DNA of 64,000 nucleotides from an uncultured Candidatus Saccharibacteria bacterium (GTDB lineage: Bacteria > Patescibacteriota > Saccharimonadia > Saccharimonadales > 2-12-FULL-41-12): contig CAZNIK010000001.1 in the NCBI GenBank assembly GCA_964573095.1, positions 56,507-120,506 on the forward strand, in the 5' to 3' direction. Shown here piece by piece: positions 1 to 64,000 of this stretch. Within the stretch, counting starts at the first letter, position 1. Each line of letters starts with the position of its first letter. The notes beneath the pieces are model-generated. The model saw only the letters and a list, made by a program, of their open reading frames with translations. It was not told where the DNA came from and made no database searches. A program made the translations under genes and the position numbers.

Positions 1-55
1 TAGGTTTCTTTGCCTGCCAGCACAAGGCTAGGTGGGCTGGTATACTGATTGTTAG

Positions 56-1333
56 ATGAAAAAAATCAAAAACACAAAGCAGCTACCTTCAAATTTTTTG
101 TGGGGGGCATCAACATCAGGACACCAAGTTGAGGGGCGCCTTTTAGACCAGTGGTCGGCCTGGGAGAAAAAAACCGCAAACAACGCTGCAAGCAGTGCAT
201 CGCGAAGATTGGGTAAGCTTCCAAGCTGGACTTACGTGCGCAAATCGGCTGAAGATCCGAAAAACTATATATCTGGGGAAGGGGTAGGTCATGAAACTCG
301 GTATCAAGACGACTTTGATATTCTTCGTTCTCTCAATCTAAACGCCTACAGATTTAGCATTGAATGGTCAAGAATCGAACCTCGGGAAGGTCAGTGGGAC
401 GATTCTGCAATTACGCATTATAGAAAATACATTGCCGAGCTAAAAAAAAGAGGCATCGAGCCGTTTCCGAATTTGTGGCATTGGACCCATCCGCTTTGGT
501 TTGAAAAAAAAGGAGGCTTTGCTAAGAAGAAAAACATTAAGTACTTCGAGAGATTTGTGCGTAAAGTGAATCAAGAATTATTCGAAGACATCACCTATGT
601 GGTGACCATTAATGAAGCCAATAACTTTGCAACACTCGGATATATAACTGCCATTTGGCCTCCCGGCAAGAGAAATCCACTGCTCGGCGTCAAAGTAATG
701 CGCAATCTTGTGAGGGCGCATAAGCGATCTTATGCAGTGCTAAAAAAGGATCGACCACAGCTTCGGGTGGGTGTTGCTCATAACGTGACTGCCAATGTTC
801 CCCAAAACCCCCATAACGTTTTTCATGTCGCTATGTCGAAACTCAGTGATTATTTTTGGGACGTGTGGTTCTATTCAAGGATACAAAACTACCAGGATTA
901 TGTTGGGGCGAACTTCTACATGACGAACTATTGGCGGTTCCTCACATTTAAGAATCCGAGCGCTCCCGTGAATGACCTTGGTTGGTATATGGAGCCGGCC
1001 ACGGTGGGATATGTGGTGCGCCGATTATGGACTCAACACAAAAAACCGATAATAATTACCGAAAATGGGGTGGCTGATCAGCACGATCAGTATCGTAAAT
1101 GGTGGCTCGATCAAACGATTAACGCGCTTTTAGAAGCCCGCGATGATGGCGTGGAGATAATCGGTTATTTTCACTGGAGTCTCTTGGATAATTTTGAGTG
1201 GGCTGAAGGCTATTGGCCTCGATTTGGGCTTGTAGAGGTAAACAGGCAAGAAAATATGAAAAGAACCATCCGACCGAGCGCAAAATGGTTTGCCTCCCGG
1301 ATCAAGCAGGTCACTACGGATTCAGTCGACTAA
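56..1333 (+). CDS. Glycoside hydrolase family 1 (beta-glucosidase/6-phospho-beta-glucosidase-like)
   Basis: 425 aa; the GH1 acid/base motif TINEANN and nucleophile motif IITENG are visible in the translation; length is typical of GH1. Confidence 0.75.
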   Translation: MKKIKNTKQLPSNFLWGASTSGHQVEGRLLDQWSAWEKKTANNAASSASRRLGKLPSWTYVRKSAEDPKNYISGEGVGHETRYQDDFDILRSLNLNAYRFSIEWSRIEPREGQWDDSAITHYRKYIAELKKRGIEPFPNLWHWTHPLWFEKKGGFAKKKNIKYFERFVRKVNQELFEDITYVVTINEANNFATLGYITAIWPPGKRNPLLGVKVMRNLVRAHKRSYAVLKKDRPQLRVGVAHNVTANVPQNPHNVFHVAMSKLSDYFWDVWFYSRIQNYQDYVGANFYMTNYWRFLTFKNPSAPVNDLGWYMEPATVGYVVRRLWTQHKKPIIITENGVADQHDQYRKWWLDQTINALLEARDDGVEIIGYFHWSLLDNFEWAEGYWPRFGLVEVNRQENMKRTIRPSAKWFASRIKQVTTDSVD

Positions 1334-1446
1334 CTCTTTGGACTAGTGTTGTCGCCATCATCCAGTACACCATATGTTGTGTATTTTGTGAAACTGTGGA
1401 TAACCCAGTAGTTTTTAGGGGTATTTTGTAAAAAAAATGCTTGTGC

Positions 1447-1495
1447 GTGGGTAGTAATGGGTAGTATATTGCAGTCAGTGGGTAATCGTGGGTAG
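1447..1495 (+). promoter_or_regulatory. MraZ operator: direct repeats GTGGGTAG / TGGGTAG / GTGGGTAA / GTGGGTAG in helical phase
   Basis: TGGG cores lie at 1448, 1458, 1479 and 1489 (10-11 bp spacing, two pairs one extra turn apart). They sit 65-115 bp upstream of the mraZ start. An inverted copy TAGCTACCCA lies at about 1504. This matches the known MraZ-box architecture (TGGGN direct repeats with a 10-bp period). Confidence 0.6.
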
Positions 1496-1561
1496 GCAAA
1501 ATAGCTACCCAAGAAGACGATCAAAAATAAAAACCACTAGTAACAACAACTAATACACCAC

Positions 1562-1921
1562 ATGGCCACGGTAGACTATTTCGAAAGGAAACTCGACGAC
1601 AAACGGAGGTTAACAATACCCACCGAAGTTCGAGCCGAGTTTGCCAGCGGGGTAGTTGTGACCAGAGGTTTTCAGCAATATCTGCACCTCATCCCAAAAA
1701 ATGTCTGGGAAGAGGAAGTCGAACCGCAACTGAAAGGAAATATCCTTGACGAGCGGACCGCCGACTTGAACGTGCAGTTTCGTGCAGGGAAAACCGAGGG
1801 TGAGATAGACGACAAGCAAGGTCGAATTGTCATAGAACAGCATTTGTTGGACTATGCCGGGATCGAACGAGCGGTTGTCGCGGTGAGGGCTGGACGCTAT
1901 TGGCGTATCCAGGCTAGTTAG
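1562..1921 (+). CDS. mraZ: Transcriptional regulator MraZ
   Basis: 119 aa with two DXXXR motifs (LDDKRRLTIP and IDDKQGRIVI), a tandem-repeat architecture, and first position in the dcw cluster. Confidence 0.75.
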   Translation: MATVDYFERKLDDKRRLTIPTEVRAEFASGVVVTRGFQQYLHLIPKNVWEEEVEPQLKGNILDERTADLNVQFRAGKTEGEIDDKQGRIVIEQHLLDYAGIERAVVAVRAGRYWRIQAS

Positions 1922-2251
1922 TTGTAGTCGTACATTAAAAACTAAGTTCAATCAAGGTATATAGCTTTCAAGGTCAGCTATTCGGCAGTCAGTATGTGGC
2001 TCTAGGGCAAACCACGAGATAAAACCCTTGCACCTTTTTAGGTTAAACACCTCCCAAAACTCCACCTCACACATAAGTCTCTAAAAACTTAGAAAATAGT
2101 TACATTACCAGAGATTTTAGTCTTTAGAATAGAATCTCTATCTCGGTAAAGTAACAAACAAAAACAAAAACATTAGCCAAAAGCAAAAAACAAAAAACTG
2201 GCTGCTGAGTAGGTGACCTTGTAAAATAAAAACATCAAAAACAAGATACCA

Positions 2252-3130
2252 ATGAACAACCATACACATCTGCCAGTCTTGGCGAATGAAGTGCTGCAGT
2301 ATATTCGTCCCTCAGAAGGGGATGACTATCTCGACGTAACCGCTGGTTACGGTGGGCACGCAGGGCTTATATTAGAAAAGATTGGCAAAAGTGGCTCAAT
2401 GACGCTTGTTGACAGAGACGTAAGCGCCGTGGAACAGCTTGCAAAAAGCTTTGCCCGAGACAAGCGCGTCATGATATATCACAACGATTATCTAACCGCC
2501 AGCCGAGGGCTTGCACAAGATGGACCACAATTTGATTGTATTTTGGCTGACATTGGGGTATCGTCACCGCACCTTGACAACCCAGATCGTGGCTTTTCGT
2601 TTATGAACGATGGTCCGCTTGATATGCGCATGGACACTACGCAAGAGCTTACCGCAGACACTGTGGTGAATCAGTGTTCGGAGAAAAGGCTTGTTGGTAT
2701 TCTGCGCGAATATGGCGAAGTGCGAGGCGCAACACGACTCGCTCGGGCCATTATTGATCACAGACCGCTTCATACAACCAAAGCTTTGGCCACGATCATC
2801 CAAAACAATACCAGTCCGCCCGCTCGCATGAGAGTGTGTGCTCAAGTATTTCAAGCACTGCGCATCGTCGTAAATGATGAGCTCGGGCAGCTTGAGAGAA
2901 GTCTTCCTTTGTGGCTTCAGCTCCTTCGGCCGAAAGGTCGTCTGGGAGTTATTACCTTCCACAGCCTCGAAGACCGTATTGTGAAGCAGTTCTTTGCTGA
3001 ACACGCTGGCAATCGATTTGACGCAGAGCTTCTTTTGCTGACAAAAGGCGTTGTTACTGGTGAAAACACAGAAATTGTTCTCAATCCGCGTGCCCGAAGT
3101 GCAAAACTGAGGGTTGCGCAGCGAAAATAA
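2252..3130 (+). CDS. rsmH: 16S rRNA (cytosine1402-N4)-methyltransferase RsmH (MraW)
   Basis: 292 aa; N-terminal HxPVL(ANE) followed by the SAM-binding DVTAGYGGHA motif; canonical dcw position after mraZ. Confidence 0.9.
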   Translation: MNNHTHLPVLANEVLQYIRPSEGDDYLDVTAGYGGHAGLILEKIGKSGSMTLVDRDVSAVEQLAKSFARDKRVMIYHNDYLTASRGLAQDGPQFDCILADIGVSSPHLDNPDRGFSFMNDGPLDMRMDTTQELTADTVVNQCSEKRLVGILREYGEVRGATRLARAIIDHRPLHTTKALATIIQNNTSPPARMRVCAQVFQALRIVVNDELGQLERSLPLWLQLLRPKGRLGVITFHSLEDRIVKQFFAEHAGNRFDAELLLLTKGVVTGENTEIVLNPRARSAKLRVAQRK

Positions 3131-3279
3131 AAATAAAAGAAAGGGGGATGTTTGATGCCAATACAGGTAAAAAGCAGCTCCCGCACCTATAGGGTACACG
3201 TCCGAGTTCTTTAGAACAAAAAAGTTGTACTACATCAAACTATAGGTTCGAACGGTAACCCACAGGTCAATACTATACT

Positions 3280-3666
3280 TTGATCTGTGGGAACTACCGA
3301 GAAAGAAAAATAAAAACAAACATGACGTATTCAAGCTCAATGGCAATGAGTCGAAAGCGATTCGCCACAAGACATCAAAATGTCGTAAGCTTCAAAGAAC
3401 AGGCCCGAACACTTGGGCCGATCAGCAATGCGATAATATTGGTAGTAATGAGTTGTTTGCTGGGTCTTTTGTATCTTACCCAAGTCACGAAGACGAACGC
3501 GAACGGCTACACTATCGATAGCTTGCAAAAGCAACAAACTTCTTTACAAAAAGAACATGAAGAGCTAGAGCTTACCGCAGCAAGGCTGCAGTCTCTAGAC
3601 CGAGTGGCCACAAATTCAGCCTCTCAAAACCTTGTTTCTGTCTCGCCTAGCGCAACCTTGCAGTAA
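3280..3666 (+). CDS. ftsL: FtsL-like cell division protein (small bitopic, coiled-coil)
   Basis: A single TM segment (ILVVMSCLLGLLYL) followed by a heptad-like coiled coil (LQKQQTSLQKEHEELELTAARLQ). It sits between rsmH and ftsI. The true start may be the internal Met at about 3322. Confidence 0.45.
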   Translation: MICGNYRERKIKTNMTYSSSMAMSRKRFATRHQNVVSFKEQARTLGPISNAIILVVMSCLLGLLYLTQVTKTNANGYTIDSLQKQQTSLQKEHEELELTAARLQSLDRVATNSASQNLVSVSPSATLQ

Positions 3667-5422
3667 CGCTAAACGAAAGGATAGGATGCGCCCAAAAGCA
3701 ACTGATTCACGCAATTCAATCAGTATTGCAAGATTCCATCTTTGGTATGGGTTGCTTTTGCTTGTCTTTGTTATCTTTATTGTTCGCTTATTTTACTTGC
3801 AAGTTATCCAACATGACTATTATAAATTGGCAGCTCTAAAAGCGCAGTTTAAGCAGTATGAAATACCTGCTGACCGAGGTATTATTGTGGCTCGTGACGG
3901 AAATCAAGAGGTGCCAATTGTTTTGAATGAACCAGTGTTTACGGCGTTTGCTGATCCAAAATATGTGAAAGATCCCAAGGCAGCTTCCCAGGCCGTCGCA
4001 AACATTATTGGGGGCGAGCCCAGCAAGTACGAGTCAATTATGCGGGAAGATACGAGATACGCGGTACTTGCAAAGAAACTCTCAAAAGAAAAAAGTGACC
4101 AAATCACAAATCTTAAACTCAAAGGCATTGGTACTAGAGAAGGTTCTCAGAGAACATATCCCCAGGGAACTCTTGCCTCGCAAGTCCTTGGGTTTGTAAA
4201 TGACGAAGGTAAGGGTACATACGGAATCGAACAGTACTTAGATAGTCAGCTAGGTGGAAAGCCTGGAGAGCTAAAAGCTATCACTGACGCAAGGGGAATC
4301 CCACTCGTGAGTAATAGCAATAATGTTCTGCGAGAACCACAAACTGGAGAGCGCATTGCACTCACTCTCGATATCAGTATGCAGCGACGGATCGAGGACA
4401 TGCTAAAGGCACACTTAACTGAGGTCAAGGCTCCCTCCGGCAGCGTTGTTGTTATGGACCCAAATAACGGCGCCATAAAGGCTATGGCCAACTATCCCAC
4501 CTACAATCCTGCTGAGTTTTCAAAAATTACTGATCCAAAGGTTTTCACCAATCCGAATGTGAGTGAACCGTTAGAAGTCGGATCTATTATGAAAACTCTC
4601 ACGGTCGGAGCGGGGTTAAATGAGGGGGTGGTGAACACAAACACAACATATTCTGATCCTGGGTTTTGGAAAATTGGTGATGCAACTGTCAAAAATGTTG
4701 AAGAAGACGGTGGAGCAGCGACACGAAGCGTTGCTGACATTTTGCGCTATTCTCTCAATACCGGCGCAACCTATATTCTTATGCAGCTTGGCGGGGGACA
4801 AATTAATGAGCAAGGTCGAACAAAGTGGCACGATTATATGACAAATCACTATCGTCTTGGACAAAAAACCGGCATAGAACAAGGCTACGAAGCTGATGGA
4901 TATATTCCAAGCCCAACCGAAGGTTTTGGATTAAATATTACCTACGCGAATACGGCATTTGGCCAGGCGATGACCGCCACACCAATTCAAATGGCGAGCG
5001 CTTTCTCGGCCACTATCAATGGCGGTATTTATTATCAACCCCACCTCGTTGAGCCCAAGAAGTCATCCGACGTGAAAGTATTGAATAGTGCAGTCATTAA
5101 ACCAGAAGTTTCTGAGCAGCTAAGAGTAATGCACGAAAATAGTGTTCAAAAAAATTATACATTTCTCGTCAAAAAGGGTTATCGAATTGGCGGCAAAACC
5201 GGTACGGCTCAAATAACGAAGCCTGGAGGAGGGTATTACGACGATCGATTTAATGGAACCTTTGTTGGGTATGTTGGCGGTGATAAGCCGCAGTATGTAA
5301 TCATGGTCAAAATAAACGAGCCAAAGGTACCGGGTTATGCGGGGAGGGCCGCCGCCGCACCCCTATTTCTAAAGACGACAAATATGCTGATCGACAATTA
5401 CTCTGTGAGAGGGGTCAACTGA
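3632..5422 (+). CDS. ftsI: Peptidoglycan D,D-transpeptidase FtsI (class B PBP)
   Basis: 596 aa; N-terminal TM; the three transpeptidase motifs are present (SIMK = SXXK, SLN = SXN, KTGT). The start may instead be the Met at about 3686. Confidence 0.85.
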   Translation: MFLSRLAQPCSNAKRKDRMRPKATDSRNSISIARFHLWYGLLLLVFVIFIVRLFYLQVIQHDYYKLAALKAQFKQYEIPADRGIIVARDGNQEVPIVLNEPVFTAFADPKYVKDPKAASQAVANIIGGEPSKYESIMREDTRYAVLAKKLSKEKSDQITNLKLKGIGTREGSQRTYPQGTLASQVLGFVNDEGKGTYGIEQYLDSQLGGKPGELKAITDARGIPLVSNSNNVLREPQTGERIALTLDISMQRRIEDMLKAHLTEVKAPSGSVVVMDPNNGAIKAMANYPTYNPAEFSKITDPKVFTNPNVSEPLEVGSIMKTLTVGAGLNEGVVNTNTTYSDPGFWKIGDATVKNVEEDGGAATRSVADILRYSLNTGATYILMQLGGGQINEQGRTKWHDYMTNHYRLGQKTGIEQGYEADGYIPSPTEGFGLNITYANTAFGQAMTATPIQMASAFSATINGGIYYQPHLVEPKKSSDVKVLNSAVIKPEVSEQLRVMHENSVQKNYTFLVKKGYRIGGKTGTAQITKPGGGYYDDRFNGTFVGYVGGDKPQYVIMVKINEPKVPGYAGRAAAAPLFLKTTNMLIDNYSVRGVN

Positions 5423-5441
5423 GGTATAATAGGGGCACGAT

Positions 5442-6497
5442 ATGATCGCAGTAATACAAACATTTGTTCTCAATATTGAAATAACGCAGTTGATCGAGAT
5501 ATTGTTATTGGCGTTTCTTGGCTTTGCCTTCAGCATTCTTATTACACCTTTGTATACCACCTTAGCCTACAAGGGGGAGTGGTGGAAGAAGGCAAGGAGT
5601 ACCGCTGTCACGGGAGAGAAAGCCAAGGTGTTTAATAAGCTCCACGCCGAAAAGCATAGATCGTTGATTCCAACCATGGCTGGTATCGTCTTTTTGGTGT
5701 CAGTTACACTGGTAACGATTGCATTTAATCTTGTTCGTGAAGAAACTTGGCTGCCGTTGGCGGCATTTGTAGGTGCAGGTTTTATTGGTTTAGTCGACGA
5801 TATCATTAACATCCGAGGTAGCGGTAAAGGTGTTGCCGGACTACCCTCAAAACTAAAACTCTTACTGATAACGATTGTGGCGCTCATTGGCGGCTGGTTC
5901 TTTTATGCAAAACTCGACGTAACTTCAGTAAATGTGCCGGTGTATGGTGATCTTAGCATTGGCTGGTTGGTTGTTCCTCTTTTTGTCTTGGTCGTTATTT
6001 CAACCGCAAACGCCGTGAATATCACCGATGGCTTGGATGGTCTGGCGGGTGGACTTACGGCAATCGCATTTGGAAACTATGCAATAATTGCATTTCTCCA
6101 AGAACGGTACGGGGTGGCTGGGTTTTGTATGACAGTCGTCGGGGCGTTATTGGCCTATACATGGTTCAACATTTTCCCGGCAAGATTCTTTATGGGTGAC
6201 GTCGGATCGTTTGCTCTCGGAACGGCTTTGGGGGTGGTTGCGATGATTACAGACACGGTTTTGTTGTTGCCAATTATCGGTGCCGTCTTTGTTGCCGAAG
6301 CGGGGTCGACGTTACTACAGATTCTGTCAAAAAAACTCCGTGGTGGCAAAAAAATATTCAAAATTGCCCCACTTCATCATCATTTTGAGGCAGTCGGTTG
6401 GCCAGAAGCCAAAGTCACAATGCGCTTTTGGGTGCTCGGCCAAGTATGTGGTGTTATTGGCTTGATGGTGTTCTTAATCGGTAGTTACCATGTTTAG
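5442..6497 (+). CDS. mraY: Phospho-N-acetylmuramoyl-pentapeptide transferase MraY
   Basis: 351 aa polytopic membrane protein with the signature NAVNITDGLDGLAGG and a PLHHHFE-type C-terminus. Confidence 0.9.
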   Translation: MIAVIQTFVLNIEITQLIEILLLAFLGFAFSILITPLYTTLAYKGEWWKKARSTAVTGEKAKVFNKLHAEKHRSLIPTMAGIVFLVSVTLVTIAFNLVREETWLPLAAFVGAGFIGLVDDIINIRGSGKGVAGLPSKLKLLLITIVALIGGWFFYAKLDVTSVNVPVYGDLSIGWLVVPLFVLVVISTANAVNITDGLDGLAGGLTAIAFGNYAIIAFLQERYGVAGFCMTVVGALLAYTWFNIFPARFFMGDVGSFALGTALGVVAMITDTVLLLPIIGAVFVAEAGSTLLQILSKKLRGGKKIFKIAPLHHHFEAVGWPEAKVTMRFWVLGQVCGVIGLMVFLIGSYHV

Positions 6498-7776
6498 GAT
6501 TGGACAGGCACAAAGTCGCACGGCAATTGAAAGAGTACCTTCCTCAAGTGCGAGGTCGTCTGGTTCATTGTCGCGGCGCCATCGACCAGATTATGCACTA
6601 TTAATTATCGCGCTATTGCTAAGTGCGATTGGCCTTATCGTGGTGTACTCAATTAGTCCCGGCCTTGCGATTACGCGAAATGTCGACAGTAATTATTTCG
6701 TAATAAAGCAGTCGGTTGCAATACTACTTGGTCTCGTGGCATTTGCAGTTTTCTGCAATTTACCAACAGTTCTGCTTAAGCATATGAGGAAAGCGCTCAT
6801 AGTTGCAAGCGCCGTTGGCGTGGTTGTTATTCAGTTCTTTGGCGACGAGGTAAATGGCGCCGCAAGATGGGTTCAGATAGGTGGATTGTCGTTTCAAGTG
6901 GCCGAGCTCATCAAGCTCACTCTTGTTATCTGGGCCGCATGCTTTCTGGCAAATCGCATAAAAAATGACGAGATGAATAGTGCCGACAAAACGCTCAAGC
7001 CGCTGCTGATCGTGTTGTTGCTAATTGCAGTCTTGGTTGCGGGGCTCGAAAGTGATCTGGGCTCGGCCGGTGTCATGATCGCAATTTTGGGTGCAATGGC
7101 CTTTACCGCCGGTTTGCCCCTAAAGAAGATTGCGCTCATAGTCGGGGTGATCTCGATCGGTACTATTTTGGCGGTATCAAGCAGCGGCTACCGACGAGAT
7201 CGAGTGGCAACATTTCTCAATCCCTCAAGAGACTGTCAAGCCAGCGGCTATCAAGCCTGTCAAGCATTAATCGCTGTCGGCAGCGGGGGAGTGTTGGGAC
7301 TAGGACTCGGTAAAAGCGTTCAAGCCTATGGCTATCTACCAGAGGCCGCAAATGATTCAATATTCGCAGTTCTGGCAGAGAAGTTCGGATTTGTTGGGGT
7401 AAGCGGCGTGCTTGGACTATACCTCTTACTTTTTTCCCGAATGAGACGAATTATCGAGAGAACCGCTGACACATTCTCCAGACTTCTCGTTATTGGTATC
7501 CTGGCATGGCTGAGCACGCAAGCCATAATTAACATTGGGGCGATGATCGGACTTTTACCACTAAAAGGGATCACTCTGCCATTTATTAGCTATGGGGGAA
7601 CAAGTTTATTGTTTGTGATGGCCGCCGTAGGCATTGTTTTCCAAATATCACGATATACAAGTTTTGAGCCTATTAGAACTACAAAGCCGGTAAAAAAGGA
7701 GACGGATCATGACGATAGTCTTGGTCGGAGGCGGGTCGGGAGGCCATATTACGCCACTACTAGCAATCGCTCGTGA
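6490..7776 (+). CDS. ftsW: SEDS-family peptidoglycan glycosyltransferase FtsW
   Basis: 428 aa, about 10 TM segments, FtsW/RodA-like conserved stretches (GAxxWxxxGxxSFQxxE), positioned between mraY and murG. Confidence 0.85.
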   Translation: MFRIGQAQSRTAIERVPSSSARSSGSLSRRHRPDYALLIIALLLSAIGLIVVYSISPGLAITRNVDSNYFVIKQSVAILLGLVAFAVFCNLPTVLLKHMRKALIVASAVGVVVIQFFGDEVNGAARWVQIGGLSFQVAELIKLTLVIWAACFLANRIKNDEMNSADKTLKPLLIVLLLIAVLVAGLESDLGSAGVMIAILGAMAFTAGLPLKKIALIVGVISIGTILAVSSSGYRRDRVATFLNPSRDCQASGYQACQALIAVGSGGVLGLGLGKSVQAYGYLPEAANDSIFAVLAEKFGFVGVSGVLGLYLLLFSRMRRIIERTADTFSRLLVIGILAWLSTQAIINIGAMIGLLPLKGITLPFISYGGTSLLFVMAAVGIVFQISRYTSFEPIRTTKPVKKETDHDDSLGRRRVGRPYYATTSNRS

Positions 7777-8872
7777 ACTTCGGAGGAGTCACAAGGAAAT
7801 TCGGCTTGTGTACGTCGGTGAAAGGGGTGGGCAGTTTGGTGATATTGCTCGATCGAGCGGCCTTTTTGATGAGTGTCATGTTGTTTTTGCCGGTAAATTG
7901 CGAAGATATTATGGCGAGTCTCTGCTTCGACGAATTTTTGACATCAAGACAATACTACTGAATGTGAGAGATGTAGGGTATCTACTGATTGGGAGCATCC
8001 AGTCAGTACTGCTGCTACATCGCCTTCAAGCCCAGGCGGTATTCTTAAAAGGTGGTTTTGTGTGTGTGCCGGTGGCTCTTGGTTGCAGATTTCATCGCGT
8101 GCCGTGTGTCACACACGATTCCGACGCAGTTCCAGGCTTATCTAATCGGCTTGCCGCCAGATACGCTCAGGTTCATGCCGTTGCAATGCCTGCACAATAC
8201 TACGACTATCCGGCCCAAACGATCCGTGTAGTCGGTGTGCCGATAAACCCACAATTTTCAACCCATAAAACGGCCACCCAAAGTCTAAAAAAAGCCTACA
8301 AGGTACGTGGCAACCATCCGATCCTACTCCTCACAGGTGGGAGCCAAGGTTCAAGAAGGCTTAATTCGGCGCTGATCGCGGCCTTGCCAGCGCTCGTCAA
8401 AAAGCACCCAAAAATACATATCTTTCATCACGTAGGCATGGGCAACGAAACCCAATATGATAAAGTCGAGCAGCGCCTAAAGAAGCATGTTACGTGTTTT
8501 GATTTTTCTGATGCCTTGTATGAAATGAGTGCGCTTTCAGACATTGTAATTACAAGAGCCGGCGCCACAACCCTCGCAGAATTTTCGTCGCAGGCAAAAG
8601 CCTGCATTATTATTCCGCATCCCGAACTTGCAGGCGATCATCAAACTAAGAATGCAGCTGTATATGAGGATTCCGCTGCTGCGCTTGTACTAAATGAACG
8701 TGATGTTCTTCGCGATGAGTCGATCTTGCCGACGGCAATAGATGGTCTTCTTAGAGATGCATCGTTACGGAAGCAATTTGGTGAGAACGCTCAAAAGCTT
8801 ACGCCGACAATGCCCGCAGCGCGTTCGTTGGCAAAAATTTTGACAGATATTGTGGGAGAGACACCCAGGTGA
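7709..8872 (+). CDS. murG: UDP-GlcNAc:lipid I N-acetylglucosaminyltransferase MurG
   Basis: 387 aa; N-terminal GGGSGGHITP glycine-rich loop; GT28 family fold; its start overlaps the ftsW tail. Confidence 0.85.
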   Translation: MTIVLVGGGSGGHITPLLAIARELRRSHKEIRLVYVGERGGQFGDIARSSGLFDECHVVFAGKLRRYYGESLLRRIFDIKTILLNVRDVGYLLIGSIQSVLLLHRLQAQAVFLKGGFVCVPVALGCRFHRVPCVTHDSDAVPGLSNRLAARYAQVHAVAMPAQYYDYPAQTIRVVGVPINPQFSTHKTATQSLKKAYKVRGNHPILLLTGGSQGSRRLNSALIAALPALVKKHPKIHIFHHVGMGNETQYDKVEQRLKKHVTCFDFSDALYEMSALSDIVITRAGATTLAEFSSQAKACIIIPHPELAGDHQTKNAAVYEDSAAALVLNERDVLRDESILPTAIDGLLRDASLRKQFGENAQKLTPTMPAARSLAKILTDIVGETPR

Positions 8873-9774
8873 AACGGTTGTTTAAAAGGAAAAAGCTGGC
8901 ACGAAGGCAAACCGGTGATTCATCTTATACACGCGGTTCAGCCTATCATTATAGTGCCCGCCGAGCCGATGTGGAGCGAAGTCTCGACAGAGGTGCCGAT
9001 AGCTTTGAGCAACCCGACCCCCAGGCGAGAGGAAAAGTTGGCACGCTGGGTATCCTTTTTGCTGGGGTAGTCATTTTCGTATGTGCGATCTATATGCTAG
9101 GGTTATCAACCGATCCAAAAATAGTAGTTCATGGGAAGCGCGACCTACTACGAAACGAGCAGGAGTACTCAAAACAAGCCAAAGCCATACTCGAAAAGTC
9201 ATTGTCTAACAGATCAAAACTTACCTTAAATACGCAGAAGATAGAAACAGAGTTAACTACGCGATTTGCGGAGCTCTCCTCGGTTGACGTCAAGACGTCA
9301 CTGATACGGCACAAACCAATAATTAACCTCACACTTTCTCAGCCGTCGGCGATTTTGAGCACTAGAAGTTCAAAATTCTTGCTCGACGAAAACGGCAGAG
9401 CATTATTTGATATCATCAAAGATGCTCCAAATTTTGATACTAGCACACTGCCGCTTATAGAGGATAAAACGGAAATACCGGTGAGACTGGGGAAGCCTGC
9501 ACTTACGAGTGCCCAAGTGAACTTTATTCATGATATTGCGCTTCAATCGGAGGCAAGGCAGCTAAAAGTAAGTTCGATGGATTTGGTTGGCGGAGGAGGG
9601 GAGTTGGATGTTCGCTACGAAGGATTACCTTACTTTGTAAAGTTTAATTTTTTCGAAGATGCCAGGAAGAGCAGTGGAACGTTCTTTGCAGCCAAGGAAC
9701 GGCTTGAGCTAGAGAACAAACCACCAACCGAATATATAGACGTTCGGATCCCAGAACGTGCCTACGTAAAGTAG
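8869..9774 (+). CDS. ftsQ: Cell division protein FtsQ/DivIB-like (POTRA domain)
   Basis: Basic cytoplasmic N-terminus, a single TM (GILFAGVVIFVCAIYML), then an extracytoplasmic POTRA-like domain. Its start overlaps the murG stop (ATGA). Confidence 0.55.
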   Translation: MKRLFKRKKLARRQTGDSSYTRGSAYHYSARRADVERSLDRGADSFEQPDPQARGKVGTLGILFAGVVIFVCAIYMLGLSTDPKIVVHGKRDLLRNEQEYSKQAKAILEKSLSNRSKLTLNTQKIETELTTRFAELSSVDVKTSLIRHKPIINLTLSQPSAILSTRSSKFLLDENGRALFDIIKDAPNFDTSTLPLIEDKTEIPVRLGKPALTSAQVNFIHDIALQSEARQLKVSSMDLVGGGGELDVRYEGLPYFVKFNFFEDARKSSGTFFAAKERLELENKPPTEYIDVRIPERAYVK

Positions 9775-10030
9775 TTCCACTTCCGCTGCCCCACTATGTT
9801 CGCAAATTGTTCGCTATACATAAACGAACTAATAATTTAAAAACTATTCAATAACTTTATAATTAGAAATTGTCAAATATTATTATAAAAAGCGGGGAAA
9901 CAGGGGATTTGTGCCAAAAAATATATAAGACGTAAAATATAGCAAAAAAGCAAGTCATGCTGTGGATAAGTCTAGTGGTATGATTATTTTTCAGACACTA
10001 GACAAGAAAGAAGCATAAAAGGACCTCAGC

Positions 10031-10327
10031 ATGCAGGATGTAAGCAAAAGACAGTTAGCGATGTACGAGCCAATGGGCGACACTAGAACAGCAAACGGCA
10101 ATAACGGAACGCCAAAAAGTAGAATCCCCCGCTCCAGGGAGGTACTAGAAGACATCTACAGACCATTATATATAAGTCGCAAAATATACATTGTGCGACG
10201 TTATGTCTATAATTCAATGTGGGTTCACCCACTGTCTTTTGCAACTTTGTTTTTTGGTTTGTTTTATGGCTTTGCTTTGATTATGCATCTTCTACTTTAC
10301 CCTGCCGCCAGCTACCTAAATATATAG
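10031..10327 (+). CDS. Hypothetical small membrane protein
   Basis: 98-aa ORF with a C-terminal hydrophobic helix, sitting in an AT-rich intergenic region. No homology was recognised; it may be spurious. Confidence 0.2.
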   Translation: MQDVSKRQLAMYEPMGDTRTANGNNGTPKSRIPRSREVLEDIYRPLYISRKIYIVRRYVYNSMWVHPLSFATLFFGLFYGFALIMHLLLYPAASYLNI

Positions 10328-10569
10328 CCCATACGCACCCACACCTCAATTGAAGCCACGTTCTCCAGTGTTCGTATTTTGTTTAGAATATTTGCAAATG
10401 ATATTTTTTGTAAGCCAGCCAGAGACTTATCGAGCCTGTCTTCATAAGCTACGCGGCCGGCCTAAGAAATAAATTCATATATAGCCAAGTTATGCGCATT
10501 AAGTTAAGCCCTATTAACTTCTACTCTTCTGTTTATTTACACTGCCACAGAGCTTTAGACTCAGCTCTG

Positions 10570-12342
10570 CTAACTTTTGTGGGCCACAGAGAGGCGTGAT
10601 AGTATTCCGATAATTTCGTTTACATTGGACTCAATAAAGCCGTTTTCTATGTTGTTCTCTTGTCCTAAATAAGGCTTTGTTTGGTCAAGCTCTACTGAAA
10701 TGAGGGGCTTTAAGTCTTCATCGGGCATAGAGGCGGGACGACCGGATATAGTTAATTGGTGTATACCATCATGGACTAGAATTTTGGCTGCAACCACAGC
10801 TGAGGCTTTGGTTTTTCCTATCTGTTCGTTTTCGAACTCCGATTGGTAGCCTGTATGTACCAGCGCTAGTCTGGCAATACGCCGCATTAGCACCTCGTCA
10901 CACTTACGGACTTCACCGAGTAAGCTGTTGAAACGCTCACCGACTTTTAGGGTTGAGAAAATGCGACGATCACTGGCTTCAAGTTTTTCTAAACGACTAA
11001 GTGCGAGATCTAACGGTGCTTCACCCTCGTAGGGATTATAGTCTTTATCTGGATAGTCAAAGAAATTATTAAGTCTTTGGCGCACTTCCCGCTCAAGAGC
11101 CACTCCGCCGTCCCCAGAACCCCACTGGTCGCGATATTGCTCGTGTTCGTGTAGTAAGCCGGCCTCATAGCAATACCTGGCAATTTGTTGGGCCATCTCA
11201 CCCAAGCTACTTCGGACGTAATCAGTCTTTTCTGGTGTCTCAATGTCTTTAACTTGCGGTCTTGCTATAAGGGCAAATAATAGCTCGCGCACGACCTGTT
11301 GATGCTGCTTGGTACTAAGTTTTAGGTCGTCGGCATACTCTAATCTCGAGAAATCGCGGGAAATCGTCGCAATTTGTGTCGCCAAACCAGTTCTAGTTTC
11401 GGCGAAGATATCCACACGGCGTGCCGCATCCTTGTCTGTAGAAGGATGGGCAGCAACTAGGGCAACTTGTCGGTTATCGGCCAGAATGGTTTTGGGAATG
11501 ATGGTTGCTGTGTCGTGCGAGCGGGGTGCCGATGAACCAGAGCCATCAACTATCGTAAGGTCTCTACGCTCCCAATCCGGGCCTTTTAATTTTAATTTAG
11601 CAAAAATTTTTCTTACTAATTGCTTCTCATGGGCTTGAGCAAGCGATTCATGGCGTAAGTCAACCTGTTGATTTAAAAATTCTTGAATGACATCATAGGC
11701 CGGTTTTCTTTCAGACTTGTTCTCATGAGAAAAGCCTTTAATTACACTTCTCATGGCCTCAATTAGTCCGTGTCGCGAGGACCCATCGTCAGCTGTGGTT
11801 ACATAGAAATTGTCGTCATACATTTCCTCGCCAAGTTGCACATAGCTGCACTGACCATTTTTACGACGCGCAAAACTTGCAATCGGCAATAAAGTATCGC
11901 TGCCGACTTTTATTGCTAGCATTGGATCACCGTCAAGAACGTGAATCGTGCTTTTGGCTTCTGTTTTGCGAGGGATAAGCTTTCGGAATGATTTTAGGAT
12001 GGTTTTAGCATTAGGATCTTCAACGATGTTGATTGACTGCGCCACCACCAGGCTGGTCGAACGACCATGCAAGTTAAGGCGGTGTTGTGAATCCTTAGCC
12101 TCCAGATCTTGGCAAACAATTTGTTGGGATAGTTCGCTATTTCCCACGATGTATTTATATTCTATCCATCGCAGGCTCTTTCCGTTGACGAAAGCGCCTT
12201 GCATTAACTCGTTTGCCTCTTTACTGAGGTCAGCTGCTGCAATGCTACAGTCTGAAAACTCCATGCTTAGAGCGCCGCCCAAAAGGCTGCGCTCTAGCTC
12301 ATGATTGGTTTTGAGTACTGGATCTTGCTCGCCGTGAATCAT
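10570..12342 (-). CDS. Hypothetical protein (590 aa), no domain recognised
   Basis: Long uninterrupted ORF with normal codon usage, 32 bp downstream of the sigma-r4/HARE-HTH gene on the same strand, so likely co-transcribed. Only weak, unverified motif resemblances were seen (DDGSS, DGSGSS, NPY). Confidence 0.6.
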   Translation of the reverse strand: MIHGEQDPVLKTNHELERSLLGGALSMEFSDCSIAAADLSKEANELMQGAFVNGKSLRWIEYKYIVGNSELSQQIVCQDLEAKDSQHRLNLHGRSTSLVVAQSINIVEDPNAKTILKSFRKLIPRKTEAKSTIHVLDGDPMLAIKVGSDTLLPIASFARRKNGQCSYVQLGEEMYDDNFYVTTADDGSSRHGLIEAMRSVIKGFSHENKSERKPAYDVIQEFLNQQVDLRHESLAQAHEKQLVRKIFAKLKLKGPDWERRDLTIVDGSGSSAPRSHDTATIIPKTILADNRQVALVAAHPSTDKDAARRVDIFAETRTGLATQIATISRDFSRLEYADDLKLSTKQHQQVVRELLFALIARPQVKDIETPEKTDYVRSSLGEMAQQIARYCYEAGLLHEHEQYRDQWGSGDGGVALEREVRQRLNNFFDYPDKDYNPYEGEAPLDLALSRLEKLEASDRRIFSTLKVGERFNSLLGEVRKCDEVLMRRIARLALVHTGYQSEFENEQIGKTKASAVVAAKILVHDGIHQLTISGRPASMPDEDLKPLISVELDQTKPYLGQENNIENGFIESNVNEIIGILSRLSVAHKS

Positions 12343-12374
12343 TTAGGGTAACTCCAGCAATACCTAATTAAGTG

Positions 12375-13400
12375 CTATTCGGCGAGAGCGTAGGTTGCTT
12401 TCGCGGTGCGCTGGAATTGGTCCTTCCCTTGCAGGTTGAGGAGAATAGTCGTTTCTTTTACGTAGCGACTTTTCAAAACTCGCTTTACAATCTCATCACG
12501 ATGCAGTGGTTCGCCGGCTTCTTTTAGAACATCAGAGATAATGTCGGCAACAGTACCTTTTTTGTAGCCCCATTCCTTTAGGGCGTAGATACCCCTACCG
12601 ATAAGCACAAAACGTTTGTCTTTAATTAGTTCGTTATGAATAGCTTGCGTCGTTACGTCCTTGCGCTTGAAATCGCTTTTTTTGATTGCATCTGCAATCT
12701 CATTAAAGTGCATATGCTTGCCGTTTTGCTGCAAAATTACATAAATCTTGTCGCGAATATTCTTTGGGTTGACGGTTGGCCATTTGATAAGCCCCCATTT
12801 ACCGTTTAGAGTCGCCAAGTTCTTAGATGTCGTAGAAAGCGCCTCTGTGTGCTTCGGGTCTTTGTGCCCCGCTTGGGTAGCTACGACGTCTGCGGTTGCG
12901 GGCTCTCCGATTGCTTTTATGGCGTCAATAATTGTACTGACAAGTTTATGGACTTTCTTTTCGTCGTGCACTGTGGCGATGGTGATTGATTGATGAAAAT
13001 GATCATTGTCCGAAATTACGGTAAGTTTTGGTGCGAGTTCTGCCACAAACGCCAGACGGGCTTGGTCTATCTTCGTGCTTGCTTCTTTCGTAAGCGTATT
13101 TGCGAGATTAGACACTCGAGCAATTTTTCCAGATTTCTCAAGCACCTCAATAACCGTCTTTTGAAATTGCTCAACTCCTTGCAGTTCACCTGCATCGGCG
13201 TGCGCCCGCAGACGAGCCATAACGGCTTTTTCTAATTGGCGCACTCGTTCTCGAGTAATTCCGAGAAGCTCCCCTATTTGCTCCAATGTTTCTTTTCGAT
13301 CATATAGACCATATCGACGTGCAACAATTTCGCGCTCTCTTTCGCGCTCTATAGTGCCCAGAATTTGCTTGATGAGTTGTTCGATTTCTTTCTTCGTCAT
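12375..13400 (-). CDS. Sigma-70 region 4 domain protein fused to tandem HARE-HTH winged-helix domains
   Basis: The N-terminus ERE..IVARRYGL...TLEQIGELLGITRERVRQLEKAVMARLR is a textbook sigma70 region 4. The C-terminal half has two repeats ending in F..IGRG.YALKEW and ATYALAE, typical of HARE-HTH (RNAP delta / restriction-enzyme HTH). The start was chosen at MTKKEIEQ; the ORF extends to 13442. Confidence 0.65.
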   Translation of the reverse strand: MTKKEIEQLIKQILGTIEREREREIVARRYGLYDRKETLEQIGELLGITRERVRQLEKAVMARLRAHADAGELQGVEQFQKTVIEVLEKSGKIARVSNLANTLTKEASTKIDQARLAFVAELAPKLTVISDNDHFHQSITIATVHDEKKVHKLVSTIIDAIKAIGEPATADVVATQAGHKDPKHTEALSTTSKNLATLNGKWGLIKWPTVNPKNIRDKIYVILQQNGKHMHFNEIADAIKKSDFKRKDVTTQAIHNELIKDKRFVLIGRGIYALKEWGYKKGTVADIISDVLKEAGEPLHRDEIVKRVLKSRYVKETTILLNLQGKDQFQRTAKATYALAE

Positions 13401-13681
13401 TCGCCGTATATGTTCCTTCTCTTCTCTGCCGGGGTAGCACAAAATGATTAACGTAAGTATTATTATATCACTTATATATAATCAAGTCAAATATATATAA
13501 TAATGAATGCTTGCCACCTTTGTCTCAAATAACCCCGTTAGTATATGAGTTTTTGTTAATTCACTTCCCTAGCAAAAACAGATTATTGCTGTTTTGTGAA
13601 CTTATTGTAACACGAAGTTTTGTATTGTGTCTAATTTATGCGTTAGCAGTTTGAAAAGCCCAGGAAATAGGTTGTAGTTAA

Positions 13682-15964
13682 CTATTTTTTGCGCCGTTGT
13701 AGTCTTTTTTTGCGGGCTGGCGCTTTAGAGAGCATTTCTCTGCATGCCTCCTCTGTTAAAGACTTGGGATCAACATCTTTAGGGATACGAGCATTTTTTG
13801 TTCCGTCACTGACATATGGCCCGTATGGCCCATTGATTATGGCGATGCCGCTGTCAAACTTTGCAATATACTTGTCCGCTTCTTTTGCTTGTTTTTCGGC
13901 ATAAAGCGTGCGAGCTTCTTGTTCGGATATTGTGAGAGGGTCACGTGGTTTTATAGAGACAAACATCGATTCAATCTGAATGTATGGTCCAAATCGACCA
14001 ATATTTGCCTTAATGTCCTTTCCGTCTTCGGTTTTACCAACCACACGGGGCAATTTGAACATTTCGAGCGCTTGCTCCAAAGTGACAGTCTTGATGGTAG
14101 CTCCTTCTGGCAATGGTGCAAATTGTGGCTTTTCTTCGTCCTCTGTTGAGCCCTTTTGTAGCATTGGCCCAAACTTACCATATCGCGCCACGATCGGCTT
14201 GCCGGTCTTTTCATCTGTCCCTAGCGATCGTGCTTTGGAAGTTTCTTCGCGGGTCACGTTGGCTGATTTTTCTATGAGGGGGTGGAAATCCTTATAGAAG
14301 TTTTTTATCATATCTTGCCAAGTGCCTTGCCCTTCTGCAATATGATCAAAACTCTCTTCGACCTTTGCCGTAAAGTCATAGTCTAGTATTGGGCCAAAAT
14401 GGGTGGTTAAAAAGTCGGTAGTAATGTCAGCGAGATGAGTTGGAATCAGTTTTGCTCGCTCAACCCCCGCTGTCTCGGTGGTGGTTTGCTCTTCAATTTT
14501 TTTGTCCCTCAGCACAAAGTTTTGAAGTTCTCTGGTAATACCTTCGCTATCAACCCTCTCAACATAGCCTCTGGTTTGGATAGTAGAAATAGTGGGGGCG
14601 TATGTGCTTGGACGTCCAATGCCCAGCTCTTCAAGTTTGCGCACCAGCGAAGCTTCAGAGAATCTAGCGGGTGGGCGATCAAAAGCTTGAACGGCTCGTA
14701 CATGGTCAAGCGGTAATCGGTCCCCCGCACTCACCTTAGGAAGTATCGTGTCTTCCTTGCCGCCGCCGTATACTTTTAGATAACCATCAAACACCAATAC
14801 TTCGCCCTTGCCAACAAATCGTTCCTCTCGAGTATTGATTTTGATGGTAACTTCAGTTCGTTCAATCTTTGCACTCGCCATTTGACTTGCCAGCGTTCGT
14901 CGCCATATTAGCTGATACAGCTTTCTTTGCAGTTCATCACTTCCAGCTTCTTTTTGATCAAAATTCGTTGGACGAATTGCTTCGTGGGCTTCTTGGGCAG
15001 CCGCATTTTTTGTTTTGTAGGTCCTTAGTTGATGGTAGTCCGCTCCAAAGGATTTCGTAATATAGATTTTTGCCCCATTTAATGAGGTAGTTGAAAGATT
15101 TGTGCTGTCGGTTCGCATATAGGTTATATGGCCTGTTTCGTAGAGGCGTTGGGCGAGCGTCATCGTTTGACGGACGCTGAACCCAAGCTTGGACGCTGCC
15201 TCCTGCTGCAAACTGCTCGTGGTGAATGGCGGGCTTGGATTGCGTACTGCCGGTTTACTCGCAACGTCGACAACTGAAAATTCGGCATCTTTTAGGTCGT
15301 CTAAAAATTTTTGGACTGTGGCGTGGTCGCTCAAAGGCTTTTGGAGCTCTGCTTTTAGTGTCGTGTCGTTGACGGTAAAATAGGCGCTAACTTTGAAATG
15401 TGAGCCAGCCGTAAATTGCTCGATTTCACGTTCTCTCTCTACTATTAGACGAACGGCAACAGACTGCACGCGCCCCGCGCTAAGGCCGGTTTGGACCTTT
15501 TTCCAGAGAACTGGCGACAGCTCGTAGCCAACGAGCCGATCAAGAACCCGTCGTGCTTGTTGGGCATCCACAAGGTTAATATCAACGGTTCTGGGGTTCT
15601 TAATTGATGCGTCAATTGCTGGCTTGGTTATTTCGTGAAACACAATGCGTTTGGTGGTTTTTGGATCAAGCCCGAGTGCCTCACACAGGTGCCAGGCAAT
15701 CGCCTCTCCTTCGCGGTCTTCATCACTTGCCAGCCAAACAGCTTCGGCTGCCTTGGCATCCCTTTTTAGCTGAGCAACAATCTTCTTTTTGTCGTCAGAT
15801 ATTTCATAGGAAGGCCTAAAGTCGTTCTCTTTGTCAATGGCGAGGCCTTTTTTTGGCAAATCACGAATGTGACCAAAACTACTTTTTACTGAAAAATTAC
15901 TTCCGAGATAGCGCTCGATAGTTTTGGCCTTAGCTGGGCTTTCAACGATGACTAGGTTCTTCAT
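13682..15964 (-). CDS. topA: DNA topoisomerase I
   Basis: 760 aa; TOPRIM N-terminus (MKNLVIVESPAKAKTIERYLG) and a C-terminal Lys-rich tail. Confidence 0.9.
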   Translation of the reverse strand: MKNLVIVESPAKAKTIERYLGSNFSVKSSFGHIRDLPKKGLAIDKENDFRPSYEISDDKKKIVAQLKRDAKAAEAVWLASDEDREGEAIAWHLCEALGLDPKTTKRIVFHEITKPAIDASIKNPRTVDINLVDAQQARRVLDRLVGYELSPVLWKKVQTGLSAGRVQSVAVRLIVEREREIEQFTAGSHFKVSAYFTVNDTTLKAELQKPLSDHATVQKFLDDLKDAEFSVVDVASKPAVRNPSPPFTTSSLQQEAASKLGFSVRQTMTLAQRLYETGHITYMRTDSTNLSTTSLNGAKIYITKSFGADYHQLRTYKTKNAAAQEAHEAIRPTNFDQKEAGSDELQRKLYQLIWRRTLASQMASAKIERTEVTIKINTREERFVGKGEVLVFDGYLKVYGGGKEDTILPKVSAGDRLPLDHVRAVQAFDRPPARFSEASLVRKLEELGIGRPSTYAPTISTIQTRGYVERVDSEGITRELQNFVLRDKKIEEQTTTETAGVERAKLIPTHLADITTDFLTTHFGPILDYDFTAKVEESFDHIAEGQGTWQDMIKNFYKDFHPLIEKSANVTREETSKARSLGTDEKTGKPIVARYGKFGPMLQKGSTEDEEKPQFAPLPEGATIKTVTLEQALEMFKLPRVVGKTEDGKDIKANIGRFGPYIQIESMFVSIKPRDPLTISEQEARTLYAEKQAKEADKYIAKFDSGIAIINGPYGPYVSDGTKNARIPKDVDPKSLTEEACREMLSKAPARKKRLQRRKK

Positions 15965-16041
15965 ATTATTATGTAAGTAATAACGCTTAGTATAGCGGTT
16001 ACAATTTCATACACTACGCGCTTTGTTGGAAGAAATCAAGT

Positions 16042-16899
16042 TTAGCGAATATACCAATTCCCGCCACGCGGCTGGACGACGCCCTTTATCTCGAGCAGTG
16101 TGAGTTGTGCTTGAAATTGCTCCGGTTTTAGGCCGCTTTTTTCAAGCAGTTCGTGGCTGCTGTGCGTGCCACGTCCTATCAAATCGAGGAGTTGTCTCTC
16201 TGTTTCGTTTTCTGGATAATATTCGTTCCCAAGACTGGTTTGCTCTATGTCCAGTTCGCGCAGGATATCATCGGCCGACAACACTGGAGCTGCGCCGTTT
16301 TGGATTAGCGTATTGGTTCCTTTGCTGGTTGCGCTGGTAATATCGCCTGGTACCGCCATTACTGTTATTCCAAGTTCAAGCGCAAATTGGGCCGTATGCA
16401 AGCTACCACTTTTTTCTGCTGCTTCAGTAATTACCAGCACGTCAGACAGTGCCGCAATCAGTCTGTTTCTCTCTATAAATTGGTGTTTTAGGCCTGGAGC
16501 ATCTTCGGGATACTCACTAATAAGTAGTCCGCCTCGTTCGATAATTTTCATTGCCAAGCCATAATGTGATGAGGGATAAATATTTCGTAGTCCAGTTGGC
16601 AAGACCGCAATCGTTTTTCCGTTTTGTTCTACCACCTCGCGGTGAGCAACGCTGTCTACCCCAAGGGCGAGTCCACTTACGATCGGTATGCCTCGCGCCG
16701 TAAGCGCCCTCGAAATAGAGCTTGTTACTTCCCTGCCGTAGTTACTTATTTTTCGTGAGCCCACTATACCGACAATTGGTTGGTGGTCCAGAAGCTGGAC
16801 ATTGCCAATTGCGTGTAACTTCTTTGGGCGCTGGTGAAGAGCAGCCAGCTTTTTTGGAAGCGGTGTTTCGGTAATGGTTATTATTTTATTAATTTGCAT
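16042..16899 (-). CDS. dprA: DNA processing protein DprA (Smf)
   Basis: 285 aa; Rossmann-like DprA core (GIVGSRKISNYGREVTSSISRALTARGIPIVSGLALGVDSVAHR). Confidence 0.85.
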   Translation of the reverse strand: MQINKIITITETPLPKKLAALHQRPKKLHAIGNVQLLDHQPIVGIVGSRKISNYGREVTSSISRALTARGIPIVSGLALGVDSVAHREVVEQNGKTIAVLPTGLRNIYPSSHYGLAMKIIERGGLLISEYPEDAPGLKHQFIERNRLIAALSDVLVITEAAEKSGSLHTAQFALELGITVMAVPGDITSATSKGTNTLIQNGAAPVLSADDILRELDIEQTSLGNEYYPENETERQLLDLIGRGTHSSHELLEKSGLKPEQFQAQLTLLEIKGVVQPRGGNWYIR

Positions 16900-16923
16900 T
16901 TAATACAAAAAAGTTAAATAGTC

Positions 16924-16952
16924 TTGACACAATGAAATATATTTGCTATTAT
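16924..16952 (+). promoter_or_regulatory. Near-consensus sigma70-type promoter (TTGACA-17-TATTAT)
   Basis: TTGACA at 16924-16929, a 17-nt spacer, TATTAT at 16947-16952. It fires into a roughly 340-nt region without a long ORF that ends at a strong hairpin/T-run. Confidence 0.45.
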
Positions 16953-17244
16953 TGCAATTCTGAAGAGTTCTATCTGATTTAGGACTTTTTGTACCTTCCA
17001 TACCCCAATGTTAGATTGTCCTAAAGCATGTGTTGCTGTTTGTCGCTTTTACCCTCCGCGACTTACAAGTATACCGACTTCAACTTAGATTGTAAGCTGT
17101 TTTAGGGCACACTAATCCCTTTGACCACTGTCGCCCTCCTCGTGTTTATTGAGTTGTAGGGTCTAAAGAACAGCGAAACGCCGGTGTTGTCTATGCTTTT
17201 TGCGAGAATAGATAACAACTTCAAGGTGGGTTGAAGGGTGTAAT

Positions 17245-17289
17245 GAGCCTCCAGCGGTGCCCACCCCCTCTGGAGGCTCTTCATTTTTA
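17245..17289 (+). terminator. Rho-independent terminator-like hairpin (10-bp stem GAGCCTCCAG/CTGGAGGCTC, 15-nt loop, then TTCATTTTT)
   Basis: A perfect 10-bp inverted repeat followed by a T-rich run, seen directly in the sequence. It lies just upstream of a TATAAT-like box for the next ORF. Confidence 0.45.
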
Positions 17290-17325
17290 GCTGTATAATG
17301 GCAAGGCTAAAGCGTACAAGTTGCT

Positions 17326-17604
17326 ATGGAGCTTATAGGAAACAGAGTCGAGTTTGACGATCAAGACTTTTTGCAGATTGGCATACGTGGTCCAATGCTG
17401 CTTCGTGAGGCTTGGAATGAATACGAGAGAACACTGGACGACATCAGTGACTTAAATATGAAGTTTCAAAATGAGTTTGATTACATGCCCGACGCGGAAC
17501 AAATGCAGCTTAGGATAGATCAAGCGCGGGCTGGAAGTCGGTTGGTCTGCATGCAAAGGCTTACGGCCGTCGCTTTGATGCGCGAAATTGAGTCTATAGG
17601 GTAA
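17326..17604 (+). CDS. Hypothetical protein (92 aa)
   Basis: ORF only; no recognised domain. Confidence 0.3.
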   Translation: MELIGNRVEFDDQDFLQIGIRGPMLLREAWNEYERTLDDISDLNMKFQNEFDYMPDAEQMQLRIDQARAGSRLVCMQRLTAVALMREIESIG

Positions 17605-18235
17605 ACGACCGTGTTTCCTCTTGAAGTTGCCCAGCGTTGTGGGCATATTCACTTAGTATCGAGTTTGCTTCAATAAGCAGTAATGGGATCATTGCTGTAT
17701 CTTTTTTGCCAAACGCAGCAAGTACAAAATCGGCACTATCTATGTGAGCCGACGAATTTGGTCCAATGCCAATCCTCAGTCGACCGAAATCATCACCACA
17801 GTGGGCGATGAGCGACTTTACTCCGTTGTGACCCGCACTTCCTCCGCCGATGCGAGTTCTAATGTGCCCGAAATGAATGTCTAGCTCGTCGTACACCACC
17901 AGCGTCGAGGAATTGGCAATTTTGTAAAATCTTTGAACTGCTTGCAGCGCCCTTCCACTCTCGTTCATGTAGGTCGTTGGTTTACATAAAATTACTCGAG
18001 TTGAGCCAATGGTTTTTGATGTAGTCACGCAAAACTGATCTTTCTTGCTAACCCACGGATCAAAACCATGTTTGGCCGCAAAAAAATCAATAATTTCAAA
18101 GCCAATATTGTGTCTAGTATTGTTATATTCTTTACCAATGTTTCCAAGGCCGACAATCAAGACGGTCTTGTTCATGCCAGTGGTATACAAAGGAGCGTTA
18201 TCACCGGTACTTGGCCGTTCTTGGAACAACCCCAT
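17594..18235 (-). CDS. pth: Peptidyl-tRNA hydrolase
   Basis: 213 aa with LIVGLGNIGKEYNNTRHNIGF at the N-terminus, canonical for Pth. Confidence 0.85.
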   Translation of the reverse strand: MGLFQERPSTGDNAPLYTTGMNKTVLIVGLGNIGKEYNNTRHNIGFEIIDFFAAKHGFDPWVSKKDQFCVTTSKTIGSTRVILCKPTTYMNESGRALQAVQRFYKIANSSTLVVYDELDIHFGHIRTRIGGGSAGHNGVKSLIAHCGDDFGRLRIGIGPNSSAHIDSADFVLAAFGKKDTAMIPLLLIEANSILSEYAHNAGQLQEETRSFTL

Positions 18236-18280
18236 TAATCACTGCCCCGAGAAGTGTTGTTTCGACAGCTATGCATTATT

Positions 18281-19663
18281 TTATTGTACCTCTTTTGTAG
18301 GCGAATGTCCGTGTCGATGGGCGGTGTGCTTTTCGATAAACCAAAGCTGGACCGGTGTGCCTTCAAAGCCATACTCTTCTCTCATGCGTCGCTCCATGTG
18401 TCGTTTGTAGCTCCAATGCAGAAATTTTGTATGGGAGCCAAACACCTTGAAGCTCGGAGTTGGGTTATCGTTTTCTTGAGTAATATAGTTCAGCTTTGGC
18501 GTGCGGTTCTTTAGGCCTGCGGGTGGGTGGCGGTCGGTAACCCGGCGGAGCCAGCGATTGAGCTCGGGGGTTTTAATGCGAATGCTGCGTTGATTCATGA
18601 TGTTCAGCACAATCTCAAATATTTTTGTGACATTTTGACCGGTGACGCTACTCGTAAAAATCAACGGTGCCCAAGGCACGAAGTCATAGTTGTTCGCGAT
18701 GGTAGGCGCAATGGCATCTCGAGTATAGGGGTTTTTGTCGGTAAGACTATCCCATTTGCTCACAACAAGTGCCAGCCCCTTGCCTGCCTCCTTCACAAGT
18801 CCTGCTATCTTTTGGTCCAGCTGCACATTGAGCTCGTTTACGTCCATCAGCAATAAACAGACATCTGCCTGTTCAATAGCTGCAAGCGAACGAATTACGC
18901 TAAATTTTTCAACCCCTCTTTCTATTTTTCCCGACCGACGTATACCGGCGGTATCGAGAAGTTCAACTTCCCGACCTTGATACTTCACAATCACCCGGTT
19001 TACATCTCGAGTAGTACCGGCCCTATCTGCAACGATGGCTTGCTGTTTTTTTGCGAGGGCATTAAAAAGCGCCGATTTGCCGACGTTTGGTCGACCAAGT
19101 ATTGCAATGCGGATTCGATCGTCATCTTCAACAATGGACGCTTGTGACAGAATGCGTGATAGATACTCGAGTATGTCATCAATTCCCTTTGACTGGGTGA
19201 CAGAAGTCGGGAAAATCGGTTTGATTCCAAGCTTTTGGAGGTGATCAAAAGGCTTGCCCCTCGCTTTGTCGGCCTTGTTTCCTACAAGAAGCACCGGCTT
19301 TTTTGAGCGAAGTGCCATTTTTGCAACTCGGCGGTCTTCTTCGTTGATTTGCAAGTACGCCTCAACCATGACAATGATCACGTCTGCACCGTCGACGGCC
19401 TGGGCTATTTGTTCTTGAATAGTAAATTCAAAATCGTCTTCGGGGTTTTTCATGCCGGCGGTGTCAACAATCCAGAAGTCGCGCGGTTTGCTATCAGTAA
19501 GTTCTGCGGGAAGACTCGCCTTTGCCATAATGCTGTCCCGGGTTGTCCCGGGTTCGTCAGCAATAATCGCTTCTCTTCGCTCTAATATCGCATTGAACAA
19601 GCTTGACTTGCCAACATTCGCCCGTCCGACGATAGCCACAATTGGAACTTTATTTTTTGCCAT
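18281..19663 (-). CDS. der: Ribosome-biogenesis GTPase Der (EngA)
   Basis: 460 aa with two tandem GTPase domains (GRANVGKSSLFN and GRPNVGKSALFN P-loops; DTAG motifs) and a C-terminal KH-like domain. Confidence 0.9.
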   Translation of the reverse strand: MAKNKVPIVAIVGRANVGKSSLFNAILERREAIIADEPGTTRDSIMAKASLPAELTDSKPRDFWIVDTAGMKNPEDDFEFTIQEQIAQAVDGADVIIVMVEAYLQINEEDRRVAKMALRSKKPVLLVGNKADKARGKPFDHLQKLGIKPIFPTSVTQSKGIDDILEYLSRILSQASIVEDDDRIRIAILGRPNVGKSALFNALAKKQQAIVADRAGTTRDVNRVIVKYQGREVELLDTAGIRRSGKIERGVEKFSVIRSLAAIEQADVCLLLMDVNELNVQLDQKIAGLVKEAGKGLALVVSKWDSLTDKNPYTRDAIAPTIANNYDFVPWAPLIFTSSVTGQNVTKIFEIVLNIMNQRSIRIKTPELNRWLRRVTDRHPPAGLKNRTPKLNYITQENDNPTPSFKVFGSHTKFLHWSYKRHMERRMREEYGFEGTPVQLWFIEKHTAHRHGHSPTKEVQ

Positions 19664-19715
19664 ACTACTGTAGTAATTATAGCATCAATCATTTAATCTT
19701 GCAAGATTTTACAGA

Positions 19716-20375
19716 TTAGAGGTTACGATACTGTCCACTTTTCAATGTACCGAGTGAGATGTTACTTACCTGCGTTCTGTGAAGATCGACAACTTGATAG
19801 CCGAGAGCTGAGAACGTGCGTCGAATTTGACGGTTCCTTCCCTCTGTAAGAGTGAGCTGAAGTCGCGTGCCAGAAGAATCTATTTTTTGGACCGCGAATA
19901 TGCTCGGCCCATCATCAAGCTGGACGCCTCGATTGCAAATCATTTTTTGGTCAGCTGGGTTAAGCGGCTTATCGAGCTTTACGAGATACACCTTCTGCTT
20001 TTGATAGCGGGGATGCGAAAGTCTGTTTGCGAGTTGCCCATCGTTTGTGAGCAAGAGCAGCCCCGACGTGTCTTTGTCTAGCCTACCAACCGGCTTTAGG
20101 TGCGACAGACTAGCTGGTAGCAGCTCGTAAATGGTTTTGTTGCCCTGTCGCCGTCTGCTGCACACATAGCCAGTGGGTTTGTTAAAAACAATTGTCTGAT
20201 GAGGTTTGTCGGCGTGCACTAGCTTGCCATCCAGGTGTACAATGTCGCCTTCGTGAACTATTTGCCCAAGGGAAGGTTTTGATTGGTTTACCCGTACCCG
20301 GCCTTGCTCTATGGCCGTATCCGCGGCTCTTCTGGATAAATCTGTGGCACGGGCGATAAATGTATTTAAGCGCAT
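19716..20375 (-). CDS. RsuA/RluB-family pseudouridine synthase (S4 domain + catalytic domain)
   Basis: 219 aa; N-terminal S4-like RLNTFIARA; catalytic VGRLDKDTSGLLLLTNDG motif. Confidence 0.75.
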   Translation of the reverse strand: MRLNTFIARATDLSRRAADTAIEQGRVRVNQSKPSLGQIVHEGDIVHLDGKLVHADKPHQTIVFNKPTGYVCSRRRQGNKTIYELLPASLSHLKPVGRLDKDTSGLLLLTNDGQLANRLSHPRYQKQKVYLVKLDKPLNPADQKMICNRGVQLDDGPSIFAVQKIDSSGTRLQLTLTEGRNRQIRRTFSALGYQVVDLHRTQVSNISLGTLKSGQYRNL

Positions 20376-20412
20376 CGGTTCTTGTGTGGTGTTGGACTAA
20401 TTCGCGGTAGTT

Positions 20413-21663
20413 CTACAGTGCTATTTTGCTGTGATCGTCGACTGGAGCCTCCGGTGGCGGGGTGTTGCTTGGTTCGACAACGGTTTGCGTTGCTGGGTCG
20501 ACGACGTTGCCGACTCCCGCTTCTGCCTCTGCCATTGCCTTAAGGTCGGGAGTCTTGGTAAGGTCGTTGATTGGTTCGATGACTTTCTTTTTTGGAGAAT
20601 CGTCGAGGGGGTTTTCTGGTTTGTGGGGTTCGGCTTGGGTAGGTGGTGTGGGGCCCTCCTCTTTTACTGGGGGTGGTGTCTGGGTTGGGCTCACGACACC
20701 AAGACTTTCAGCTCCGTTAATAATGCTTGGGTTTGGGGTTGCTTGCTTTGGTTCTTCCTCTGTGTTTGTGGCTTTGGCTTCTGCAACTTCCTCTTGTTGA
20801 AGTGCCTCGGCGAGACTTGGGCCGACGACACTAACGGGCTTGGGATTTTCTGTTGCTACCGGCGCGGCAGGTGGTGGTGTCGTTTCTTCGCTCGGTGGAG
20901 TTGGTAATTCAACTTTGATTGCCGGTTCGGTTGCTTCAACGGGTGGAGCGGGTGTGGGGGTCGCCGGTGCAGCCGGAGCTGTTGCAGCTACTGACTGAGT
21001 TTCTTCGGCGCTGACGGGTTGTGCGGGCGGAGTCTCAATATTCGGTGCTGTGCCAACTGGTGGGTCAAGCTCAACCGGTGTTGTTGTTGGTTCTGCGCCG
21101 ACAGCTTCTTTGGTTTTTGGCTCGGTCACTGCTTGGGCTTGGTCTTGCTGTGGGGCTGTGTTTTCGGTCGTTGCCACTACGGGATTGGTAGGGTTGACTT
21201 GCTCTGTAGTCGCTGCAGCTTGGGGTGTCGCCGGTTCAGTTGTTGGATCGACGGTGGTAGCTCCATCGACTCCAGTAATTGGGGCGTCACCAGAATTGTC
21301 TTGCAGGACATCTTTTACAGCTTTTGCGACATCTTCGAGTGTAACCTGTGATTTTACAAGGTAACGATCGGCGCCGAGTTTATCAGCCCGTGCTTTATCT
21401 TCTGCCTGGGAAAGAGCCGTCATCATAATTACTTTGGTGTTTTTTGTTTCTGGCGCGTTTCTAAGGATGTCAAGCATATCAAAGCCGCTAATTCTTGGCA
21501 TCATCACGTCAGAAATGATGAGATCTGGCTTTTCTTTTACGGCAAGCGCCAAGGCTTCTTCTCCGTCTTTGGCGGCTACAATAGTGTGCCCTTCAGCAAG
21601 CAAGCGGGCGCCATAAATTTCCCGAAGGTTGTTGTCGTCCTCAACGAGCATTATTTTGGCCAT
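20413..21663 (-). CDS. Response regulator receiver domain protein with ~290-aa Pro/Thr/Ala/Glu-rich disordered C-terminal tail
   Basis: The N-terminal 120 aa is a CheY-like REC domain (MLVEDD...DLIISDVMMP...KVIMMTAL...K). The rest is low-complexity PT/E-rich sequence with no output domain. It lies downstream of the kinase in the same operon. Confidence 0.7.
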   Translation of the reverse strand: MAKIMLVEDDNNLREIYGARLLAEGHTIVAAKDGEEALALAVKEKPDLIISDVMMPRISGFDMLDILRNAPETKNTKVIMMTALSQAEDKARADKLGADRYLVKSQVTLEDVAKAVKDVLQDNSGDAPITGVDGATTVDPTTEPATPQAAATTEQVNPTNPVVATTENTAPQQDQAQAVTEPKTKEAVGAEPTTTPVELDPPVGTAPNIETPPAQPVSAEETQSVAATAPAAPATPTPAPPVEATEPAIKVELPTPPSEETTPPPAAPVATENPKPVSVVGPSLAEALQQEEVAEAKATNTEEEPKQATPNPSIINGAESLGVVSPTQTPPPVKEEGPTPPTQAEPHKPENPLDDSPKKKVIEPINDLTKTPDLKAMAEAEAGVGNVVDPATQTVVEPSNTPPPEAPVDDHSKIAL

Positions 21664-21735
21664 ATTGTATACCTATCCCCTGTTTCTCGTATTCATTTTA
21701 TAACGAAAGTATATCACGTTTATGCTTCGTTCTTA

Positions 21736-23070
21736 CTAGATCAAGCTCGATGCTTGCTTTTCTTTCATTTGAAGTGTTTGGGCGCGTTGTGAAGTAAGTC
21801 TGGGGAGGTTAATAAAAAAAGTGCTGCCTTTGCCCAGCTCGCTTTCGGCCCAGATTGTGCCGTTATAGAGTTCGACGATCTTTCGACAGATAAACAGGCC
21901 AAGGCCCGTTCCGCCGATGGATCTTGTGGCTGAGTTGTCAACTCGGTAGAACTTTTGAAATAAATGAGGTATATCACTCTCTGGTATACCCGCACCCGTA
22001 TCTCTAATGCTGATTTGGACCACTGTGTCATTGCCCGTGATTCCGAGCGATACTTTCCCGCTATCAGTGTATTTTGTTGCGTTATCAAAAAGATTTGTAA
22101 TTACCTCTCTCATGCGGTCGGGGTCAACCAACACGAAATACAGTGGTTGAATCGTTTTGCCTTTGATGCTCGCATCGATAACGCTGTTGTCTCCCATGGG
22201 GTTGGAGTTTGTAACAAATTCTATGCCTAAACCTTTCTTTTCTGCGCCAAATCGCAAGTCTTCAGCAAGCTGCTCAACAAAGCTCCCCATTTCAGTTACG
22301 ACTGGATGACTTGTAAGCCGCCCGTCCTCTGCTTTTGCGCTCGTCAGAAGATCCTGGAACAGTTTGCCAAGATGCTGAGTGCTCGCGTGAGCTTTTTCCA
22401 AATATTCGCGGGCTCGGGCATCGATATTGCTCACTTTGTCATTGAGCGCCAACGCCAGGTAGCCTTCAATTGCGGCAACTGGTGTTCTCATTTCATGGCT
22501 CGCGGTGCTGATAAACTCTGCCCGTTGCTCTTCTTCGGAGCGTTCCTTACTTACGTCGCGAAACACTGCAATCGAACCTACTAATTCGTTATTTTTTGGG
22601 GCAACGACTGGCGAAATAACCAGCGAGATAAAGACGTGCTTATTTGCCCGATCTACGAGCGGAACTGTTTGGCTAAAACGCCCCCTGGTCGTAAGTACTG
22701 TTGTAAAAGGATGATCATTGTCTGAAACGGTAATATTATTTTTCTCATCGCTCAAAATACGAAGCACTGTCTTTGCATCAAAGCCCAGGGCTTCATCTAT
22801 TGGCCAGCCGGTCATTTCAGAGGCAGCTTTATTAAACAGGGTGATGGTTCCCTTCATGTCGGTCACGATCACACCGTCGCTTAGTGACTCTATGAGCGTC
22901 TCGGATTGGAGATCCTTGCTTTTGGCAACGTTTTTTACTAGTGTTTTATCGCTCGCCTTGCCTTCGCCCTTTTTTAGACCTCGCACAACCAACAGCACGC
23001 GAACTGATGCTGTAATTATTATCGCAACAATAACAATAGTGATAATGACTGTCAGCATCACCGAACCCAA
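21736..23070 (-). CDS. Sensor histidine kinase (TM-PAS-HisKA-HATPase_c)
   Basis: N-terminal TM helix, a PAS-like segment, H-box (ISTASHEMRTPVAAIEGY), then N/G1/G2 boxes (GTGLGLFICRKIVELYNGTIWAESELGKGSTF). Confidence 0.8.
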   Translation of the reverse strand: MGSVMLTVIITIVIVAIIITASVRVLLVVRGLKKGEGKASDKTLVKNVAKSKDLQSETLIESLSDGVIVTDMKGTITLFNKAASEMTGWPIDEALGFDAKTVLRILSDEKNNITVSDNDHPFTTVLTTRGRFSQTVPLVDRANKHVFISLVISPVVAPKNNELVGSIAVFRDVSKERSEEEQRAEFISTASHEMRTPVAAIEGYLALALNDKVSNIDARAREYLEKAHASTQHLGKLFQDLLTSAKAEDGRLTSHPVVTEMGSFVEQLAEDLRFGAEKKGLGIEFVTNSNPMGDNSVIDASIKGKTIQPLYFVLVDPDRMREVITNLFDNATKYTDSGKVSLGITGNDTVVQISIRDTGAGIPESDIPHLFQKFYRVDNSATRSIGGTGLGLFICRKIVELYNGTIWAESELGKGSTFFINLPRLTSQRAQTLQMKEKQASSLI

Positions 23071-23213
23071 GTACTGCTTTGATTGAGCTTATGCATATGC
23101 AGTGGATTATAGGCCATCCAGGGGTCGATCAGCTAGTGCTTTTCGTCCTGCGTGGACATTCTACCTCTGTTATGCTAGACTCTCATATGCATTCCTCGTT
23201 CACGGTCTGCCAA

Positions 23214-23232
23214 ACGGCCTCATCGTCTAACG
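23214..23232 (+). repeat. 19-nt duplicate of the 5' end of tRNA-Glu (acceptor + D-arm: ACGGCCTCATCGTCTAACG)
   Basis: Exact match to 23359-23377, which is the 5' end of the intact tRNA-Glu, but not followed by the rest of a tRNA. Confidence 0.6.
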
Positions 23233-23260
23233 TGAGAACTGCCAGTGGCAGTTTGCAAGG
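23232..23260 (+). repeat. Hairpin element copy 1 (GTGAG-AACTGCC-AGT-GGCAGTT-TGCAAGG)
   Basis: 29 nt, 24/29 identical to 23508-23536. The two stem differences (A:T to C:G and C:G to G:C) are compensatory, so the 7-bp stem is preserved in both copies. Confidence 0.55.
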
Positions 23261-23360
23261 CCGCAGGTGCGGCGGCACCGAGGAGGGCCCGACGGATTTT
23301 TTAGCAAAAAAATACCGGTGAGTCGATTCCAATCGAACCTTAAATAAGCGCAACATTCAC

Positions 23361-23435
23361 GGCCTCATCGTCTAACGGTTAGGACACCAGGTTCTCATCC
23401 TGGCAATCGGGGTTCGATTCCCCGTGAGGTCACCA
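23361..23435 (+). tRNA. tRNA-Glu (anticodon CUC)
   Basis: 75 nt by manual cloverleaf: acceptor GGCCTCA/TGAGGTC, anticodon stem CCAGG/CCTGG with loop TTCTCAT (CTC), T-arm CGGGG-TTCGATT-CCCCG, and an encoded CCA. Confidence 0.85.
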
Positions 23436-23443
23436 CGAAAAAT

Positions 23444-23469
23444 AGCTCAGCAGATGCTGGGCTTTTTTC
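23444..23469 (+). terminator. Hairpin + T6 run immediately after tRNA-Glu (putative intrinsic terminator)
   Basis: AGCTCAGCAGATGCTGGGC forms an imperfect stem and is followed by TTTTTT at 23463-23468. Confidence 0.4.
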
Positions 23470-23507
23470 GTGTTCAACGAGGATTGTGCACCGATTGCGG
23501 CAATCGG

Positions 23508-23536
23508 GTGAGCAGTGCCGGTGGCACTGTGCAAGG
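23508..23536 (+). repeat. Hairpin element copy 2 (GTGAG-CAGTGCC-GGT-GGCACTG-TGCAAGG)
   Basis: Homologue of 23232-23260 with covarying stem positions. It is preceded by a 17-nt palindrome CCGATTGCGGCAATCGG (23491-23507). Confidence 0.55.
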
Positions 23537-23594
23537 GAGTCAACTCTTGTAAACTGGTTTGCAAAGACGTTGCGACGGGCTCGCCGAAGGTGAG

Positions 23595-23616
23595 TCGATT
23601 CCCCGTGAGGTCACCA
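23595..23616 (+). repeat. 22-nt duplicate of the 3' end of tRNA-Glu (T-loop/acceptor/CCA: TCGATTCCCCGTGAGGTCACCA), att-like
   Basis: Exact match to 23414-23435. It is preceded by GGTGAGTCGATTCC, a 14-mer also present at 23317-23330 just upstream of the intact tRNA. Confidence 0.6.
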
Positions 23617-23671
23617 AAGTAGAAATGTTTACTTATACACGTGAAGTTGTTATGAGTTACAATATTAGAAT

Positions 23672-24886
23672 ATGGCAAATAAAAGTCTAGGTGCAGCAAA
23701 GAATGCAAAAAACGATGAGTTTTATACGCAGTTTTCTGATATCCAAAAAGAAATTGAAGCATACCTAGAATTCGATCCAGACACCTTTCGTGGGAAGGTG
23801 GTGTATTCCAATTGCGATGACCCCTTTGAAAGTAATTTCTTTCGTTACTTTGCACTTAATTTTAACCGTTTGGGCTTAAAAAAACTGATTGCCACAAGCT
23901 ATAAACCGTCACCTATTGCAAACACGCAACTTGGATTATTTGGTGACGATATTACAATTCAGTCTGAAAAAGGCAGGCCAAATGTAACAGCAAATAAGTT
24001 CATTATTAATGAAGTGCATGATATGGATGGAGACGGTGCTTTCAACATCTCGGACATTGCTAAACAACTTAAGGCTAATAAAAATAACGAATGGGGGCCG
24101 CTCAAAGGTGATGGTGATTTTCGTAGTGAAGAATGCTTAGAGCTTCTAGAACAGTCTGACATCGTGGTTACGAATCCTCCATTTAGTCTTTTTCGTGAAT
24201 ACGTAGCACAGCTCATGGAGCACAAAAAGAAATTTTTAATTATAGGAAACATGAATGCAGTTACTTATAAGGAAATTTTTCCTTTGATCAAAGCCAATAA
24301 AATATGGTTGGGAGTGACGCGACAAGGCACTGGATCAATGTGGTTTCAGGTAAGCCAAAACATGCCAGAGAAAACAGGTCAAAGAGTGGATCAAAACGGC
24401 ATACGATACCAAACAATCGGCAATTCGGCGTGGTTTACTAACCTTGATCACGGGCGACGTCATGAAAAACTATCTTTAATGACGACTGATGATGTTGTCA
24501 AGTTTGGAACAAAAAAAGACCTCGTTAAATATGACAATTACGACGCAATTGAAATATCCCTTGTAAAGTATATCCCGAAGGATTACAGGGGCGTAATGGG
24601 TGTACCGATTACTTTTCTAGGAAAGTATAATCCCGAACAATTTGAAATTCTCGGTGCTACACAAAGAGGTTGCCATGATGAGGTTCCTGATACCAGAAAA
24701 TATGATGACTATTGGGAAGTAAGACAAGATGGCACGAATACTGGATCATCTGGCGGCAAAACTAACGAAAACGCAAATCTAGTTGGTAATGATGGTAAGA
24801 AAAACTACTTTATTAACAAGGATGGGCGGATTGTACAATCTGCATATCAACGAGTATTTATTAGACACAGGAAGGAAGCGACATGA
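23672..24886 (+). CDS. DNA N6-adenine methyltransferase, EcoRI-methylase-like family (NPPF catalytic motif)
   Basis: 404 aa. Catalytic motif [10 protein letters not shown] is present. The N-terminal block NDEFYTQ...[22 protein letters not shown]...[11 protein letters not shown] matches my memory of the M.EcoRI family; the family assignment is from recall, not a search. Visibly lower GC than flanking genes. Confidence 0.75.
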
Positions 24887-26046
24887 TAACCACACTAAAA
24901 ACAGATATTATAATACGAGAAATCGTTGAAGGATTTGAATACAACGAACTTGAAGGCAAAGGTCTATTTGGTCTTTCAGGTAAGCTAACCATCCAGCCTG
25001 AATATCAAAGAAATTATATTTATGCTGATGGCAAAAAAGACGTTGCAGTAATAGAAAGTATTTTGAAAGGCTATCCTATTGGTGTTCTATACTTCAACAA
25101 GATAGATGATGATAAATACGAAGTACTAGACGGCCAACAGCGAATAACAAGTATCGGGCGTTTTATTAAAGGTAAATTTGCAGTTAAAGACGTAAATGGC
25201 CACGAACAATACTATAGTGGCATGTCAGAAGAACAGCGTAAGTTGATCCTAGATAAAGAACTACTTATATACATTTGCGAAGGTGAAGAACAGGAAATGA
25301 TGAAGTGGTTTGAAACCATTAACATCGCTGGCGTACCTTTGAAATTGCAAGAAATAAGAAATGCCGTTTACCACGGACCTTTCGTTAATAAAGCAAAAGA
25401 GATTTTCAGCAACAGTCAGGATGCCAATGTTCAAAAATGGAGCACCTATATTGCGGGTGAAGTTAAGCGTCAGGACTTTCTCGAAACAGCATTAGATTGG
25501 GTAAGTAACGGCAATATAGAAGCCTACATGAGCAATCACCGCAATGATGACAATATCGATGAACTTAAAACCCACTTCGACAAAGTTATAGATTGGGTCT
25601 CTTATACATTCACGGACGTACATAGTGAAATGCGAGGGCTTGAATGGGATCGTCTCTATAAAGAATATGGCTCTAGTTCATACGATCCTAAAAAAATCGC
25701 AAGCAAAGTTAAAGAACTTTATACAAGCTATGAAGTGCGTAGGAAGAAAGGTATTTTCGAGTACATTCTTAGCGGTATGGATGATCCGTCTTTGCTCGAG
25801 ATACGGATATTTGAACCTTCAACTATCAAGACAGCCTATGCACAACAAACGGCTAAAGCTGAAGAAGAAGGAGTGTCGAACTGTCCTATTTGTGCTTCAG
25901 GAAGCAACAACAATAAAGACCGAATTTATAAATTATCGGAAATGGATGCGGATCATGTAACTGCATGGAGTAATGGCGGTGTGACCGACATAAGTAACTG
26001 CGAGATGCTGTGCAGTACTCATAATCGCGCAAAAGGCAATAGATAG
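24883..26046 (+). CDS. DUF262 (ParB-like nuclease, DGQQR motif) + C-terminal HNH endonuclease; GmrSD/SspE/BrxU-like
   Basis: 387 aa. The N-terminus [11 protein letters not shown]...[14 protein letters not shown] is the DUF262/ParB-N signature. The C-terminus CPIC...[32 protein letters not shown] is an HNH (His-Me finger) motif. The start ATG overlaps the MTase stop (ATGA) and is preceded by a GAAGGAAG Shine-Dalgarno sequence. Confidence 0.75.
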
Positions 26047-26062
26047 AAGATAGCTCTAAATC

Positions 26063-26923
26063 ATGAATTTAAAGAAAATATATAATAGCACCACCACCCT
26101 GGAAGAATGGCTCTCATATAAAGGTTCCACTGAAGATGGCGAGAGTTCTTATTTTGAGAACAAGGAAGTTGGCATTGATTTGAACACGACAACTCCAAGC
26201 ACAGTTGGCGACTTCAAGCTTCGCATCGCAAAAGAAATGTCTGCATTTGCTAATACTGATTCAGGGATTATAGCACTCGGAATTGATAGCAAGCTGCAAG
26301 TTAATAATCTGACTGCTCGTCTAGAGGATTGGCTCGATAAAAATATTCGAGATATGCTGGAGCCGCAACTATCAGGTATCGCTCTTAAAACATGCACAGA
26401 TTCTGCTGGCAACGAGTTTGTCTTGATGTATGTGCCCAAGGGCAATGTTATTCCGTACAGGGCGAGTTCCGTGAAAAGCTGTGAAAAAGAAAAAAAGAAT
26501 TTGCGGGAATATTTCCAGAGAACTGGTACCAATAGCGTACCCATACCTATGCCCATAGTTCGGAGCCTGTATCTATCAAATGAACGCGCAACAGACGTGT
26601 CAGCTCGCGTAAAGCCAGTCGCAGTCCATCTAGGTGATGAGGAGGAGCAGCCATATATCGAGTTGGGTATAGAAATTAAGCCCGACCAGACGCGCCTTAT
26701 TAACGAATACTACCTCAAAGCAAGTGTTCTTCTCCTTGATGTAAACTTGAAGCCTCTGAATAAGGTAGCGATTGACCTCGTACCATTTGGACCAAATAGT
26801 CCACAACGACCTATAATTCCACCCGATAGCATTTATCCTATGAATGAATTCGGTACGGTAAGCGTAACAAGGATGAATATTAACTTTTCGGATAAGTCGA
26901 GTGATTATCACTCGGGGTATTGA
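26063..26923 (+). CDS. AlbA_2 / Schlafen-like (putative DNA-binding 'divergent AAA') domain protein with uncharacterised C-terminal domain
   Basis: The N-terminal 150 aa fits the AlbA_2 pattern (YFENKEV...EMSAFANTDSGIIALGIDSK...NEFVLMYVPKGNVIPYRA...YFQRTG). The C-terminal ~130 aa was not recognised. The gene is AT-rich like the two preceding genes. Confidence 0.5.
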   Translation: MNLKKIYNSTTTLEEWLSYKGSTEDGESSYFENKEVGIDLNTTTPSTVGDFKLRIAKEMSAFANTDSGIIALGIDSKLQVNNLTARLEDWLDKNIRDMLEPQLSGIALKTCTDSAGNEFVLMYVPKGNVIPYRASSVKSCEKEKKNLREYFQRTGTNSVPIPMPIVRSLYLSNERATDVSARVKPVAVHLGDEEEQPYIELGIEIKPDQTRLINEYYLKASVLLLDVNLKPLNKVAIDLVPFGPNSPQRPIIPPDSIYPMNEFGTVSVTRMNINFSDKSSDYHSGY

Positions 26924-27075
26924 TAATACTAACAAAATCGGTGCCCAAGCCAGTTATTATAATATATTTATAAGGTTTGGACGATTTATCGCAACTACCT
27001 CATTATTTTAAGCAATAATACCCCAAAGCGAATATGCTTTTCTCTTTCTTATTTGTTTTCCTCCACCTATAATGA

Positions 27076-29184
27076 GTGCCAAGAAGAAAGCGAAAATATT
27101 TAGTGGTACCAGAAATAGATGAGGCTATCGAACAAGCTGTTGCGGAGGGTGTTCCTCCGCAAAACATTGCCAGTAACCTAATTGCCAAGGGTTGGCCCCC
27201 AAAGCTTGTGAATGAGGTAGTGCATTCGTGGCTGCTGTATCATGGGCGCACCTATAGCAAAACTGGATTCAAGACATGGGTTTCGAGCTATAAACAAAAG
27301 GCCCTTATCCCGGCGCTGATCGTGATTTTTATCAGCGTTATTACGTCTTCGATTGCGTTGCTTCGTCCCTGGCCGACAAAGATAATGGTCGATTCGGCGT
27401 TTGGTAATGTTCCGGCGCCGGACTGGATTGGCGACTACACCAAGCCGGCCACTCTCATCCTTGTGACGTCGTTAATGACGGTTGCGATTTTTGTTTCTGG
27501 CGCGCTGATCGGTTCTTTTCGAGATTACATGGTTTTTAAGTTGAGCTTTCGTTTGAACCGTGATGTCAAGGAGGAGTCGCTGCGGCACATTCTGCACCTG
27601 CCGCTCTACCAGAAGGGTCGTCTAAGCAAAGGAGATTACATCCATCGCCAGAACACCCTTACCAATAGTCTGTCGGAATATGTGCTGGGTACCACAGCCG
27701 CGATTGCACAGTCGATAATCATGGTTTTTGGGATACTGCTCGTTATGCTGAGTTTTAGTGTTCGATTGACTGTGATAAGCATCATAATACTGCCCGTTCT
27801 ATTTATTCTTACAAAGGTCTACGGTCCGCGCCTTAGTCAGATTTCTCGGAAGCTTACAAAAAATTCGAGCTATGCAACCTCGATTATTACCGAGTCAGTC
27901 GATAACGCTGAAACGGTTCAAGCGTATAGTCTTGAGGAAAAACAGATAAAAAAAGCTAACCAGCTATGGCTTCAAAGCTATGACTACTCTCGGAGTGGTT
28001 TGCTCTGGGGCAGAACCTATCGTTTCACGAATGGACTTCTTATTGTGCTGGCAACAGCGACGGTGATGTATTTTGGTGGCACTGCTGCGCTGAATCGAGA
28101 AATATCTCTTGGTGAACTACTGATATTTATGACGTACATGGGCTACTTGCTTGTGCCCGTGCAAACCTTGGCTAGTCAGATTGCTGCGCGGAGCCAGAGA
28201 AAGGCGGATGTCGAAAGGGTGTATGAGGTGCTCAGCGACTACCAAGGGGTTGAAAATCTACGCGCCGATAAGCATTTTCCGATCAGCAAGGGGCGGATTG
28301 AACTTCAAAATGTGAGCTATTCTTATGGGGATAGCATGGTGCTGAACAATGTGAGCTTGACTGTAGAAGCTGGTCAGAAGATTGGCATTATTGGGCCGAG
28401 CGGCAGCGGCAAAAGCACACTACTAAAGCTCCTGCCGCTATTTCTCGAACCGACGATGGGAAAAATCATGATTGATGGAATTGACGTGCAAACAGTTTCG
28501 CTTCGAGAACTTAGGCGCGCGATTGCGTGGGTCAGCCAGACGCCCCAGCTCTTTAACGAAAGTATTGGCGACAACTTACTGGATAGTGACCCATCAAGAC
28601 ATGTTTCGCACCAAGAAGTTGAGCGAGCCATAGATGTTGCTGATATGAAGGACTTTGTCGTAAAACTGCCGTCCAATATTAATACCGTCGCGGGAGAGAG
28701 TGGGAATAATTTGAGCGGCGGGCAGCGTCAGCGTGTTTCGCTTGCCCGAGGACTGTTAAAAAACTCTCCAATTATTTGCATGGACGAACCAACTTCGGCG
28801 CTTGATGGTAAAAGCGAAAAGAAAATTCATGATTCAATTCTCCAACTCGTTGAAGGTAAAACTGTGATTTTAGTTACGCATCACCAGTCTTTGCTAAGCC
28901 TCATGGACGTAGTGTACGTCATGGAAAATGGAACGTTGGTGAATGTTGAGAGTCTTGGGGGGCTCGATAACTATCTTCTGAAGATGAATGATATGGAGGC
29001 GAAGGATATGAAAAAACAAGCGGAGCTTGAGGAGGCTCGACTGGCCGAGCAAATTCTAAATGAACAGAACCGAAAAAGGCTAGAAGAACTTGAAGCCGAC
29101 AACGAAGCCCTACAGCAAAAGGCTGATTTCCGGTCAACATCCTCCCCTTCTTCGGATGACGTGACGATTTTTATCAATCACTGA
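27076..29184 (+). CDS. ABC transporter, fused permease/ATP-binding exporter (type I ABC exporter) with N- and C-terminal extensions
   Basis: 702 aa: a ~60-aa soluble N-terminus, a 6-TM domain, then an NBD with Walker A GPSGSGKST, signature LSGGQRQRVSLARGLL and Walker B ICMDEPTSALD, followed by a C-terminal coiled-coil tail. Confidence 0.8.
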   Translation: MPRRKRKYLVVPEIDEAIEQAVAEGVPPQNIASNLIAKGWPPKLVNEVVHSWLLYHGRTYSKTGFKTWVSSYKQKALIPALIVIFISVITSSIALLRPWPTKIMVDSAFGNVPAPDWIGDYTKPATLILVTSLMTVAIFVSGALIGSFRDYMVFKLSFRLNRDVKEESLRHILHLPLYQKGRLSKGDYIHRQNTLTNSLSEYVLGTTAAIAQSIIMVFGILLVMLSFSVRLTVISIIILPVLFILTKVYGPRLSQISRKLTKNSSYATSIITESVDNAETVQAYSLEEKQIKKANQLWLQSYDYSRSGLLWGRTYRFTNGLLIVLATATVMYFGGTAALNREISLGELLIFMTYMGYLLVPVQTLASQIAARSQRKADVERVYEVLSDYQGVENLRADKHFPISKGRIELQNVSYSYGDSMVLNNVSLTVEAGQKIGIIGPSGSGKSTLLKLLPLFLEPTMGKIMIDGIDVQTVSLRELRRAIAWVSQTPQLFNESIGDNLLDSDPSRHVSHQEVERAIDVADMKDFVVKLPSNINTVAGESGNNLSGGQRQRVSLARGLLKNSPIICMDEPTSALDGKSEKKIHDSILQLVEGKTVILVTHHQSLLSLMDVVYVMENGTLVNVESLGGLDNYLLKMNDMEAKDMKKQAELEEARLAEQILNEQNRKRLEELEADNEALQQKADFRSTSSPSSDDVTIFINH

Positions 29185-29198
29185 TGTCTTAAGACAGG

Positions 29199-29750
29199 CT
29201 AGACTTCGAGTTCGCCAATGCCTGGCTCGCCTGGTGCAGATTCGTCACCAGAGCCTGGCATTTGACCTATTCCTGGATCGTCGTAGTCGCCTCCAGCGCC
29301 CGCGCCAGCATAATCGACCCCTCCGGCCGCCGGGGCTTCCCCGACGGGTGCAGGTGGCGCAATTGGATCGATGGTACCCGCAACAGGAGTTGTGGGAGTG
29401 ACCACCGTTTGGCTTTCTGTGCCTACAACTGGGCTTGTTGTGGCAGTGGTTTCTGGAACTGGCAGATTGTTTTGTAGTGGCTGAACAGCCTCCGATGTTT
29501 CTGTGTTGTCGGCCGCGGTTTCAACGCTTTCTGGTGTGCTAACAGTGGGCGTTTCTTCAATGACTGGCAAAGGTTGCTCGGTGTTTACCGTCTCAACTTG
29601 GGCGCCTACTGGCTCCACTACTTGACCTGCTTGTTGGCTGGCGATTGGTACGAGCGTTTCTTCGTAGGCTTGTTGGGCTTGATTATAGTCACTGGTGATC
29701 CCAGTATCTTGTTTTTGTTGCGTACTGTCGTCTTGTGAAGAGTCGTCCAT
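29199..29750 (-). CDS. Acidic Pro/Thr/Glu-rich low-complexity protein
   Basis: 183-aa ORF, compositionally biased (PT-rich, many D/E), with no catalytic motifs. Its coding status is uncertain. Confidence 0.35.
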   Translation of the reverse strand: MDDSSQDDSTQQKQDTGITSDYNQAQQAYEETLVPIASQQAGQVVEPVGAQVETVNTEQPLPVIEETPTVSTPESVETAADNTETSEAVQPLQNNLPVPETTATTSPVVGTESQTVVTPTTPVAGTIDPIAPPAPVGEAPAAGGVDYAGAGAGGDYDDPGIGQMPGSGDESAPGEPGIGELEV

Positions 29751-29880
29751 TTGATACCCTTTATTTTACGTGATAATTATGGTTGCCACTATATATGCGG
29801 GCTATAGCTTTCGTCAATTAAGAATAGTATGAACTCCTAGGACATCGAGCTTGGGTTTGTGGTGCCTAGATGGCTAATGG

Positions 29881-30318
29881 CTACTGCAAGCCGGGGACGT
29901 ATTCGTGAATACTGCCGTACTCTATGTGGTGTTGTGGCGGGTTATTGATTGCCAAGAGCGCTGCTTTGATGGTTGGACTATGTGAGACTGCGACTACCGC
30001 ATCGAGGTCTTGAACTCGCCCAACACAAAGGTCTTCGAGAAGGGTGTTTGTAAGGTGTGCGAGAGCTGCGCTGTCGTCCGAGCGTGGCGAGAGTACATCG
30101 TTGTAGCATATTTCGTCTACCCCGAGTGTTTTGGCAATAATCTTTGAGGTTTCGTCGGCGCGAATAGTGCAAGAAGAAAAGATGGCAACTTTTCCCAAAT
30201 TTTCAGCCTTTAGCCAATCGGCTGCCTGTTGGGCTTGGTTTCTGCCAACTTCAATCAGTGGCCCGTCCTCTTTCGGTCCATACTCAAAAGCACCGTGTCG
30301 CACTAAAAAAGTTCTCAT
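29881..30318 (-). CDS. Histidine phosphatase family protein (SixA/phosphoglycerate-mutase-like)
   Basis: 145 aa; RHG motif at the N-terminus (LVRHGAFEY), a later SSCTIRADETSKI segment and a C-terminal VSHSP His. Confidence 0.55.
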   Translation of the reverse strand: MRTFLVRHGAFEYGPKEDGPLIEVGRNQAQQAADWLKAENLGKVAIFSSCTIRADETSKIIAKTLGVDEICYNDVLSPRSDDSAALAHLTNTLLEDLCVGRVQDLDAVVAVSHSPTIKAALLAINNPPQHHIEYGSIHEYVPGLQ

Positions 30319-30362
30319 GATAGTATCCTAGTTTGGCCAATGAGGATTTGCAAGCACTAGAG

Positions 30363-31649
30363 TTACTTTATTGTTATTGCCGCCAACTCATCCCAGCAGG
30401 TCGTATATCTTGGGCTTCTGGTAAGGTGTTTTGGCTCCCACGTTCGGCTAAGGTCCTCACTCGCAGCGTGTAGTAATCGTCGCCCATATTTATCGTTTAG
30501 TTTGTCCACGGCTTTCATTCGCCGCACCTCTTTGTCAAACTGGGCGGGATTTTTTGCGCCAAAGAGATCTGGTTGAAACGAGTCGTTTTTGACAAGATCG
30601 CTCAATAAAACTCCCCCTCGATGATAAAGGGCGCCTGGTTTGTGAAAAGAACTGAGCATTCTATTTGCGAGGGCAGTGAGCGCGCCTGTGTCGGCGGTAG
30701 CTTGGGCCAAAACTATTTCTTTTGTCCATTTTTGATAGCCGGGCTTATGGCGATTTGAAGACAGAAAAACCTGTAGCTTTCTTGCAACCAGGCCTTGGGT
30801 TCTGAGTCTATGTGCGGCACGCGCAACAAAACTTGCCAAGGCACTTTCTACGACGTGGAGCTGGTTTGTGTCTTCGCCGAACGTTCTTGTGGCGCTAATG
30901 CTCCGTTGCCCGACCTTAATTCGTTCGAGGGGGATACACGATTGCCCTCGAAGCTCTCGCACAAGGCGTTCGCCAATAATTGAACCAAATAATTTATGTC
31001 CTTGGGTGGGTGTGAGGTTCCGCAAGTCGTGTGCTGACGATAAACCAACTGCCCTTAGGCGTGGTGCCATTCGCCAGCCAATCCCCCAGATATCTTCAAG
31101 CGATGTCTGCTCGAGGTAGTGATCATGCTCGTTTTTGGAACTATCAATGTATAAAACGCCTTGCAAGACGTGGCTCTTCTTTGCGCGCTCACCTGCGAGT
31201 TTGGCGAGTGTTTTTGAGGTGGCGATGCCGATACTAACGGAGACGCCAGTCCATTTTTGAATTTTGGATCGCACGGCTTTTCCCCACTCTTCGAGGTCTG
31301 GTATTGATAGTTGCGAAATATCTAAAAACGACTCGTCGATCGAGTATACCTCCACGCGAGGGGTTATGCTGGTAAGTATTTCGGTAATGCGACGGGAGAT
31401 ATCACCGTACAATTCGAAGTTGGCACTAAAGCGCACCACCTGGTTTTCGTTCAACACTCGTTTGTATTTGAATGCCGGGGCTCCCATCGGAATTCCAAGC
31501 TGTTTCGCTTTGTTGCTTCTGGCTACAACGCAACCGTCGCCACTGCTAAGAACAACCACCGCCCTGCCCGCAAGATCTGGTCGAAAGATTTGTTCGCACG
31601 ACACAAAAAAGTTATTACAGTCAATCAGCGCAAATAGAGGTTGTTTCAT
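30363..31649 (-). CDS. umuC: Y-family translesion DNA polymerase (UmuC/DinB-like)
   Basis: The N-terminus LIDCNNFFVSCEQIFRPDLAGRAVVVLSSGDGCVVARSNKAKQLGIPMGAP is canonical for the UmuC/Pol IV palm domain. The start was set at MKQPLFAL, overlapping the umuD stop by 4 nt. Confidence 0.8.
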   Translation of the reverse strand: MKQPLFALIDCNNFFVSCEQIFRPDLAGRAVVVLSSGDGCVVARSNKAKQLGIPMGAPAFKYKRVLNENQVVRFSANFELYGDISRRITEILTSITPRVEVYSIDESFLDISQLSIPDLEEWGKAVRSKIQKWTGVSVSIGIATSKTLAKLAGERAKKSHVLQGVLYIDSSKNEHDHYLEQTSLEDIWGIGWRMAPRLRAVGLSSAHDLRNLTPTQGHKLFGSIIGERLVRELRGQSCIPLERIKVGQRSISATRTFGEDTNQLHVVESALASFVARAAHRLRTQGLVARKLQVFLSSNRHKPGYQKWTKEIVLAQATADTGALTALANRMLSSFHKPGALYHRGGVLLSDLVKNDSFQPDLFGAKNPAQFDKEVRRMKAVDKLNDKYGRRLLHAASEDLSRTWEPKHLTRSPRYTTCWDELAAITIK

Positions 31650-31987
31650 AGTTGCTTCATCCGATGAATAACAGAGGTTACAGTGCCCCATAGTTCTTTT
31701 TTTAGGGCATCTGCGGCCAGATTACTCATGACGAATTGGTCGTGATCCCACCAAACCACCACGTCGTTTTTAGTTGGCTCAACTGCTCGATCTATCACTA
31801 CAATGTCACCAGAAAATATGCCCAGCTCTTTCCATTCATTGCTGTCAAGGCGCATCAAATAAGTTGCTGAAGGATGTGCGATAAGTAGGCGTGAGAGGTC
31901 GAGCTGTCGGCTTTGTGAGCCAATTGCCGCATTTGGAAACCCAGCGTGTGTTGAAACACCGAGATCTCTAAGTGCCTCTTCGTCCAT
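31646..31987 (-). CDS. umuD: UmuD-like LexA/S24 peptidase-domain protein
   Basis: 113 aa; AGFPNAA (cleavage-site region), LDLSRLLIAHPSATYLMRLDSNEW (Ser nucleophile region) and GIFSGDIVVIDR, consistent with the S24 fold; lies upstream of umuC. Confidence 0.65.
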   Translation of the reverse strand: MDEEALRDLGVSTHAGFPNAAIGSQSRQLDLSRLLIAHPSATYLMRLDSNEWKELGIFSGDIVVIDRAVEPTKNDVVVWWDHDQFVMSNLAADALKKELWGTVTSVIHRMKQL

Positions 31988-32006
31988 AGAATTAGTATAG
32001 TTCTTT

Positions 32007-32381
32007 TTAGAGTGATTCTATAAAGCGAACAAGTTCTTTTGGAGTAATATCGGCCTTGATGACGTAGCCGTCAGCGTCTTTTTCTATCGATTGGCGAGTT
32101 TTTTCATCTTGCTCAAGATTTGTCGCAATAATAACCTTTGCTCGAAGATCTGGTTTGTCTGAGCGTAGTCTTTTTAGAACATCTACGCCGAGCATCTCGG
32201 GAATAATAATATCGAGCAATATTACGTCAAATTCATCGCTCATGGCTCTTTCCAGCCCTTTATCGCCAGTGTTGACGACCTCGATTTTATGACCAGCTTT
32301 TGTGAGCGCGCGCTCATAAAGCTCGCCAATAAAGCGTTCGTCTTCGATGCATAGAATATTTTTTGGTTTGGTTTGTTCCAT
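32007..32381 (-). CDS. Stand-alone response regulator receiver (CheY-like)
   Basis: 124 aa; DD...D(ILLDIIIPE)...T...K pattern; no output domain; downstream of the histidine kinase. Confidence 0.75.
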   Translation of the reverse strand: MEQTKPKNILCIEDERFIGELYERALTKAGHKIEVVNTGDKGLERAMSDEFDVILLDIIIPEMLGVDVLKRLRSDKPDLRAKVIIATNLEQDEKTRQSIEKDADGYVIKADITPKELVRFIESL

Positions 32382-32387
32382 TATCTC

Positions 32388-33917
32388 CTACTGTCGTTGC
32401 ATGGTGTGGTTTTTTATCCATCCGTGTCGCTGTCGGGTGATCTCATTATTATCTGTTTTGTCAGCTTCGGCAAGGCGATCGTACGGTAATATTGTAAAAC
32501 TGAAGGTGCTTCCCTTGCCGTCACTCGACTGAGCCCAGATGTGTCCATGGTGGGCTGTAATGATTGCTTTCGATAAATATAATCCCAGGCCAGTGCCACC
32601 AATTTGGTTTGCGTTTCGGTGATTTCTGTAGAACTTCGTAAAAAGGTGTGGCATCACCGAGCTTGGTATTCCGACTCCTTGGTCCTGGACGGTGGTCTCG
32701 ACCAAGCCTTCTTGATTCACATAGCTCTTTACAATGATCGACGGGGCGCTTTCGGGGCTGTACTTGATGGCATTATCTACTAGATTGGTGAGGACTTCAG
32801 AGATTGTGATTTTGTCGACCGCTACCGGAGGAATATTTTCTCCAACTTCTAGGGAGATAACCTTATCATTTACTTTTGCCCGCATCTGAAGGCTGCTCAG
32901 AACGGTTTTTAGGGTTAACACCCAATCATCCTCGCTGAGATGCAAGTTTAGTTGATTCTCTTCGACGCGAGCGACGCTAAGGATTTTTGAGACGAATCCA
33001 GCAAGCGTTTCGGCAGAGATATTCATTTTATATATAAAGGTTTTTGTTTCGTCATTGATGTTTGGGCCAAGCTCGTCTTCTATTGCTTCGATATAGCCTC
33101 GGAGAATTGTGAGGGGTGTGCGCAGTTCGTGGACAGCCAGTGCCACAAAACTCATGGCGTCTTGTTCTGTGGCATAGGCGTCACTATGATCGAAGAATAC
33201 TATCATCAGTTCGATGCCGCTGGCGTTTTGTTGGCTCAAGCTTGCGGCGATATCAAAGTAGGTTGACTCACTGGTGCCAGCTTTCGTTACCTTGACCTTA
33301 TTCCAGGTTTTATTTGCGTTTACCGCCTGGTTTTTGGTCGCTTCTAGCCAGGCATCCAATGTGTCATCGGCTTCAAACTCGAGTGTCATTATCTGATGGA
33401 GGCTTGACCCAGCTAAGCCAGAGTTATCTTTAAACACCGCAGCCGCCGTCGTGTTTGAGATGATGATTTTGCCAGCAGAGTCGAGTCCAAATATCGGCAG
33501 TGTAATTAGATCGAGCGAAGACTGCTGATTTGTGGCTGTACGGGCTGTTTGAGTCGGCGCTCCGTTGGTTGCGAGATCGTATACTTGACGCGCAAGCGAC
33601 GCAACCAACTCTCGGCCAAGAGACAGTTCGTCAATGTTTGGTGCGGCGATAAGTGTTTCCTTGGGCGAAATGTGAAGGATTGCTTGTGACAAGTAGCGCA
33701 TTGGTTTTGTGGCCGCCCCCCCGATATGAGAACTCGCGAAAATACACACGATACCCCAGAATACCGCCGCTACAGGAAAAACCACGACCGATGGTAGCTC
33801 GAGCACCTCGACAGCTACAAAAAGAGCGCCAATGCAGATAAGGCCTAAAATCAGCAGCCATATCAGCACTCGGGCCTTTATGGCCGAGACGTATTTTTCT
33901 ATAAAACCCTCATTCAC
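32388..33917 (-). CDS. Sensor histidine kinase (2 TM, HisKA, HATPase_c)
   Basis: H-box LAVHELRTPLTILRGYIEAI; N box TNLVDNAIKYS; G boxes DQGVGIP and GGTGLGLYLSKAIITAHHGHIWAQSSDGKGSTF. Confidence 0.8.
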   Translation of the reverse strand: MNEGFIEKYVSAIKARVLIWLLILGLICIGALFVAVEVLELPSVVVFPVAAVFWGIVCIFASSHIGGAATKPMRYLSQAILHISPKETLIAAPNIDELSLGRELVASLARQVYDLATNGAPTQTARTATNQQSSLDLITLPIFGLDSAGKIIISNTTAAAVFKDNSGLAGSSLHQIMTLEFEADDTLDAWLEATKNQAVNANKTWNKVKVTKAGTSESTYFDIAASLSQQNASGIELMIVFFDHSDAYATEQDAMSFVALAVHELRTPLTILRGYIEAIEDELGPNINDETKTFIYKMNISAETLAGFVSKILSVARVEENQLNLHLSEDDWVLTLKTVLSSLQMRAKVNDKVISLEVGENIPPVAVDKITISEVLTNLVDNAIKYSPESAPSIIVKSYVNQEGLVETTVQDQGVGIPSSVMPHLFTKFYRNHRNANQIGGTGLGLYLSKAIITAHHGHIWAQSSDGKGSTFSFTILPYDRLAEADKTDNNEITRQRHGWIKNHTMQRQ

Positions 33918-33945
33918 CTACTTGCCCACCTCCGTTAAAGTAGTG

Positions 33946-35163
33946 TTACGGACTGTATTTTGCTGCACCAGGATCTTTCAGAAGAGTAAACCAGGTTTGG
34001 CCAGCATCTAATGCGACTGGCTTTCCATCAGCTCCAACAAATTGTAGTTGCTCTTTGTCGCCGGCTTTTTTCCATGTGACTTGCTGAACTTGACCATCTT
34101 GAAAGATAAAAGCAGTTCCTTCACCAGTCGTTTGGTAGACCGAGTATATCCCGCTTTGTGACCAGCCCATGACCAGCGCTACTACCGTCTTGGGGGCGAG
34201 CTGTGCCCCGCTACGCTCATCAGTATGCGGTCGTCCTCCCATACTCCTAAGATATGTATTGGAAGCGGCATCGTAGTCGTAGTGCACATTGTAAAGTGGG
34301 CTAGAGATCGTAAAGTCTATTGCCTTTGCGGTGGGAGGTAAGCCTTTCTTTTCATCTTTTCGAAGAAAGCTTTTTACATCACTGGTGTTATAGCCTCTTC
34401 CTCGAGAAGCTTCATCCAGTTTCGCCATTGAGCTATAAAGATTATGTGGGGCATATCTGTTACTTACTCTCTGAAACGCCCCGCCATTTGCTCCGTGGTC
34501 AAGATCTTTTAATCCCAAAGCTCGAAGCGTTGCGAGGCCGTCCGCGCTCCCCCCAGCATGAACAAAAATTGGATCAAATGGTGCCGTCAAACGAGCATAG
34601 TAAGGCCGCACTGATCTAATGGGTCCTATATAGTCTGGTTGTGATTCAAGGAATGAGGCATTAAATCTAGTAATGCCACCTTCAGCAATTGCTTCAAACA
34701 CAACCCCAGCGTCCTTTAAGCCCGACTGTGGACGAGCATCGGGGCTATTTTCGATCTGAATAGATGTTACGGGTCGTTTGTTGACATCAATCGGAATTTG
34801 AACCCCTGTGAGTCTTGATGCCTCAGTTGTGGGTTTTGGTGGTGCTTCTTTTTTCTGTACCACTGGTGGGGTTGCTGCCGGTGTGCTTTTTCGCGTGAGG
34901 GCGTATGCGCTGCCACTTCCAATGATAAGTACAACACCAACAAGTACGCCGAGTAGAACTTTTTGTCGTTTGCTTAGGTTCTTTATCGAAAAGCGTGTCC
35001 GATTTTTGCCGTCATCAGCGGATACTTTTGTTATTACAAAGCCGTCCTCCCTTGCCATGAGCTCGGGTTCTACAAAGACTGGTTCACTCGGTGGAGCTGC
35101 TATTTCGAGGTTTTTGTTTTCATCCCCAGGTTTAGGTCCTCGGGGACGGATGTCGTCGACCAT
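33946..35163 (-). CDS. DUF3048-family (YerB-like) membrane-anchored protein
   Basis: N-terminal disordered region plus a TM, then a domain whose conserved stretch (ENSPDARPQSGLKDAGVVFEAIAEGGITRFNASF) matches my recollection of DUF3048; this is from memory. Confidence 0.45.
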   Translation of the reverse strand: MVDDIRPRGPKPGDENKNLEIAAPPSEPVFVEPELMAREDGFVITKVSADDGKNRTRFSIKNLSKRQKVLLGVLVGVVLIIGSGSAYALTRKSTPAATPPVVQKKEAPPKPTTEASRLTGVQIPIDVNKRPVTSIQIENSPDARPQSGLKDAGVVFEAIAEGGITRFNASFLESQPDYIGPIRSVRPYYARLTAPFDPIFVHAGGSADGLATLRALGLKDLDHGANGGAFQRVSNRYAPHNLYSSMAKLDEASRGRGYNTSDVKSFLRKDEKKGLPPTAKAIDFTISSPLYNVHYDYDAASNTYLRSMGGRPHTDERSGAQLAPKTVVALVMGWSQSGIYSVYQTTGEGTAFIFQDGQVQQVTWKKAGDKEQLQFVGADGKPVALDAGQTWFTLLKDPGAAKYSP

Positions 35164-35190
35164 AGGGTATATTTTAGAATGCTTACGTTT

Positions 35191-36639
35191 TTAAGGCAAA
35201 TCTGGAAATGATTCAATTTGAGCGTCTATTCGTCGCAATGCGACATCTTTGCCGAGGGTTTCCATGGTTTCAGCAAGCCCCGGACTTGACGGGCTTTGTG
35301 TGACTGCGATGCGGATAAGGCTAAACAAGACCCGGGGCTTCTGACCAGTCTCCTCGAGCAGCTGATTTAGTGTTATTTGCAGTGCCGTGTTGCTCCAGTC
35401 GTTCTGCGCAAGGAGCTGCGCCCTTGCCCGCTTCAGCCAGTCTGCAAGTGCAGACGGCTCGTAGCTGTTTAGCGAGCTGTTTTGATTTATTAGCTGATTG
35501 TTTAGGGGTAGATCACGAAAGAAGAAGTCTGTTAGGTCTGGAAGCTCCTCAAAGTACTTGAGGCGCTCTTGCACGAGGCTCAAAACTGCTCGCTTGTATG
35601 AAGCGTCGCTTGTTTTTGCTGAATGAGGCCAATAGGACTCAACCCTTGTGACTAAATCATCAAGAGGCATATTTCGGATGAAGTACCCATTTGTCCAGAG
35701 CAAGCGCTTCTCGTCAAACTGGGCGCCGCTTTTTTGAACTCGTTCGAGGCTGAAAGAGCGGAGTAATTCCTCGCGGCTGAATACTTCCTTGGTTGTGCCA
35801 TCATTCCAGCCAAGAGTTGCAATAAAGCTAATAAGGGCATCTGGAAGAAACCCACTGCGCACATACTCCAAAATGTCTTTGGCGTTATCCCGCTTGCTCA
35901 GCTTTTTGTTTCCGACCTCATTTAATATATGAGGCACAGTTGCAATTCGCGGGGGTTTTATCGATAGCGCTTCATACAAGTCAAGGTAGTTTGGCATGCT
36001 CGAAATGAATTCTTGGCCTCGAATAATGTGGGTTATATGCATCTCGGCATCGTCGACGATATGCGCAAAGTTATAGGTCGGATAGCCATCGGACTTAAGT
36101 AGTATAAAGTCATCACTTTCGCCTTCGGGGGTTGTAATTGGTCCAAAAACGTCGTCTTGATAAGTGCGGGAACTCACGCTGCTCTTAAAGCGCAGTGGTT
36201 TTGTTCCGTCCCATTTGGGCGGATCTTTGGGTCTATGATCGCGAAACTTAAACGCCCGTCGTTCTTTTTGTGCTTTTTCGCGCAGCGATTGAATTTCGCT
36301 GGGAGAATACGGATCGGCGTATGCTCGGTCGGCATCAATCAATTTTTGTGCCCATTTTTTGTATATATCAAGACGCTCGCTTTGACGATATGGTCCGTAC
36401 TCTCCGCCGATGTGGGGCCCTTCGTCTGGCATGAGTCCAAGCGCCGAGAGACTGTCGATAATATGGGTTTCTGCACCAGAGACTTCGCGCGTTTTGTCAG
36501 TATCTTCAATTCGTAGTACAAATTGGCCGTGTGTTTGTCTGGCTACAAGCCACGCAAAAAGCGCCGTTCGAACGCCGCCCACGTGCAGATACCCAGTCGG
36601 GCTTGGTGCAAATCTAGTTCTTGCTGGCTCCATCTGCAT
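35191..36639 (-). CDS. gltX: Glutamate--tRNA ligase
   Basis: 482 aa; HIGH-type motif (PSPTGYLHVGG) and KMSKS-type motif (KLSKR); class I GluRS layout. Confidence 0.85.
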   Translation of the reverse strand: MQMEPARTRFAPSPTGYLHVGGVRTALFAWLVARQTHGQFVLRIEDTDKTREVSGAETHIIDSLSALGLMPDEGPHIGGEYGPYRQSERLDIYKKWAQKLIDADRAYADPYSPSEIQSLREKAQKERRAFKFRDHRPKDPPKWDGTKPLRFKSSVSSRTYQDDVFGPITTPEGESDDFILLKSDGYPTYNFAHIVDDAEMHITHIIRGQEFISSMPNYLDLYEALSIKPPRIATVPHILNEVGNKKLSKRDNAKDILEYVRSGFLPDALISFIATLGWNDGTTKEVFSREELLRSFSLERVQKSGAQFDEKRLLWTNGYFIRNMPLDDLVTRVESYWPHSAKTSDASYKRAVLSLVQERLKYFEELPDLTDFFFRDLPLNNQLINQNSSLNSYEPSALADWLKRARAQLLAQNDWSNTALQITLNQLLEETGQKPRVLFSLIRIAVTQSPSSPGLAETMETLGKDVALRRIDAQIESFPDLP

Positions 36640-36656
36640 TATTGTAACAGATGAGA

Positions 36657-37688
36657 CTAGAGACTATTGGCGATACGAAGCAGTTGATCGCTTGTTAGGC
36701 TGGCATCGCCCTCGAGCTGGTACCACACGCCGCCATCTACCCAGGTGGCGTTTGAGCTGTTGTAGATATATACCGTCTTGCCGCCGTCTTGATAGGTTTG
36801 GTAGGGTTGTTTGTTCTGGGTAACGGTGTTTGCGAGCAGCGAAGCACTATTCCAGTTACTTGCCTGTTGCGTGAGTGTGAAGCCTTTATTGTCGGTGCGA
36901 GATCTAAAAGAAACCGAAACCTTACCTGGTTCGTGCTTGACAGAAGTAGCACCATACCCAGCCGGTTTATATCCAGGCATGCTCGCGGGAACTCCCGCGC
37001 GCGTTGCTGCGAGCCGCATTTCTATCGACGGCGCATTCTGGTAGGCAAAGAAGCCTACCAGCAAAAGCCCCGCGACCGATAAAAGTGCGATGTTTCCAGC
37101 TTTACTTTTGAGTCCGTATCTTCGCAGCGCGCGGCCCTTTTTGTGGGCTGCGGAGTCAAACTCTTTTAGGTGCGAGTCAGCGTTTTTTATTGCTTGTTCA
37201 AATATAGTGGGCTGAGTGGTGTGGTGATTCGCTTGTCGGGTTGAATTGCTGCCGCCTTTGTGCGGCTTCGCTACAGGCAATGCAACTGGTAGATGAGCCT
37301 GTCTTTTTGGTACAGACGTATGTGCGTTGGAATGATTGAATCTATGGACAAGCGGGTTTTTCGAGCTTTGTTTTGCTCTGAGCTCTCGAGCTTTTGTGGT
37401 TGCATCTTCCGCGATCGGTCTTTTTGAAGTGACATCGTTTCTAATGACGGGTTTCTTAACTGCCGGTCGCATAAGGGTCTTGGCTTTATCCTGCTTGCGG
37501 GTTGCCGTTGGAGCAACTTGGTGAGTCCCGCGGGTTTTTTTTCGAGCAAAACCATCAATGGCAGTTCCAGTTTTCGGTATGACGCTGGTGGGCGTCGGTT
37601 TTTCGGAAGGGACGTCGCTGATAATTCTGCCACTTCGGGCGTCATACCTTTTACCGTTTAGCTCGATTGTTGAAGTGTTATTTCCCAA
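36657..37688 (-). CDS. Hypothetical membrane-anchored protein
   Basis: 343 aa; a basic/low-complexity N-terminal half, a single TM (IALLSVAGLLLVGFFAY), then a C-terminal extracytoplasmic domain. It is 17 bp upstream of gltX on the same strand. Confidence 0.4.
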   Translation of the reverse strand: MGNNTSTIELNGKRYDARSGRIISDVPSEKPTPTSVIPKTGTAIDGFARKKTRGTHQVAPTATRKQDKAKTLMRPAVKKPVIRNDVTSKRPIAEDATTKARELRAKQSSKNPLVHRFNHSNAHTSVPKRQAHLPVALPVAKPHKGGSNSTRQANHHTTQPTIFEQAIKNADSHLKEFDSAAHKKGRALRRYGLKSKAGNIALLSVAGLLLVGFFAYQNAPSIEMRLAATRAGVPASMPGYKPAGYGATSVKHEPGKVSVSFRSRTDNKGFTLTQQASNWNSASLLANTVTQNKQPYQTYQDGGKTVYIYNSSNATWVDGGVWYQLEGDASLTSDQLLRIANSL

Positions 37689-37830
37689 CGCTGGTGCCTT
37701 GACCCTGTTTAGATTTTTGGTGCTTATTCAATAGTGTAGTCCTATCTGTCAAAAAAATAAAGCAAATTTTGCCTCTTTCTTAAGCTGTGAATAATCCAAA
37801 AAAAATGGTATAACTGAGTGCTGTAGTAAC

Positions 37831-39318
37831 ATGGATTTTCTTGACCCAAAAGCAAAAAAAAGACGCGGCGTTCGACTTGGAGTCGGATATGTTCTGACAG
37901 CTATCCTCATTTTAACTGCAACCACTATTTTGGTTTTTAACGCCTATGGATTTGATGTTGACAGGAAAACCGGCGAAGTAATCCAGAATGGACTGGCATA
38001 CATTGACAGTGCTCCTAACGGTGCAACGATTCGCCTAAACGGCAAAGAGTATAAAGACCGGACAAACACCCGAATAACCCTGCAAAGTGGCGGCTACGAC
38101 TTATCGATCTACAAGAATGATTATAGGGACTGGAACCGGGCGTTTTCGCTGGACGGAGGAGAGGTTCAGCGTCTTACATATCCTCTGCTTATTCCAAAAA
38201 CACTCGACAGAACAACAGTCTTTGGCTATGAATCGGCACCAAGTTTTGTGTCGGAAAGTCCAGACCGTCGATGGGTCATTACGAGCGTTTCCAACTCACT
38301 TACGAGCTATATTCAGTATGACCTCAATACGTTGACTGCAAATAAGCTGCCAACTGAGAAGGCGATCGCCTTTCCCGCAGAACTTTTCACGAAAGCTGAC
38401 GGTGGCCACAGTGTTGAGTTGGTCGAATGGTCCAATGACAACAAGCACCTTCTCGTCAAACACAGTTTTGCTGGTGGCCAGGAGTTTGTGGTACTCAATC
38501 GGGATGTTCCAACAGAGTCAATCAACATCAATAAGCTACTCAACCAAAACCCAGGAGCTGTATCTTTGATAGACAAGAAATATGATAAATGGTATCTGCT
38601 TACAAACCCTGGAGGACAGCTTGCGACAGCGGATGCAAAAACCAAGCAAGCCACCCCTCTTCTGTCTGGTGTCGGTGTCTATAAGTCTCATGGCGAAGAT
38701 ACGTTGGTCTACACGATGCCAGTAGTAAATTCCAACGTCCAGCGAGTTATGATTCGCCAAGGCAATGACACGTACGCAATCCGTGAAATTTCAGCTGGCA
38801 CCGCTATGTTAGATATCGCCCGCTACGATAGTTCTTGGTATATCGTCATTGGAAGTGCCACTGATAAAAAAACCTATGTGTACAAAAACCCCCAAACAAT
38901 CCTTTCAAAACGCGACAAGTCTCGACCAGTTCCCTCGGCCGTGCTCCGAAGCCCCGATTCTCTTACAAAGGTGGGGTTTTCGCAGAACACGCGCTTTGTT
39001 TCCTCGCAAAGCGGACAACACTTCGAGGTTTATGACGCCGAATACAAGAAGCTCTATCGGTTTAATGTTGCAAAGCCGTTTGATCCCGGAAGTACTGTCA
39101 CTTGGATGGACGGCCATAGGTTGTCGGCCAAGAGTGGCGGCACATTAATTATTTTTGATTTTGACGGTTCTAATCTCCAGGATCTCGTTGCCTCGATTCC
39201 CCAATCGATACCAATGTTTGATAGGGATTATACGTTGCTTTACAGCGTTGGTGCTTCGAGCACCCCAAACAAATTCGATTTTGTAAAAACAAATTTACGC
39301 GCTAAGGCCGACCAATAA
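37831..39318 (+). CDS. Hypothetical membrane-anchored protein with PEGA-like domain and beta-rich C-terminus
   Basis: N-terminal TM; IRLNGKEYKDRTNTRITLQSGGYDLSIYKNDYRDW resembles a PEGA domain; the remainder was not recognised. Confidence 0.4.
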   Translation: MDFLDPKAKKRRGVRLGVGYVLTAILILTATTILVFNAYGFDVDRKTGEVIQNGLAYIDSAPNGATIRLNGKEYKDRTNTRITLQSGGYDLSIYKNDYRDWNRAFSLDGGEVQRLTYPLLIPKTLDRTTVFGYESAPSFVSESPDRRWVITSVSNSLTSYIQYDLNTLTANKLPTEKAIAFPAELFTKADGGHSVELVEWSNDNKHLLVKHSFAGGQEFVVLNRDVPTESININKLLNQNPGAVSLIDKKYDKWYLLTNPGGQLATADAKTKQATPLLSGVGVYKSHGEDTLVYTMPVVNSNVQRVMIRQGNDTYAIREISAGTAMLDIARYDSSWYIVIGSATDKKTYVYKNPQTILSKRDKSRPVPSAVLRSPDSLTKVGFSQNTRFVSSQSGQHFEVYDAEYKKLYRFNVAKPFDPGSTVTWMDGHRLSAKSGGTLIIFDFDGSNLQDLVASIPQSIPMFDRDYTLLYSVGASSTPNKFDFVKTNLRAKADQ

Positions 39319-39321
39319 GCC

Positions 39322-40482
39322 TTAGTTTGAGAAAACTCTGGTAATACGGTACCAAAGGGTTGGAGAGTTGCTTGGTAGTTTTTCGGGCGCACGTGATGAG
39401 TCGGTGGCGCTGCTTTCTTTGTTAGTGGATGGGTCTGGAAATATCTGTTCGGCTTGGACTATTAATCTATTTGTCGACGTGCCAGGGGGGTCACACGTAA
39501 TAAGTGTCATGGTGGACGGTCGATCGGTATTGTTTAGTACGCTCGTGTCTTTGGGATCTGTAACAAACTTGTTATAGACCTTATACACATATCGTTTTCC
39601 GTCTTTTTGAACGATGAAGGTATCGCCATTTTCAAGGCTTTTTAAAAGTATAAATGCAAATTTGTACTTGCCCTTGTTTAGGATGTTGCTGCTCGAGTGA
39701 CCAAAGATGACAGAGTTGCCCTTTTCGCCGGGATTGGGGGTCGTAATATAATGAACAACGCCATTTTCGAGTCCCTTTTGCACATCCTTTTCTTCTATGC
39801 TGGGCACGTCATAAATTACGGGTGCCTCCAGATTAATTTTTGGAATAATTATTTTCGCCTCTGGCCCAACTGGGCCACTGTTATTGGGGTCAACAATTAT
39901 TGGCGTGGCGCTCACATTTTGGCTCGGTCGAATGAAGGGGGCAATAAATCGCTCATTGAAAAAGCTAAACATTAAAATGACTACCACGAGCGTACCCATG
40001 CCCACTCCAAACACCATAGCTCGTACATGGTGGCTGTCGCGGAGTCGTTTTTGTGCCGAGACCTTCTTGAGCAGTTGTTTTTTGACATCGCCGTGACGGT
40101 TATTGCGTGGATGTGGGGTTGCATTTTTTTTGGGCAGTTCAGTTATTGGGGGTGTCTTTTTGTTTGTGGTTGCTGGTTGTCGCCTTTCTCGGTCGTGTTC
40201 GGCATAAAATTCTTGCCAAACCTCGTGTTTTTCCACGTCGCTGAGATTGACATAGTATTCGTGCCAAGCAGTCTGAATTTCGGCTAGTCCCTTCCCGGAG
40301 TCTGCTAGGCGCTTCATGTAGTTTTGATGTTTCGACGTCGACTTTCCGAGATGCGCTACTTCATCAATTTCTTCCTCCGCGCTGGGCTCTTCTGCATACA
40401 GGGCGTCAAGTTTACCACGAATAAGCTCCACGGCTTTGTCTTGAGCTAAATCTTCTTTGTTATTATTGCTTTGAGGGTCCAT
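39322..40482 (-). CDS. Sortase-family transpeptidase with long cytoplasmic N-terminal extension
   Basis: C-terminal catalytic domain with His (NSVIFGHSS), Cys (LTLITCDPPGT, the TLxTC motif) and Arg (TNRLIVQAE); a TM helix precedes it; the ~150-aa N-terminus is hydrophilic. Confidence 0.65.
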   Translation of the reverse strand: MDPQSNNNKEDLAQDKAVELIRGKLDALYAEEPSAEEEIDEVAHLGKSTSKHQNYMKRLADSGKGLAEIQTAWHEYYVNLSDVEKHEVWQEFYAEHDRERRQPATTNKKTPPITELPKKNATPHPRNNRHGDVKKQLLKKVSAQKRLRDSHHVRAMVFGVGMGTLVVVILMFSFFNERFIAPFIRPSQNVSATPIIVDPNNSGPVGPEAKIIIPKINLEAPVIYDVPSIEEKDVQKGLENGVVHYITTPNPGEKGNSVIFGHSSSNILNKGKYKFAFILLKSLENGDTFIVQKDGKRYVYKVYNKFVTDPKDTSVLNNTDRPSTMTLITCDPPGTSTNRLIVQAEQIFPDPSTNKESSATDSSRAPEKLPSNSPTLWYRITRVFSN

Positions 40483-40548
40483 AAAATAACCAGCTCAAAT
40501 AGAGGCTGTGTTAGTAATTATAGTATACTTACTTCGACAGTCATACGT

Positions 40549-40633
40549 GCCGGAGTGGCGGAATTGGTATACGCGTGCGACTCAAAATCGCATTCTTTCG
40601 GGATTGAGGGTTCGAGTCCCTCCTCCGGCACCA
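40549..40633 (+). tRNA. tRNA-Leu (anticodon CAA)
   Basis: 85 nt by manual fold: acceptor GCCGGAG/CTCCGGC, anticodon stem TGCGA/TCGCA with loop CTCAAAA (CAA), long variable arm, T-arm GAGGG-TTCGAGT-CCCTC, encoded CCA. Confidence 0.85.
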
Positions 40634-40724
40634 TTGAAATCTGTACGATTTTGAAATGGCATGGTGGCAAACACCTAAGAGTACTTGTTCTGTTGTGTCA
40701 TGTCTTTGGGATAAGGAGCGATAA

Positions 40725-41252
40725 GTGGGGCATCTGAACGTTGAGATAAAAGCACGATGTGATAACCAAGATATCATAAGGAACTACCTAAAAGAGCATA
40801 AGGCTGACTTTAAGGGCGTAGACCATCAAATAGATACGTATTTTATTGTGTCGAATGGTCGCTTAAAGCTAAGAGAAGGTGAAATTGAGAACTTTCTCAT
40901 TCACTATCAGCGTTCAGACCAAGCAGGACCTAAGCAGTCAATAATCACGCTTTATACTTCACAGCCGAATTCAACGCTTAAAGAAGCTCTGACAAAAGCC
41001 CTAGGCGTTTTGGTGGTTGTCGACAAAAAGCGGGAGATTTACTTTATTGAAAATGTAAAATTCCACATTGATGCGGTAAAAGGACTGGGTACGTTTATGG
41101 AAATCGAGGCCATAGACAAGGACGGCAACATCGGGAATGAGAAGCTAAATGAACAGTGCCAAAAATATCTAAAAGAAATGGGCATTAAAGATGAAGATTT
41201 AGTGTCTGTTTCTTATAGTGACTTACTGCTTAAGAAAGTGGCTGCCGTTTAA
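40725..41252 (+). CDS. CYTH-domain protein (class IV adenylate cyclase CyaB / triphosphate tunnel metalloenzyme family)
   Basis: 175 aa; the N-terminal NVEIKARC motif (ExExK-type) and size are typical of stand-alone CYTH proteins. Confidence 0.6.
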   Translation: MGHLNVEIKARCDNQDIIRNYLKEHKADFKGVDHQIDTYFIVSNGRLKLREGEIENFLIHYQRSDQAGPKQSIITLYTSQPNSTLKEALTKALGVLVVVDKKREIYFIENVKFHIDAVKGLGTFMEIEAIDKDGNIGNEKLNEQCQKYLKEMGIKDEDLVSVSYSDLLLKKVAAV

Positions 41253-41340
41253 AATACGCCAGCTATCTTGCATGCAAAAACATTGCAATCTTGCAGTTGT
41301 TCCATTTTTTGGTGTCCTTGTACGGTAAGGACACCATGGT

Positions 41341-42114
41341 CTAGATTTTTGTTTCCCAGCAGGCGCACGCGAGCGCCTCTTTTATCTTTGTGGGGTTCTG
41401 AAGAGCCCACACGGCCGCTAGCGGAGCAATATTCTCATTTTGCGACGAAGTAGTTGAGATTACTTCGCCTTGATGTGTCACCCACAGCGTCTGGTTGTCG
41501 ACTACCATTACAAAACTTCTGCAACTCTCCGAGACTTCTTTGAGCGACTGCGCAAATTGAGGGGGTGCCTGGGTAGACGTTATCGGTTGCAGTACTTTTA
41601 GCTCGCGGGCAGCATTCTGAATGTCGCGGTGGGTAAACATCACCACTCGTTGATCAGATGACAAGATGTCGGACGCGTCAAGCGTTATAGTGGTGAGGGC
41701 ATTTGTGGCGATAATCATCGTTTTGGGACAGGTTTGCATGAACTGCTCAATCAATAGACTTGTTTCGCTATTCTTGCCAAGATCACCAGCAATCAAGACA
41801 CCATCTGACCAGCGGGCGAGTTCTAAAAGCTCTGCCAGAGAGGTTTTTGCAAACCCACCGCTTGGATTGCTCGGGGCGTACTCAATAAAATCAAAACCGT
41901 GTGTTATTTTGCGCAGACTATCTGGAACAACTGCCCGCACATGTCCCGCCCCCGCCGCGCTGGATCCGGCGAAGCTTCGGGCAACAACAGAGAATCCCGC
42001 AGAACTTCCACCAATAATCAACAACTTACCTGCTCCACGCTTTGTGACTGGCTTGCTCCAAAGTAGGTCTGGATATAACGGCTTATCCCTTTGCTGCTTC
42101 CAGTAGCCCGCCAC
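41341..42114 (-). CDS. NAD(P)H-hydrate dehydratase-like (YjeF C-terminal / carbohydrate-kinase fold) protein
   Basis: KRGAGKLLIIGGSSAGFSVVARSFAGSSAAGAGHVRAVVP...DGVLIAGDLG fits the YjeF_C pattern. Confidence 0.5.
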   Translation of the reverse strand: MAGYWKQQRDKPLYPDLLWSKPVTKRGAGKLLIIGGSSAGFSVVARSFAGSSAAGAGHVRAVVPDSLRKITHGFDFIEYAPSNPSGGFAKTSLAELLELARWSDGVLIAGDLGKNSETSLLIEQFMQTCPKTMIIATNALTTITLDASDILSSDQRVVMFTHRDIQNAARELKVLQPITSTQAPPQFAQSLKEVSESCRSFVMVVDNQTLWVTHQGEVISTTSSQNENIAPLAAVWALQNPTKIKEALACACWETKI

Positions 42115-43040
42115 TAAAAAATCAATCCTATCAGTGTTTGGCCTACGTCGTAGTTTGAGCGATCAGAGCCAGAGTGGCCTGCAAGGGTCCAGTGTAGTTG
42201 ACTGTTTGGGAGGGCGTTGTGGAGTGCGTAGGCCGACGCTGGCAAGCACACCATGTCATACCGACCGTGCACAATATGAATTGGCATGGTGAGTTTGTTG
42301 GCGTTTTTTAGTATGTAATCGTCTTTGATAAAACAGTTATTGCTGACGTAGTGGGCAATTATACGAGCGTAGGATATGTCGTAGTCTTCGTAATCTCGAA
42401 GCTTAAATCGATGATCCAAGGGAATAATGCTTCCCTCACCTTCTGTGTAGTGGTAGGCTGCCTTTTTTGAGTTTTTTTCGAGAATTTGTTGGCGGAGGTA
42501 TGCACCGGGACGGTCCAAATATTTCTTTGGAATATTCTTTACGTAAAATTCGTATACTTCTGGAAAAAAGATGCGATATCCGGCGTTGTCAAACCAGTCT
42601 AGCTCTTCTTTTGTGCCAAGCATAATCCCGGCAATAAGCATTTTGCTGACCCGCTCTGGGTGCGAAATTCCGTACATGAGCGCCAGGGTTGAACCCCACG
42701 AACCCCCGTAAAGCGCAAATTTTTTGATTGCGAGCTTTGAGCGAATAAGCTCAATATCCGCTATTAAATGGTCGGTGGTGTTGTGTTGTATCGATCCTTT
42801 AGGAATACTGTTCCCTGCGCCGCGTTGGTCGAAAAAAACTACATAATGTTTTTTAGGGTCAAAACGGTCTTTGTGCTTGTCGGACAGACCAGCTCCAGGC
42901 CCACCGTGCAGGAAGATAATCGGCGTGCCTTTGTCATTTCCCCACTCTTGTACATATATTGTGTGATGTCCGTCTGTGGTTTTCCATCTGTGTTCAGCGA
43001 TGGTGTGTTTATCTCGAGTAAAATTTTTTAGACCACTCAT
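42114..43040 (-). CDS. pip: Proline iminopeptidase (S33 alpha/beta-hydrolase)
   Basis: 308 aa; nucleophile elbow GGSWGS, and HGGPG near the N-terminus, typical of prolyl aminopeptidases. Confidence 0.65.
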   Translation of the reverse strand: MSGLKNFTRDKHTIAEHRWKTTDGHHTIYVQEWGNDKGTPIIFLHGGPGAGLSDKHKDRFDPKKHYVVFFDQRGAGNSIPKGSIQHNTTDHLIADIELIRSKLAIKKFALYGGSWGSTLALMYGISHPERVSKMLIAGIMLGTKEELDWFDNAGYRIFFPEVYEFYVKNIPKKYLDRPGAYLRQQILEKNSKKAAYHYTEGEGSIIPLDHRFKLRDYEDYDISYARIIAHYVSNNCFIKDDYILKNANKLTMPIHIVHGRYDMVCLPASAYALHNALPNSQLHWTLAGHSGSDRSNYDVGQTLIGLIF

Positions 43041-43059
43041 ATGAATGAAGTATACCCTC

Positions 43060-44292
43060 TTAAGACGCTTGAAGCCTACGGAGATTTACTGCATCGGACA
43101 GTAGGTTTAACATTTTTTCTGTTTCCGCAAGGCCGACACAGCCATCAGTTATGCTTTGGCCATAGACCAGGTTTTTCTGGTCATCAAGCGATTGTGATCC
43201 CTCTACAAGATTACTCTCTATCATTACGCCCTTGATCGCCACTTCTCCGAGCGCAATCTGATGAGAAACATTGCTGATCACCTCGGCTTGCTTTCGAAAA
43301 TCCTTGTTACTATTTGCGTGCGCGGCATCAATTAGTATGGCTTCGAGCAAGTTTTTGTCGCGAAGGATGTTTTTCGCAGCCTCAACCTGTGCAGGAAAAT
43401 AATTTGGTCCTTCTTGGCTTCCCCGAAGAATAATGTGGGCCATCACGTTTCCTGTGGTCGTCACTTGCATCGGAGTGCCTTGCATATTCATGCCCAAAAA
43501 GTCGTGTGGTGCGTTGGCAGCTACTACTGCTTCGGCTGCTGCCTGGATGCTGCCTTCGGGAGTGTTTTTGAAACCAACTGGAGAAGATGTACCAGAAGCA
43601 TATTCTCGGGCTTTTTGGTCAGTGGTATTTCTCGCACCAATTGCATCGTAGGCAACAAGCCCGTTAAAGTACTGAGGCGTATTAGCGTTTAATCGTTCCA
43701 TGGCGATGGGCATGCCTAGGTTTGTAATTTGACACGACAACATTCTAGATAAAACTATTCCAAGGTTAATATCGTTTGAGTCGTCGAGCCTGGGGTCGTA
43801 TTCAAAACCTTTCCAGCCAAGTTCGGTTCTTGGTTTTGCCATGTACGCTCGCATGACAATCTCAAGATTATCCTTATGAAATTCGCGCTGCTCGTAAAGC
43901 CAGCTTGCGTATTCCAGAGCGCTTTCGGCGTCGTGAATCGAGCATGGTCCCACAATCGCGACCAAGCGATCATCTTTACTCGAAAGGATCGCTTCAATAG
44001 AGGATCGACTTTTGCGGGTGGTGTTTGCGCTTTCTTCGGTAACCGGTAAAACTTGCGCCAGCGCCTTTGGGGTAAGGACTGGTGTTTTTTCTGCAATTCG
44101 AGTGTCAACAATATCATCTTCGTTTATCTCCGTGGTTGGTTTGTACCCAAGGTCCTCTCGCACATTTTCGAGGAGCTGTAGTTCGGTTTGTTCGGCAACC
44201 TCAGCCGCGCGTTCTTGTATGCGTAGCAGCGAATCCTTTATTCGTTCAGCCTCATGGATGGGGTTTAATTGTGGTGTTGTTTCTGGTGACAT
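43060..44292 (-). CDS. aroG: 3-deoxy-7-phosphoheptulonate (DAHP) synthase, class I (AroF/G/H type) with ~50-aa N-terminal extension
   Basis: KDDRLVAIVGPCSIHD and the downstream class-I motifs; strong RBS AAAGGAGAAG 7 nt before the ATG at 44292. Confidence 0.8.
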   Translation of the reverse strand: MSPETTPQLNPIHEAERIKDSLLRIQERAAEVAEQTELQLLENVREDLGYKPTTEINEDDIVDTRIAEKTPVLTPKALAQVLPVTEESANTTRKSRSSIEAILSSKDDRLVAIVGPCSIHDAESALEYASWLYEQREFHKDNLEIVMRAYMAKPRTELGWKGFEYDPRLDDSNDINLGIVLSRMLSCQITNLGMPIAMERLNANTPQYFNGLVAYDAIGARNTTDQKAREYASGTSSPVGFKNTPEGSIQAAAEAVVAANAPHDFLGMNMQGTPMQVTTTGNVMAHIILRGSQEGPNYFPAQVEAAKNILRDKNLLEAILIDAAHANSNKDFRKQAEVISNVSHQIALGEVAIKGVMIESNLVEGSQSLDDQKNLVYGQSITDGCVGLAETEKMLNLLSDAVNLRRLQAS

Positions 44293-44307
44293 TACTTCTC
44301 CTTTAGA

Positions 44308-44335
44308 ATAATAAAAAACCGCCGTAGTGGCGGTG
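44308..44335 (-). terminator. Intrinsic terminator in aroG leader (attenuator): CCGCCACTACGGCGG + U6
   Basis: On the minus strand: CACCGCCACTACGGCGGTTTTTTATTATT, sitting between the leader-peptide ORF and the aroG RBS. Confidence 0.6.
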
Positions 44336-44357
44336 TAGCTTACTGACTTTAGTTAAT

Positions 44358-44435
44358 CTATTTTTTAGATTGCAGGTGCATACCGCCGCTTTTTCGGCTC
44401 GTAAACCAGAAGAAACTATAGTATGCGTTACTCAT
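44358..44435 (-). CDS. aroG leader peptide (25 aa: MSNAYYSFFWFTSRKSGGMHLQSKK), aromatic-codon attenuation sensor
   Basis: A minus-strand ATG at 44435 opens a 25-codon ORF containing the run Tyr-Tyr-Ser-Phe-Phe-Trp-Phe. It ends 22 nt before the terminator hairpin. The GCGGCGG segment inside the ORF can alternatively pair with the 5' arm of the terminator, giving an antiterminator. Confidence 0.55.
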   Translation of the reverse strand: MSNAYYSFFWFTSRKSGGMHLQSKK

Positions 44436-44564
44436 AACTATTAGAGATGATAACCCATAATCGCCCCAAATGGCAAGGTGTGGATAAGAAGGGTTGACGC
44501 ATAAGCGCTTTATGCTACTATCAGAGTTAGTATCTAAAAAAACTAAAAAACAAAAAGGTTAAAC

Positions 44565-44855
44565 ATGTCAAAAAGCAAATTAGTAAATTCCGAGCATGGC
44601 ATTGCCCATCTTGGGTTAATTCTGGTTGCTCTCGTTGTTATTGGGGTGGCGGGCTTCGCAGCCTACCGCGTAACCAGCCAAAACAACAAGAACGATAGTG
44701 TTGCAACCAACCAACAAACTGCAGCAGATGAAGATTCTGATATGGCCTACGACGATAGCTCGAAAGCGCTTGAGAAGAGCATCGAAAATTCAGATAAAGA
44801 TGTGAATGCTCAAAGCGATGCATCTACAAATGCTTCGGAGGCTAGCAATGAATAA
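44565..44855 (+). CDS. Hypothetical small membrane protein with acidic tail
   Basis: 96 aa; one TM (LGLILVALVVIGVAGFAAY) followed by a D/E/S-rich tail. Confidence 0.3.
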   Translation: MSKSKLVNSEHGIAHLGLILVALVVIGVAGFAAYRVTSQNNKNDSVATNQQTAADEDSDMAYDDSSKALEKSIENSDKDVNAQSDASTNASEASNE

Positions 44856-45951
44856 GAATCACTTAAAGCAAATTAGTTTATTTGGTATAAGCGCCGTATT
44901 TTCCCTATCCGTTTTGGCGGTTCCAGTAGCAGTTAGGGCGGCCACAACCGGCGGTACTGCTGCCCCAAGTTCGACAGACCAAGGCATCTCGGTGACGTTC
45001 AAAAGCGAAGCCGATTGTGTAGCTGGTGTACAAGCTGCGTCACTCGAAAAAATTAAGGCGTACGGCGAAAACAGAGTTAAGGGTCGCCTTAACAGCATTA
45101 ATTTCAAAAGCAAGTCGGGCGAAGGCAGTAAGTTTGGTAACGACGTATCGATAGAAAAATTTTACAAAGTTAAAATTGATGCGCTTAACAATCATAAGGC
45201 CGAAGCAGATAAACTGATCAAGCAAGAAACAGCCAAAGTGTCTCAACCAACAGGTGGGGTCGCGGCTCCCGCAACTGTTGATGTTTCAAGCTATGTCACT
45301 CGATTGGAAACTGACAAGCGTGACATGAAGGCCGTAGTGGCAAATGCAAAAACTGTGCTTACAAAAAGCCAGGCTGATCTAAAGACCGCAGACTCACAGC
45401 AAAAAGCTGCCGAAGCAGCTTGTGCTGCGGTTTGGAAAACAAGAATGCAGACCTATCAATGGCAGCGCTGGCTCAATCAACAGAGTATTGACAATTCTTA
45501 CCTAAATCTTGCGCTGGTTGACGTAAGTAACCAAGTTGCAACTAAGCTTTCGGTGTTAACCAAGGCTAATCCAACTGCTAACAAAGCAGCCTTGGCACAA
45601 GTGAAGACTTTGCCGGATGTTGCACCGGTGCTAAAAAGTCTCGACGCAACCAACGGTGTACTTAAGGGAATAACTATTGACGAGATTAATCAAATCCCAT
45701 CAACGGCGAGTCCTGCAGCGACAAAAGCCTACTTCGCGACCAAGGTTGGCAACCTTAAGGCTACTAAGGCCCAGATTAAGCAAATGTATGAAGCCTCCAA
45801 GAAAGTTAAGGAAGCAGTTCGTGCAGAAGTAAAGAAGAGTTACAAAGGAACGGCTCAAGCAAAAAAAGTCGAAACCAAGCAAGGCGTTGACGTAAAAAAG
45901 AATAACAGCTCATCTACGCGCCAAGGAGGAACTCAAGCTCCTAGCCGATAG
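44806..45951 (+). CDS. Hypothetical secreted/membrane-anchored protein (signal peptide, Ala/Lys-rich coiled-coil-like)
   Basis: 381 aa; N-terminal signal-like helix (ISLFGISAVFSLSVLAVPVAVRAA); no recognised domain. Confidence 0.35.
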   Translation: MLKAMHLQMLRRLAMNKNHLKQISLFGISAVFSLSVLAVPVAVRAATTGGTAAPSSTDQGISVTFKSEADCVAGVQAASLEKIKAYGENRVKGRLNSINFKSKSGEGSKFGNDVSIEKFYKVKIDALNNHKAEADKLIKQETAKVSQPTGGVAAPATVDVSSYVTRLETDKRDMKAVVANAKTVLTKSQADLKTADSQQKAAEAACAAVWKTRMQTYQWQRWLNQQSIDNSYLNLALVDVSNQVATKLSVLTKANPTANKAALAQVKTLPDVAPVLKSLDATNGVLKGITIDEINQIPSTASPAATKAYFATKVGNLKATKAQIKQMYEASKKVKEAVRAEVKKSYKGTAQAKKVETKQGVDVKKNNSSSTRQGGTQAPSR

Positions 45952-46142
45952 TAACAAGAGTGCGTTTTAGATAAAGACCTCTCCCTTGGGTGGGCGAGGT
46001 CTTTTCTTTTTTCTCTCACTCAGTCATCCCAAGATGCTTCGGCACCAAGTATCACATTACAAAAGTACTACATTATTAAGCGATCGCTTAATAATGTAGT
46101 ACTAATTCTAATTTTGGATTGTGTTTACTTAAAAAAATGAGG

Positions 46143-46943
46143 CTAGGACAGCTCAATGCTGACTGGGCAGTGATCAGAGCCCATTACGCTGGGGTGTATT
46201 TGTCCATCAGATACTTTATTTTTTAGGCTTTTTGAAACCATTATGTAGTCTATGCGCCAGCCAACGTTTCGAGCACGGGCGTTCGCCCAGTGCGTCCACC
46301 AAGTGTAATGACCATTCCCTTTGGTGAATTGCCGGAAGGTGTCGACAAATCCAGCGTCGATAAAATTTTGGAAGCCCTCTCGCTCCTCGTCTGTAAAACC
46401 GTGTTTTCCGACATTTGGTTTTGGGTTTGCCAGGTCATCCTCAGTGTGCGCAACATTGAGGTCGCCCATGAAAATCACTGGCTTTTTTTGCTCGAGTTGC
46501 TTCATGTAGTCCAGGAAAGCCTTGTCCCATGCTTCATGTCGCAGCTTAAGGCGCGTCAAATCGCCCTTGGAATTGGGGGTGTAGACACTCACAATATAGA
46601 ACTCTGGAAATTCAGCCGCAATAATTCGCCCTTCCCTGGTCGGGTCGCCGTAGGTATCGGATATGTCGCCGTATTTTTTTGTGATTGACTGCGGGAAGTC
46701 GTTGATAACCGACAACGGTTTTATTTTCGTAAATATAGCCGTTCCAGAATAGCCTCGCTTTTCGGCGCTGTTCCAGTATTCAATATAGTCTGGGAGGTCT
46801 ACTTCAGACTGATCAGCAAGGGCTTTGGTTTCTTGCAGGCACAAAATATCTGGTTGATGATCATTAATAAACGGCAAAAATAGCCCTTTGTTATGCACTG
46901 CCCGAATGCCATTGACGTTCCAAGAATATATTTTCATTGCCAC
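46143..46943 (-). CDS. xth: Exodeoxyribonuclease III (AP endonuclease)
   Basis: 266 aa; MKIYSWNVNGIRA N-terminus and the C-terminal SDHCPV motif of the EEP/ExoIII family. Confidence 0.85.
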   Translation of the reverse strand: MAMKIYSWNVNGIRAVHNKGLFLPFINDHQPDILCLQETKALADQSEVDLPDYIEYWNSAEKRGYSGTAIFTKIKPLSVINDFPQSITKKYGDISDTYGDPTREGRIIAAEFPEFYIVSVYTPNSKGDLTRLKLRHEAWDKAFLDYMKQLEQKKPVIFMGDLNVAHTEDDLANPKPNVGKHGFTDEEREGFQNFIDAGFVDTFRQFTKGNGHYTWWTHWANARARNVGWRIDYIMVSKSLKNKVSDGQIHPSVMGSDHCPVSIELS

Positions 46944-47001
46944 TCACCTCTTTGCTGCGATTGTAGCACGATACGGTGTTTGCTACACTAAGCCGTTAGA
47001 T

Positions 47002-47709
47002 ATGGCATACAGAAGAGTACTTTTAAAGCTGTCTGGTGAACAACTTGCCGGAAAATATGACAATGGTATTGACCCAGATCGAGCTAAGTACTTTGCGCAC
47101 GAAGTAAAAAAGGTTGCCGAAGGCGGCACCGAGGTTTTGATAATGATCGGTGGCGGAAATTTTGTTCGTGGCGCCCAAACTGCGGGACATGGTATTCGCC
47201 GGGTGACTGCCGATCAAATGGGTATGTTAGCAACCTTAATCAATGCGCTTGCCCTCACAGACATATTTGAAAGCGAGGGTGTAAAAACCCGCTGTCTTAG
47301 TAGTATTTTTGCCCAACAAGTCGCGGAGCCTTTTGTATATCGCCTTGCCAACAAGCACCTAGAAAAAGGTCGTGTCGTAATTGCTGCAGGAGGCACCGGC
47401 AGGCCGTATATGACGACCGACACAGCGGCGGTATCTCTTGCGCTTGAACTCGACTGCGAGATTGTCCTAAAAGCAACAAAAGTTGACGGAGTATATGATA
47501 AGGACCCCAAGAAATATTCTGAAGCGAAGCGCTTCGAGGCCCTCACCTACCAACAGGCCGTTGAAGACTCGAACATCAAAGTGATGGATAAAGCCGCGAT
47601 GGGCCTTGCCATGGAGCAAGGAATGAAACTTATCATTTTTAACGCAATGCAAGAAGGCGCAATTTCTCGGGCAGTATCTGGTGGAGAAGTCGGTACCACA
47701 ATACGCTAA
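47002..47709 (+). CDS. pyrH: UMP kinase
   Basis: RVLLKLSGEQLAG, GGGNFVRG and the amino-acid-kinase fold; the start was set at MAYRR (the ORF extends to 46888 but overlaps the xth start). Confidence 0.85.
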   Translation: MAYRRVLLKLSGEQLAGKYDNGIDPDRAKYFAHEVKKVAEGGTEVLIMIGGGNFVRGAQTAGHGIRRVTADQMGMLATLINALALTDIFESEGVKTRCLSSIFAQQVAEPFVYRLANKHLEKGRVVIAAGGTGRPYMTTDTAAVSLALELDCEIVLKATKVDGVYDKDPKKYSEAKRFEALTYQQAVEDSNIKVMDKAAMGLAMEQGMKLIIFNAMQEGAISRAVSGGEVGTTIR

Positions 47710-47730
47710 TCTTGGCCTGGAGATTGTTAT

Positions 47731-48459
47731 ATGAAAAAAATACTGATCGTTCAAGTTCGACCGGAGGATGAAGCTGCCGACAACGAACTCGAAGCGTTTT
47801 TAAAATTTGGACAATTATCGAGCGATGCAATCCACAGAGTGCAGGCTGACAGAGAGGCTATGGGAGATATTGACCTTTCTAACTATGCGGCCGTTATTGT
47901 CGGTGGTGGACCTCTCAACGTCAGCGACGCCGAAAAATCCGAACAAGCGATGCGAGCGGAGCAAGATATATTCGCGCTGCTTGATAAAGTTGTTGAGCAT
48001 GACTTTCCGTTTTTGGGGGCGTGTTATGGCTTCGGTGCGCTTGTGGCACACCAGCGTGCCATGGTGTCAAAGGAGCAGTATAGTGAGGATGTTGGCGCTA
48101 TTACGATTGTGCGAACCCGCGACGGCGACAGGGATCCACTGTTAAAAAATCTACCAGCAGAATTTCGGGCATTTGGCGGGCACAAAGAAGCCTGCCAGAC
48201 CCTTCCCTACAGTGCAACGCTACTTGCGGGGTCTGAAAACTGCCCCGTACAAATGATTCGAATTAAAAATAATATCTATGCTACTCAGTTTCATCCCGAG
48301 CTTGATACCAATGGAATTGTCCTACGAATCAACGTCTATCGTCACGCAGGCTATTTTCCTCCAGAACAGGCTGATGAACTTATTGCGACTGTAAAAAAAG
48401 AAGTCGTTAGCTTCCCGCCCGTAATTCTGGAAAATTTTATGGCCCGCTACCGCATATAA
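47731..48459 (+). CDS. Class I glutamine amidotransferase-like protein
   Basis: 242 aa; nucleophile elbow GACYGFG and a C-terminal His/Glu region (QFHPELD) typical of GATase1. Confidence 0.55.
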   Translation: MKKILIVQVRPEDEAADNELEAFLKFGQLSSDAIHRVQADREAMGDIDLSNYAAVIVGGGPLNVSDAEKSEQAMRAEQDIFALLDKVVEHDFPFLGACYGFGALVAHQRAMVSKEQYSEDVGAITIVRTRDGDRDPLLKNLPAEFRAFGGHKEACQTLPYSATLLAGSENCPVQMIRIKNNIYATQFHPELDTNGIVLRINVYRHAGYFPPEQADELIATVKKEVVSFPPVILENFMARYRI

Positions 48460-48655
48460 ATTCGGAAATTATTGGCGGTACATTTGATTCTGGAATTTTC
48501 CACCTGTTTTGCTTCTTACATCTCTCCATCAAAATGAGACACGGCCTAAGCTCGCACAATCCATTTTTGACAGATGCAGGTCTATGTACTATAGTATATG
48601 ATATTTAAGCAGTTTAATTCAAAGACCTCTATGGTTTAAGGAGTAAGTACTCGCG

Positions 48656-49585
48656 ATGGAATTCAAAGTTAATGGTTTGAAGGTAGAAATTAACCCAGCA
48701 GAACTACATGATGATCAGCTCACTGGTCTTGCCCAAGAAGTGTTTACGACAGCCAACGAACGAGGCTTAGAACTGCCTGTTGTGAGTGGTGCTCTCGCAG
48801 TTGAAGGTGTGATGCGCACTGCTGTGGTCGCAGAAACTCATGAGTCCGCGGAGGTGAAAGAAACCATCGCTGGTCTACTCTCTCCAGCATACAGTGGATT
48901 TCAAGCCACCGTAGCACAAATAAATATGAGCCGTAAGAAAAAAGAACTATTTGGGAAAAAGGAACAACTTACCGTTGTCGATCAAGAAACTGTAGCAGCT
49001 GAATTTGCGGAATGGTTTGATCAAGGCCGGCTTGCCTACGTTGCCAGAGCTATGGAAGCGAACCCAAGATTTACTTGGACTCTCTTGGCTATTCCAAATG
49101 AAACCGTCACCGCGGATGAATATCTAGCAGGCACACGAAGATTTGGGGAGAGCCAACCACTCCCAACAAAAATTTTTTCTAACATAGTTAAGCAATATAC
49201 TGCTCAAGAAATCTCTGGCACTAACCCATCTAACGGGAAAGCCGTTAAATTTAAGCTCGTGCCGAACAAGTATAGTCCCGAAATCTACGGCAATGTTGCT
49301 ACGCAGAAAGCGCAGTTGGCTGAGCATCAAGCAGAAACCCCGTTCTTAGAAGCCACCACCCCCCTAGAAGACTTAACCTGGATAAATACCAAGAGAGCGA
49401 GTGGCGATAAACTAGTTGGTTCCCAAACGACTCACGCTACCTATATGCGTAACATTACCTTAGAACCCAAGCGCATAGATGGGCGGACATGCGTGCCAGA
49501 CCTGTTTGTTAATGACGATGGCACACTGTGTGTTGATGGCTCGAGTGTCCAGCGCAGCAGCGGCGTTCGCCTCTCAATAGGGTAA
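48656..49585 (+). CDS. Hypothetical protein (309 aa)
   Basis: ORF only; no recognised domain; followed by a roughly 300-bp non-coding stretch. Confidence 0.35.
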   Translation: MEFKVNGLKVEINPAELHDDQLTGLAQEVFTTANERGLELPVVSGALAVEGVMRTAVVAETHESAEVKETIAGLLSPAYSGFQATVAQINMSRKKKELFGKKEQLTVVDQETVAAEFAEWFDQGRLAYVARAMEANPRFTWTLLAIPNETVTADEYLAGTRRFGESQPLPTKIFSNIVKQYTAQEISGTNPSNGKAVKFKLVPNKYSPEIYGNVATQKAQLAEHQAETPFLEATTPLEDLTWINTKRASGDKLVGSQTTHATYMRNITLEPKRIDGRTCVPDLFVNDDGTLCVDGSSVQRSSGVRLSIG

Positions 49586-49896
49586 AACCCTTATATATCT
49601 TATAGTTTGTTTGTTTTTTTCTTTTATTCTTTTAATGCAGTGCTTTCAAGGTGCAATAATTCTTGAGTAACAGCGGCGCAGATTTTTGCCTGCCTTAGGC
49701 ACTCGCTGGCTCGCTCAGTTGTCCAGCTGTCTTCGGTAGCCAGCTGCGGCGAGGAACAGGGGTAGCGGCTCTCCATCGCGTTTCGTAAGAGGGCTGCTGT
49801 TCCATATATAGATTTATTAAACTATATTATAAGCAATAAGTCAATTTTTATTCTGTAACGTAGTTCACTTTGGCTTCCAATTCAGATTTTCAATTT

Positions 49897-49988
49897 TGGC
49901 GGAGAGAGAGGGATTCGAACCCTCGGTACGTATTGCTACGCACACACGCTTTCCAAGCGTGCTCCTTCAACCGCTCGGACACCTCTCC
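49897..49988 (-). tRNA. tRNA-Ser (anticodon GGA)
   Basis: 92 nt on the minus strand by manual fold: acceptor GGAGAGG/TCTCTCC, anticodon stem CACGC/GCGTG with loop TTGGAAA (GGA), long variable arm, T-arm GAGGG-TTCGAAT-CCCTC, encoded CCA. Confidence 0.8.
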
Positions 49989-50256
49989 TCGTCGAAACAA
50001 TCTAAAAAGCTCGTTAATTTTGGCTGATATTTCATGTAAGCCAAAACACACTGAGCTTATCGATGCTTCTCCTCTAAAAATTGTAAACAGACTCGCCGTG
50101 GTTTACAATTTTTTATTTTTAATCCAAGAATTATTCGACTACATACTCAACCAAAAATACTACAAAACCATAAACGGATAAAAATTACCACATTATCTTC
50201 TTGCGAGAGGTGTTCAACTCAGCGTAGACTAGTAGGTAGTAGATAAATCAAAAACT

Positions 50257-51147
50257 ATGGCTACAATTCAACTTAAAGACGTATCGAAACTATACGGCTT
50301 CGGCGACGCAACTACCATCGCGCTTGAAGACGTAACCCTTGAAGTTAACAAGGGTGAATTTGTCGCGATCATGGGTCCCAGTGGCTCTGGGAAATCAACC
50401 CTTATGAACATGATTGGTTTGCTGGATCGGCCCACCCACGGTGTGTATAGGCTCGATGGTCGCTCGGTCGAGAAACTCCGTTCCAATGCTCGGGCCAAAG
50501 CCAGACGAGACAAAATTGGCTTTGTGTTCCAGTCCCCTAGTCTCTTGCCTGGACTAAGTGTGCTCGAGAATGTTGCGTTGCCACTGGCCTACCGTGGAAA
50601 GTCGTTGACCAGAAGAAATCGCTTAGCCTTTGAAATGCTGGATAGAGTTGGACTTGCAAACCGCGCCTATTTTTCCCCGCGACAGCTTAGCGGTGGGCAG
50701 TTTCAAAGAGCAGTGATTGCTCGAGCGCTCATTAACGGCCCCCAAGTAATTATTGCTGATGAACCAACTGGAAACCTCGACAGTATTTCTTCGAGACTGG
50801 TCATGGAGCTTTTGCGTGAAATACATCAAATGGGTAACACCATATTGATGGTGACCCACAACCCAGAATTGACTCGATATGCAACCAGGGTCCTTTACAT
50901 GAACGATGGAAATATTATTCGAGATGAAGAAACCCGTCTTGGTGAAGTTTCTAAAGTACCAAAAGAAGAAGAAAAAAAAGAAGTGATGGATTTGGAGGAA
51001 GAAGATCTCGCCAATGTGTCAGCAATAATGAGCGAAATACCAGACGCACAACCACAAGCTCCGCAGCGAAAAAAGCCAATAAAAAAAGCCAGAAACTTGC
51101 CGAAAAGAAAGCGCAATCGTAAAGCGAAAGGCGTAGTTAGGCGATGA
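50257..51147 (+). CDS. ABC transporter ATP-binding protein, MacB/LolD/FtsE-like, with Lys/Glu-rich C-terminal tail
   Basis: Walker A GPSGSGKST, signature LSGGQFQRAVIARAL, Walker B IIADEPTGNLD, H-loop VTHN. Confidence 0.85.
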   Translation: MATIQLKDVSKLYGFGDATTIALEDVTLEVNKGEFVAIMGPSGSGKSTLMNMIGLLDRPTHGVYRLDGRSVEKLRSNARAKARRDKIGFVFQSPSLLPGLSVLENVALPLAYRGKSLTRRNRLAFEMLDRVGLANRAYFSPRQLSGGQFQRAVIARALINGPQVIIADEPTGNLDSISSRLVMELLREIHQMGNTILMVTHNPELTRYATRVLYMNDGNIIRDEETRLGEVSKVPKEEEKKEVMDLEEEDLANVSAIMSEIPDAQPQAPQRKKPIKKARNLPKRKRNRKAKGVVRR

Positions 51148-52373
51148 TGATCTCAGAAAATGTGAAGATGGCCCTTGCGTCTATTCGATCCGCCAGGCTG
51201 AGAAGTTTTTTTACTATGCTTGGGATAATCATTGCGGTAGTGAGCGTGGTAACAATTGTCAGTTTGGGTGAGGGAGTAAAAAAGCGGGTCCTTGGGCAAA
51301 TCAGTCACGCTGGAAACAGTGTAATTACCGTAAAACCTGGCAAGTTAGTGAACCGTAGCGTGAATGGTGAGATTCAGAGCATTAATTTACTCGCCCCGCA
51401 AACAACATCCACCATCACCAATAAAGACATCGAATCCATTACGAATACTGATGGTGTGCAAGCGGTGGCACCAATGAGTTTTGTGAGCGGTGTGGCCAAG
51501 GCGAATGGCTCAACCTTTAATGATGGCGTGGTTATCGCCACCAGCAATCAATATCCCCGCGTTACCTCTCAAAAGGTAGAATTTGGGTCGTTTTTCACAA
51601 GCGATGAGAGTGACAATCGATCGATTGTAGTTGGGGCTGGGGTCGCAGAAAAACTATTTAAGGAGTTTGTGCCGATAGGCAGCACAGTCAAGATCAGAGA
51701 TCAGTCATTCATTGTCAAGGGCGTATTCGAAAGATTACCGAGTGACCCCACTGCGGGGGGCATAAACTATAACAATGCCCTGTTTATTACCCGAGATGCT
51801 GCCAAAACAATTTCCGAAAATCAGCCCGCAGTCTACCAAGTTCTTGTGCAGCCGAGTCCCACTACCAACGCTTCTGAGCTGACTTCTAGGGTGAACGAAC
51901 GACTTATGAGCAACCACGACGGGGCGGTTGATTTTACTGTCTTGAGCCCAGAGGAGACAGTCGCGGTTACAAATAATGTCTTGGACATCATTACAACTGC
52001 AACTGCTGTGATAGCAATAATCTCCCTTCTTGTGGGTGGTGTGAGCATAATGAACGTCATGCTTGTTTCGGTTAGTGAGCGCTCGAGAGAAATTGGGATA
52101 CGAAAAGCGATTGGTGCGACCGATAGACAGATTCGACAACAATTCTTGATTGAATCTGCAGTCTTGTCGATCTGGGGCGCATTGGTAGGAATACTAGTCG
52201 CAGTAACGATCAACATAGCTTTGCTTGTTTCCACGAATTTACAACCCGTAATTACCTGGCAACCAGTAGTGATTGCGGTCGTTGTGTCAATTTCGGTCGG
52301 AATTGTGTTTGGGGTTGTACCAGCAATAAAGGCTTCGAAAAAAGACCCAATTGAGGCACTTCGACCTAACTAG
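51144..52373 (+). CDS. ABC transporter permease, MacB/FtsX family
   Basis: 409 aa; an N-terminal TM, a large extracytoplasmic domain, then a C-terminal 3-TM FtsX-like bundle. Its start overlaps the ATPase stop. Confidence 0.75.
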   Translation: MMISENVKMALASIRSARLRSFFTMLGIIIAVVSVVTIVSLGEGVKKRVLGQISHAGNSVITVKPGKLVNRSVNGEIQSINLLAPQTTSTITNKDIESITNTDGVQAVAPMSFVSGVAKANGSTFNDGVVIATSNQYPRVTSQKVEFGSFFTSDESDNRSIVVGAGVAEKLFKEFVPIGSTVKIRDQSFIVKGVFERLPSDPTAGGINYNNALFITRDAAKTISENQPAVYQVLVQPSPTTNASELTSRVNERLMSNHDGAVDFTVLSPEETVAVTNNVLDIITTATAVIAIISLLVGGVSIMNVMLVSVSERSREIGIRKAIGATDRQIRQQFLIESAVLSIWGALVGILVAVTINIALLVSTNLQPVITWQPVVIAVVVSISVGIVFGVVPAIKASKKDPIEALRPN

Positions 52374-52417
52374 TTGTGTGGCGCTGATGAATCCCCGCGT
52401 GGACTTGATTGAGAAGT

Positions 52418-55276
52418 CTAGTGTATGAGTTGCTTTTTACGAGCAAGCAAAGTGATTGTTAGTGAGGCAACGAGCGCGAGTAGTGTACTCGCAGGGCCGA
52501 CACCTGCAGCCGTGAGTGCAATGCTGAGAGCCACAAAAACGGCAATTGTAAGTAACACGAACGTTCGAGAGAAGCGATATCGTATGAACTCACTCCCAAG
52601 GTAGTAATACGGGAACACCGTGATTACCAGGAAGGTGCTCGACAGTAAGCCGCCAATAAGCACTACCGCAAGTCCTTCCCAGAACGGACTCATTATTGCC
52701 AGAGGTATCAATGATCCAACTGCGGTAAGGCTGGTTGCGATCAGTGGGCGGAATCGCTCGGCAAGGGCCTCGTGTGCGGCATCAACGGCGCCCATGCCCG
52801 CCGCTCTCGATTGATTGGCGTAATCAGTCAGCAGGATGGTATTTTTTATGCTCAAACCGATGAGGGCGAAGAATCCGAGCATTGCGAAGAAGCTAAAGGC
52901 ATTGTCTGTGAGATACAGTCCGAGGGTAATCCCGAAGAGGCTAAACGGTATTGCCAAAAAGATAAGCAGTGGCTGGAATAGGCTTTTGAACTGGAATGAC
53001 AGTAGCAGATATATGACAAATAGCAATGCGGGGAATGCAATTGCCAGTGTTTTGAAGCTGTCCTGGTTTTCTTCTTCTTGGCCAATGCTAAAACTGACCG
53101 CGTCTTTATTTAGACCATAGCTCGCCACTCGGTTTTCGTTGAATTCTTTTTTGATTGCGTTTTGGCCGAGTGTCACAAGCGTGGTGGTGTCGTCGTCAAC
53201 AAATTTTGCTTGGACCTCGACAAATTGTTTCCCGTCGTCTCTGGTGTAGATACTTGGGTTGACTACCGATACCGATTCTATTTTTGCCTGGCTCCCATCA
53301 ACGCGCTCGAGTTTTGCGCTGTTAAGGTAGGTTGCGATGTCCTGCGCGAGTTTTAGGGCGGCGGGTCGGTCTTTCGTGCTATCAATTCGTACTCCAAATG
53401 GTGAAGCGGGTGGACCAGCGCTTAACTGATCAACGCTCACCTTTGCGTCGTTGAAGTTGCGAAAACTATTCTCAAGCTGATTTACGATTTCGGGCGACTT
53501 GATATCTCTTTTGTTGTAGTCAATTAATTCGACTTGCAATAGGGCGCTTTGTATATTGGCTTGACCGAAGTAGGACGCTTTTACAAAATTTGCATTTAGC
53601 TCTTTGCCAACAATTGTGTCGGCTCGATCAGTAATATTCTGCGCCTGCTCGATAGTGGTATTGGGTGGGAAAGTCAGCGTGACACTGATTTGCGTCGAGT
53701 CTTTATCTGGCGGGAAAATATTAAAGGTTACTTTTTGAAACAAAAAACCGCCTGCCATGATAAAACCTAACCCAATAAACACAGCTCCCATTCCGACACC
53801 GACAAGTTTCTTTCTCGAGCCTTTTGCCCAGAGCATTGGTGTTGAGATGATGCGGGCAATTTTTTCCTCGATACCGGCAGAAACTTCACGGACGTTCTCC
53901 CCCATTTGCTTTTTGCCAAGCAGCAAGAATCGTGCAAATAAAGGAATAAATATCAGTGCCACAAACAGGCTTATTACCAGCGCCATAATAATTGTGATGG
54001 GTATGGCTCGAATAAAGCCACCCAAAATTCCGCCTACAAATATTAGTGGCGCAAAACTTAGTGCTGCGGTGGATGTTGCGGCAACCATTGCGCGACTTAT
54101 CTTCCGTGTTGCGATCGACACAGCTTTTCTGCCCGATTTTTGTTTTTTTCTTTCGGAGTCAATAGCCTCGACCATAATAATGGTGTCGTCGACGATTAGT
54201 GCCAGTCCCAAGATCAGCGCGAAGAGCGTAATGGTGTTAAGCGAATAACCGATTAGATACATGATGCCGTTTACGGTTGCGAGCACAGTAATCATGGCGA
54301 TGACTGTGATGATGGAAGCACGGATAGCGATAACGATCGAGCCGACCACCAATACTGCGATTAGGCCCTCGAGCAACGCTTTTTGAAGTTCGTTCACCTG
54401 CATCACAATTCCTGGAGCGTAACTGGCGCTAATCGTTGCTTGGAACCCCTTAAACTCTGGATTGGCGTTTAGTGCATCAACTGCTGCTTGCACTTGCTTG
54501 TCTAGAGCAATATTGTCAGCCCCTTGCTTAGCTTGAATTCCTATGACTGCCGAGTTGTAGAATCGGTTTTTTTCGTCTTGTCTTTGGCCGAATCTATCAA
54601 AACTGTTTTGAGCCGATTCGCTTTGGCCGGTAGCGGGATTTGTAGCTGTTTCAAACTGATCAATAACCGAAATACTCTCGACTAAGTCAAGGTTTTTGCT
54701 GTTTAGGAACTCACTTGCCTTTTTTGCCCTTTCAACAATGGTCGCTGTCGGAACGTTGGGATCTTGAGAGTAGAAGGACACCACCATATCGTCGCCGCGT
54801 TGAGTAAACCCAAACTTAAAGGCTTCAACTTTTGCTGTTGCTTGATCTGGGATGACGTTTGCTGCGTCAAGATTTTTTTGTATCTCTCGGCTCTTGTTTT
54901 CGGCATTCACATCATCCTTATATGACACGATTGCGTTATAGAAGTTGTCAAAGCTTTGAGTTTGTACCGACTTAACGCCGTCTTGTTTCAGTAAGAAATC
55001 ACTTAGTGGTTTTGCAACTTCTTTGTCGACTTTTACAGGGTCGTTTACCAGGTACGTTCCTTGAGTAACAGCAAATGGAGAGTTGACACTGGGAAAGCCC
55101 TCTCGCTGCAGTAGTGTGGTGTAGCTCAACGCACCGAAGACAGTAATAATGAGCCAAATAAGCGCAGTTGTTCTCGGACGGTCAAAAAAGAAAAGACTCA
55201 GTCGCTGGAGTGGTTTTAGCTGTGTGCTACTTTCGGATGCTCTTGCTGAACTACGACGTTTAGGTTTTTTAGCCAC
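52418..55276 (-). CDS. RND-superfamily efflux transporter permease (AcrB/HAE-like)
   Basis: 952 aa; the N-terminus FFFDRPRTTALIWLIITVFGALSY...FPSVNSPFAVTQGTY parallels the AcrB N-terminus (FFIDRPIFAWVIAI...YPTIAPPAVTISASYPG); 12 predicted TMs; the LIVDDTIIMVEAI motif is present. Confidence 0.7.
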   Translation of the reverse strand: MAKKPKRRSSARASESSTQLKPLQRLSLFFFDRPRTTALIWLIITVFGALSYTTLLQREGFPSVNSPFAVTQGTYLVNDPVKVDKEVAKPLSDFLLKQDGVKSVQTQSFDNFYNAIVSYKDDVNAENKSREIQKNLDAANVIPDQATAKVEAFKFGFTQRGDDMVVSFYSQDPNVPTATIVERAKKASEFLNSKNLDLVESISVIDQFETATNPATGQSESAQNSFDRFGQRQDEKNRFYNSAVIGIQAKQGADNIALDKQVQAAVDALNANPEFKGFQATISASYAPGIVMQVNELQKALLEGLIAVLVVGSIVIAIRASIITVIAMITVLATVNGIMYLIGYSLNTITLFALILGLALIVDDTIIMVEAIDSERKKQKSGRKAVSIATRKISRAMVAATSTAALSFAPLIFVGGILGGFIRAIPITIIMALVISLFVALIFIPLFARFLLLGKKQMGENVREVSAGIEEKIARIISTPMLWAKGSRKKLVGVGMGAVFIGLGFIMAGGFLFQKVTFNIFPPDKDSTQISVTLTFPPNTTIEQAQNITDRADTIVGKELNANFVKASYFGQANIQSALLQVELIDYNKRDIKSPEIVNQLENSFRNFNDAKVSVDQLSAGPPASPFGVRIDSTKDRPAALKLAQDIATYLNSAKLERVDGSQAKIESVSVVNPSIYTRDDGKQFVEVQAKFVDDDTTTLVTLGQNAIKKEFNENRVASYGLNKDAVSFSIGQEEENQDSFKTLAIAFPALLFVIYLLLSFQFKSLFQPLLIFLAIPFSLFGITLGLYLTDNAFSFFAMLGFFALIGLSIKNTILLTDYANQSRAAGMGAVDAAHEALAERFRPLIATSLTAVGSLIPLAIMSPFWEGLAVVLIGGLLSSTFLVITVFPYYYLGSEFIRYRFSRTFVLLTIAVFVALSIALTAAGVGPASTLLALVASLTITLLARKKQLIH

Positions 55277-55359
55277 AATACCACTCCCCGATTATCATTC
55301 TTGTTATGAATGATATCAGAGATTACTTCATGTTCTCAACTAATTGGCGTGAAGTTCTG

Positions 55360-56073
55360 CTATCTGTATTCTGGATTTTCGAAGTCAAATCGCGCCCCAG
55401 CATCCCACTCACTTCTCTGGTTGCCAAATGCTGGCAGTCCGCCATTGTCCTTAATAAGTTTTGCGAGATGCAGGAGATTCCACGTCATAAATGTGGTATT
55501 TCGATTGGTAAAATCATTATTTAATCCCCCACCCTTAGGGTCTAAGTAGCTTGGTCCAGGGCCAGCTTCGCCAATCCACCCCGCATCGGCTTGCGGTGGG
55601 ATGGTGTAGCCTAGGTGCTGCAGGCTGTAGAGGACGTTCATTGCGCAGTGCTTAATGCCATCCTCGTTTCCGGTAATGAGGCAGCCTCCCACTCGTCCAT
55701 AGTACGCGTATTGTCCGTGTGCATTTAGTATTGATGAGTTTGCGTATAGCCGCTCGATAACTTTTTTCATTTCACTACTGTTGTCCCCGAGCCAAATCGG
55801 GCCCGCAAGCACTAAAATGTCAGCTGCCATTACTTTGGATTGAATCTTTGGCCAGTCATCTTTTTTAAAGCCATGCCCTGTCATGTCTGGGTATACACCG
55901 GGAGCAATAGTGTGATCCACCGAACGAATGACAGTAGTTTTTACACCATGCTTCTCCATGATTGATTTACTTATACGGATAAGTCCCTCGGTATTGCTGA
56001 CTTGTGGAGAGGGTTTTAAAGTCGCATTGATAAAAACTGCTGACAGGTCACTAAAGTCATATTTTTTGCCCAC
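55360..56073 (-). CDS. NADPH-dependent FMN reductase-family flavoprotein
   Basis: 237 aa; flavodoxin-like fold signatures (INATLKPSP..., DILVLAGPIWLG). Confidence 0.5.
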   Translation of the reverse strand: MGKKYDFSDLSAVFINATLKPSPQVSNTEGLIRISKSIMEKHGVKTTVIRSVDHTIAPGVYPDMTGHGFKKDDWPKIQSKVMAADILVLAGPIWLGDNSSEMKKVIERLYANSSILNAHGQYAYYGRVGGCLITGNEDGIKHCAMNVLYSLQHLGYTIPPQADAGWIGEAGPGPSYLDPKGGGLNNDFTNRNTTFMTWNLLHLAKLIKDNGGLPAFGNQRSEWDAGARFDFENPEYR

Positions 56074-56199
56074 GACTATTCTCCCTTACGCCTTATGCCT
56101 AAAGTTAATTCTCTTCCTTTTCGCGTGCAGAGTCAATTGAGATCACCAAGATGCATGTTTGTGGTAAAAATATAATACCTATGCCATAATATACTTTTT

Positions 56200-57048
56200 A
56201 TGACTTCACCAAATCACGAAACTCTTAGTCAACCAAACACCTTTGGCGGCCCCGAGCCTTACGACATCGACAGAGGTTCTGAGCTCGCTATGCAGTCACT
56301 TGGTAGCCTTGGGCTATTGCCCAGCCTCAGTCTTGTTCGCAAGATTAGAGATGTCGAGGGGCAAATACGCTACAACCTGTGTGAGCTTAGTGTGGCACTT
56401 CAAAAAGATTCTGACGGTTTAGCTGCTCAAGTGATGCCGATGGTAGTTCCGCTAGTTTCACGCAAACTGCCTCTTTTTGGACAGAATGGCTTGGTCAACA
56501 GATTTGACGCGCAAAAAAGTGGCTATCAGTCGTATGCGACTACCGTTAATAGTCAAAAACTGGCGCACCTTTCTGCCGGTGAGCTAAATAGTCAAATGTC
56601 AAGGACGCCAATGTACGCTGCTGCCGCCGATAAAATCAAGGGGGTTGGTTACGAGACAGCTGCTCTTGTCGTTGGCGGAAAAGATGCTGGTCTGGTGCAC
56701 AAAGGAAAGTCACTTAGCGAACAACGAACGCTGGTGAGGCAAGCCCAGAGCGAGCACGCCTTGCGCACGCAGGCCGCAACTGCTCTTGGGGTGTTAAGTC
56801 TGCCGGCTTATATCATGGCCCAAACAATGGCCCGTGAATCGAATGCTCAATTTTTTGACCAAAATTCGACCAAAACCAGCTTTATACAATATCGAGGGAC
56901 TGCAAACTCAAACGGTAATTACCAAGTTCCAGTTGCGCACTTTAACTTTCCAAGCTTACTGCTGTCAGTAAAAGATGAGGGCGCTGATCCAGATGTCGGT
57001 GTTCGTTTGACGCTGTCAAAAATACGGACTAATCCATATTTTGAATAA
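56200..57048 (+). CDS. Hypothetical protein (282 aa)
   Basis: ORF only; no recognised domain. Confidence 0.35.
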   Translation: MTSPNHETLSQPNTFGGPEPYDIDRGSELAMQSLGSLGLLPSLSLVRKIRDVEGQIRYNLCELSVALQKDSDGLAAQVMPMVVPLVSRKLPLFGQNGLVNRFDAQKSGYQSYATTVNSQKLAHLSAGELNSQMSRTPMYAAAADKIKGVGYETAALVVGGKDAGLVHKGKSLSEQRTLVRQAQSEHALRTQAATALGVLSLPAYIMAQTMARESNAQFFDQNSTKTSFIQYRGTANSNGNYQVPVAHFNFPSLLLSVKDEGADPDVGVRLTLSKIRTNPYFE

Positions 57049-57214
57049 ACTTCCAGCCAAAGTATAGACCGGCAATACCTCCTGCGACACCAAGTAGCAA
57101 GGACCAGCCCGATAGCATGTTGCTATCTCCCCAGAGGGTTGGTGCGTAGCTTCCGACAAAGGTTCCGATACTCACAAAAACGATCAATAAGCCCTTCATA
57201 GTATTTAGGATACC

Positions 57215-59855
<2,641 letters not shown>

Positions 59856-59876
59856 CTACGTAATAAGTATAAGCAA

Positions 59877-60782
59877 CTACCGGGCTGCCAGCAATTCCTG
59901 TACGGCATCCCACATTTGCGGATAACCCTTTATTCGTAACCAGAACCACCACTCTAGTCCCCATAAATCAATTGGACTCATGCCGGTTTTTAGCGCGTAG
60001 CGTACATTACTTTTTAATATTTGCGGGTTCATAAACTCCAACTGCTGGTGTATGGGAATGCGTGTAATTTCTTGGTCGAGCCACGGTTCGGCCTGCAGCT
60101 CGTGTATGAACGGTCTAGAGCCGCAAAAAAGGTTGATTAACGACGCACGAAGTTGGTAAAACTGCGGCGGTCTATGCGACTGTACGTTTTTTCCGCGCTG
60201 CGTTGTGTGTCTGTAGAGTGACATGGCATATTGATCTGCCCTTGGTTTCCGGATAGGCAGGCCATAGCTATCCGAGAGCGTCATAATGACTCGATGATCT
60301 GGGTCGAGCCGCTTAACCAATTCAAGTTCTTTCGTGAGTCGTGTGCGGTCAAAATCTTGGTCAACGCAATACCCAAAGCGTTTCAGCAGTGCTTCATTTT
60401 CTAGCTGGTAGCTCTCCAGAGCGGGATGGTTTTTGTAGCGACTAACGGTTGCTTCGAGATATGAACAGAGTGCAGCCCTCCAATCATCCTTTGGCAATGT
60501 TCTCGCCCAATCGGGTAGATGACATTCGGGCCATCTGGGTTGACGCTTTCCGATACAGAGGCTTATCGATCCGCCGTAGCTGCCAATCAGCTCAAATTGC
60601 CAGTCAAGCTCAGAGAAATCATATCGACCTTGCTCTGCTTCGTGTATGTTCCAATAACTCATCAGCCGGAATCGACGAAAGCCGAGCTCTTGAAGGGCGG
60701 CTGTAAGGCTTTCTTGCTTTGGGACACCGAGCTCTTGAGCCCGATGTAGCGAAAAGCTGGTTCCCAAAATGGCGTTTGACAT
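59877..60782 (-). CDS. Putative glycoside hydrolase-like TIM-barrel protein (clan GH-A-like)
   Basis: 301 aa; candidate acid/base LENEA and nucleophile region IHELQAEPW; the assignment is weak. Confidence 0.3.
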   Translation of the reverse strand: MSNAILGTSFSLHRAQELGVPKQESLTAALQELGFRRFRLMSYWNIHEAEQGRYDFSELDWQFELIGSYGGSISLCIGKRQPRWPECHLPDWARTLPKDDWRAALCSYLEATVSRYKNHPALESYQLENEALLKRFGYCVDQDFDRTRLTKELELVKRLDPDHRVIMTLSDSYGLPIRKPRADQYAMSLYRHTTQRGKNVQSHRPPQFYQLRASLINLFCGSRPFIHELQAEPWLDQEITRIPIHQQLEFMNPQILKSNVRYALKTGMSPIDLWGLEWWFWLRIKGYPQMWDAVQELLAAR

Positions 60783-60861
60783 ATCTACAGTGTACAGTTA
60801 AGAATCACTCTCGAATAACTCATAATTTTGGCCAAAACCCACTTTTGGTTATGATAATGAC

Positions 60862-61344
60862 ATGCCATACACAATTTCAGAAGAAAACGATAAGATCTTT
60901 AATTTCCTAAAAGTTCATCCTGTTGCTGCGGTAGCGACCGCCACCACTTCTGGGGTGCCCCATATTGCGTCTGTCTATGTTTCGGTTGATGATTCACTTA
61001 ATCTATATTTTATTACCAAAACAAACACTACCAAGGCAAAAAATATACTTTCTAACGCTAATGTTGCGTTGTCGATAACGGATGCATCGGCCCTCAAGAC
61101 GGTTCAAGTACTTGGTACGGCTCAGAAGATAGAGGACCCCAATCTCACGCACCAGATTCTGACAAAAGTAACAAGTATCGCCCACTCCACGGCGCAGGCC
61201 GATACGCCACCATTAAATAAATTAGCCGCTGGTGACTATATTGCGTTTGTCGTACACCCGAGCAGTATGCGGCTGGCTGAGTTTATTAAGCCACTTGCCT
61301 CTCAAAGCGAAGGGATATTTGACGAGGCTCAGCTGGGAAATTAA
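60862..61344 (+). CDS. Pyridoxamine 5'-phosphate oxidase-like FMN-binding protein
   Basis: 160 aa; split-barrel-like pattern (VAAVATATTSGVPHIASVYVSVDDSLNLYFIT). Confidence 0.45.
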   Translation: MPYTISEENDKIFNFLKVHPVAAVATATTSGVPHIASVYVSVDDSLNLYFITKTNTTKAKNILSNANVALSITDASALKTVQVLGTAQKIEDPNLTHQILTKVTSIAHSTAQADTPPLNKLAAGDYIAFVVHPSSMRLAEFIKPLASQSEGIFDEAQLGN

Positions 61345-61541
61345 TACTTATTTAAGCCAAGAATCTCGAGAATAATTTTCATCAAAAGCAAAAACAGACC
61401 CGAAGGCCTGTTTTCTAAGTTAAGCGTTGTTAGCTTTCACCTCACACCTAACCTACACTTAATAGTACCGCAATTTTTTGAACGTGCAAGCCTCGGACGA
61501 CAGAAATGTGTATAAGTTGTGGATATATTTGTGGAAAAAGC

Positions 61542-62027
61542 CTATCGCCTAATCTGGTCAACGCGCTCTTGAATTTTGCTAAGGGTTTTTTCTGGATCCT
61601 CAACCCCCATCAGTGTGATAGTTTCGGTCTTACCCAGACGGTCCATGTTAACAACAATATTACCGTAACCCATCTGACCACCGAAAAAAGATTGATCAAG
61701 CTCTACCGACGTGACGGAACTAATCGCATAATACTTTTTCTTGACGGCGCCGAGCATACGTCTTCTGACAATTATCGAATCGGCAGTTGCGCTATACGAT
61801 AGTTTCTTTTTGTTGCTGTGTATTATCAGCAACGCAGCAACTGTGAGCCCAATAATAATCCAGCGCGCCAGCCGGGTTAAGAAGCTGGTGTCGGCTCCCA
61901 CCAAGTTATCAAAGGCATTAAATAGCTGAGTTGCGAAGATCAGCAGAATAATACTAAAGGCAATTACAATGCCTGCTTGATACTGAGCGGGCTGGGTACT
62001 TCGTTTTATCTCTAGAGAATCGTCCAC
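61542..62027 (-). CDS. Membrane protein with bacterial PH (bPH_2/YdbS-like) domain
   Basis: Two N-terminal TMs followed by ...YYAISSVTSVELDQSFFGGQMGYGNIVV, typical of bPH_2. Confidence 0.4.
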   Translation of the reverse strand: MDDSLEIKRSTQPAQYQAGIVIAFSIILLIFATQLFNAFDNLVGADTSFLTRLARWIIIGLTVAALLIIHSNKKKLSYSATADSIIVRRRMLGAVKKKYYAISSVTSVELDQSFFGGQMGYGNIVVNMDRLGKTETITLMGVEDPEKTLSKIQERVDQIRR

Positions 62028-62058
62028 GTTGAATAGATTATACCCTATCCCGAGAATA

Positions 62059-62259
62059 CTACTTGTGCCGTGGTTGGCTCAGTGTAGTTCGAGGGCTAAA
62101 ATTGGCGTGAGCATTTCGGACGGCTGGCGATGACTCCGCACCATGCTTTTTGCCCTCGCCAGAAATTGGTTGGGTCAACTTGGTGTGGTATCCCCGACTG
62201 CTCTTCTCTAAATCAATGAGGTGAGGTTTTTGTGCTTTGTTCCGCTTTTTGTGCGACAT
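62059..62259 (-). CDS. Hypothetical small basic protein (66 aa)
   Basis: A perfect GGAGG Shine-Dalgarno sequence 8 nt upstream of the ATG at 62259 (MSHKKRNKAQKPH...); no homology recognised. Confidence 0.35.
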   Translation of the reverse strand: MSHKKRNKAQKPHLIDLEKSSRGYHTKLTQPISGEGKKHGAESSPAVRNAHANFSPRTTLSQPRHK

Positions 62260-62663
62260 ATAAAATCCTCCTTGCACATTCTATTATGCGCCTTTGCGGT
62301 AGTGCATACAAGGTAAGCCGGGTATAAAGGAGTAGTTTATATTGGCAGAGCAATCATGTATGAGTGGTTATTCTTCAACTCCCCTGGAGAAAAAACAAGC
62401 TATGCAAAACTAGCTACTCTTCTTGCTCAAGAAATTGTGGGTTTGCAACGAAGGCATACTCTAAATAGCTGTCAACGAGATCGCCATAGCGCTGGAGGAA
62501 GGCAGTTTCTCTGCTTCGCGCCCAAAACACATCGGCAGCGCTCGTCGGCACCTCTTGCGCTTGGACTCAAAACAAATCATGTGTCAGCGAACTTTTCATA
62601 AACCTATAATAATAGTTTTCCAAACCAAGGTGTTAGGTTTATGATGAATTCATAAGATCGTGG

Positions 62664-63398
62664 TTATTGTTTTGGCACTAGTTTTTGTTCCAGCTCAATT
62701 AGATTGAGTATGTCTCTTTCGACAAGATATGTCTGGACATTTTTATCCCAGCCAGTTGCCACGAATATCCCAACAAGAATAAACATGATTCCGATTGTGA
62801 GCTGAAACCAGCCCTTCGGATTGCTTACCCATTTAATCTTTAGGAGTAGTTTTTGGCCAAGAAGCGCGATCGCCAGCAAGGAAGTTGCAACCCCAAGACA
62901 ATACATCACTAGGTAGAGAATGCCTTTTTGAGTATTCGCTGGCACTACCGTTGCAACAACCCAAGCGTATGTTGGACTACAGCTGCTAAAGACAGGACCT
63001 AAAGCAGCACCAGTTAGGACCGCAGACAAAGTTCGATTCTTTTTTTGAAAAGCCTGGGCGAGCAACTTCTGAGAACGGTGTTCTGTGCCGGTTCTTATAA
63101 TAATTTTTGCCCACAAGTCCGGGAAAATCATAAAAAAACCAAGTGCGATAATTAATATGCCAGCACCGATACTCCAAACTTTTGGATCAATACCCACAAA
63201 CACGGTGCTTATTTTGAGGAGTAATGTGAAGATGACTAGCGAAACGACAAGACTAGCCGTGATTATGTACGGTCGTCTTCTGTCTCTATCTCGGGCATCT
63301 AGACTTCCACCTAAGATAATTGGCAGCAGCGGGAGCACGCATGGAGCGAGCACAGTTAACAGTCCCGCAACGTACGACAGCAATGCGGTTACAGCCAT
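62664..63398 (-). CDS. ccdA: CcdA/DsbD-family membrane thiol-disulfide electron transporter
   Basis: 244 aa, 6-8 TMs, the first TM carries Cys (LAPCVLPLLP) and there is a second conserved Cys-containing TM. Confidence 0.55.
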   Translation of the reverse strand: MAVTALLSYVAGLLTVLAPCVLPLLPIILGGSLDARDRDRRRPYIITASLVVSLVIFTLLLKISTVFVGIDPKVWSIGAGILIIALGFFMIFPDLWAKIIIRTGTEHRSQKLLAQAFQKKNRTLSAVLTGAALGPVFSSCSPTYAWVVATVVPANTQKGILYLVMYCLGVATSLLAIALLGQKLLLKIKWVSNPKGWFQLTIGIMFILVGIFVATGWDKNVQTYLVERDILNLIELEQKLVPKQ

Positions 63399-63408
63399 AG
63401 GTAGTTGC

Positions 63409-63891
63409 CTATGATTTTATGCCACTTACGGCGTCAGAAAGTGATGTTGCTGACCACTGGGAAATCTCATTGCCCGCATCATCAACTTGCACAAAGGTGT
63501 ATTGTGTTGTCACTCCGTATTTCTTTCGAAGGTCTGGTGTGTTATCAAAGTCAGTCTTAATTATTAGAGTGTCGCTAGGAACGCTATCTGTACTTCTTGT
63601 GAGGTCCTTGTCGATTTTTTGGCAAATTGGGCACCAGCTGGCATGAAAAAAGTAAACTTTTTTGTAATTAGAGTATCGATTAGGGTCAGTGTTGTATGTC
63701 GCAAGCGTGATGTAGCGTGCATCAGTGTCATTATTGCTGGTCGTCGACGTGGAGGGCTGCTTATCTGTAGTGGTTGTCGCCGAGCTGTTAGCTGGGTCAC
63801 CACTTGAGTTATTTTGAGCATTTAGAAAAATTATTGCGGCAACCCCAATCGCCAGTATTGCCATTACTACCAAAACCAACCTTTTGTTCAT
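63409..63891 (-). CDS. Secreted thioredoxin-fold thiol-disulfide oxidoreductase
   Basis: Signal/TM N-terminus, Ser/Thr-rich linker, CxxC active site in FFHASWCPICQK. Confidence 0.6.
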   Translation of the reverse strand: MNKRLVLVVMAILAIGVAAIIFLNAQNNSSGDPANSSATTTTDKQPSTSTTSNNDTDARYITLATYNTDPNRYSNYKKVYFFHASWCPICQKIDKDLTRSTDSVPSDTLIIKTDFDNTPDLRKKYGVTTQYTFVQVDDAGNEISQWSATSLSDAVSGIKS

Positions 63892-64000
63892 TATGTTTCA
63901 TTATACTTGATTTGTTGCAATCCCACGCGACAAGCTTGTCATGGTGCTTTAATTCCCCGCGTGTTTGGCTGCGCTTTCCTCTTGAGTCCAAAAATGTGAC

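What the first reader, a model, noticed from the sequence alone, without database searches (positions are those of the whole stretch)
23190..23620. tRNA-Glu locus with duplicated 5' and 3' tRNA fragments and a hairpin pair showing compensatory substitutions
An intact tRNA-Glu(CUC) sits at 23361-23435. Upstream there is an exact 19-nt copy of its 5' end (23214-23232). Downstream there is an exact 22-nt copy of its 3' end including CCA (23595-23616). This is the classic direct-repeat signature of site-specific integration, but the repeats are spaced only about 190 bp apart, so it looks like a scar or nested remnant. In addition a 14-mer GGTGAGTCGATTCC occurs at 23317 and 23589. Two 29-nt elements (23232-23260 and 23508-23536) are 24/29 identical, and both stem differences are compensatory (A:T to C:G and C:G to G:C). 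That pattern argues for selection on the hairpin structure, either as RNA or as an integrase or recombinase binding site. A 17-nt perfect palindrome CCGATTGCGGCAATCGG sits between them.
Basis: seen in the sequence. Interest (0 to 1): 0.6.

Follow-up and report, generated by a model that had tools for sequence, protein, structure and literature searches.

The report
tRNA-Glu flanked by structured RNA modules
The repeated tRNA pieces and the hairpins are real, but they look less like the scar of an integrated virus or island than like two diverged copies of an undescribed ~95-base three-hairpin element that, in Saccharibacteria (TM7), sits fused to end-fragments of the tRNA-Glu gene and comes and goes between closely related strains.

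Summary
The window comes from a Saccharimonadales (TM7/CPR) bacterium.

The two 29-nt hairpins are the first helix of two paralogous ~95-nt elements: unit A at 23232-23330 and unit C at 23508-23602. A covariance model finds this element beside tRNA-Glu(CUC) in at least seven other lineages, always on the tRNA strand. Across 10 copies, 94% of cells pair, 24 of 35 pairs show compensatory changes, and G·U pairs are conserved. No Rfam family matches.

Upstream copies are fused to tRNA nt 1-16. Downstream copies are fused to the T-loop-to-CCA segment. Those fusions are the "direct repeats".

Conspecific strains carry A only, C only, or both, with indels falling exactly between the repeats. I found no integrase at the locus, no enrichment of integrases in 110 neighbouring ORFs, and no match in viral contigs.

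Best reading: these are tRNA-Glu-derived structured RNA modules co-transcribed with the tRNA. Their tRNA-identical ends allow precise recombinational loss and gain. What the RNA does is unknown. The site is also a cargo hotspot; here it holds a type II R-M island.

The parts
23153..23181 (+). Promoter-like site (TGGACA, 17 nt spacer, TG-extended TAGACT) that would drive unit A plus tRNA-Glu. It carries the conserved CCTCTGTTA-TGnTAnnnT motif.
   Evidence: The same motif lies upstream of the first element in many related loci.
23214..23232 (+). Head: 2 leader nt plus tRNA-Glu nt 1-17, an exact copy of 23359-23377. It keeps the ancestral leader that L002 has directly before its tRNA.
23232..23330 (+). 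Unit A: a diverged copy of the three-helix element. H3 is 23237-23243/23247-23253. H4 is reduced to the mini-hairpin 23261-23272. The H5-like stem is CACC 23276-23279 paired with GGTG 23317-23320, enclosing a 37-nt insert.
   Evidence: CM R1 hit, 33.7 bits, E 2.4e-5, model positions 1-95. Identical copy in L145/L146. Absent from L002.
23331..23339 (+). AATCGAACC, the reverse complement of the T-arm sequence GGTTCGATT. It pairs locally with TCGATT at 23323-23328. An AT-rich spacer follows, up to 23360.
   Evidence: Read from the sequence. The same motif ends the upstream element of L046 and opens helix H2 of most downstream modules.
23361..23435 (+). Intact tRNA-Glu(CUC) with encoded CCA.
23444..23469 (+). 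Intrinsic terminator of the tRNA (8-bp stem containing a U.G pair on the + strand, followed by a T run).
23491..23507 (+). H2 hairpin/palindrome. The right arm GGCAATCGG equals tRNA nt 42-50 and the left arm is its complement. The homologous hairpin in L001 unit 2 has a 21-nt loop.
23508..23602 (+). Unit C: a full three-helix element. H3 is 23512-23519/23523-23530. H4 is 23536-23553/23558-23576. H5 is 23578-23585/23589-23596 with a GAA triloop.
   Evidence: fold_alignment. CM R1 hit, 101.2 bits. Pair counts.
23595..23616 (+). Tail: exact copy of tRNA nt 54-75 (T loop to CCA), overlapping the last 2 nt of H5.
23672..26923 (+). Cargo that begins right after the tail: type II R-M (EcoRI-like methylase; DUF262/HNH endonuclease) plus a Schlafen/AlbA_2 protein, at low GC. 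It is absent from L002 and L146.

Best explanation
The locus is a tRNA-Glu(CUC) gene flanked by two diverged copies of an undescribed ~95-nt three-hairpin element. The element's layout is GUGAG, H3, YGCAAGG, a long H4, then H5 with a GAA triloop.

In Saccharimonadales this element lies on the tRNA strand inside partial copies of tRNA-Glu. Upstream copies are fused to tRNA nt 1-16. Downstream copies are fused to the T-loop-to-CCA segment and are preceded by a hairpin made from the T-arm/variable region and its complement.

The 'direct repeats' are therefore the tRNA-identical caps of these modules.

Shown here:
- the homology of units A and C;
- conserved pairing with compensatory changes and conserved G.U pairs on the sense strand;
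- restriction to the tRNA-Glu flank in the DNA examined;
- presence/absence of each unit independently among conspecific strains, with breakpoints exactly at the repeats;
- caps that track each lineage's own tRNA sequence.

Inferred:
- The modules act as RNA. Unit A would be part of the 5' leader transcribed from the promoter at 23153-23181 and released by RNase P. Unit C would be a read-through trailer ending in a tRNA-like 3' end.
- The 19- to 22-nt caps cause precise deletion or duplication by slippage or recombination between repeats, and alleles are exchanged by natural transformation.

Most speculative step (roughly 0.15-0.2): the RNAs present tRNA-Glu termini as mimics or decoys for a factor that reads tRNA ends.
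For: - Units A and C both match CM R1 over model positions 1-95 (101.2 and 33.7 bits). There are no other hits in the 64-kb window.
- Independent hits not in the seed alignment: L007 at 53.9 bits and L155 at 49.5 bits. L144 is only a marginal hit (13.8 bits, E 0.2-0.5).
- RNAalifold on 5 sequences predicts 35 pairs, 20 of them with compensatory changes.
- On 10 copies, 94% of cells pair against 71% in shuffles and 28-46% when partners are slid. 24 of 35 pairs change on both sides. G.U pairs are conserved at two H5 positions.
- The sense strand folds better than the antisense strand in 26 of 33 modules (Wilcoxon p = 0.002).
- H3 alone is 100% paired across 7 sequences, including U.G and G.U pairs. 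A search using only the flanking motifs found no unpaired counter-example next to a tRNA.
- Unit A lies between a promoter-like site and the tRNA. A terminator follows the tRNA.
- Strain polymorphism: the window has A+C, L145/L146 have A only, and L002 has C only.
- In an unbiased sample, a tail copy is present in 14 of 105 loci and a head copy in 5 of 97.
- Tails differ from their own tRNA at a mean of 0.5 of 19 nt, against 4.2 for other lineages' tRNAs. Heads are identical to the own acceptor strand in 6 of 7 cases.
- There is no Rfam match at E <= 10.
- Saccharibacteria are naturally competent (abstract of PMC10187176 / PMC10633639).
Against: - There are no expression data.
- Unit C sits behind an 8-bp terminator with no promoter of its own, so it would be transcribed only by read-through.
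- The family has few independent lineages (about 8), and the CM-fitted alignment leans towards the model.
- Several hits were first found with filters that required similarity to the own tRNA or a paired stem. That inflates the 'tracking' and pairing figures somewhat.
- Patchy distribution, tandem copies and adjacency to cargo genes are also what a DNA-level mobile or recombination element would show.
- G.T pairs are tolerated in folded single-stranded DNA too.
- No function can be assigned. The conserved single-stranded GUGAG and GCAAGG motifs are unexplained.
Confidence: 0.55

Rival explanations
1. Integrase-made att scars, or CIME-like remnants. In this view elements integrated site-specifically into tRNA-Glu, their interiors were later deleted, and only attP arms remain between duplicated att cores. 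The hairpins would be recombinase or accessory-protein binding sites.
For: - The tails start in the T loop and run to CCA. This is the classic identity block of T-loop-targeting tyrosine integrases (own knowledge).
- The indels fall exactly between the repeats.
- Cargo genes sit between tRNA and repeat in L045, L092, L042 and L069.
- An R-M island abuts the tail in the window.
Against: - No integrase in the ten ORFs flanking the window locus.
- Phage_integrase is absent from the families hit by 2 or more of 110 downstream ORFs; only two resolvase-domain hits appeared.
- Four viral-contig scans gave 0 hits.
- Repeat lengths vary from 17 to about 95 nt between loci. That does not fit a single fixed crossover site.
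- A repeat of the tRNA 5' end is atypical for such integrases.
- Spacings are narrow (121-183 bp) and the interior shows compensatory evolution and sense-strand G.U pairs, which scars should not show.
Confidence: 0.12
2. A DNA-level selfish or recombination element that works as folded single-stranded DNA. Possibilities are an integron-attC-like cassette boundary, an IS200/IS605-type palindromic miniature element, or a Xer-exploiting hairpin site, targeting tRNA-Glu sequence and mobilised in trans.
For: - Structure is conserved while sequence varies, as in attC sites (own knowledge).
- There are tandem copies: L082 x3, and L001, L094 and L120 x2.
- The distribution is patchy.
- Cargo genes are interleaved with cores in L069.
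- The sense/antisense T-arm hairpin H2 would rebuild a duplex copy of the tRNA T-arm region in a folded strand.
- Near-identical 16-nt palindromes are inserted in loops of tRNA pseudo-copies in L046 and L144.
Against: - No IntI, TnpA, TnpB or other transposase was seen near any locus.
- The element keeps a fixed orientation relative to the tRNA promoter and terminator.
- Hairpin apices carry RNA-typical loops: CUUG or CUGG tetraloops and an invariant GAA triloop.
- The junction tRNA nt 16|GUGAG is identical in four lineages with different acceptor stems. That points to old inheritance rather than repeated insertion.
- No other copy exists in the 64-kb window.
Confidence: 0.18
3. Neutral decay of tandem tRNA-Glu duplications. 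On this view the flanking units are simply degenerating pseudo-tRNAs, and the exact repeats are the parts that have not yet mutated.
For: - L046 has an upstream copy still recognisable as tRNA-Glu along most of its length, with hairpins inserted in the D and anticodon loops.
- H3 sits where the anticodon stem would be.
- Some tails are visibly decaying, for example L034, L089 and L001 unit 2.
Against: - Neutral decay does not give 24 of 35 pairs with compensatory changes.
- It does not give conserved G.U positions or sense-strand bias.
- It does not explain caps that stay identical to each lineage's own tRNA while the interior is unalignable between subtypes.
Confidence: 0.05

Closest known systems
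Tandem att repeats, cis-mobilizable elements (CIMEs) and accreted islands at tRNA/tmRNA genes, e.g. the Dehalococcoides ssrA islands (PMC3146451, abstract; IME/CIME review PMC5704250, title and abstract only)
   Same: Direct repeats of the 3' end of a small RNA gene bound DNA segments that are present or absent between strains. Several segments can lie in tandem. Cargo and defence genes accumulate at the site.
   Different: - Neither the locus nor a census of related loci shows an integrase.
- The segments are only 120-180 bp.
- They show compensatory evolution of three helices.
- A 5'-end repeat also exists.
- Repeat length varies between loci.
tRNA-linked or tRNA-derived non-coding RNAs (3' external transcribed spacer RNAs of tRNA operons, mascRNA, the tRNA-like domain of bacterial Y RNA YrlA) - own knowledge
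   Same: A structured RNA made from the same transcript as a tRNA, or carrying tRNA-like ends, and defined by tRNA-processing sites.
   Different: - The modules do not form a cloverleaf, and no partner for the acceptor 3' strand is conserved.
- There is no Rfam hit: the mascRNA, tmRNA and tRNA models match only the real tRNA.
- The modules are dispensable and polymorphic within a species.
Integron attC sites (own knowledge)
   Same: The size range is about 60-140 nt. Secondary structure is conserved while primary sequence is poorly conserved. They sit at the boundaries of short gene cassettes.
   Different: - There is no IntI and no R''/L''-L'/R' organisation.
- The element consists of three consecutive hairpins rather than one long imperfect palindrome.
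- It is tied to one tRNA gene and to that gene's strand.
Short palindromic insertion elements in RNA genes (Rickettsia palindromic elements, REP/REPIN) - own knowledge
   Same: Hairpin-forming short sequences are inserted into pseudo-tRNA loops (L046, L144). Copy number varies.
   Different: The element was not seen dispersed: there is no other copy in the 64-kb window. It is also capped by tRNA fragments.

Membership tests
Integrated element / CIME bounded by integrase att sites at a tRNA gene | Direct repeat of the tRNA 3' segment (identity block from the T loop or anticodon loop to the 3' end) at both ends | tested here: met
   The 22-nt repeat 23414-23435 = 23595-23616.
Integrated element / CIME bounded by integrase att sites at a tRNA gene | A tyrosine or serine integrase encoded in the element, next to it, or in intact relatives of it | tested here: not met
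   - Pfam on the ten flanking ORFs found none.
- Of 110 ORFs downstream of tRNA-Glu in related loci, Phage_integrase is not among the families with 2 or more members; two ORFs hit the Resolvase domain.
- The whole genome could not be searched.
Integrated element / CIME bounded by integrase att sites at a tRNA gene | Empty site in close relatives with breakpoints at the repeats | tested here: met
   L002 lacks the 145 bp of unit A. L145/L146 lack the 181 bp of terminator plus unit C.
Integrated element / CIME bounded by integrase att sites at a tRNA gene | The same core carried by a free or viral element (attP) | tested here: not met
   Four exact-pattern scans of IMG/VR gave 0 hits.
Conserved structured non-coding RNA | Base pairs maintained by compensatory changes across lineages, above controls | tested here: met
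   20 of 35 pairs. In one search, 24 of 35 pairs, 94% of cells paired, 0 of 500 shuffles as high, and slid controls at 28-46%.
Conserved structured non-coding RNA | Strand specificity (G.U pairs, better folding of one strand) | tested here: met
   Conserved G.U pairs in H5 and H3. The sense strand is more stable in 26 of 33 modules.
Conserved structured non-coding RNA | Lies in a transcription unit (promoter and terminator) and is expressed | tested here: inconclusive
   Unit A lies between a promoter-like site and the tRNA. Unit C lies behind the tRNA terminator with no promoter of its own. Expression cannot be tested with these tools.
Any Rfam 15 family (tRNA-like, tmRNA, T-box, ribozymes, TM7 motifs) | Covariance-model match | tested here: not met
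   Gathering and E <= 10 scans match only the intact tRNA. The L007 copy gives no hit at E <= 0.01.
Integron attC / cassette array | IntI integrase, an attI site, and a single imperfect palindrome with R''/R' cores | tested here: not met
   No integrase found. The element is three serial hairpins.
tRNA pseudogene | Recognisable homology to the tRNA along most of its length | tested here: not met
   Only nt 1-17, 42-51 and 54-75 are alignable in the window units. ARAGORN calls no gene there. L046 does have a near full-length pseudo-copy.

The most novel reading that the evidence does not exclude
Saccharibacteria carry a previously unrecognised class of tRNA-end-capped structured RNA modules. 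These are three-hairpin RNAs fused to the 5' or 3' terminus of tRNA-Glu(CUC).

Two readings of this remain open:
- The modules are functional trans-acting mimics or regulators of tRNA-Glu ends, for example decoys for a tRNA-end-reading enzyme or toxin.
- They are the boundaries of an integrase-free cassette system that uses the tRNA termini as recombination handles at a defence-gene hotspot.
Probability: 0.3. Interest if true: 0.8.

Novelty: new variant of a known kind. Interest (0 to 1): 0.64.

Why it matters
- It would add a new, covariation-supported RNA class to a phylum (CPR/Patescibacteria) whose non-coding repertoire is almost unknown.
- It is a caution for annotation. Exact tRNA-fragment repeats are routinely read as att sites of integrated elements. 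Here they appear to be the caps of small structured modules, and they make a tRNA flank recombinogenic without an integrase.
- It marks the tRNA-Glu flank as a strain-variable hotspot carrying R-M, toxin-antitoxin and other cargo in these reduced genomes.
- It gives a concrete system for asking how partial tRNA copies stay identical to the functional gene, since Saccharibacteria are naturally competent and can now be manipulated genetically.

Tried and rejected
- Rfam at gathering and permissive thresholds matched nothing but the tRNA.
- Viral-contig scans for the unit pattern and for three tRNA-Glu 3' cores gave 0 hits.
- Exact-protein look-ups of the window's HK (with its TTG start) and of the response regulator found nothing on record. 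The 440-aa HK form P0001 did work.
- The other tRNAs in the window (Leu 40549, Ser 49897) have no such repeats.
- T-box-like reading: the GAG codon in GUGAG and a UGGU in the H4 loop would pair with ACCA. However, UGGU is present in only 3 of 6 copies and no T-box model matches, so I rejected it.
- Closing helix GGUGA/UCACC between the element start and the tail: there is no covariation to test it, and L007 has GCGAG. Left open.
- Hammerhead-like or other ribozyme cores: no model match and the core motifs differ.
- TnpB/omega-RNA-like reading (scaffold plus a 3' 'guide' equal to the flanking tRNA end): no TnpA or TnpB was found, and I did not pursue it.
- An acceptor-stem partner for the tail was looked for by eye in several modules and not found.
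- Literature searches for a described equivalent returned nothing relevant.
Full report
**1.

The region reads as the first-stage reader described it.
- ARAGORN and Rfam place one intact tRNA-Glu(CUC) with encoded CCA at 23361-23435.
- The repeat finder returns the 19-nt exact repeat 23214-23232 = 23359-23377 (two leader bases plus tRNA nt 1-17).
- It also returns the 22-nt exact repeat 23414-23435 = 23595-23616 (T loop to CCA), the 14-mer at 23317 and 23589, and the 29-nt pair 23232-23260 / 23508-23536 at 24/29 identity.
- The 17-nt palindrome lies at 23491-23507.
- None of these recurs in 100 dinucleotide-preserving shuffles of the window.
- Four of the five differences between the 29-mers form two compensatory stem pairs; the fifth is in the loop.

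**2. Organism and neighbours**

The histidine kinase immediately upstream (21736-23070, minus strand) finds orthologous loci only in Candidatus Saccharimonadales / Saccharibacteria MAGs. In most of these a tRNA-Glu(CUC) lies divergently next to the kinase.

Downstream of the repeats the window has a low-GC block (38-42%). It encodes an EcoRI-like type II methylase, a DUF262/HNH restriction enzyme and a Schlafen/AlbA_2 protein, followed by an ABC transporter. Pfam scans of the ten ORFs flanking the locus (19716-31691) found no integrase or recombinase.

**3. The two hairpins belong to two copies of one three-helix element**

Aligning unit C with its relatives gives a consensus of three hairpins. 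The relatives are the L002 copy, a copy about 2 kb downstream of tRNA-Glu in L069, and copies upstream of tRNA-Glu in L037 and L108.
It is flanked by invariant GUGAG and YGCAAGG.
- H4 is a long helix topped by a CUGG or CUUG loop.
- H5 is an 8-bp helix with an invariant GAA triloop and conserved G.U pairs.
- Of 35 predicted pairs, 20 show compensatory changes among only five sequences.

A covariance model built from this alignment gave these results:

| Source | Score | Note |
|---|---|---|
| Seed sequences | 81-104 bits | In the model |
| L007 | 53.9 bits | Not in the seed |
| L155 (HK 75% identical) | 49.5 bits | Contig-truncated, not in the seed |
| Window unit A, 23232-23330 | 33.7 bits, E 2e-5 | Covers model positions 1-95 |
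| L037, second copy | 24.4 bits | |
| L144 | 13.8 bits, E 0.2-0.5 | Marginal |

There are no other hits in the 64-kb window.

Across the ten matches:
- 94% of cells pair, against 71% in shuffles and 28-46% when partners are slid by 1-3 columns;
- 24 of 35 pairs change on both sides.

This alignment is fitted to the model, so the figures lean towards the structure.

For H3 alone, seven distinct sequences are 100% paired, with three covarying positions and two wobble pairs. A search that required only the flanking motifs found no unpaired counter-example beside a tRNA.

In unit A, H4 is reduced to a mini-hairpin and H5 encloses a 37-nt insert. The shared 14-mer is simply the 3' strand of H5 plus the first T-loop bases.

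**4. Strand and signals**

- Every copy is on the tRNA strand.
- The wobble pairs are G.U on that strand and would be A.C on the other.
- With the tRNA-identical caps removed, the sense strand folds more stably than the antisense strand in 26 of 33 modules of all subtypes (Wilcoxon p = 0.002; the sequences are not fully independent).
- A TG-extended promoter-like site at 23153-23181 precedes unit A. It carries a motif (CCTCTGTTA-TGnTAnnnT) that recurs upstream of the first element in many related loci.
- An intrinsic terminator at 23444-23469 follows the tRNA.
- Unit A is therefore inside the predicted tRNA-Glu primary transcript. Unit C has no promoter of its own and would need read-through.
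- No Rfam family matches either unit, even at E <= 10.

**5. What the direct repeats are**

In upstream copies (window, L108, L144/L031, L155) the element starts immediately after tRNA nt 1-16, at the same junction (..GTCTAAC|GTGAG). This holds even though the acceptor sequences differ (GGCCTCA, GGTCGCA, GGTCTTA, GGACTCA).

In downstream copies (window/L002, L069, L007) H5 runs straight into the T-loop-to-CCA segment. The element is preceded by a hairpin whose 3' arm is tRNA nt 42-50 and whose 5' arm is its complement.

So the repeats are tRNA-identical caps of the modules.

The same logic holds for other module subtypes whose sequences are unrelated. A metagenome scan with a 40-mer of this tRNA returned 120 loci.
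- Among distinct loci with enough flank, 14 of 105 have a second T-loop-to-CCA copy within 400 nt downstream.
- 5 of 97 have a second copy of nt 1-17 within 320 nt upstream.
- Some carry tandem copies: L082 x3, and L001, L094 and L120 x2.

Downstream modules share one architecture: terminator, a short hairpin, a sense/antisense T-arm hairpin, a long hairpin with a YUUR tetraloop, a small AT-rich hairpin, the tail, then a terminator.

The caps track the resident tRNA:
- Tails differ from their own tRNA at a mean of 0.5 of 19 positions, against 4.2 for the other 36 variants.
- Heads equal the own acceptor strand in 6 of 7 cases.
- The modules were found by similarity to their own tRNA, which biases this comparison.

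**6. Polymorphism among conspecific strains**

Three alleles exist among strains whose kinase is 97-100% identical.

| Strain | Unit A | Terminator + unit C | After the tRNA or tail |
|---|---|---|---|
| Window | yes | yes | R-M island |
| L145/L146 (kinase 100%) | yes (identical) | no | ancestral terminator, then a 264-aa gene |
| L002 (kinase 97%) | no | yes | ancestral terminator, no cargo |

The missing segments are exactly the 145 bp and 181 bp between the repeats. L155, an outgroup with 75% kinase identity, has an upstream copy. Loss from L002 by recombination or slippage between the 19-nt repeats is therefore at least as likely as gain in the window lineage.

The window's third island gene ends with the last 34 residues of the 264-aa gene of L146. 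The island therefore replaced the terminator and most of that gene.

Elsewhere, cargo is wedged between the tRNA and a repeat, with repeats of very different length:
- 54 nt of tRNA in L045;
- about 95 nt in L042;
- 28-nt repeats around a dehydrogenase, next to a ParE/RHH pair, in L069;
- a 405-aa ORF before the module in L092.

**7. Why not an integrase scar**

Supporting the scar reading:
- The tail starts in the T loop, where many tyrosine integrases cross over (own knowledge).
- The indels are precise.

Against it:
- No integrase is at the locus.
- A Pfam census of 110 ORFs of 230-520 aa within 4.5 kb downstream of tRNA-Glu, in about 85 loci, lists 125 families. Phage_integrase is not among those hit twice or more, and two ORFs hit the Resolvase domain.
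- Four IMG/VR scans for the unit and for three common cores found nothing.
- Repeat length is not fixed.
- A 5'-end repeat is atypical.
- Module sizes are narrow (about 100-150 nt plus terminator).
- The interior evolves by compensatory change.

I therefore rate the scar/CIME reading at about 0.12. A DNA-level (folded single-strand) mobile or recombination element stays open at about 0.18. It would explain the patchiness, the tandem copies and the cargo adjacency, and G.T pairs are tolerated in DNA hairpins. However, no cognate enzyme is seen, the orientation is tied to the tRNA transcription unit, and the junctions look inherited rather than repeatedly created. Pure neutral decay of tRNA duplicates is disfavoured by the covariation.

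**8. Best explanation and its limits**

The locus holds two paralogous, tRNA-Glu-derived structured modules that most likely act as RNA on the tRNA strand. Their tRNA-identical caps make them prone to precise loss, duplication and exchange. Saccharibacteria are naturally competent (PMC10187176 / PMC10633639, abstracts). This explains the strain polymorphism and the resemblance to att sites.

What the RNA does is not shown. My preferred guess is that it presents tRNA-Glu termini as a mimic or decoy for a factor that reads tRNA ends. A weaker variant is that local hairpins merely neutralise left-over tRNA strands that would otherwise mispair with the functional tRNA. Both are low confidence.

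Still unexplained:
- the invariant GUGAG and GCAAGG motifs;
- the antisense T-arm motif (AATCGAACC, 23331-23339), shared by upstream and downstream modules;
- how 17- to 22-nt caps stay identical to the tRNA.

**9. Novelty**

No Rfam family and no paper found here describes this.

I class it as a new variant of known kinds (tRNA-linked repeats and tRNA-derived structured RNAs), with a realistic chance (about 0.3) that it is a distinct functional class.

Noticed in passing
window 23672-26923: A low-GC type II restriction-modification pair (EcoRI-like methylase; DUF262/HNH endonuclease) plus a Schlafen/AlbA_2 protein. The whole block is absent from strains L002 and L146. The last 34 residues of the third protein are the C-terminus of a resident 264-aa gene of L146, so the island overwrote the tRNA terminator and most of that gene.
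   Followed up: partly
window 23163-23181; upstream of tRNA-Glu in L004, L010, L011, L041, L046, L069, L082, L108, L144: A conserved promoter-like motif CCTCTGTTA followed by a TG-extended -10 (TGnTAnnnT) precedes the first element of the tRNA-Glu locus across Saccharimonadales.
   Followed up: partly
L046 and L144, upstream of tRNA-Glu: Near-identical 16-nt palindromes sit in the D loop and anticodon loop of tRNA-Glu pseudo-copies, and after H3. They are TCCGCTGTACAGCGGA / TCCGCTGGCTAGCGGA in L046 and TTCGCCGTACGGCGAA / TTCGCCGTATGGCGAA in L144. The pattern looks as if a small hairpin had been copied locally.
   Followed up: no
L082, 294 nt upstream of tRNA-Glu: Three tandem 98-nt units, each starting with tRNA nt 1-17. 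Each contains the anticodon stem closed by a 3-nt loop and a segment complementary to the D region. This is a different upstream module subtype, also seen in L041 and L066.
   Followed up: no
L069 1700-3780: A ParE/RHH toxin-antitoxin pair and a 2-hydroxyacid dehydrogenase lie between tRNA-Glu and the three-helix element. The dehydrogenase is flanked by 28-nt repeats (tcgaYcctactcaccctatgRttcacca) that resemble a degenerate tRNA tail.
   Followed up: partly
L045 3649-4470; L042 801-1560 (coordinates with the tRNA on the + strand): Single genes are flanked by long duplications of the tRNA region: tRNA nt 22-75 plus 9 nt in L045, and CCA plus about 95 nt including the terminator in L042. These resemble single-crossover (Campbell-type) products more than a fixed att core.
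   Followed up: no
L147-L154 (Logan contigs), equivalent to window 23245: Eight independent assemblies that carry the identical kinase all end at the same base, inside the H3 hairpin of unit A. This is probably an assembly break at the inverted repeat rather than a biological end.
   Followed up: no
L007 2600-2960: A good copy of the element (53.9 bits) with the tail GATTCCCCTTGGGATCACCA. No intact tRNA-Glu was detected between locus positions 2000 and 4100. An unrecognised sequence ending in CACCA plus a terminator precedes it.
   Followed up: partly

Follow-up and report, generated by a model that had tools for sequence, protein, structure and literature searches.

Three co-directional genes lie beside a tRNA-Glu gene in the 64,000-nt stretch of Saccharibacteria DNA analyzed here (the window). 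A first-pass annotation had flagged them as a candidate defense system combining an EcoRI-like DNA methyltransferase (MTase), a DUF262-HNH nuclease and an AlbA_2 protein, and the question raised by the locus is whether these genes act as one. We conclude that the cassette is not a new three-gene defense system. The insertion is most probably a two-gene restriction-modification (R-M) module, organized like an orthodox Type II system, together with the unrelated remnant of a third gene (ORF3).

The cassette lies in a horizontally acquired segment next to tRNA-Glu

The locus was compared with an empty site in the sister genome L110, assembly GCA_041906505.1, by blastn and junction alignment. This revealed a single indel in which an inserted segment of ~3.38 kb (23618 to ~26996) has replaced ~20-47 nt of L110 sequence, a terminator-like hairpin included. 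The features of this region were:

23233..23360, + strand: separate 128-nt insertion, present in the window only and not part of the cassette (repeat search, comparison with L110)
23361..23435, + strand: tRNA-Glu, anticodon CUC (ARAGORN; Rfam tRNA, 60.9 bits)
23444-23463: terminator-like hairpin 3' of tRNA-Glu (terminator scan)
23595..23616, + strand: old att-like scar, a perfect 22-nt duplicate of the tRNA 3' end (repeat search)
23618..26996, + strand: inserted segment (blastn against L110, junction alignment, GC content)

The GC content of the cassette was 0.393 compared with 0.466 ± 0.014 for the 64,000-nt window (z = -5.1), and none of 1078 windows of the same size was as low, confirming an AT-richness that had first been judged by eye. 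The segment was horizontally acquired: its composition is foreign and the empty site in L110 defines the indel. No integrase or transposase gene was identified inside 23618-26996 from the ORF list or by Pfam domain search, in agreement with the first-pass annotation, and no direct repeats flanked the inserted segment 23618..26996. A 16-nt inverted pair (23481-23496 and 26936-26951) was considered as the terminal repeats of the cassette and rejected because its left arm lies within sequence common to the empty-site genome L110.

The reported adjacency to a scarred tRNA gene was also correct, with a 22-nt copy at 23595-23616 and a 19-nt copy at 23214-23232. The 22-mer of the tRNA 3' end had two matches compared with zero expected by chance, and the cassette starts at the base directly after the 22-nt scar. 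No third copy of the 22-mer was found, and both copies are upstream of the cassette. Window positions 23361-23617 correspond to L110 positions 4095-4350 at 97.7% identity, and both copies are present in this cassette-free sister genome; the scars are therefore older than the cassette and do not bracket it. The separate 128-nt insertion lies between direct repeats, each of 19 nt, from the tRNA 5' end (23214-23232 and 23359-23377). The tRNA-adjacent scar had no Rfam match as a known RNA (fold z-score -1.7). An integrase-borne, tRNA-targeted genomic island was rejected, as both an integrase and tRNA 3'-end repeats bracketing the cassette were absent. The earlier description of a remnant or cargo island stands with respect to horizontally acquired restriction/defense cargo beside a tRNA.

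The first two genes encode an EcoRI-family MTase and a predicted DUF262-HNH restriction endonuclease

The cassette contains three open reading frames, all on the + strand, with the positions and tight packing originally described:

23672..24886, + strand: EcoRI-family N6-adenine DNA methyltransferase, 404 aa (Pfam, PADLOC, motif)
24883..26046, + strand: predicted restriction endonuclease, 387 aa (Pfam, PADLOC, motifs)
~24988-25371: N-terminal DUF262/ParB-like domain of the nuclease (Pfam GmrSD_N, 3.5e-21)
24994-25011: QPEYQR of the nuclease
25129-25143 (aa 83-87): DGQQR of the nuclease, a motif invariant in homologs
~25882-26043: C-terminal zinc-type HNH domain of the nuclease, PF01844 (Pfam HNH, 5.4e-7)
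25882-25893, 25951-25956, 25999-26013 and 26020-26025: HNH motifs CxxC, D-H, CxxxC and H-N, respectively
26063..26923, + strand: 3'-truncated Schlafen/AlbA_2 gene remnant (ORF3), 286 codons (Pfam, alignments)
~26141-26545 (aa 27-161): AlbA_2 domain of ORF3 (Pfam)

The stop codon of the MTase gene overlaps the start codon of the nuclease gene by 4 nt (ATGA; sequence ...CATGATAAC), and a gap of 16 nt separates the nuclease gene from ORF3. A terminator scan predicted none between the three genes, and a promoter scan identified 10 sites compared with 9.7 in shuffled controls, with no excess. Profile searches upheld the original domain calls (EcoRI_methylase, GmrSD_N/DUF262 plus HNH, and SLFN_AlbA_2) along with the NPPF and DGQQR motifs.

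The MTase gave a strong full-length match to Pfam EcoRI_methylase (5.4e-129, 431 bits), matched PADLOC MTase_II PDLC03297 (4.9e-111) and carries the catalytic NPPF motif at aa 168-171 (nt 24173-24184). It shares the full-length match and NPPF with M.EcoRI (PF13651 EcoRI_methylase family). In contrast to M.EcoRI, the window MTase is 404 aa long, carries insertions of ~50 aa in total when set against the profile, and is partnered by a nuclease with no relation to R.EcoRI, which is a PD-(D/E)xK enzyme. Analysis of palindrome avoidance in 83 host loci and the window revealed mild depletion of all palindromes (GGCC, CTAG, GATC and CATG; CTCGAG, GTCGAC and others) with no outlier, and gave no recognition site; the listing of the most depleted words included neither GAATTC nor AATT.

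The nuclease matched PADLOC REase_II PDLC03418 end to end (1.5e-87; protein 8-386, profile 7-371 of 372). Its C-terminus is a PF01844 HNH domain with no match to PF07510 (DUF1524), and the region between DUF262 and HNH is helical. The HNH residues D357, H358, N372, H380 and N381, and Cys334/337/373/377, were invariant in 30-32 homologs from many phyla. Partial PADLOC matches to NsnA (3.7e-33) and PD-T4-2_A (1.7e-17) were confined to aa 32-240, the one to NsnA covering aa 33-237, and BrxU (7p9k) showed marginal similarity, restricted to the DGQQR segment (E 0.09-0.26). An AlphaFold model of the nuclease (pLDDT 73.5) gave weak Foldseek matches to ParB, PadC, KorB, SspE and Gme-HNH (E > 0.04), which are consistent with Pfam and add no evidence independent of it. 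A search of solved structures by sequence yielded nothing significant for either protein, and an exact look-up of the nuclease protein returned no record. Genome annotation labels the nuclease family only as 'DUF262 domain-containing protein'.

The MTase and the nuclease form a strict, mobile pair

We then took in 81 genome loci, 3 of which were cut by contig ends, leaving 78 assessable. The MTase gene (M) was directly upstream of the nuclease gene (R) on the same strand in 78 of 78. The hosts were Saccharibacteria, Parcubacteria, Bacteroidota, Clostridia, Chloroflexota, Spirochaetota, Desulfobacterota and one archaeon. Gene spacing was between -23 and +14 nt in 63 of the 74 complete pairs, with the same 4-nt ATGA overlap in 29 of them. 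M and R identities co-varied (Mantel r 0.51, P = 0.001), and mean pairwise identity was 72% for R compared with 56% for M. The nuclease was never found without the MTase among the examined genome loci and mobile-element carriers. In 28 of the 75 viral contigs that could be assessed, the MTase had no nuclease within 3.5 kb of it; such 'M only' contigs could hold a different, unrecognized nuclease. The pair was carried by a 9-kb Moraxella plasmid, E. faecium megaplasmids, an Arthrobacter plasmid and the Flavobacterium phage laban6-1, and the family extends to at least 571 species-level genomes and at least 8000 protein clusters, plus plasmids and phages. The MTase and nuclease are thus a strict, mobile pair with obligate linkage.

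The pair shares several properties with orthodox Type II R-M systems. M and R are distinct neighboring genes that are translationally coupled and inherited together; the m6A MTase carries NPPF, and the catalytic HNH core has CxxC...CxxxC as its zinc ligands. The pair moves selfishly on plasmids and phages, the restriction enzyme is never solitary whereas the MTase sometimes is, and both proteins match their PADLOC models strongly, REase_II (full length) and MTase_II. HNH (beta-beta-alpha-Me) endonucleases occur in Type II R-M systems, for example KpnI, Hpy99I and PacI. Two properties differ. The greater conservation of R than M is unusual for Type II pairs, and the window nuclease has a ParB-like DUF262 NTPase-type domain, which to our knowledge the classical HNH Type II enzymes lack. 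Because the nuclease carries this domain, cleavage may be nucleotide-dependent; the invariant DGQQR likewise points to a possible need for NTP, and such a need would be atypical of Type II.

The first-pass annotation had not recognized the exact three-gene architecture as a described system. The M-R pair itself is not undescribed: it matches curated PADLOC models, in the case of the nuclease over its full length. Our literature search found no paper that describes the combination of an EcoRI-family MTase and a DUF262-HNH nuclease, and no named, biochemically characterized member behind PDLC03418, and the MTase-coupled DUF262-HNH family appears to be biochemically uncharacterized.

ORF3 is a truncated gene from a different operon

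ORF3 matched Pfam SLFN_AlbA_2 at 1.2e-10 (42.4 bits compared with a cutoff of 25.3). Its C-terminal half, originally taken to be of unknown nature, does not constitute a domain; ORF3 is a 3'-truncated gene. In alignments, homology to a family of ~380 aa ends at nt 26830 (aa 256), and over nt 26831-26923 the final 30 codons read on into unrelated sequence until a stop is reached. No remnant of the missing C-terminus was detected by tblastn anywhere in the 64,000-nt window. The family is small, with 30 substantial relatives at 45% identity or more plus one short match at 12% coverage, and relatives with a source name came from Patescibacteria-type soil bins. Homologs were 363-396 aa in length, and the 29 other substantial members (at least 223 aa) all exceeded 360 aa except one 223-aa fragment. 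The full-length architecture comprises three domains, two of them beta-rich domains beyond AlbA_2; through its truncation, ORF3 has lost the final strand of the second (beta-sandwich) domain along with all of the third domain, a conserved region of ~120 aa that contains invariant T309, A312, C313, G315, P317, R323, W346 and C350.

The Pfam, Foldseek and pAgo-model matches of ORF3 relate it to Schlafen/AlbA_2 proteins, which include the SLFN11-14 N-domains, the SAMD9 tRNase and pAgo-fused Schlafen-like N-domains. A model of the ORF3 family gave the SLFN14/13/12/11/5 N-domains as top Foldseek matches (probability ~1, weak E values of 1e-3 to 1e-2) and also resembled the SAMD9 tRNase domain, and the PADLOC pAgo model matched the ORF3 N-terminus (1.7e-7). 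The ORF3 family differs from these proteins in its two extra beta-rich domains, in the truncation of the window copy and in its genomic setting, with full-length copies in operons with MmeI-like Type IIG enzymes. In 4 contexts, the gene of a full-length relative overlapped the stop codon of an orthologous MmeI-like enzyme, with DUF2779 next in 3 of the 4. Neither the MmeI-like enzyme nor DUF2779 was present in the window. By these neighborhoods, ORF3 is assigned to a different Saccharibacteria operon, composed of an MmeI-like Type IIG enzyme and AlbA_2 with or without DUF2779. No description of an MmeI-like Type IIG and AlbA_2 association was found in the literature.

ORF3 is probably inactive here. 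Some residual function may nevertheless be possible, because the retained part keeps all family-invariant residues but one (I154T). This bears on a reading of the locus as a defense islet with two working parts, in which the R-M pair is accompanied by the truncated AlbA_2 protein acting alone as a Schlafen-like RNase, abortive-infection effector or nucleic-acid binder. The AlbA_2 domain (aa 27-161) is intact with the E27/E32/K34 and GDFKL motifs kept, the family model resembles Schlafen and SAMD9 domains as described above, the frame is open for 286 codons, and close relatives of the pair have defense genes at the ORF3 position. The lost strand and third domain with its invariant residues, the full length of nearly all other family members, the I154T change and the missing operon partners nevertheless make this reading unlikely.

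The downstream position was variable even among close relatives of the pair. Four relatives with a nuclease ~90% identical to that of the window had four different downstream genes, with Thoeris, GmrSD or DUF4268 at the ORF3 position, and no gene family was found downstream of R in more than 2 of 64 distant loci. A general 'defense slot' downstream of R was rejected, as it held for the four closest relatives but not for the 64 distant loci.

The nuclease differs from modification-dependent DUF262 enzymes

The published DUF262 nucleases GmrSD, BrxU and SspE are modification-dependent or modification-sensing. The window nuclease shares with them an N-terminal DUF262 domain with an invariant QR and DGQQR and a C-terminal His-Me finger nuclease, and these enzymes too are often found in defense islands. 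Together with the partial matches to NsnA and PD-T4-2_A, this speaks for a GmrSD-like, Type IV modification-dependent enzyme whose adjacent MTase would have another role such as marking or anti-restriction, and some homologs are annotated 'McrA'. However, several observations argue strongly against this. GmrSD, BrxU and SspE act alone, as the first-pass annotation had noted, and Type IV enzymes neither need nor travel with a cognate MTase; here the linkage is obligate (78/78), mostly translationally coupled and co-diverging, a departure from the published Type IV picture. The nuclease ends in a PF01844 HNH instead of PF07510/DUF1524, is about half the size (387 aa compared with ~590-730 aa for BrxU or GmrSD), and resembles BrxU marginally and in the DGQQR segment only (E 0.09). 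If the nuclease cut DNA that its neighboring MTase had methylated, the host would be killed. At L087-L089 the pair adjoins a genuine full-length GmrSD, which matches PF07510 in L087, and the two are therefore not redundant. We thus regard a Type IV enzyme as very unlikely; the window nuclease would be blocked by modification rather than depend on it.

Menshen NsnA and PD-T4-2_A have the DUF262 domain in common with the nuclease as a partial match. In contrast to those systems, only the MTase and ORF3 adjoin the nuclease, with no NsnB/NsnC-like or PD-T4-2_B-like neighbors, and the REase_II model fits far better, end to end.

A single non-canonical three-component system of MTase, DUF262-HNH and AlbA_2 is barely credible: the genes are packed together within one indel with no predicted terminator between them, and ORF3-family genes tend to adjoin R-M systems, but none of the 81 genome loci and none of the 80 viral loci carrying the M-R pair or the MTase had an ORF3 homolog, a co-occurrence result that the first-pass annotation had itself named as refuting and by which the proposed triplet is largely refuted, and ORF3 is moreover truncated, has unlike composition (GC3 of 0.42 compared with 0.34-0.35 for M and R) and belongs to a family whose usual partner is an MmeI-like enzyme, while the genes downstream of R vary among both close and distant relatives.

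Proposed function and significance

In the favored two-gene R-M module, the MTase would methylate adenine (N6) at a specific site and so protect host DNA, and the translationally coupled DUF262-HNH protein would cut DNA that is without the MTase mark, using its zinc-stabilized HNH domain. The ParB-like DUF262 domain, in which DGQQR is invariant, is probably an element that binds a nucleotide triphosphate and controls DNA engagement or activation. ORF3, as the leftover of another operon, presumably has no role in restriction here. The argument that methylation would block cleavage comes from gene linkage, because published DUF262 nucleases are modification-dependent or modification-sensing.

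A more tentative proposal, which we regard as doubtful but worth stating, is that MTase-coupled DUF262-HNH enzymes are a mechanistically distinct restriction class now filed under 'Type II'. In such enzymes a ParB-like, NTP-binding domain would gate or load the HNH nuclease onto unmethylated DNA, and the sensor domain of GmrSD, BrxU and SspE would be used in the opposite, modification-blocked sense.

For the window itself the significance is modest: at a hotspot beside a tRNA gene, a Saccharibacteria genome took up a mobile R-M module together with a fragment of another gene. As a candidate undescribed composite system, the conserved MmeI-like plus AlbA_2 (plus DUF2779) operon of Saccharibacteria is stronger than the originally flagged triplet. 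More broadly, a very common, highly conserved M plus DUF262-HNH pair resembles, on all genomic criteria, the classical R-M systems in which modification blocks cutting. In contrast, the literature holds DUF262 nucleases to be modification-dependent, and annotation pipelines give nothing beyond the DUF262 label. ParB-like NTPase domains may therefore also be put to use in conventional restriction.

Results

Gene content and composition of the cassette

The cassette region adjoins tRNA-Glu(CUC), and the ORF listing gave three protein-coding genes, referred to here as M, R and ORF3:

23361-23435, + strand: tRNA-Glu(CUC)
23672-24886, + strand: M, EcoRI-family methyltransferase (MTase), 404 aa
24883-26046, + strand: R, DUF262-HNH nuclease, 387 aa
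26063-26923, + strand: ORF3, AlbA_2 gene, 286 aa

M and R overlap by 4 nt (ATGA) and ORF3 follows R after 16 nt, bearing out the co-directional, tightly packed arrangement described in the first-pass annotation. Its domain calls were upheld by Pfam, which matched EcoRI_methylase in M (5.4e-129), GmrSD_N/DUF262 (3.5e-21) and HNH (5.4e-7) in R, and SLFN_AlbA_2 (1.2e-10) in ORF3; the NPPF and DGQQR motifs lay where it had placed them. The AT-richness it had noted was also evident, with a cassette GC of 0.393 compared with 0.466 +/- 0.014 in same-size windows elsewhere (z -5.1; 0/1078 as low). GC3 was 0.34-0.35 in M and R and 0.48-0.50 in the flanking kinase and ABC transporter genes.

M and R form an obligate, mobile pair

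Analysis of the nuclease revealed a very large and uniform family, with at least 8000 scored candidates (all E < 1e-5), nearly all among the matches listed being exactly 387 aa, and at least 571 relatives confirmed when one genome per species was scanned. We inspected 81 loci, comprising the best 80 of the at least 571 relatives and L081, from a 3.4-Mb contig. An EcoRI-family MTase was encoded directly upstream of R on the same strand at 78 of these; at the other 3 the nuclease started no more than 202 nt from the contig end. Hosts of the pair included Saccharibacteria, Parcubacteria, other Patescibacteria, Bacteroidales, Flavobacterium, Clostridia, Chloroflexota, Treponema, Desulfocapsa, SAR324 and one Woesearchaeota MAG. 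At the 74 loci where both genes were complete, the M stop lay -23 to +14 nt from the R start in 63, and the identical 4-nt overlap was seen in 29. The pairwise identities of M and R co-varied (Mantel r 0.51, P = 0.001). Mean pairwise identity in the 74 loci, a subset of L001-L109 (the genome loci of relatives), was 72% for R compared with 56% for M, the reverse of the usual pattern in Type II pairs; variability in M peaked at aa 81-140, 221-240 and 341-404, and M lengths ranged from 345 to 460 aa, with the nuclease almost always 387 aa.

The pair was also carried by a 9-kb Moraxella osloensis plasmid, Enterococcus faecium megaplasmids, an Arthrobacter plasmid and the genome of Flavobacterium phage vB_FspS_laban6-1. 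M was labelled 'adenine-specific methyltransferase EcoRI family protein' in plasmid/phage records. Public labels of R in these records (H1-H17; e.g. AP031478.1, NC_048834.1, NZ_CP142416.1) were 'DUF262 domain-containing protein', 'hypothetical protein' and 'HNH endonuclease', and never 'restriction endonuclease', though its PADLOC class is Type II REase. This labelling leaves a very common gene under-annotated.

When viral contigs (L111-L190, IMG/VR) were searched from the MTase side, M and R were found together in 47 of 75 assessable contigs, and an MTase of this clade had no DUF262-HNH nuclease homolog within 3.5 kb in 28. Such solitary MTases are what one would expect of orphan enzymes that phages carry to counter the M-R family. 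No solitary R was seen in the genome or plasmid/phage loci examined. Under classical restriction-modification (R-M) logic the nuclease is lethal without methylation, and a solitary MTase is harmless or useful to phages; the asymmetry is as expected if R is lethal without methylation. Taken together, M and R are an obligate, mobile pair. The viral contigs carrying both genes include nucleases just 33-40% identical to R of the window.

Curated PADLOC R-M profiles, which we take to be derived from REBASE reference sets, strongly matched both proteins: R end to end (REase_II PDLC03418, 1.5e-87, profile positions 7-371 of 372) and M (MTase_II PDLC03297, 4.9e-111, positions 7-294 of 332). At locus L106 of a close relative, a 63-aa HTH_17/MerR-like gene (6627-6818; PADLOC 'mad1', 2.5e-12) ended 1 nt before the MTase start and may encode a controller (C) protein; no equivalent ORF was identified in window 23618-23671.

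ORF3 is absent from the other M-R loci examined

The first-pass annotation had proposed the MTase/DUF262-HNH/AlbA_2 triplet as a candidate restriction/defence module. This proposal was not borne out, and failed on co-occurrence, with ORF3 homologs at 0/81 genome loci and 0/80 viral loci. R relatives of ~90% identity kept the M-R overlap and had another gene 1-7 nt downstream of R, compared with 16 nt for ORF3 in the window: a Thoeris cluster (ThsB/ThsA; L085/L086, L085:8171-10017), a full-length 727-aa GmrSD (L087-L089, L087:8172-10355) or a DUF4268 protein corresponding to PADLOC candidate PDC-S11 (L106/L107, L106:9166-10125). The downstream defence gene differed each time in the four Saccharibacteria contexts of this group (L085, L087, L106 and the window). 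Such very tight junctions, with cargo that varies, point to cassettes having been exchanged repeatedly at the R gene 3' end. This defence-gene pattern was not seen in 64 more distant loci, where downstream neighbours were mostly housekeeping genes and no Pfam family recurred in more than 2.

The ORF3 family was small, with 30 substantial relatives (≥45% identity) and one short match covering 12% of the query; members with a source name came from Patescibacteria-type soil bins. Family proteins are normally 363-396 aa, and ORF3 of the window aligned to family residues 1-256 only. Neither the gene nor the window as a whole contained the C-terminal domain conserved in the family (motif FACDGLPLKEDRRLLIFD...W..C.VV). 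Because DNA homology ends at nt ~26830, the last 30 ORF3 codons are read-through. A full-length family model (pLDDT 79) consisted of a Schlafen-like N-domain, also supported by profile matches, and then two beta-rich domains; top Foldseek matches were the N-domains of SLFN14/13/12/11/5 and the SAMD9 tRNase domain (E 1e-3 to 1e-2, probability ~1). According to this model the truncation costs ORF3 the final strand of domain 2 along with the whole of domain 3.

Full-length relatives were preceded by an MmeI-like Type IIG R-M fusion (992-1071 aa; PADLOC REase_MTase_IIG, 2.5e-119), its stop overlapping or abutting the AlbA_2 start. This arrangement was found in four contexts (L083/84, L083:3023-9235; L100/101, L100:2945-7143; L102-104, L102:4789-10623; L105:525-6286), and in three it was followed by a DUF2779 protein whose N-terminus is Cas4-like. 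Since the MmeI-like partners are orthologs of one another (54-76% identity), this is one inherited operon and not four independent associations. Within the operon the AlbA_2 protein (~380 aa) was more conserved, at 70-80% identity, than its MmeI-like partner. Two further ORF3-family contexts lay beside an Eco47II-type R and C5-MTase and beside a Type III R-M system. Large serine recombinases were encoded within ~7 kb in four contexts, three of which had them within ~3 kb. Neither the AlbA_2 nor the DUF2779 protein of the operon is covered by a PADLOC model.

Since ORF3 is truncated, differs in GC3 (0.42 compared with 0.34-0.35 for M and R), is absent from M-R loci and has its own operon elsewhere, we read it as a remnant of another module, brought beside the R-M pair by recombination at this hotspot. 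The three genes may have come in together or in separate events.

A sister genome lacks the cassette

Contig L110 of a sister genome (GCA_041906505.1) encodes P0152, a 97%-identical ortholog of the flanking ABC transporter. Its gene order matches the window (response regulator, histidine kinase, tRNA-Glu, ABC transporter), with only 538 nt from kinase to transporter. Alignment by blastn gave three segments:

window 19131-23232 = L110 3-4111, 86.5%
window 23361-23617 = L110 4095-4350, 97.7%
window 27025-32000 = L110 4398-9364, 85.6%

Base-level alignment placed the right junction at ~26996. With both junctions given by these alignments, the cassette is a single 3.38-kb indel (23618-~26996).

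The integration scars reported at the tRNA locus were confirmed: 22 nt of the tRNA 3' end recur without a mismatch at 23595-23616 (two matches in the window where none was expected), and a 19-nt copy of its 5' end lies at 23214-23232. The cassette starts at the base right after the 22-nt copy. This copy and the 160 nt separating it from the tRNA are also present in L110, which is free of the cassette; they are therefore an older scar and not the att sites of the cassette. No third copy of the 22-nt repeat was found in the window, no direct repeats flanked the cassette in the junction alignment to L110, and no integrase was encoded in the cassette.

The 19-nt tRNA 5'-end repeats bracket a separate 128-nt insertion (23233-23360), present in the window but not in L110, which is possibly a small element, mobile or derived by recombination, that targets tRNA-Glu. 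The insertion and the downstream scar have in common a core of ~35 nt (GTGAG.A.TGCC.GTGGCA.T.TGCAAGG) and the motif GGTGAGTCGATTCC, and their core hairpins are one compensatory pair apart (CTGCC...GGCAG versus GTGCC...GGCAC). The 182 nt 3' of tRNA-Glu (window 23436-23617, L110 4170-4350) consist of a terminator hairpin, a ~130-nt spacer and the 22-nt copy. The tRNA and this stretch are 97.7% identical between window and L110, whereas the flanking coding genes are only ~86% identical, which suggests selection on the segment or recent exchange. The stretch had no Rfam match and a fold z-score of only -1.7.

Two other features were observed in the window. The response regulator (20413-21663, - strand) has a receiver domain at aa 4-113 and then a ~300-aa Pro/Thr/Ala/Glu-rich tail with no Pfam domain; it forms a local GC peak (0.53) with strong AT skew and is kept in L110 (418 aa). 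A second, milder GC dip (8869-10327; 0.40-0.42) lies directly downstream of a MurG-like glycosyltransferase (7709-8872) and contains two ORFs (301 and 98 aa) without a Pfam match.

Anatomy of the nuclease

Alignment of R with 30-32 homologs from many phyla revealed ~145 invariant columns, including QPEYQR (aa 38-43) and DGQQR (aa 83-87) in the DUF262 domain, D357-H358, N372 and H380-N381 in the HNH motif, and cysteines 334, 337, 373 and 377. The four cysteines are as would be expected for a zinc-stabilised HNH. DGQQR has been assigned to NTP binding or hydrolysis in GmrSD/BrxU (PMC4619093; PMC12707154), and its invariance suggests that this role may be kept in R. The AlphaFold model of R (pLDDT 73.5) gave weak Foldseek matches, all E > 0.04, to CTP-binding ParB N-domains, PadC, KorB, SspE and the Gme HNH nuclease. 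PDB sequence and profile searches returned a marginal BrxU match in the DGQQR segment only (E 0.26 and 0.09), and no solved structure for any R-family member.

Discussion

The overall architecture is most probably that of a two-gene R-M system. From its fold and motif, M is predicted to N6-methylate adenine within a specific sequence; methylation would shield the host chromosome, as suggested by the obligate linkage and by the fact that MTases, but not nucleases, occur alone. R would recognise unmethylated DNA and cleave it with its HNH site, and NTP binding and control of DNA engagement are the probable roles of its DUF262 domain, given the invariant DGQQR and the precedent of GmrSD, BrxU and SspE. 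The pair spreads horizontally as a selfish unit, as its distribution, plasmid and phage carriage and foreign composition show; ORF3 would add nothing to it.

In gene organisation and genomic behaviour the M-R pair is a Type II R-M system, and it showed every hallmark of Type II membership that was tested. It departs from the GmrSD/Type IV family in two of the features tested, DUF1524 and autonomy from an MTase. The nuclease domain is PF07510 in the GmrSD family and PF01844 in R, and proteins of that family are ~590-730 aa compared with 387 aa for R, which, unlike them, is tied to an MTase.

As a candidate for an undescribed composite system, the Saccharibacteria MmeI-like + AlbA_2 (+ DUF2779) operon is better than the flagged triplet. 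The abundant MTase-coupled DUF262-HNH family seems uncharacterised in the literature searched. An NTP-gated restriction mechanism blocked by modification is a rather doubtful prospect for it. The DUF262 domain has been described as a sensor of modified DNA (PMC12065111); the R family looks like a case in which this domain is used in the opposite logic.

Follow-up and report, generated by a model that had tools for sequence, protein, structure and literature searches.

What does a DUF262 nuclease, of a kind taken to attack modified DNA, do when its gene is coupled in translation to that of a DNA adenine methylase? This question is raised by two neighbouring genes on the forward strand of the 64,000-nucleotide stretch of Saccharibacteria DNA analysed here (the window). 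The initial annotation saw a paradox in this arrangement and offered three ways out of it: that the methylase protects the host against a nuclease reading unmethylated DNA, that the two proteins work on different motifs, or that DUF262 serves as a regulator. The comparisons presented below point to the first of these. The cassette is probably a methylation-protected, two-gene mobile restriction-modification (RM) module with the gene organisation of Type II systems, whose nuclease would cut unmarked DNA.

The upstream ORF (23672-24886, 404 aa) closes with a TGA at 24884-24886 and the downstream one (24883-26046, 387 aa) opens with an ATG at 24883-24885, the stop codon of the methylase and the start codon of the nuclease being shared in a 4-nt ATGA overlap (24883-24886, + strand) that is read directly. 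A purine-rich, Shine-Dalgarno-like stretch, GGAAGGAAG, lies within the 3' end of the methylase gene at 24870-24878 (+ strand) and ends 4 nt before the ATG that opens the nuclease gene. Both features had been described before and were found as described, and so was the domain content proposed for the pair, an adenine methylase (Pfam PF13651) with a DUF262 (PF03235) and HNH (PF01844) protein. Upstream of the cassette, a promoter-like site (TATACA-18-TACAAT, 23634-23663, + strand) stands 8 nt from the methylase ATG; it is a candidate by position only, weak and statistically unsupported, as 8 promoter-like sites were observed against 10.4 expected from shuffling.

The first gene encodes an EcoRI-family (gamma-class) N6-adenine DNA methyltransferase, as indicated by Pfam, PADLOC and its identity to M.EcoRI. 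Residues 6-399 match the Pfam family EcoRI_methylase (PF13651, E 5e-129), and the protein also matches the PADLOC profile MTase_II (PDLC03297, E 5e-111). Its catalytic NPPF motif (residues 168-171, nt 24173-24184, + strand) is kept in all 75 paired methylase homologues. When compared with M.EcoRI, the reference being the methylase that adjoins R.EcoRI on an E. coli plasmid, it shows 47.6% identity over residues 2-327, with 65 of the 74 near-invariant methylase columns common to both. With a mean identity of 50.5%, M.EcoRI is no more distant from the clade of the window methylase than the two nuclease-linked methylase clades are from each other (48.9%). The nesting of M.EcoRI inside the nuclease-linked methylases was dropped as a claim, the neighbour-joining tree being midpoint-rooted and without bootstrap, and the distances alone were used. 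EcoRI-family restriction endonucleases (REases) themselves adjoin related methylases in three loci (L084, L085 and L095).

The second gene (+ strand) encodes a predicted restriction nuclease, in which Pfam, PADLOC and an AlphaFold2 model (mean pLDDT 81.6) define a ParB-like DUF262 domain, a helical domain and an HNH domain. The DUF262/GmrSD_N domain, of the ParB/Srx NTPase type, covers residues 36-163 (24988-25371; PF03235, E 3.5e-21). The three motifs defined for ParB/Srx NTPases, I (QR), II (DGxQR) and III (FxxxN) (PMC12065111), are found here as Q42-R43, D83-G-Q-Q-R87 (nt 25129-25143) and F143..N147, respectively. Among 41 homologues that are 66-90% identical to the window nuclease, most of these residues, including D83-R87, never vary, and F143 is nearly invariant (at least 90%). 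At the level of fold, a Foldseek comparison of the model with ParB CTPase structures gave weak matches (TM 0.32-0.36 on the target; E 0.017 at a probability of about 0.8), and the ParB-family DNA-binding regulators KorB and Noc are among the weak matches. The all-helical middle domain (residues ~166-330, 25378-25872, from the AlphaFold2 secondary structure), modelled with a pLDDT mostly of 84-94 from residue 200 onwards, is likely, by homology, to be the DNA-binding domain for which the concept of 'ParBDB' was introduced (PMC12065111).

The C-terminal part (residues ~331-387, 25873-26043) is a zinc-stabilised HNH domain of the His-Me finger type (PF01844 at residues 344-387, E 5e-7), with weak fold matches to the HNH domains of Gme and Cas9. 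Alignment places its putative catalytic residues at D357-H358 (nt 25951-25956), N372 and H380-N381, and its zinc cysteines at C334, C337, C373 and C377, in agreement with the His-Me finger pattern of a D-H general base, a structural Asn, an Asn/His metal ligand and a Cys4 zinc site. The initial annotation had pointed to missing HNH catalytic residues as a sign against its proposal; on alignment they are present, and all these positions are invariant in the 41 homologues, the D-H pair, N372 and N381 being retained even in relatives with 35-40% identity. The description of the nuclease as GmrSD/SspE-like holds for its N-terminal domain, but not for its C-terminal one, which is the zinc HNH of PF01844 rather than DUF1524/GmrSD_C; no match to PF07510 (DUF1524/GmrSD_C) was found in the protein with Pfam. 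From end to end, the nuclease matches the PADLOC profile REase_II (PDLC03418; residues 8-386 on positions 7-371 of 372, E 1.5e-87), whose seed, judged by the 292-bit score, appears to be a distant relative and not an orthologue. Weaker PADLOC matches are to HEC-05/06 and PD-T4-2_A, and NCBIfam has no model matching either the nuclease or the third, downstream gene.

The same pairing is found throughout the relatives of the nuclease. Of 83 loci in genomes and plasmids, 80 have the gene of an EcoRI-family methylase directly upstream of the nuclease and on the same strand, the other three ending with the contig, and 44 of the 45 viral contigs with room for it carry the methylase paired with the nuclease. 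Altogether, about 125 of the roughly 127 loci that leave room for a methylase show this same-strand arrangement, in many phyla and at nuclease identities as low as 35%, full-length relatives at 35-46% identity also having an EcoRI-family methylase upstream. The exceptions are a viral contig (L114), with an apparently intact nuclease and no methylase within 6 kb, and an 8.6-kb plasmid of Enterococcus dispar, where an apparently intact nuclease has no methylase nearby; a methylase acting in trans from elsewhere in the cell could account for both.

Among 75 complete pairs, the two genes are at most 14 nt apart in 64, with a 4-nt ATGA overlap in 29 and a 1-nt overlap in 6, and given this spacing, chance is ruled out as the origin of the overlapping arrangement. 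None of these pairs has a visibly broken methylase beside an intact nuclease. Pairwise identities among the methylases correlate with those among the nucleases (r = 0.50, Mantel p = 0.001), and a natural 688-aa fusion with the order EcoRI_methylase-DUF262-HNH is present on two contigs. Of 64 homologous loci, 27 have a Shine-Dalgarno-like motif ahead of the nuclease start; the starts devoid of it appear to include those of Bacteroidota-type hosts. The nuclease is better conserved than the methylase (mean identities of 72% and 56%), which is unusual among Type II pairs.

In the RM module that we propose, the methylase would N6-methylate the adenine of a short site in host chromosomal DNA, and the DUF262-HNH protein would be the cognate restriction nuclease, standing in place of an EcoRI-type enzyme. 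This nuclease would cleave DNA without the methylase mark, methylation blocking the cleavage, and it may act as a dimer whose HNH domain is gated by NTP binding or hydrolysis in the DUF262 domain, in the manner of GmrSD, BrxU and SspE. With the methylase gene first and the nuclease start within the methylase stop codon, nuclease synthesis would be tied to the prior translation of the methylase. We favour a protective methylase because of the near-obligate synteny, the tight coupling, the co-evolution, the natural fusion and the match of the nuclease to a Type II REase profile over its whole length. Action on different motifs fits the observed linkage poorly, and a regulatory DUF262 domain fits the invariant nuclease site poorly. 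There are counter-points to the RM model: the DUF262 modules of characterised systems sense modified DNA, two loci are devoid of a methylase, and it is the nuclease, not the methylase, that is better conserved.

Even though the combination was presented as a paradox, and each of its possible explanations as mechanistically new, both statements went too far. DUF262 is a ParB-like NTPase and DNA-sensing module, not modification-dependent by nature, and SspE, the PADLOC REase_II profile and a REBASE assignment are all precedents. SspE is a DUF262 nuclease that has a system for DNA modification as its partner (PMC12065111; PMC13251355), and PMC13091528, from 2026, has REBASE assigning a Type II REase with its cognate methylase to a gene whose annotation reads 'DUF262 domain-containing protein'. 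The paradox largely dissolves because defence databases already file this type of cassette as Type II. What is known is thus a common mobile RM cassette type, already profiled as Type II in PADLOC; in the literature searched (full text), no description of a DUF262-HNH nuclease with an EcoRI-family methylase was found, and neither was biochemistry on any member of the nuclease family.

The cassette shares with Type II RM systems (PDLC03418 plus PDLC03297) the adjacent, separate genes for methylase and nuclease, the HNH catalytic domain and the mobility. However, classical Type II enzymes are not known to depend on NTPs and have no need of an NTPase domain, whereas the window nuclease has a conserved ParB-like one; since its NTPase motifs are conserved, NTP independence is doubtful here. 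With the EcoRI system in particular, the methylases are clearly homologous, but their genes stand in opposite order (M then R in the window, R then M in EcoRI), and the partner is an unrelated DUF262-HNH protein instead of an EcoRI-family endonuclease, R.EcoRI having the PD-(D/E)XK fold. GmrSD and BrxU have in common with the window nuclease the N-terminal DUF262 domain with DGQQR and a C-terminal His-Me finger nuclease, and BrxU (PDB 7p9k) is matched weakly in both sequence and fold. Nevertheless, those are solitary proteins of about 580-730 aa, with a DUF1524 nuclease domain, that attack modified cytosines, whereas the window nuclease has 387 aa, a PF01844 HNH domain and a linked adenine methylase. 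Menshen NsnA is matched by residues 33-237 through its PADLOC profile (E 4e-33), that is, by DUF262 and the start of the helical 'ParBDB' domain, but NsnA has no nuclease domain and acts with NsnB, an ABC ATPase, and NsnC, both missing here, where the nuclease is flanked by the methylase and a Schlafen/AlbA_2 protein. LlaJI/LlaI-type systems are a precedent for Type IV-like machinery, a McrBC-like GTPase plus a nuclease, carrying out restriction while a methylase protects the host, but with unrelated proteins, several subunits and cytosine methylation.

The closest competitor to the RM model borrows its logic from SspE. Rather than merely failing to bind methylated sites, the nuclease would actively recognise the m6A of the host with its DUF262 and helical domains, upon which NTP hydrolysis and an allosteric switch would restrain the HNH domain on self DNA or license it elsewhere, unmarked invading DNA being nicked or cut with little sequence specificity. 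In SspE and GmrSD, DUF262 is indeed a modification sensor and NTPase switch (PMC12065111; PMC13251355), and SspABCD-SspE resembles the cassette in partnering a DUF262 nuclease with a DNA modification that marks self. All three NTPase motifs are conserved in the window nuclease, the conservation of the nuclease relative to its methylase is unusually high, and the absence of site avoidance described below is consistent with cleavage that lacks site specificity. Nonetheless, the nuclease domain is a classical HNH without the DUF1524 of SspE, and the entire protein matches a Type II REase profile. Moreover, one methylase family partners nucleases ranging from 35 to 100% identity, as expected if both proteins read one short sequence. 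The mark of SspABCD-SspE is a backbone phosphorothioate, which takes four proteins to make; no ssp- or dnd-type genes were seen among the large ORFs of the 20-31 kb region, where a domain scan covered three ORFs and the others were judged by translation. Taken together, we regard an SspE-like mode of action as unlikely.

Still less probable is that the cassette is chiefly a selfish addiction module, maintaining its element by post-segregational killing, with a ParB-like domain of plasmid- or element-maintenance origin. Its frequency on small plasmids, on phages and on integrative elements with integrase and Mob genes would suit such a role, as would its horizontal transfer at a very large scale. 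However, Type II systems can behave as addiction modules, so that this role is compatible with restriction-modification and no exclusive alternative, and the cassette is repeatedly found beside further defence genes, namely Thoeris, GmrSD, Shedu, Abi, a CBASS-like pair or a Schlafen-domain gene.

A modification-dependent nuclease (Type IV or IIM) next to a methylase that is functionally unrelated or has another motif, both sharing a location only as defence genes, would agree with the GmrSD_N family of the N-terminal domain, with the weaker PADLOC matches to HEC-05/06 and PD-T4-2_A, and with the two loci where the nuclease has no neighbouring methylase. It is rendered very improbable by the nearly constant same-strand adjacency (in about 125 of the roughly 127 loci where there is room), the overlapping, coupled translation, the correlated divergence and the natural fusion; in one locus (L089), moreover, a true GmrSD with GmrSD_N and GmrSD_C (DUF1524) is encoded as a separate gene immediately downstream of the cassette. 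Finally, a role for the DUF262 protein as an epigenetic reader or regulator that cuts no DNA in vivo has in its favour the DNA-binding regulators of the ParB family, such as KorB and Noc, and nothing more specific. It is barely credible, since a pure reader would have no use for HNH catalytic residues and four zinc cysteines that stay unchanged in all 41 homologues, nor for a D-H, N, N core that distant relatives keep.

Returning to the RM model, the target would at best guess be GAATTC or some other site with an AATT core, because the methylase is 47.6% identical to M.EcoRI; homologous methylases may have an identical or related target. Site avoidance was scanned for all 4-mer and 6-mer palindromes (observed/expected ratio, O/E, under a maximal-order Markov model) in the window and in carrier loci totalling 1.1 Mb, from which the cassettes were not removed, and generic palindrome avoidance was all that appeared. 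GAATTC ranked 24th of 64 (O/E 0.78) and AATT 15th of 16 (O/E 0.94), and therefore the guess draws no support from site avoidance, neither site being notably avoided in the window or in the 1.1 Mb of carrier-genome flanks. Two enzymes considered as AATT-core matches for the nuclease do not fit: the literature places Sse9I in the PD-(D/E)XK superfamily and groups MluCI with EcoRI and MunI. As a tentative extension of the RM model, which we put forward with some reserve, the nuclease may perform an EcoRI-like function on a ParB-type switch, reading an unmethylated AATT-core site while NTP binding or hydrolysis in DUF262 gates the HNH domain or lets it clamp and slide. If so, this would be an NTP-dependent, methylation-blocked restriction with Type II organisation, of which no description was found in the literature despite the thousands of family members.

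Downstream of the nuclease gene lies a gene for a Schlafen/AlbA_2 protein, identified by a domain scan of the three ORFs of the cassette region. It was rejected as a third component of the cassette, as it is missing from all 83 + 53 related loci. In keeping with a mobile cassette, the GC content falls from about 47% to 36-41% over 23.5-27 kb, in a region that adjoins a tRNA-Glu gene. A 22-nt repeat of the tRNA-Glu 3' end was discarded as a marker of island borders, its two copies being found upstream of the cassette and none downstream. Rfam detected only the one tRNA. For the source genome, the cassette represents one further mobile RM cassette in a small defence island, with little consequence.

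The nuclease family as a whole is notable, being very large, strikingly conserved and spread across domains and phyla, its near-full-length relatives numbering more than 8000, from many phyla and at least 571 species, with 422 clusters (50% identity) at E <= 1e-30. The cassette is carried by plasmids of Enterococcus, Arthrobacter and Moraxella, including antibiotic-resistance plasmids (optrA, erm(A), mef(F)) and those of E. faecium, as well as by integrative elements and a cultured Flavobacterium phage, laban6-1. Bacteria in culture that carry it include Flavobacterium xanthum DSM 3661, Sulfitobacter indolifex DSM 14862 and Paucilactobacillus oligofermentans DSM 15707. Relatives at about 90% identity sit in different genomic surroundings, beside Thoeris or true GmrSD, and judging from these sequences the cassette moves horizontally as one unit and at a very large scale. 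According to the RM model, DUF262, which is now mostly presented as sensing modified phage DNA, would also serve the opposite side of self/non-self discrimination, and, if its NTPase motifs are functional, the nuclease would be a tractable single-chain model for a ParB-like switch controlling a nuclease. Cultured carriers exist, both in Flavobacterium phage laban6-1 with its host and in the E. faecium plasmids.

The methylase (window 23672-24886, 404 aa) and the nuclease (24883-26046, 387 aa) are encoded on the same strand and share an ATGA, whose ATG opens the nuclease and whose TGA closes the methylase, with GGAAGGAAG sited 4 nt 5' of the nuclease ATG. The former matches the Pfam family EcoRI_methylase (PF13651, E 5e-129) over nearly its full length, and the latter combines a GmrSD_N/DUF262 domain (residues 36-163, E 3.5e-21) with an HNH domain (PF01844, residues 344-387, E 5e-7). 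The overlapping pair proposed by the initial annotation is therefore correct. The label GmrSD/SspE-like holds for the DUF262 domain, but not for the nuclease domain, which is DUF1524 in GmrSD and SspE and a classical zinc HNH here.

We consider the pair to be, quite probably, a restriction-modification module that protects self DNA by methylation. This methylation-protected arrangement is the part of the earlier interpretation that fits the evidence. The paradox it saw in coupling such a nuclease to an adenine methylase mostly falls away, as it rests on taking DUF262 as inherently modification-dependent, whereas this domain is described in the literature as a ParB-like NTPase or sensor acting in several contexts, and SspE as a DUF262 nuclease that cooperates with a modification system of the host (PMC12065111; PMC13251355). 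Furthermore, a 2026 paper includes a gene bearing the annotation "DUF262 domain-containing protein" that is, according to REBASE, a Type II restriction enzyme with a cognate methylase (PMC13091528).

The nuclease is very widespread, with at least 8000 matches in a protein search (the best 120 of them being almost all 387 aa long and 66-100% identical), 422 clusters at E <=1e-30 when representatives at 50% identity are searched exhaustively with HMMER, and relatives in at least 571 species when one genome per species is scanned. The carriers among the species listed include Saccharibacteria, other Patescibacteria, Bacteroidota, Clostridia, Chloroflexota, Spirochaetes, Desulfobacterota, and one Woesearchaeote, and plasmids of Enterococcus faecium, Arthrobacter, Moraxella, Rhodococcus, Leuconostoc, and others also carry it. 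When 83 fetched loci were searched by tblastn with the methylase, the nuclease, and the Schlafen/AlbA_2 protein encoded next to them in the window, 80 had an EcoRI-family methylase just 5' of the nuclease on the same strand; in the remaining three, no more than 202 nt separate the nuclease start from a contig end. Among 75 pairs complete at the ORF level, 29 have the identical 4-nt overlap, six overlap by 1 nt, and 64 are at most 14 nt apart. The methylase is also present in 44 of the 45 IMG/VR viral contigs with room for it (53 in total), and the cultured Flavobacterium phage vB_FspS_laban6-1 has the overlapping pair inserted on the opposite strand, adjoining its tape-measure gene. Full-length nuclease relatives with only 35-46% identity likewise lie behind EcoRI-family methylases in Gordonia, Macrococcoides, Dietzia, Variovorax, and Sulfitobacter. 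Finally, two distinct metagenomic sequences (P0160 and P0272, on contigs of 18.4 and 11.9 kb) are natural fusions of EcoRI_methylase, DUF262, and HNH in a single chain of 688 aa.

Pairwise identities of methylases and nucleases are correlated (r = 0.50, Mantel p = 0.001), the methylase diverging faster (mean identity 56% versus 72%), and the NPPF motif is kept in all 75 paired methylases. Over residues 2-327, the window methylase has 47.6% identity to an M.EcoRI encoded on an E. coli plasmid beside a "type-2 restriction enzyme EcoRI". In a tree that is in effect unrooted, the nuclease-linked methylases form two clades with a mean identity of 48.9% between them, and M.EcoRI is on average 50.5% identical to the clade holding the window methylase; it also has 65 of the 74 columns conserved at >=95% among nuclease-linked methylases, many in the C-terminal half. 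Since both clades are partnered with the same well-conserved nuclease, an identity of about 49% would evidently be compatible with a single specificity. GAATTC, or at minimum a site with an AATT core, can therefore reasonably be guessed as the methylase target, although this is only a guess, and one that palindrome statistics did not support.

Across 41 nuclease homologues (66-90% identical to the window protein), the residues of DUF262 motifs I (Q42-R43) and II (D83-G-Q-Q-R87) are invariant, as is N147 of motif III, with F143 nearly so; motif II is the predicted nucleotide-binding centre, and all three motifs are defined as in PMC12065111. Equally invariant are the HNH and zinc residues C334, C337, D357-H358, N372, C373, C377, and H380-N381, so that the absence of HNH catalytic residues, named initially as a refutation, was checked by alignment and is not the case. 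The active site is predicted to be of the DH-N-N type, because relatives at 35-40% identity keep D-H, N372, and N381, but not H380. In the AlphaFold2 model (mean pLDDT 81.6), an alpha/beta domain runs to about residue 165 and is followed by an all-helical region (about 166-330) and then by a small HNH domain. No close relative has a solved structure, and the Foldseek matches in the PDB, all weak, were the CTPase domains of ParB, Noc, and KorB (best E 0.017), BrxU, SspE, and the HNH domains of Gme and Cas9. Methylated sites could be blocked from binding or cleavage in the classical manner. Alternatively, the nuclease would actively read the methyl mark, coupled to NTP hydrolysis, as in SspE; we regard this as improbable. 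The conserved NTPase motifs give some nucleotide role in the nuclease about an even chance.

The restriction-modification reading agrees with how both proteins are filed. The PADLOC-DB profile REase_II (for Type II restriction enzymes, PDLC03418) aligns with the nuclease from one end to the other (residues 8-386 against positions 7-371 of 372, E 1.5e-87), and MTase_II matches the methylase (E 5e-111); partial nuclease matches to Menshen NsnA (residues 33-237), PD-T4-2_A, and HEC-05/06 are confined to DUF262 and the start of the helical region after it, and NCBIfam has no model for the nuclease. Given its 292 bits over 372 positions, we read the PDLC03418 seed as a distant relative of the same architecture rather than an orthologue. 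The system is thus a further member of a known, catalogued kind, its residual value being that of a very widespread enzyme family for which the literature searched yielded no published mechanism.

Some loci break or interrupt the pairing. In one sub-lineage, on integrase/Mob-bearing elements (L113-L122), a 283-aa Bro-N domain gene lies between methylase and nuclease (L113 5127-5978, for example). The viral contig L114 has an apparently intact nuclease, the Bro-N gene, and an integrase, with no methylase within 6 kb of the nuclease; its identity to L113 is 98.7% starting about 40 nt 5' of the Bro-N gene, and further upstream a LexA-like repressor replaces the methylase. Similarly, an 8.6-kb optrA plasmid of Enterococcus dispar encodes a nuclease at 35% identity, and the 6 kb examined there contain no methylase. 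Such nuclease-only loci would need a putative methylase elsewhere in the cell. Conversely, a Bifidobacterium choerinum plasmid has the methylase with no nuclease annotated 3' of it, in a stretch ending about 420 bp beyond that gene, the gene table of the plasmid being incomplete; methylase-only remnants are what the decay of a restriction-modification system predicts. In a Moraniibacteriota locus (L015 5910-8731), three same-strand genes are wedged between the two: a nucleotidyltransferase (NTP_transf_2; its SMODS match is weak and under the Pfam cut-off), a Cap15 protein with a cyclic-dinucleotide-receptor domain, and a Fic protein. By gene content, this appears to be a CBASS-like module inside a restriction-modification pair.

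Among the matches listed, the named relative closest to the nuclease comes from a Candidatus Saccharibacteria bacterium (90% identity), and two others at 90-91% have the pair in different genomic places. Where the nuclease is about 90% identical, the pair is followed in one locus by Thoeris genes (ThsB-TIR and ThsA-Macro; L087 7171-9017) and in another by a genuine GmrSD (DUF262 + DUF1524, 727 aa; L089 7172-9355), so the same cassette occurs in different defence islands. Together with the Shedu and Abi genes adjoining it elsewhere and the L015 insert, these neighbours point to a self-contained cassette frequenting defence islands and mobile elements. On Gram-positive plasmids (L001, L149, and L150), it or its relatives adjoin antibiotic-resistance genes, namely optrA and erm(A) in E. 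faecium, mef(F)/msr(G) in Macrococcoides canis, and optrA in E. dispar, and the cassette may help to stabilize those plasmids.

In the window, the cassette lies 3' of tRNA-Glu (23361-23435) and its terminator-like hairpin. From about 47%, GC content falls to 36-41% over 23500-27000, a stretch that takes in both cassette genes and the Schlafen-domain gene, and the flanks have about 46-49%; this drop is consistent with recent horizontal acquisition. The Schlafen/AlbA_2 gene (26063-26923, + strand, 286 aa, PF04326 at N-terminal residues 27-161, no domain assigned to the C-terminal half) starts 16 nt after the stop codon of the nuclease, and no terminator-like site intervenes. It is missing from all related loci examined, which rules it out as part of the cassette unit; since recent work has shown Schlafen proteins of bacteria to act as phage-defence effectors (PMC13056530), it may belong to this small island as a defence gene of its own.

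The intact tRNA-Glu gene is surrounded by repeated pieces of itself (23205-23620): a copy of its first 19 nt lies at 23214-23232, a 14-nt piece resembling the T-arm is found at both 23317-23330 and 23589-23602, and the last 22 nt of the gene are present again at 23595-23616, just 5' of the putative methylase promoter region. Rfam and ARAGORN detect only one tRNA there, and no matching repeat was found 3' of the cassette. The repeats look like scars of repeated integration at that tRNA. Further out, a minus-strand gene (20413-21663) encodes, judging from its translation, a putative response-regulator receiver domain with a low-complexity tail of about 290 residues rich in Pro, Thr, Ala, and Glu; a separate acidic, Thr/Pro-rich protein of 183 aa is encoded nearby (29199-29750, minus strand), and GC content rises to 55-57% over both genes.
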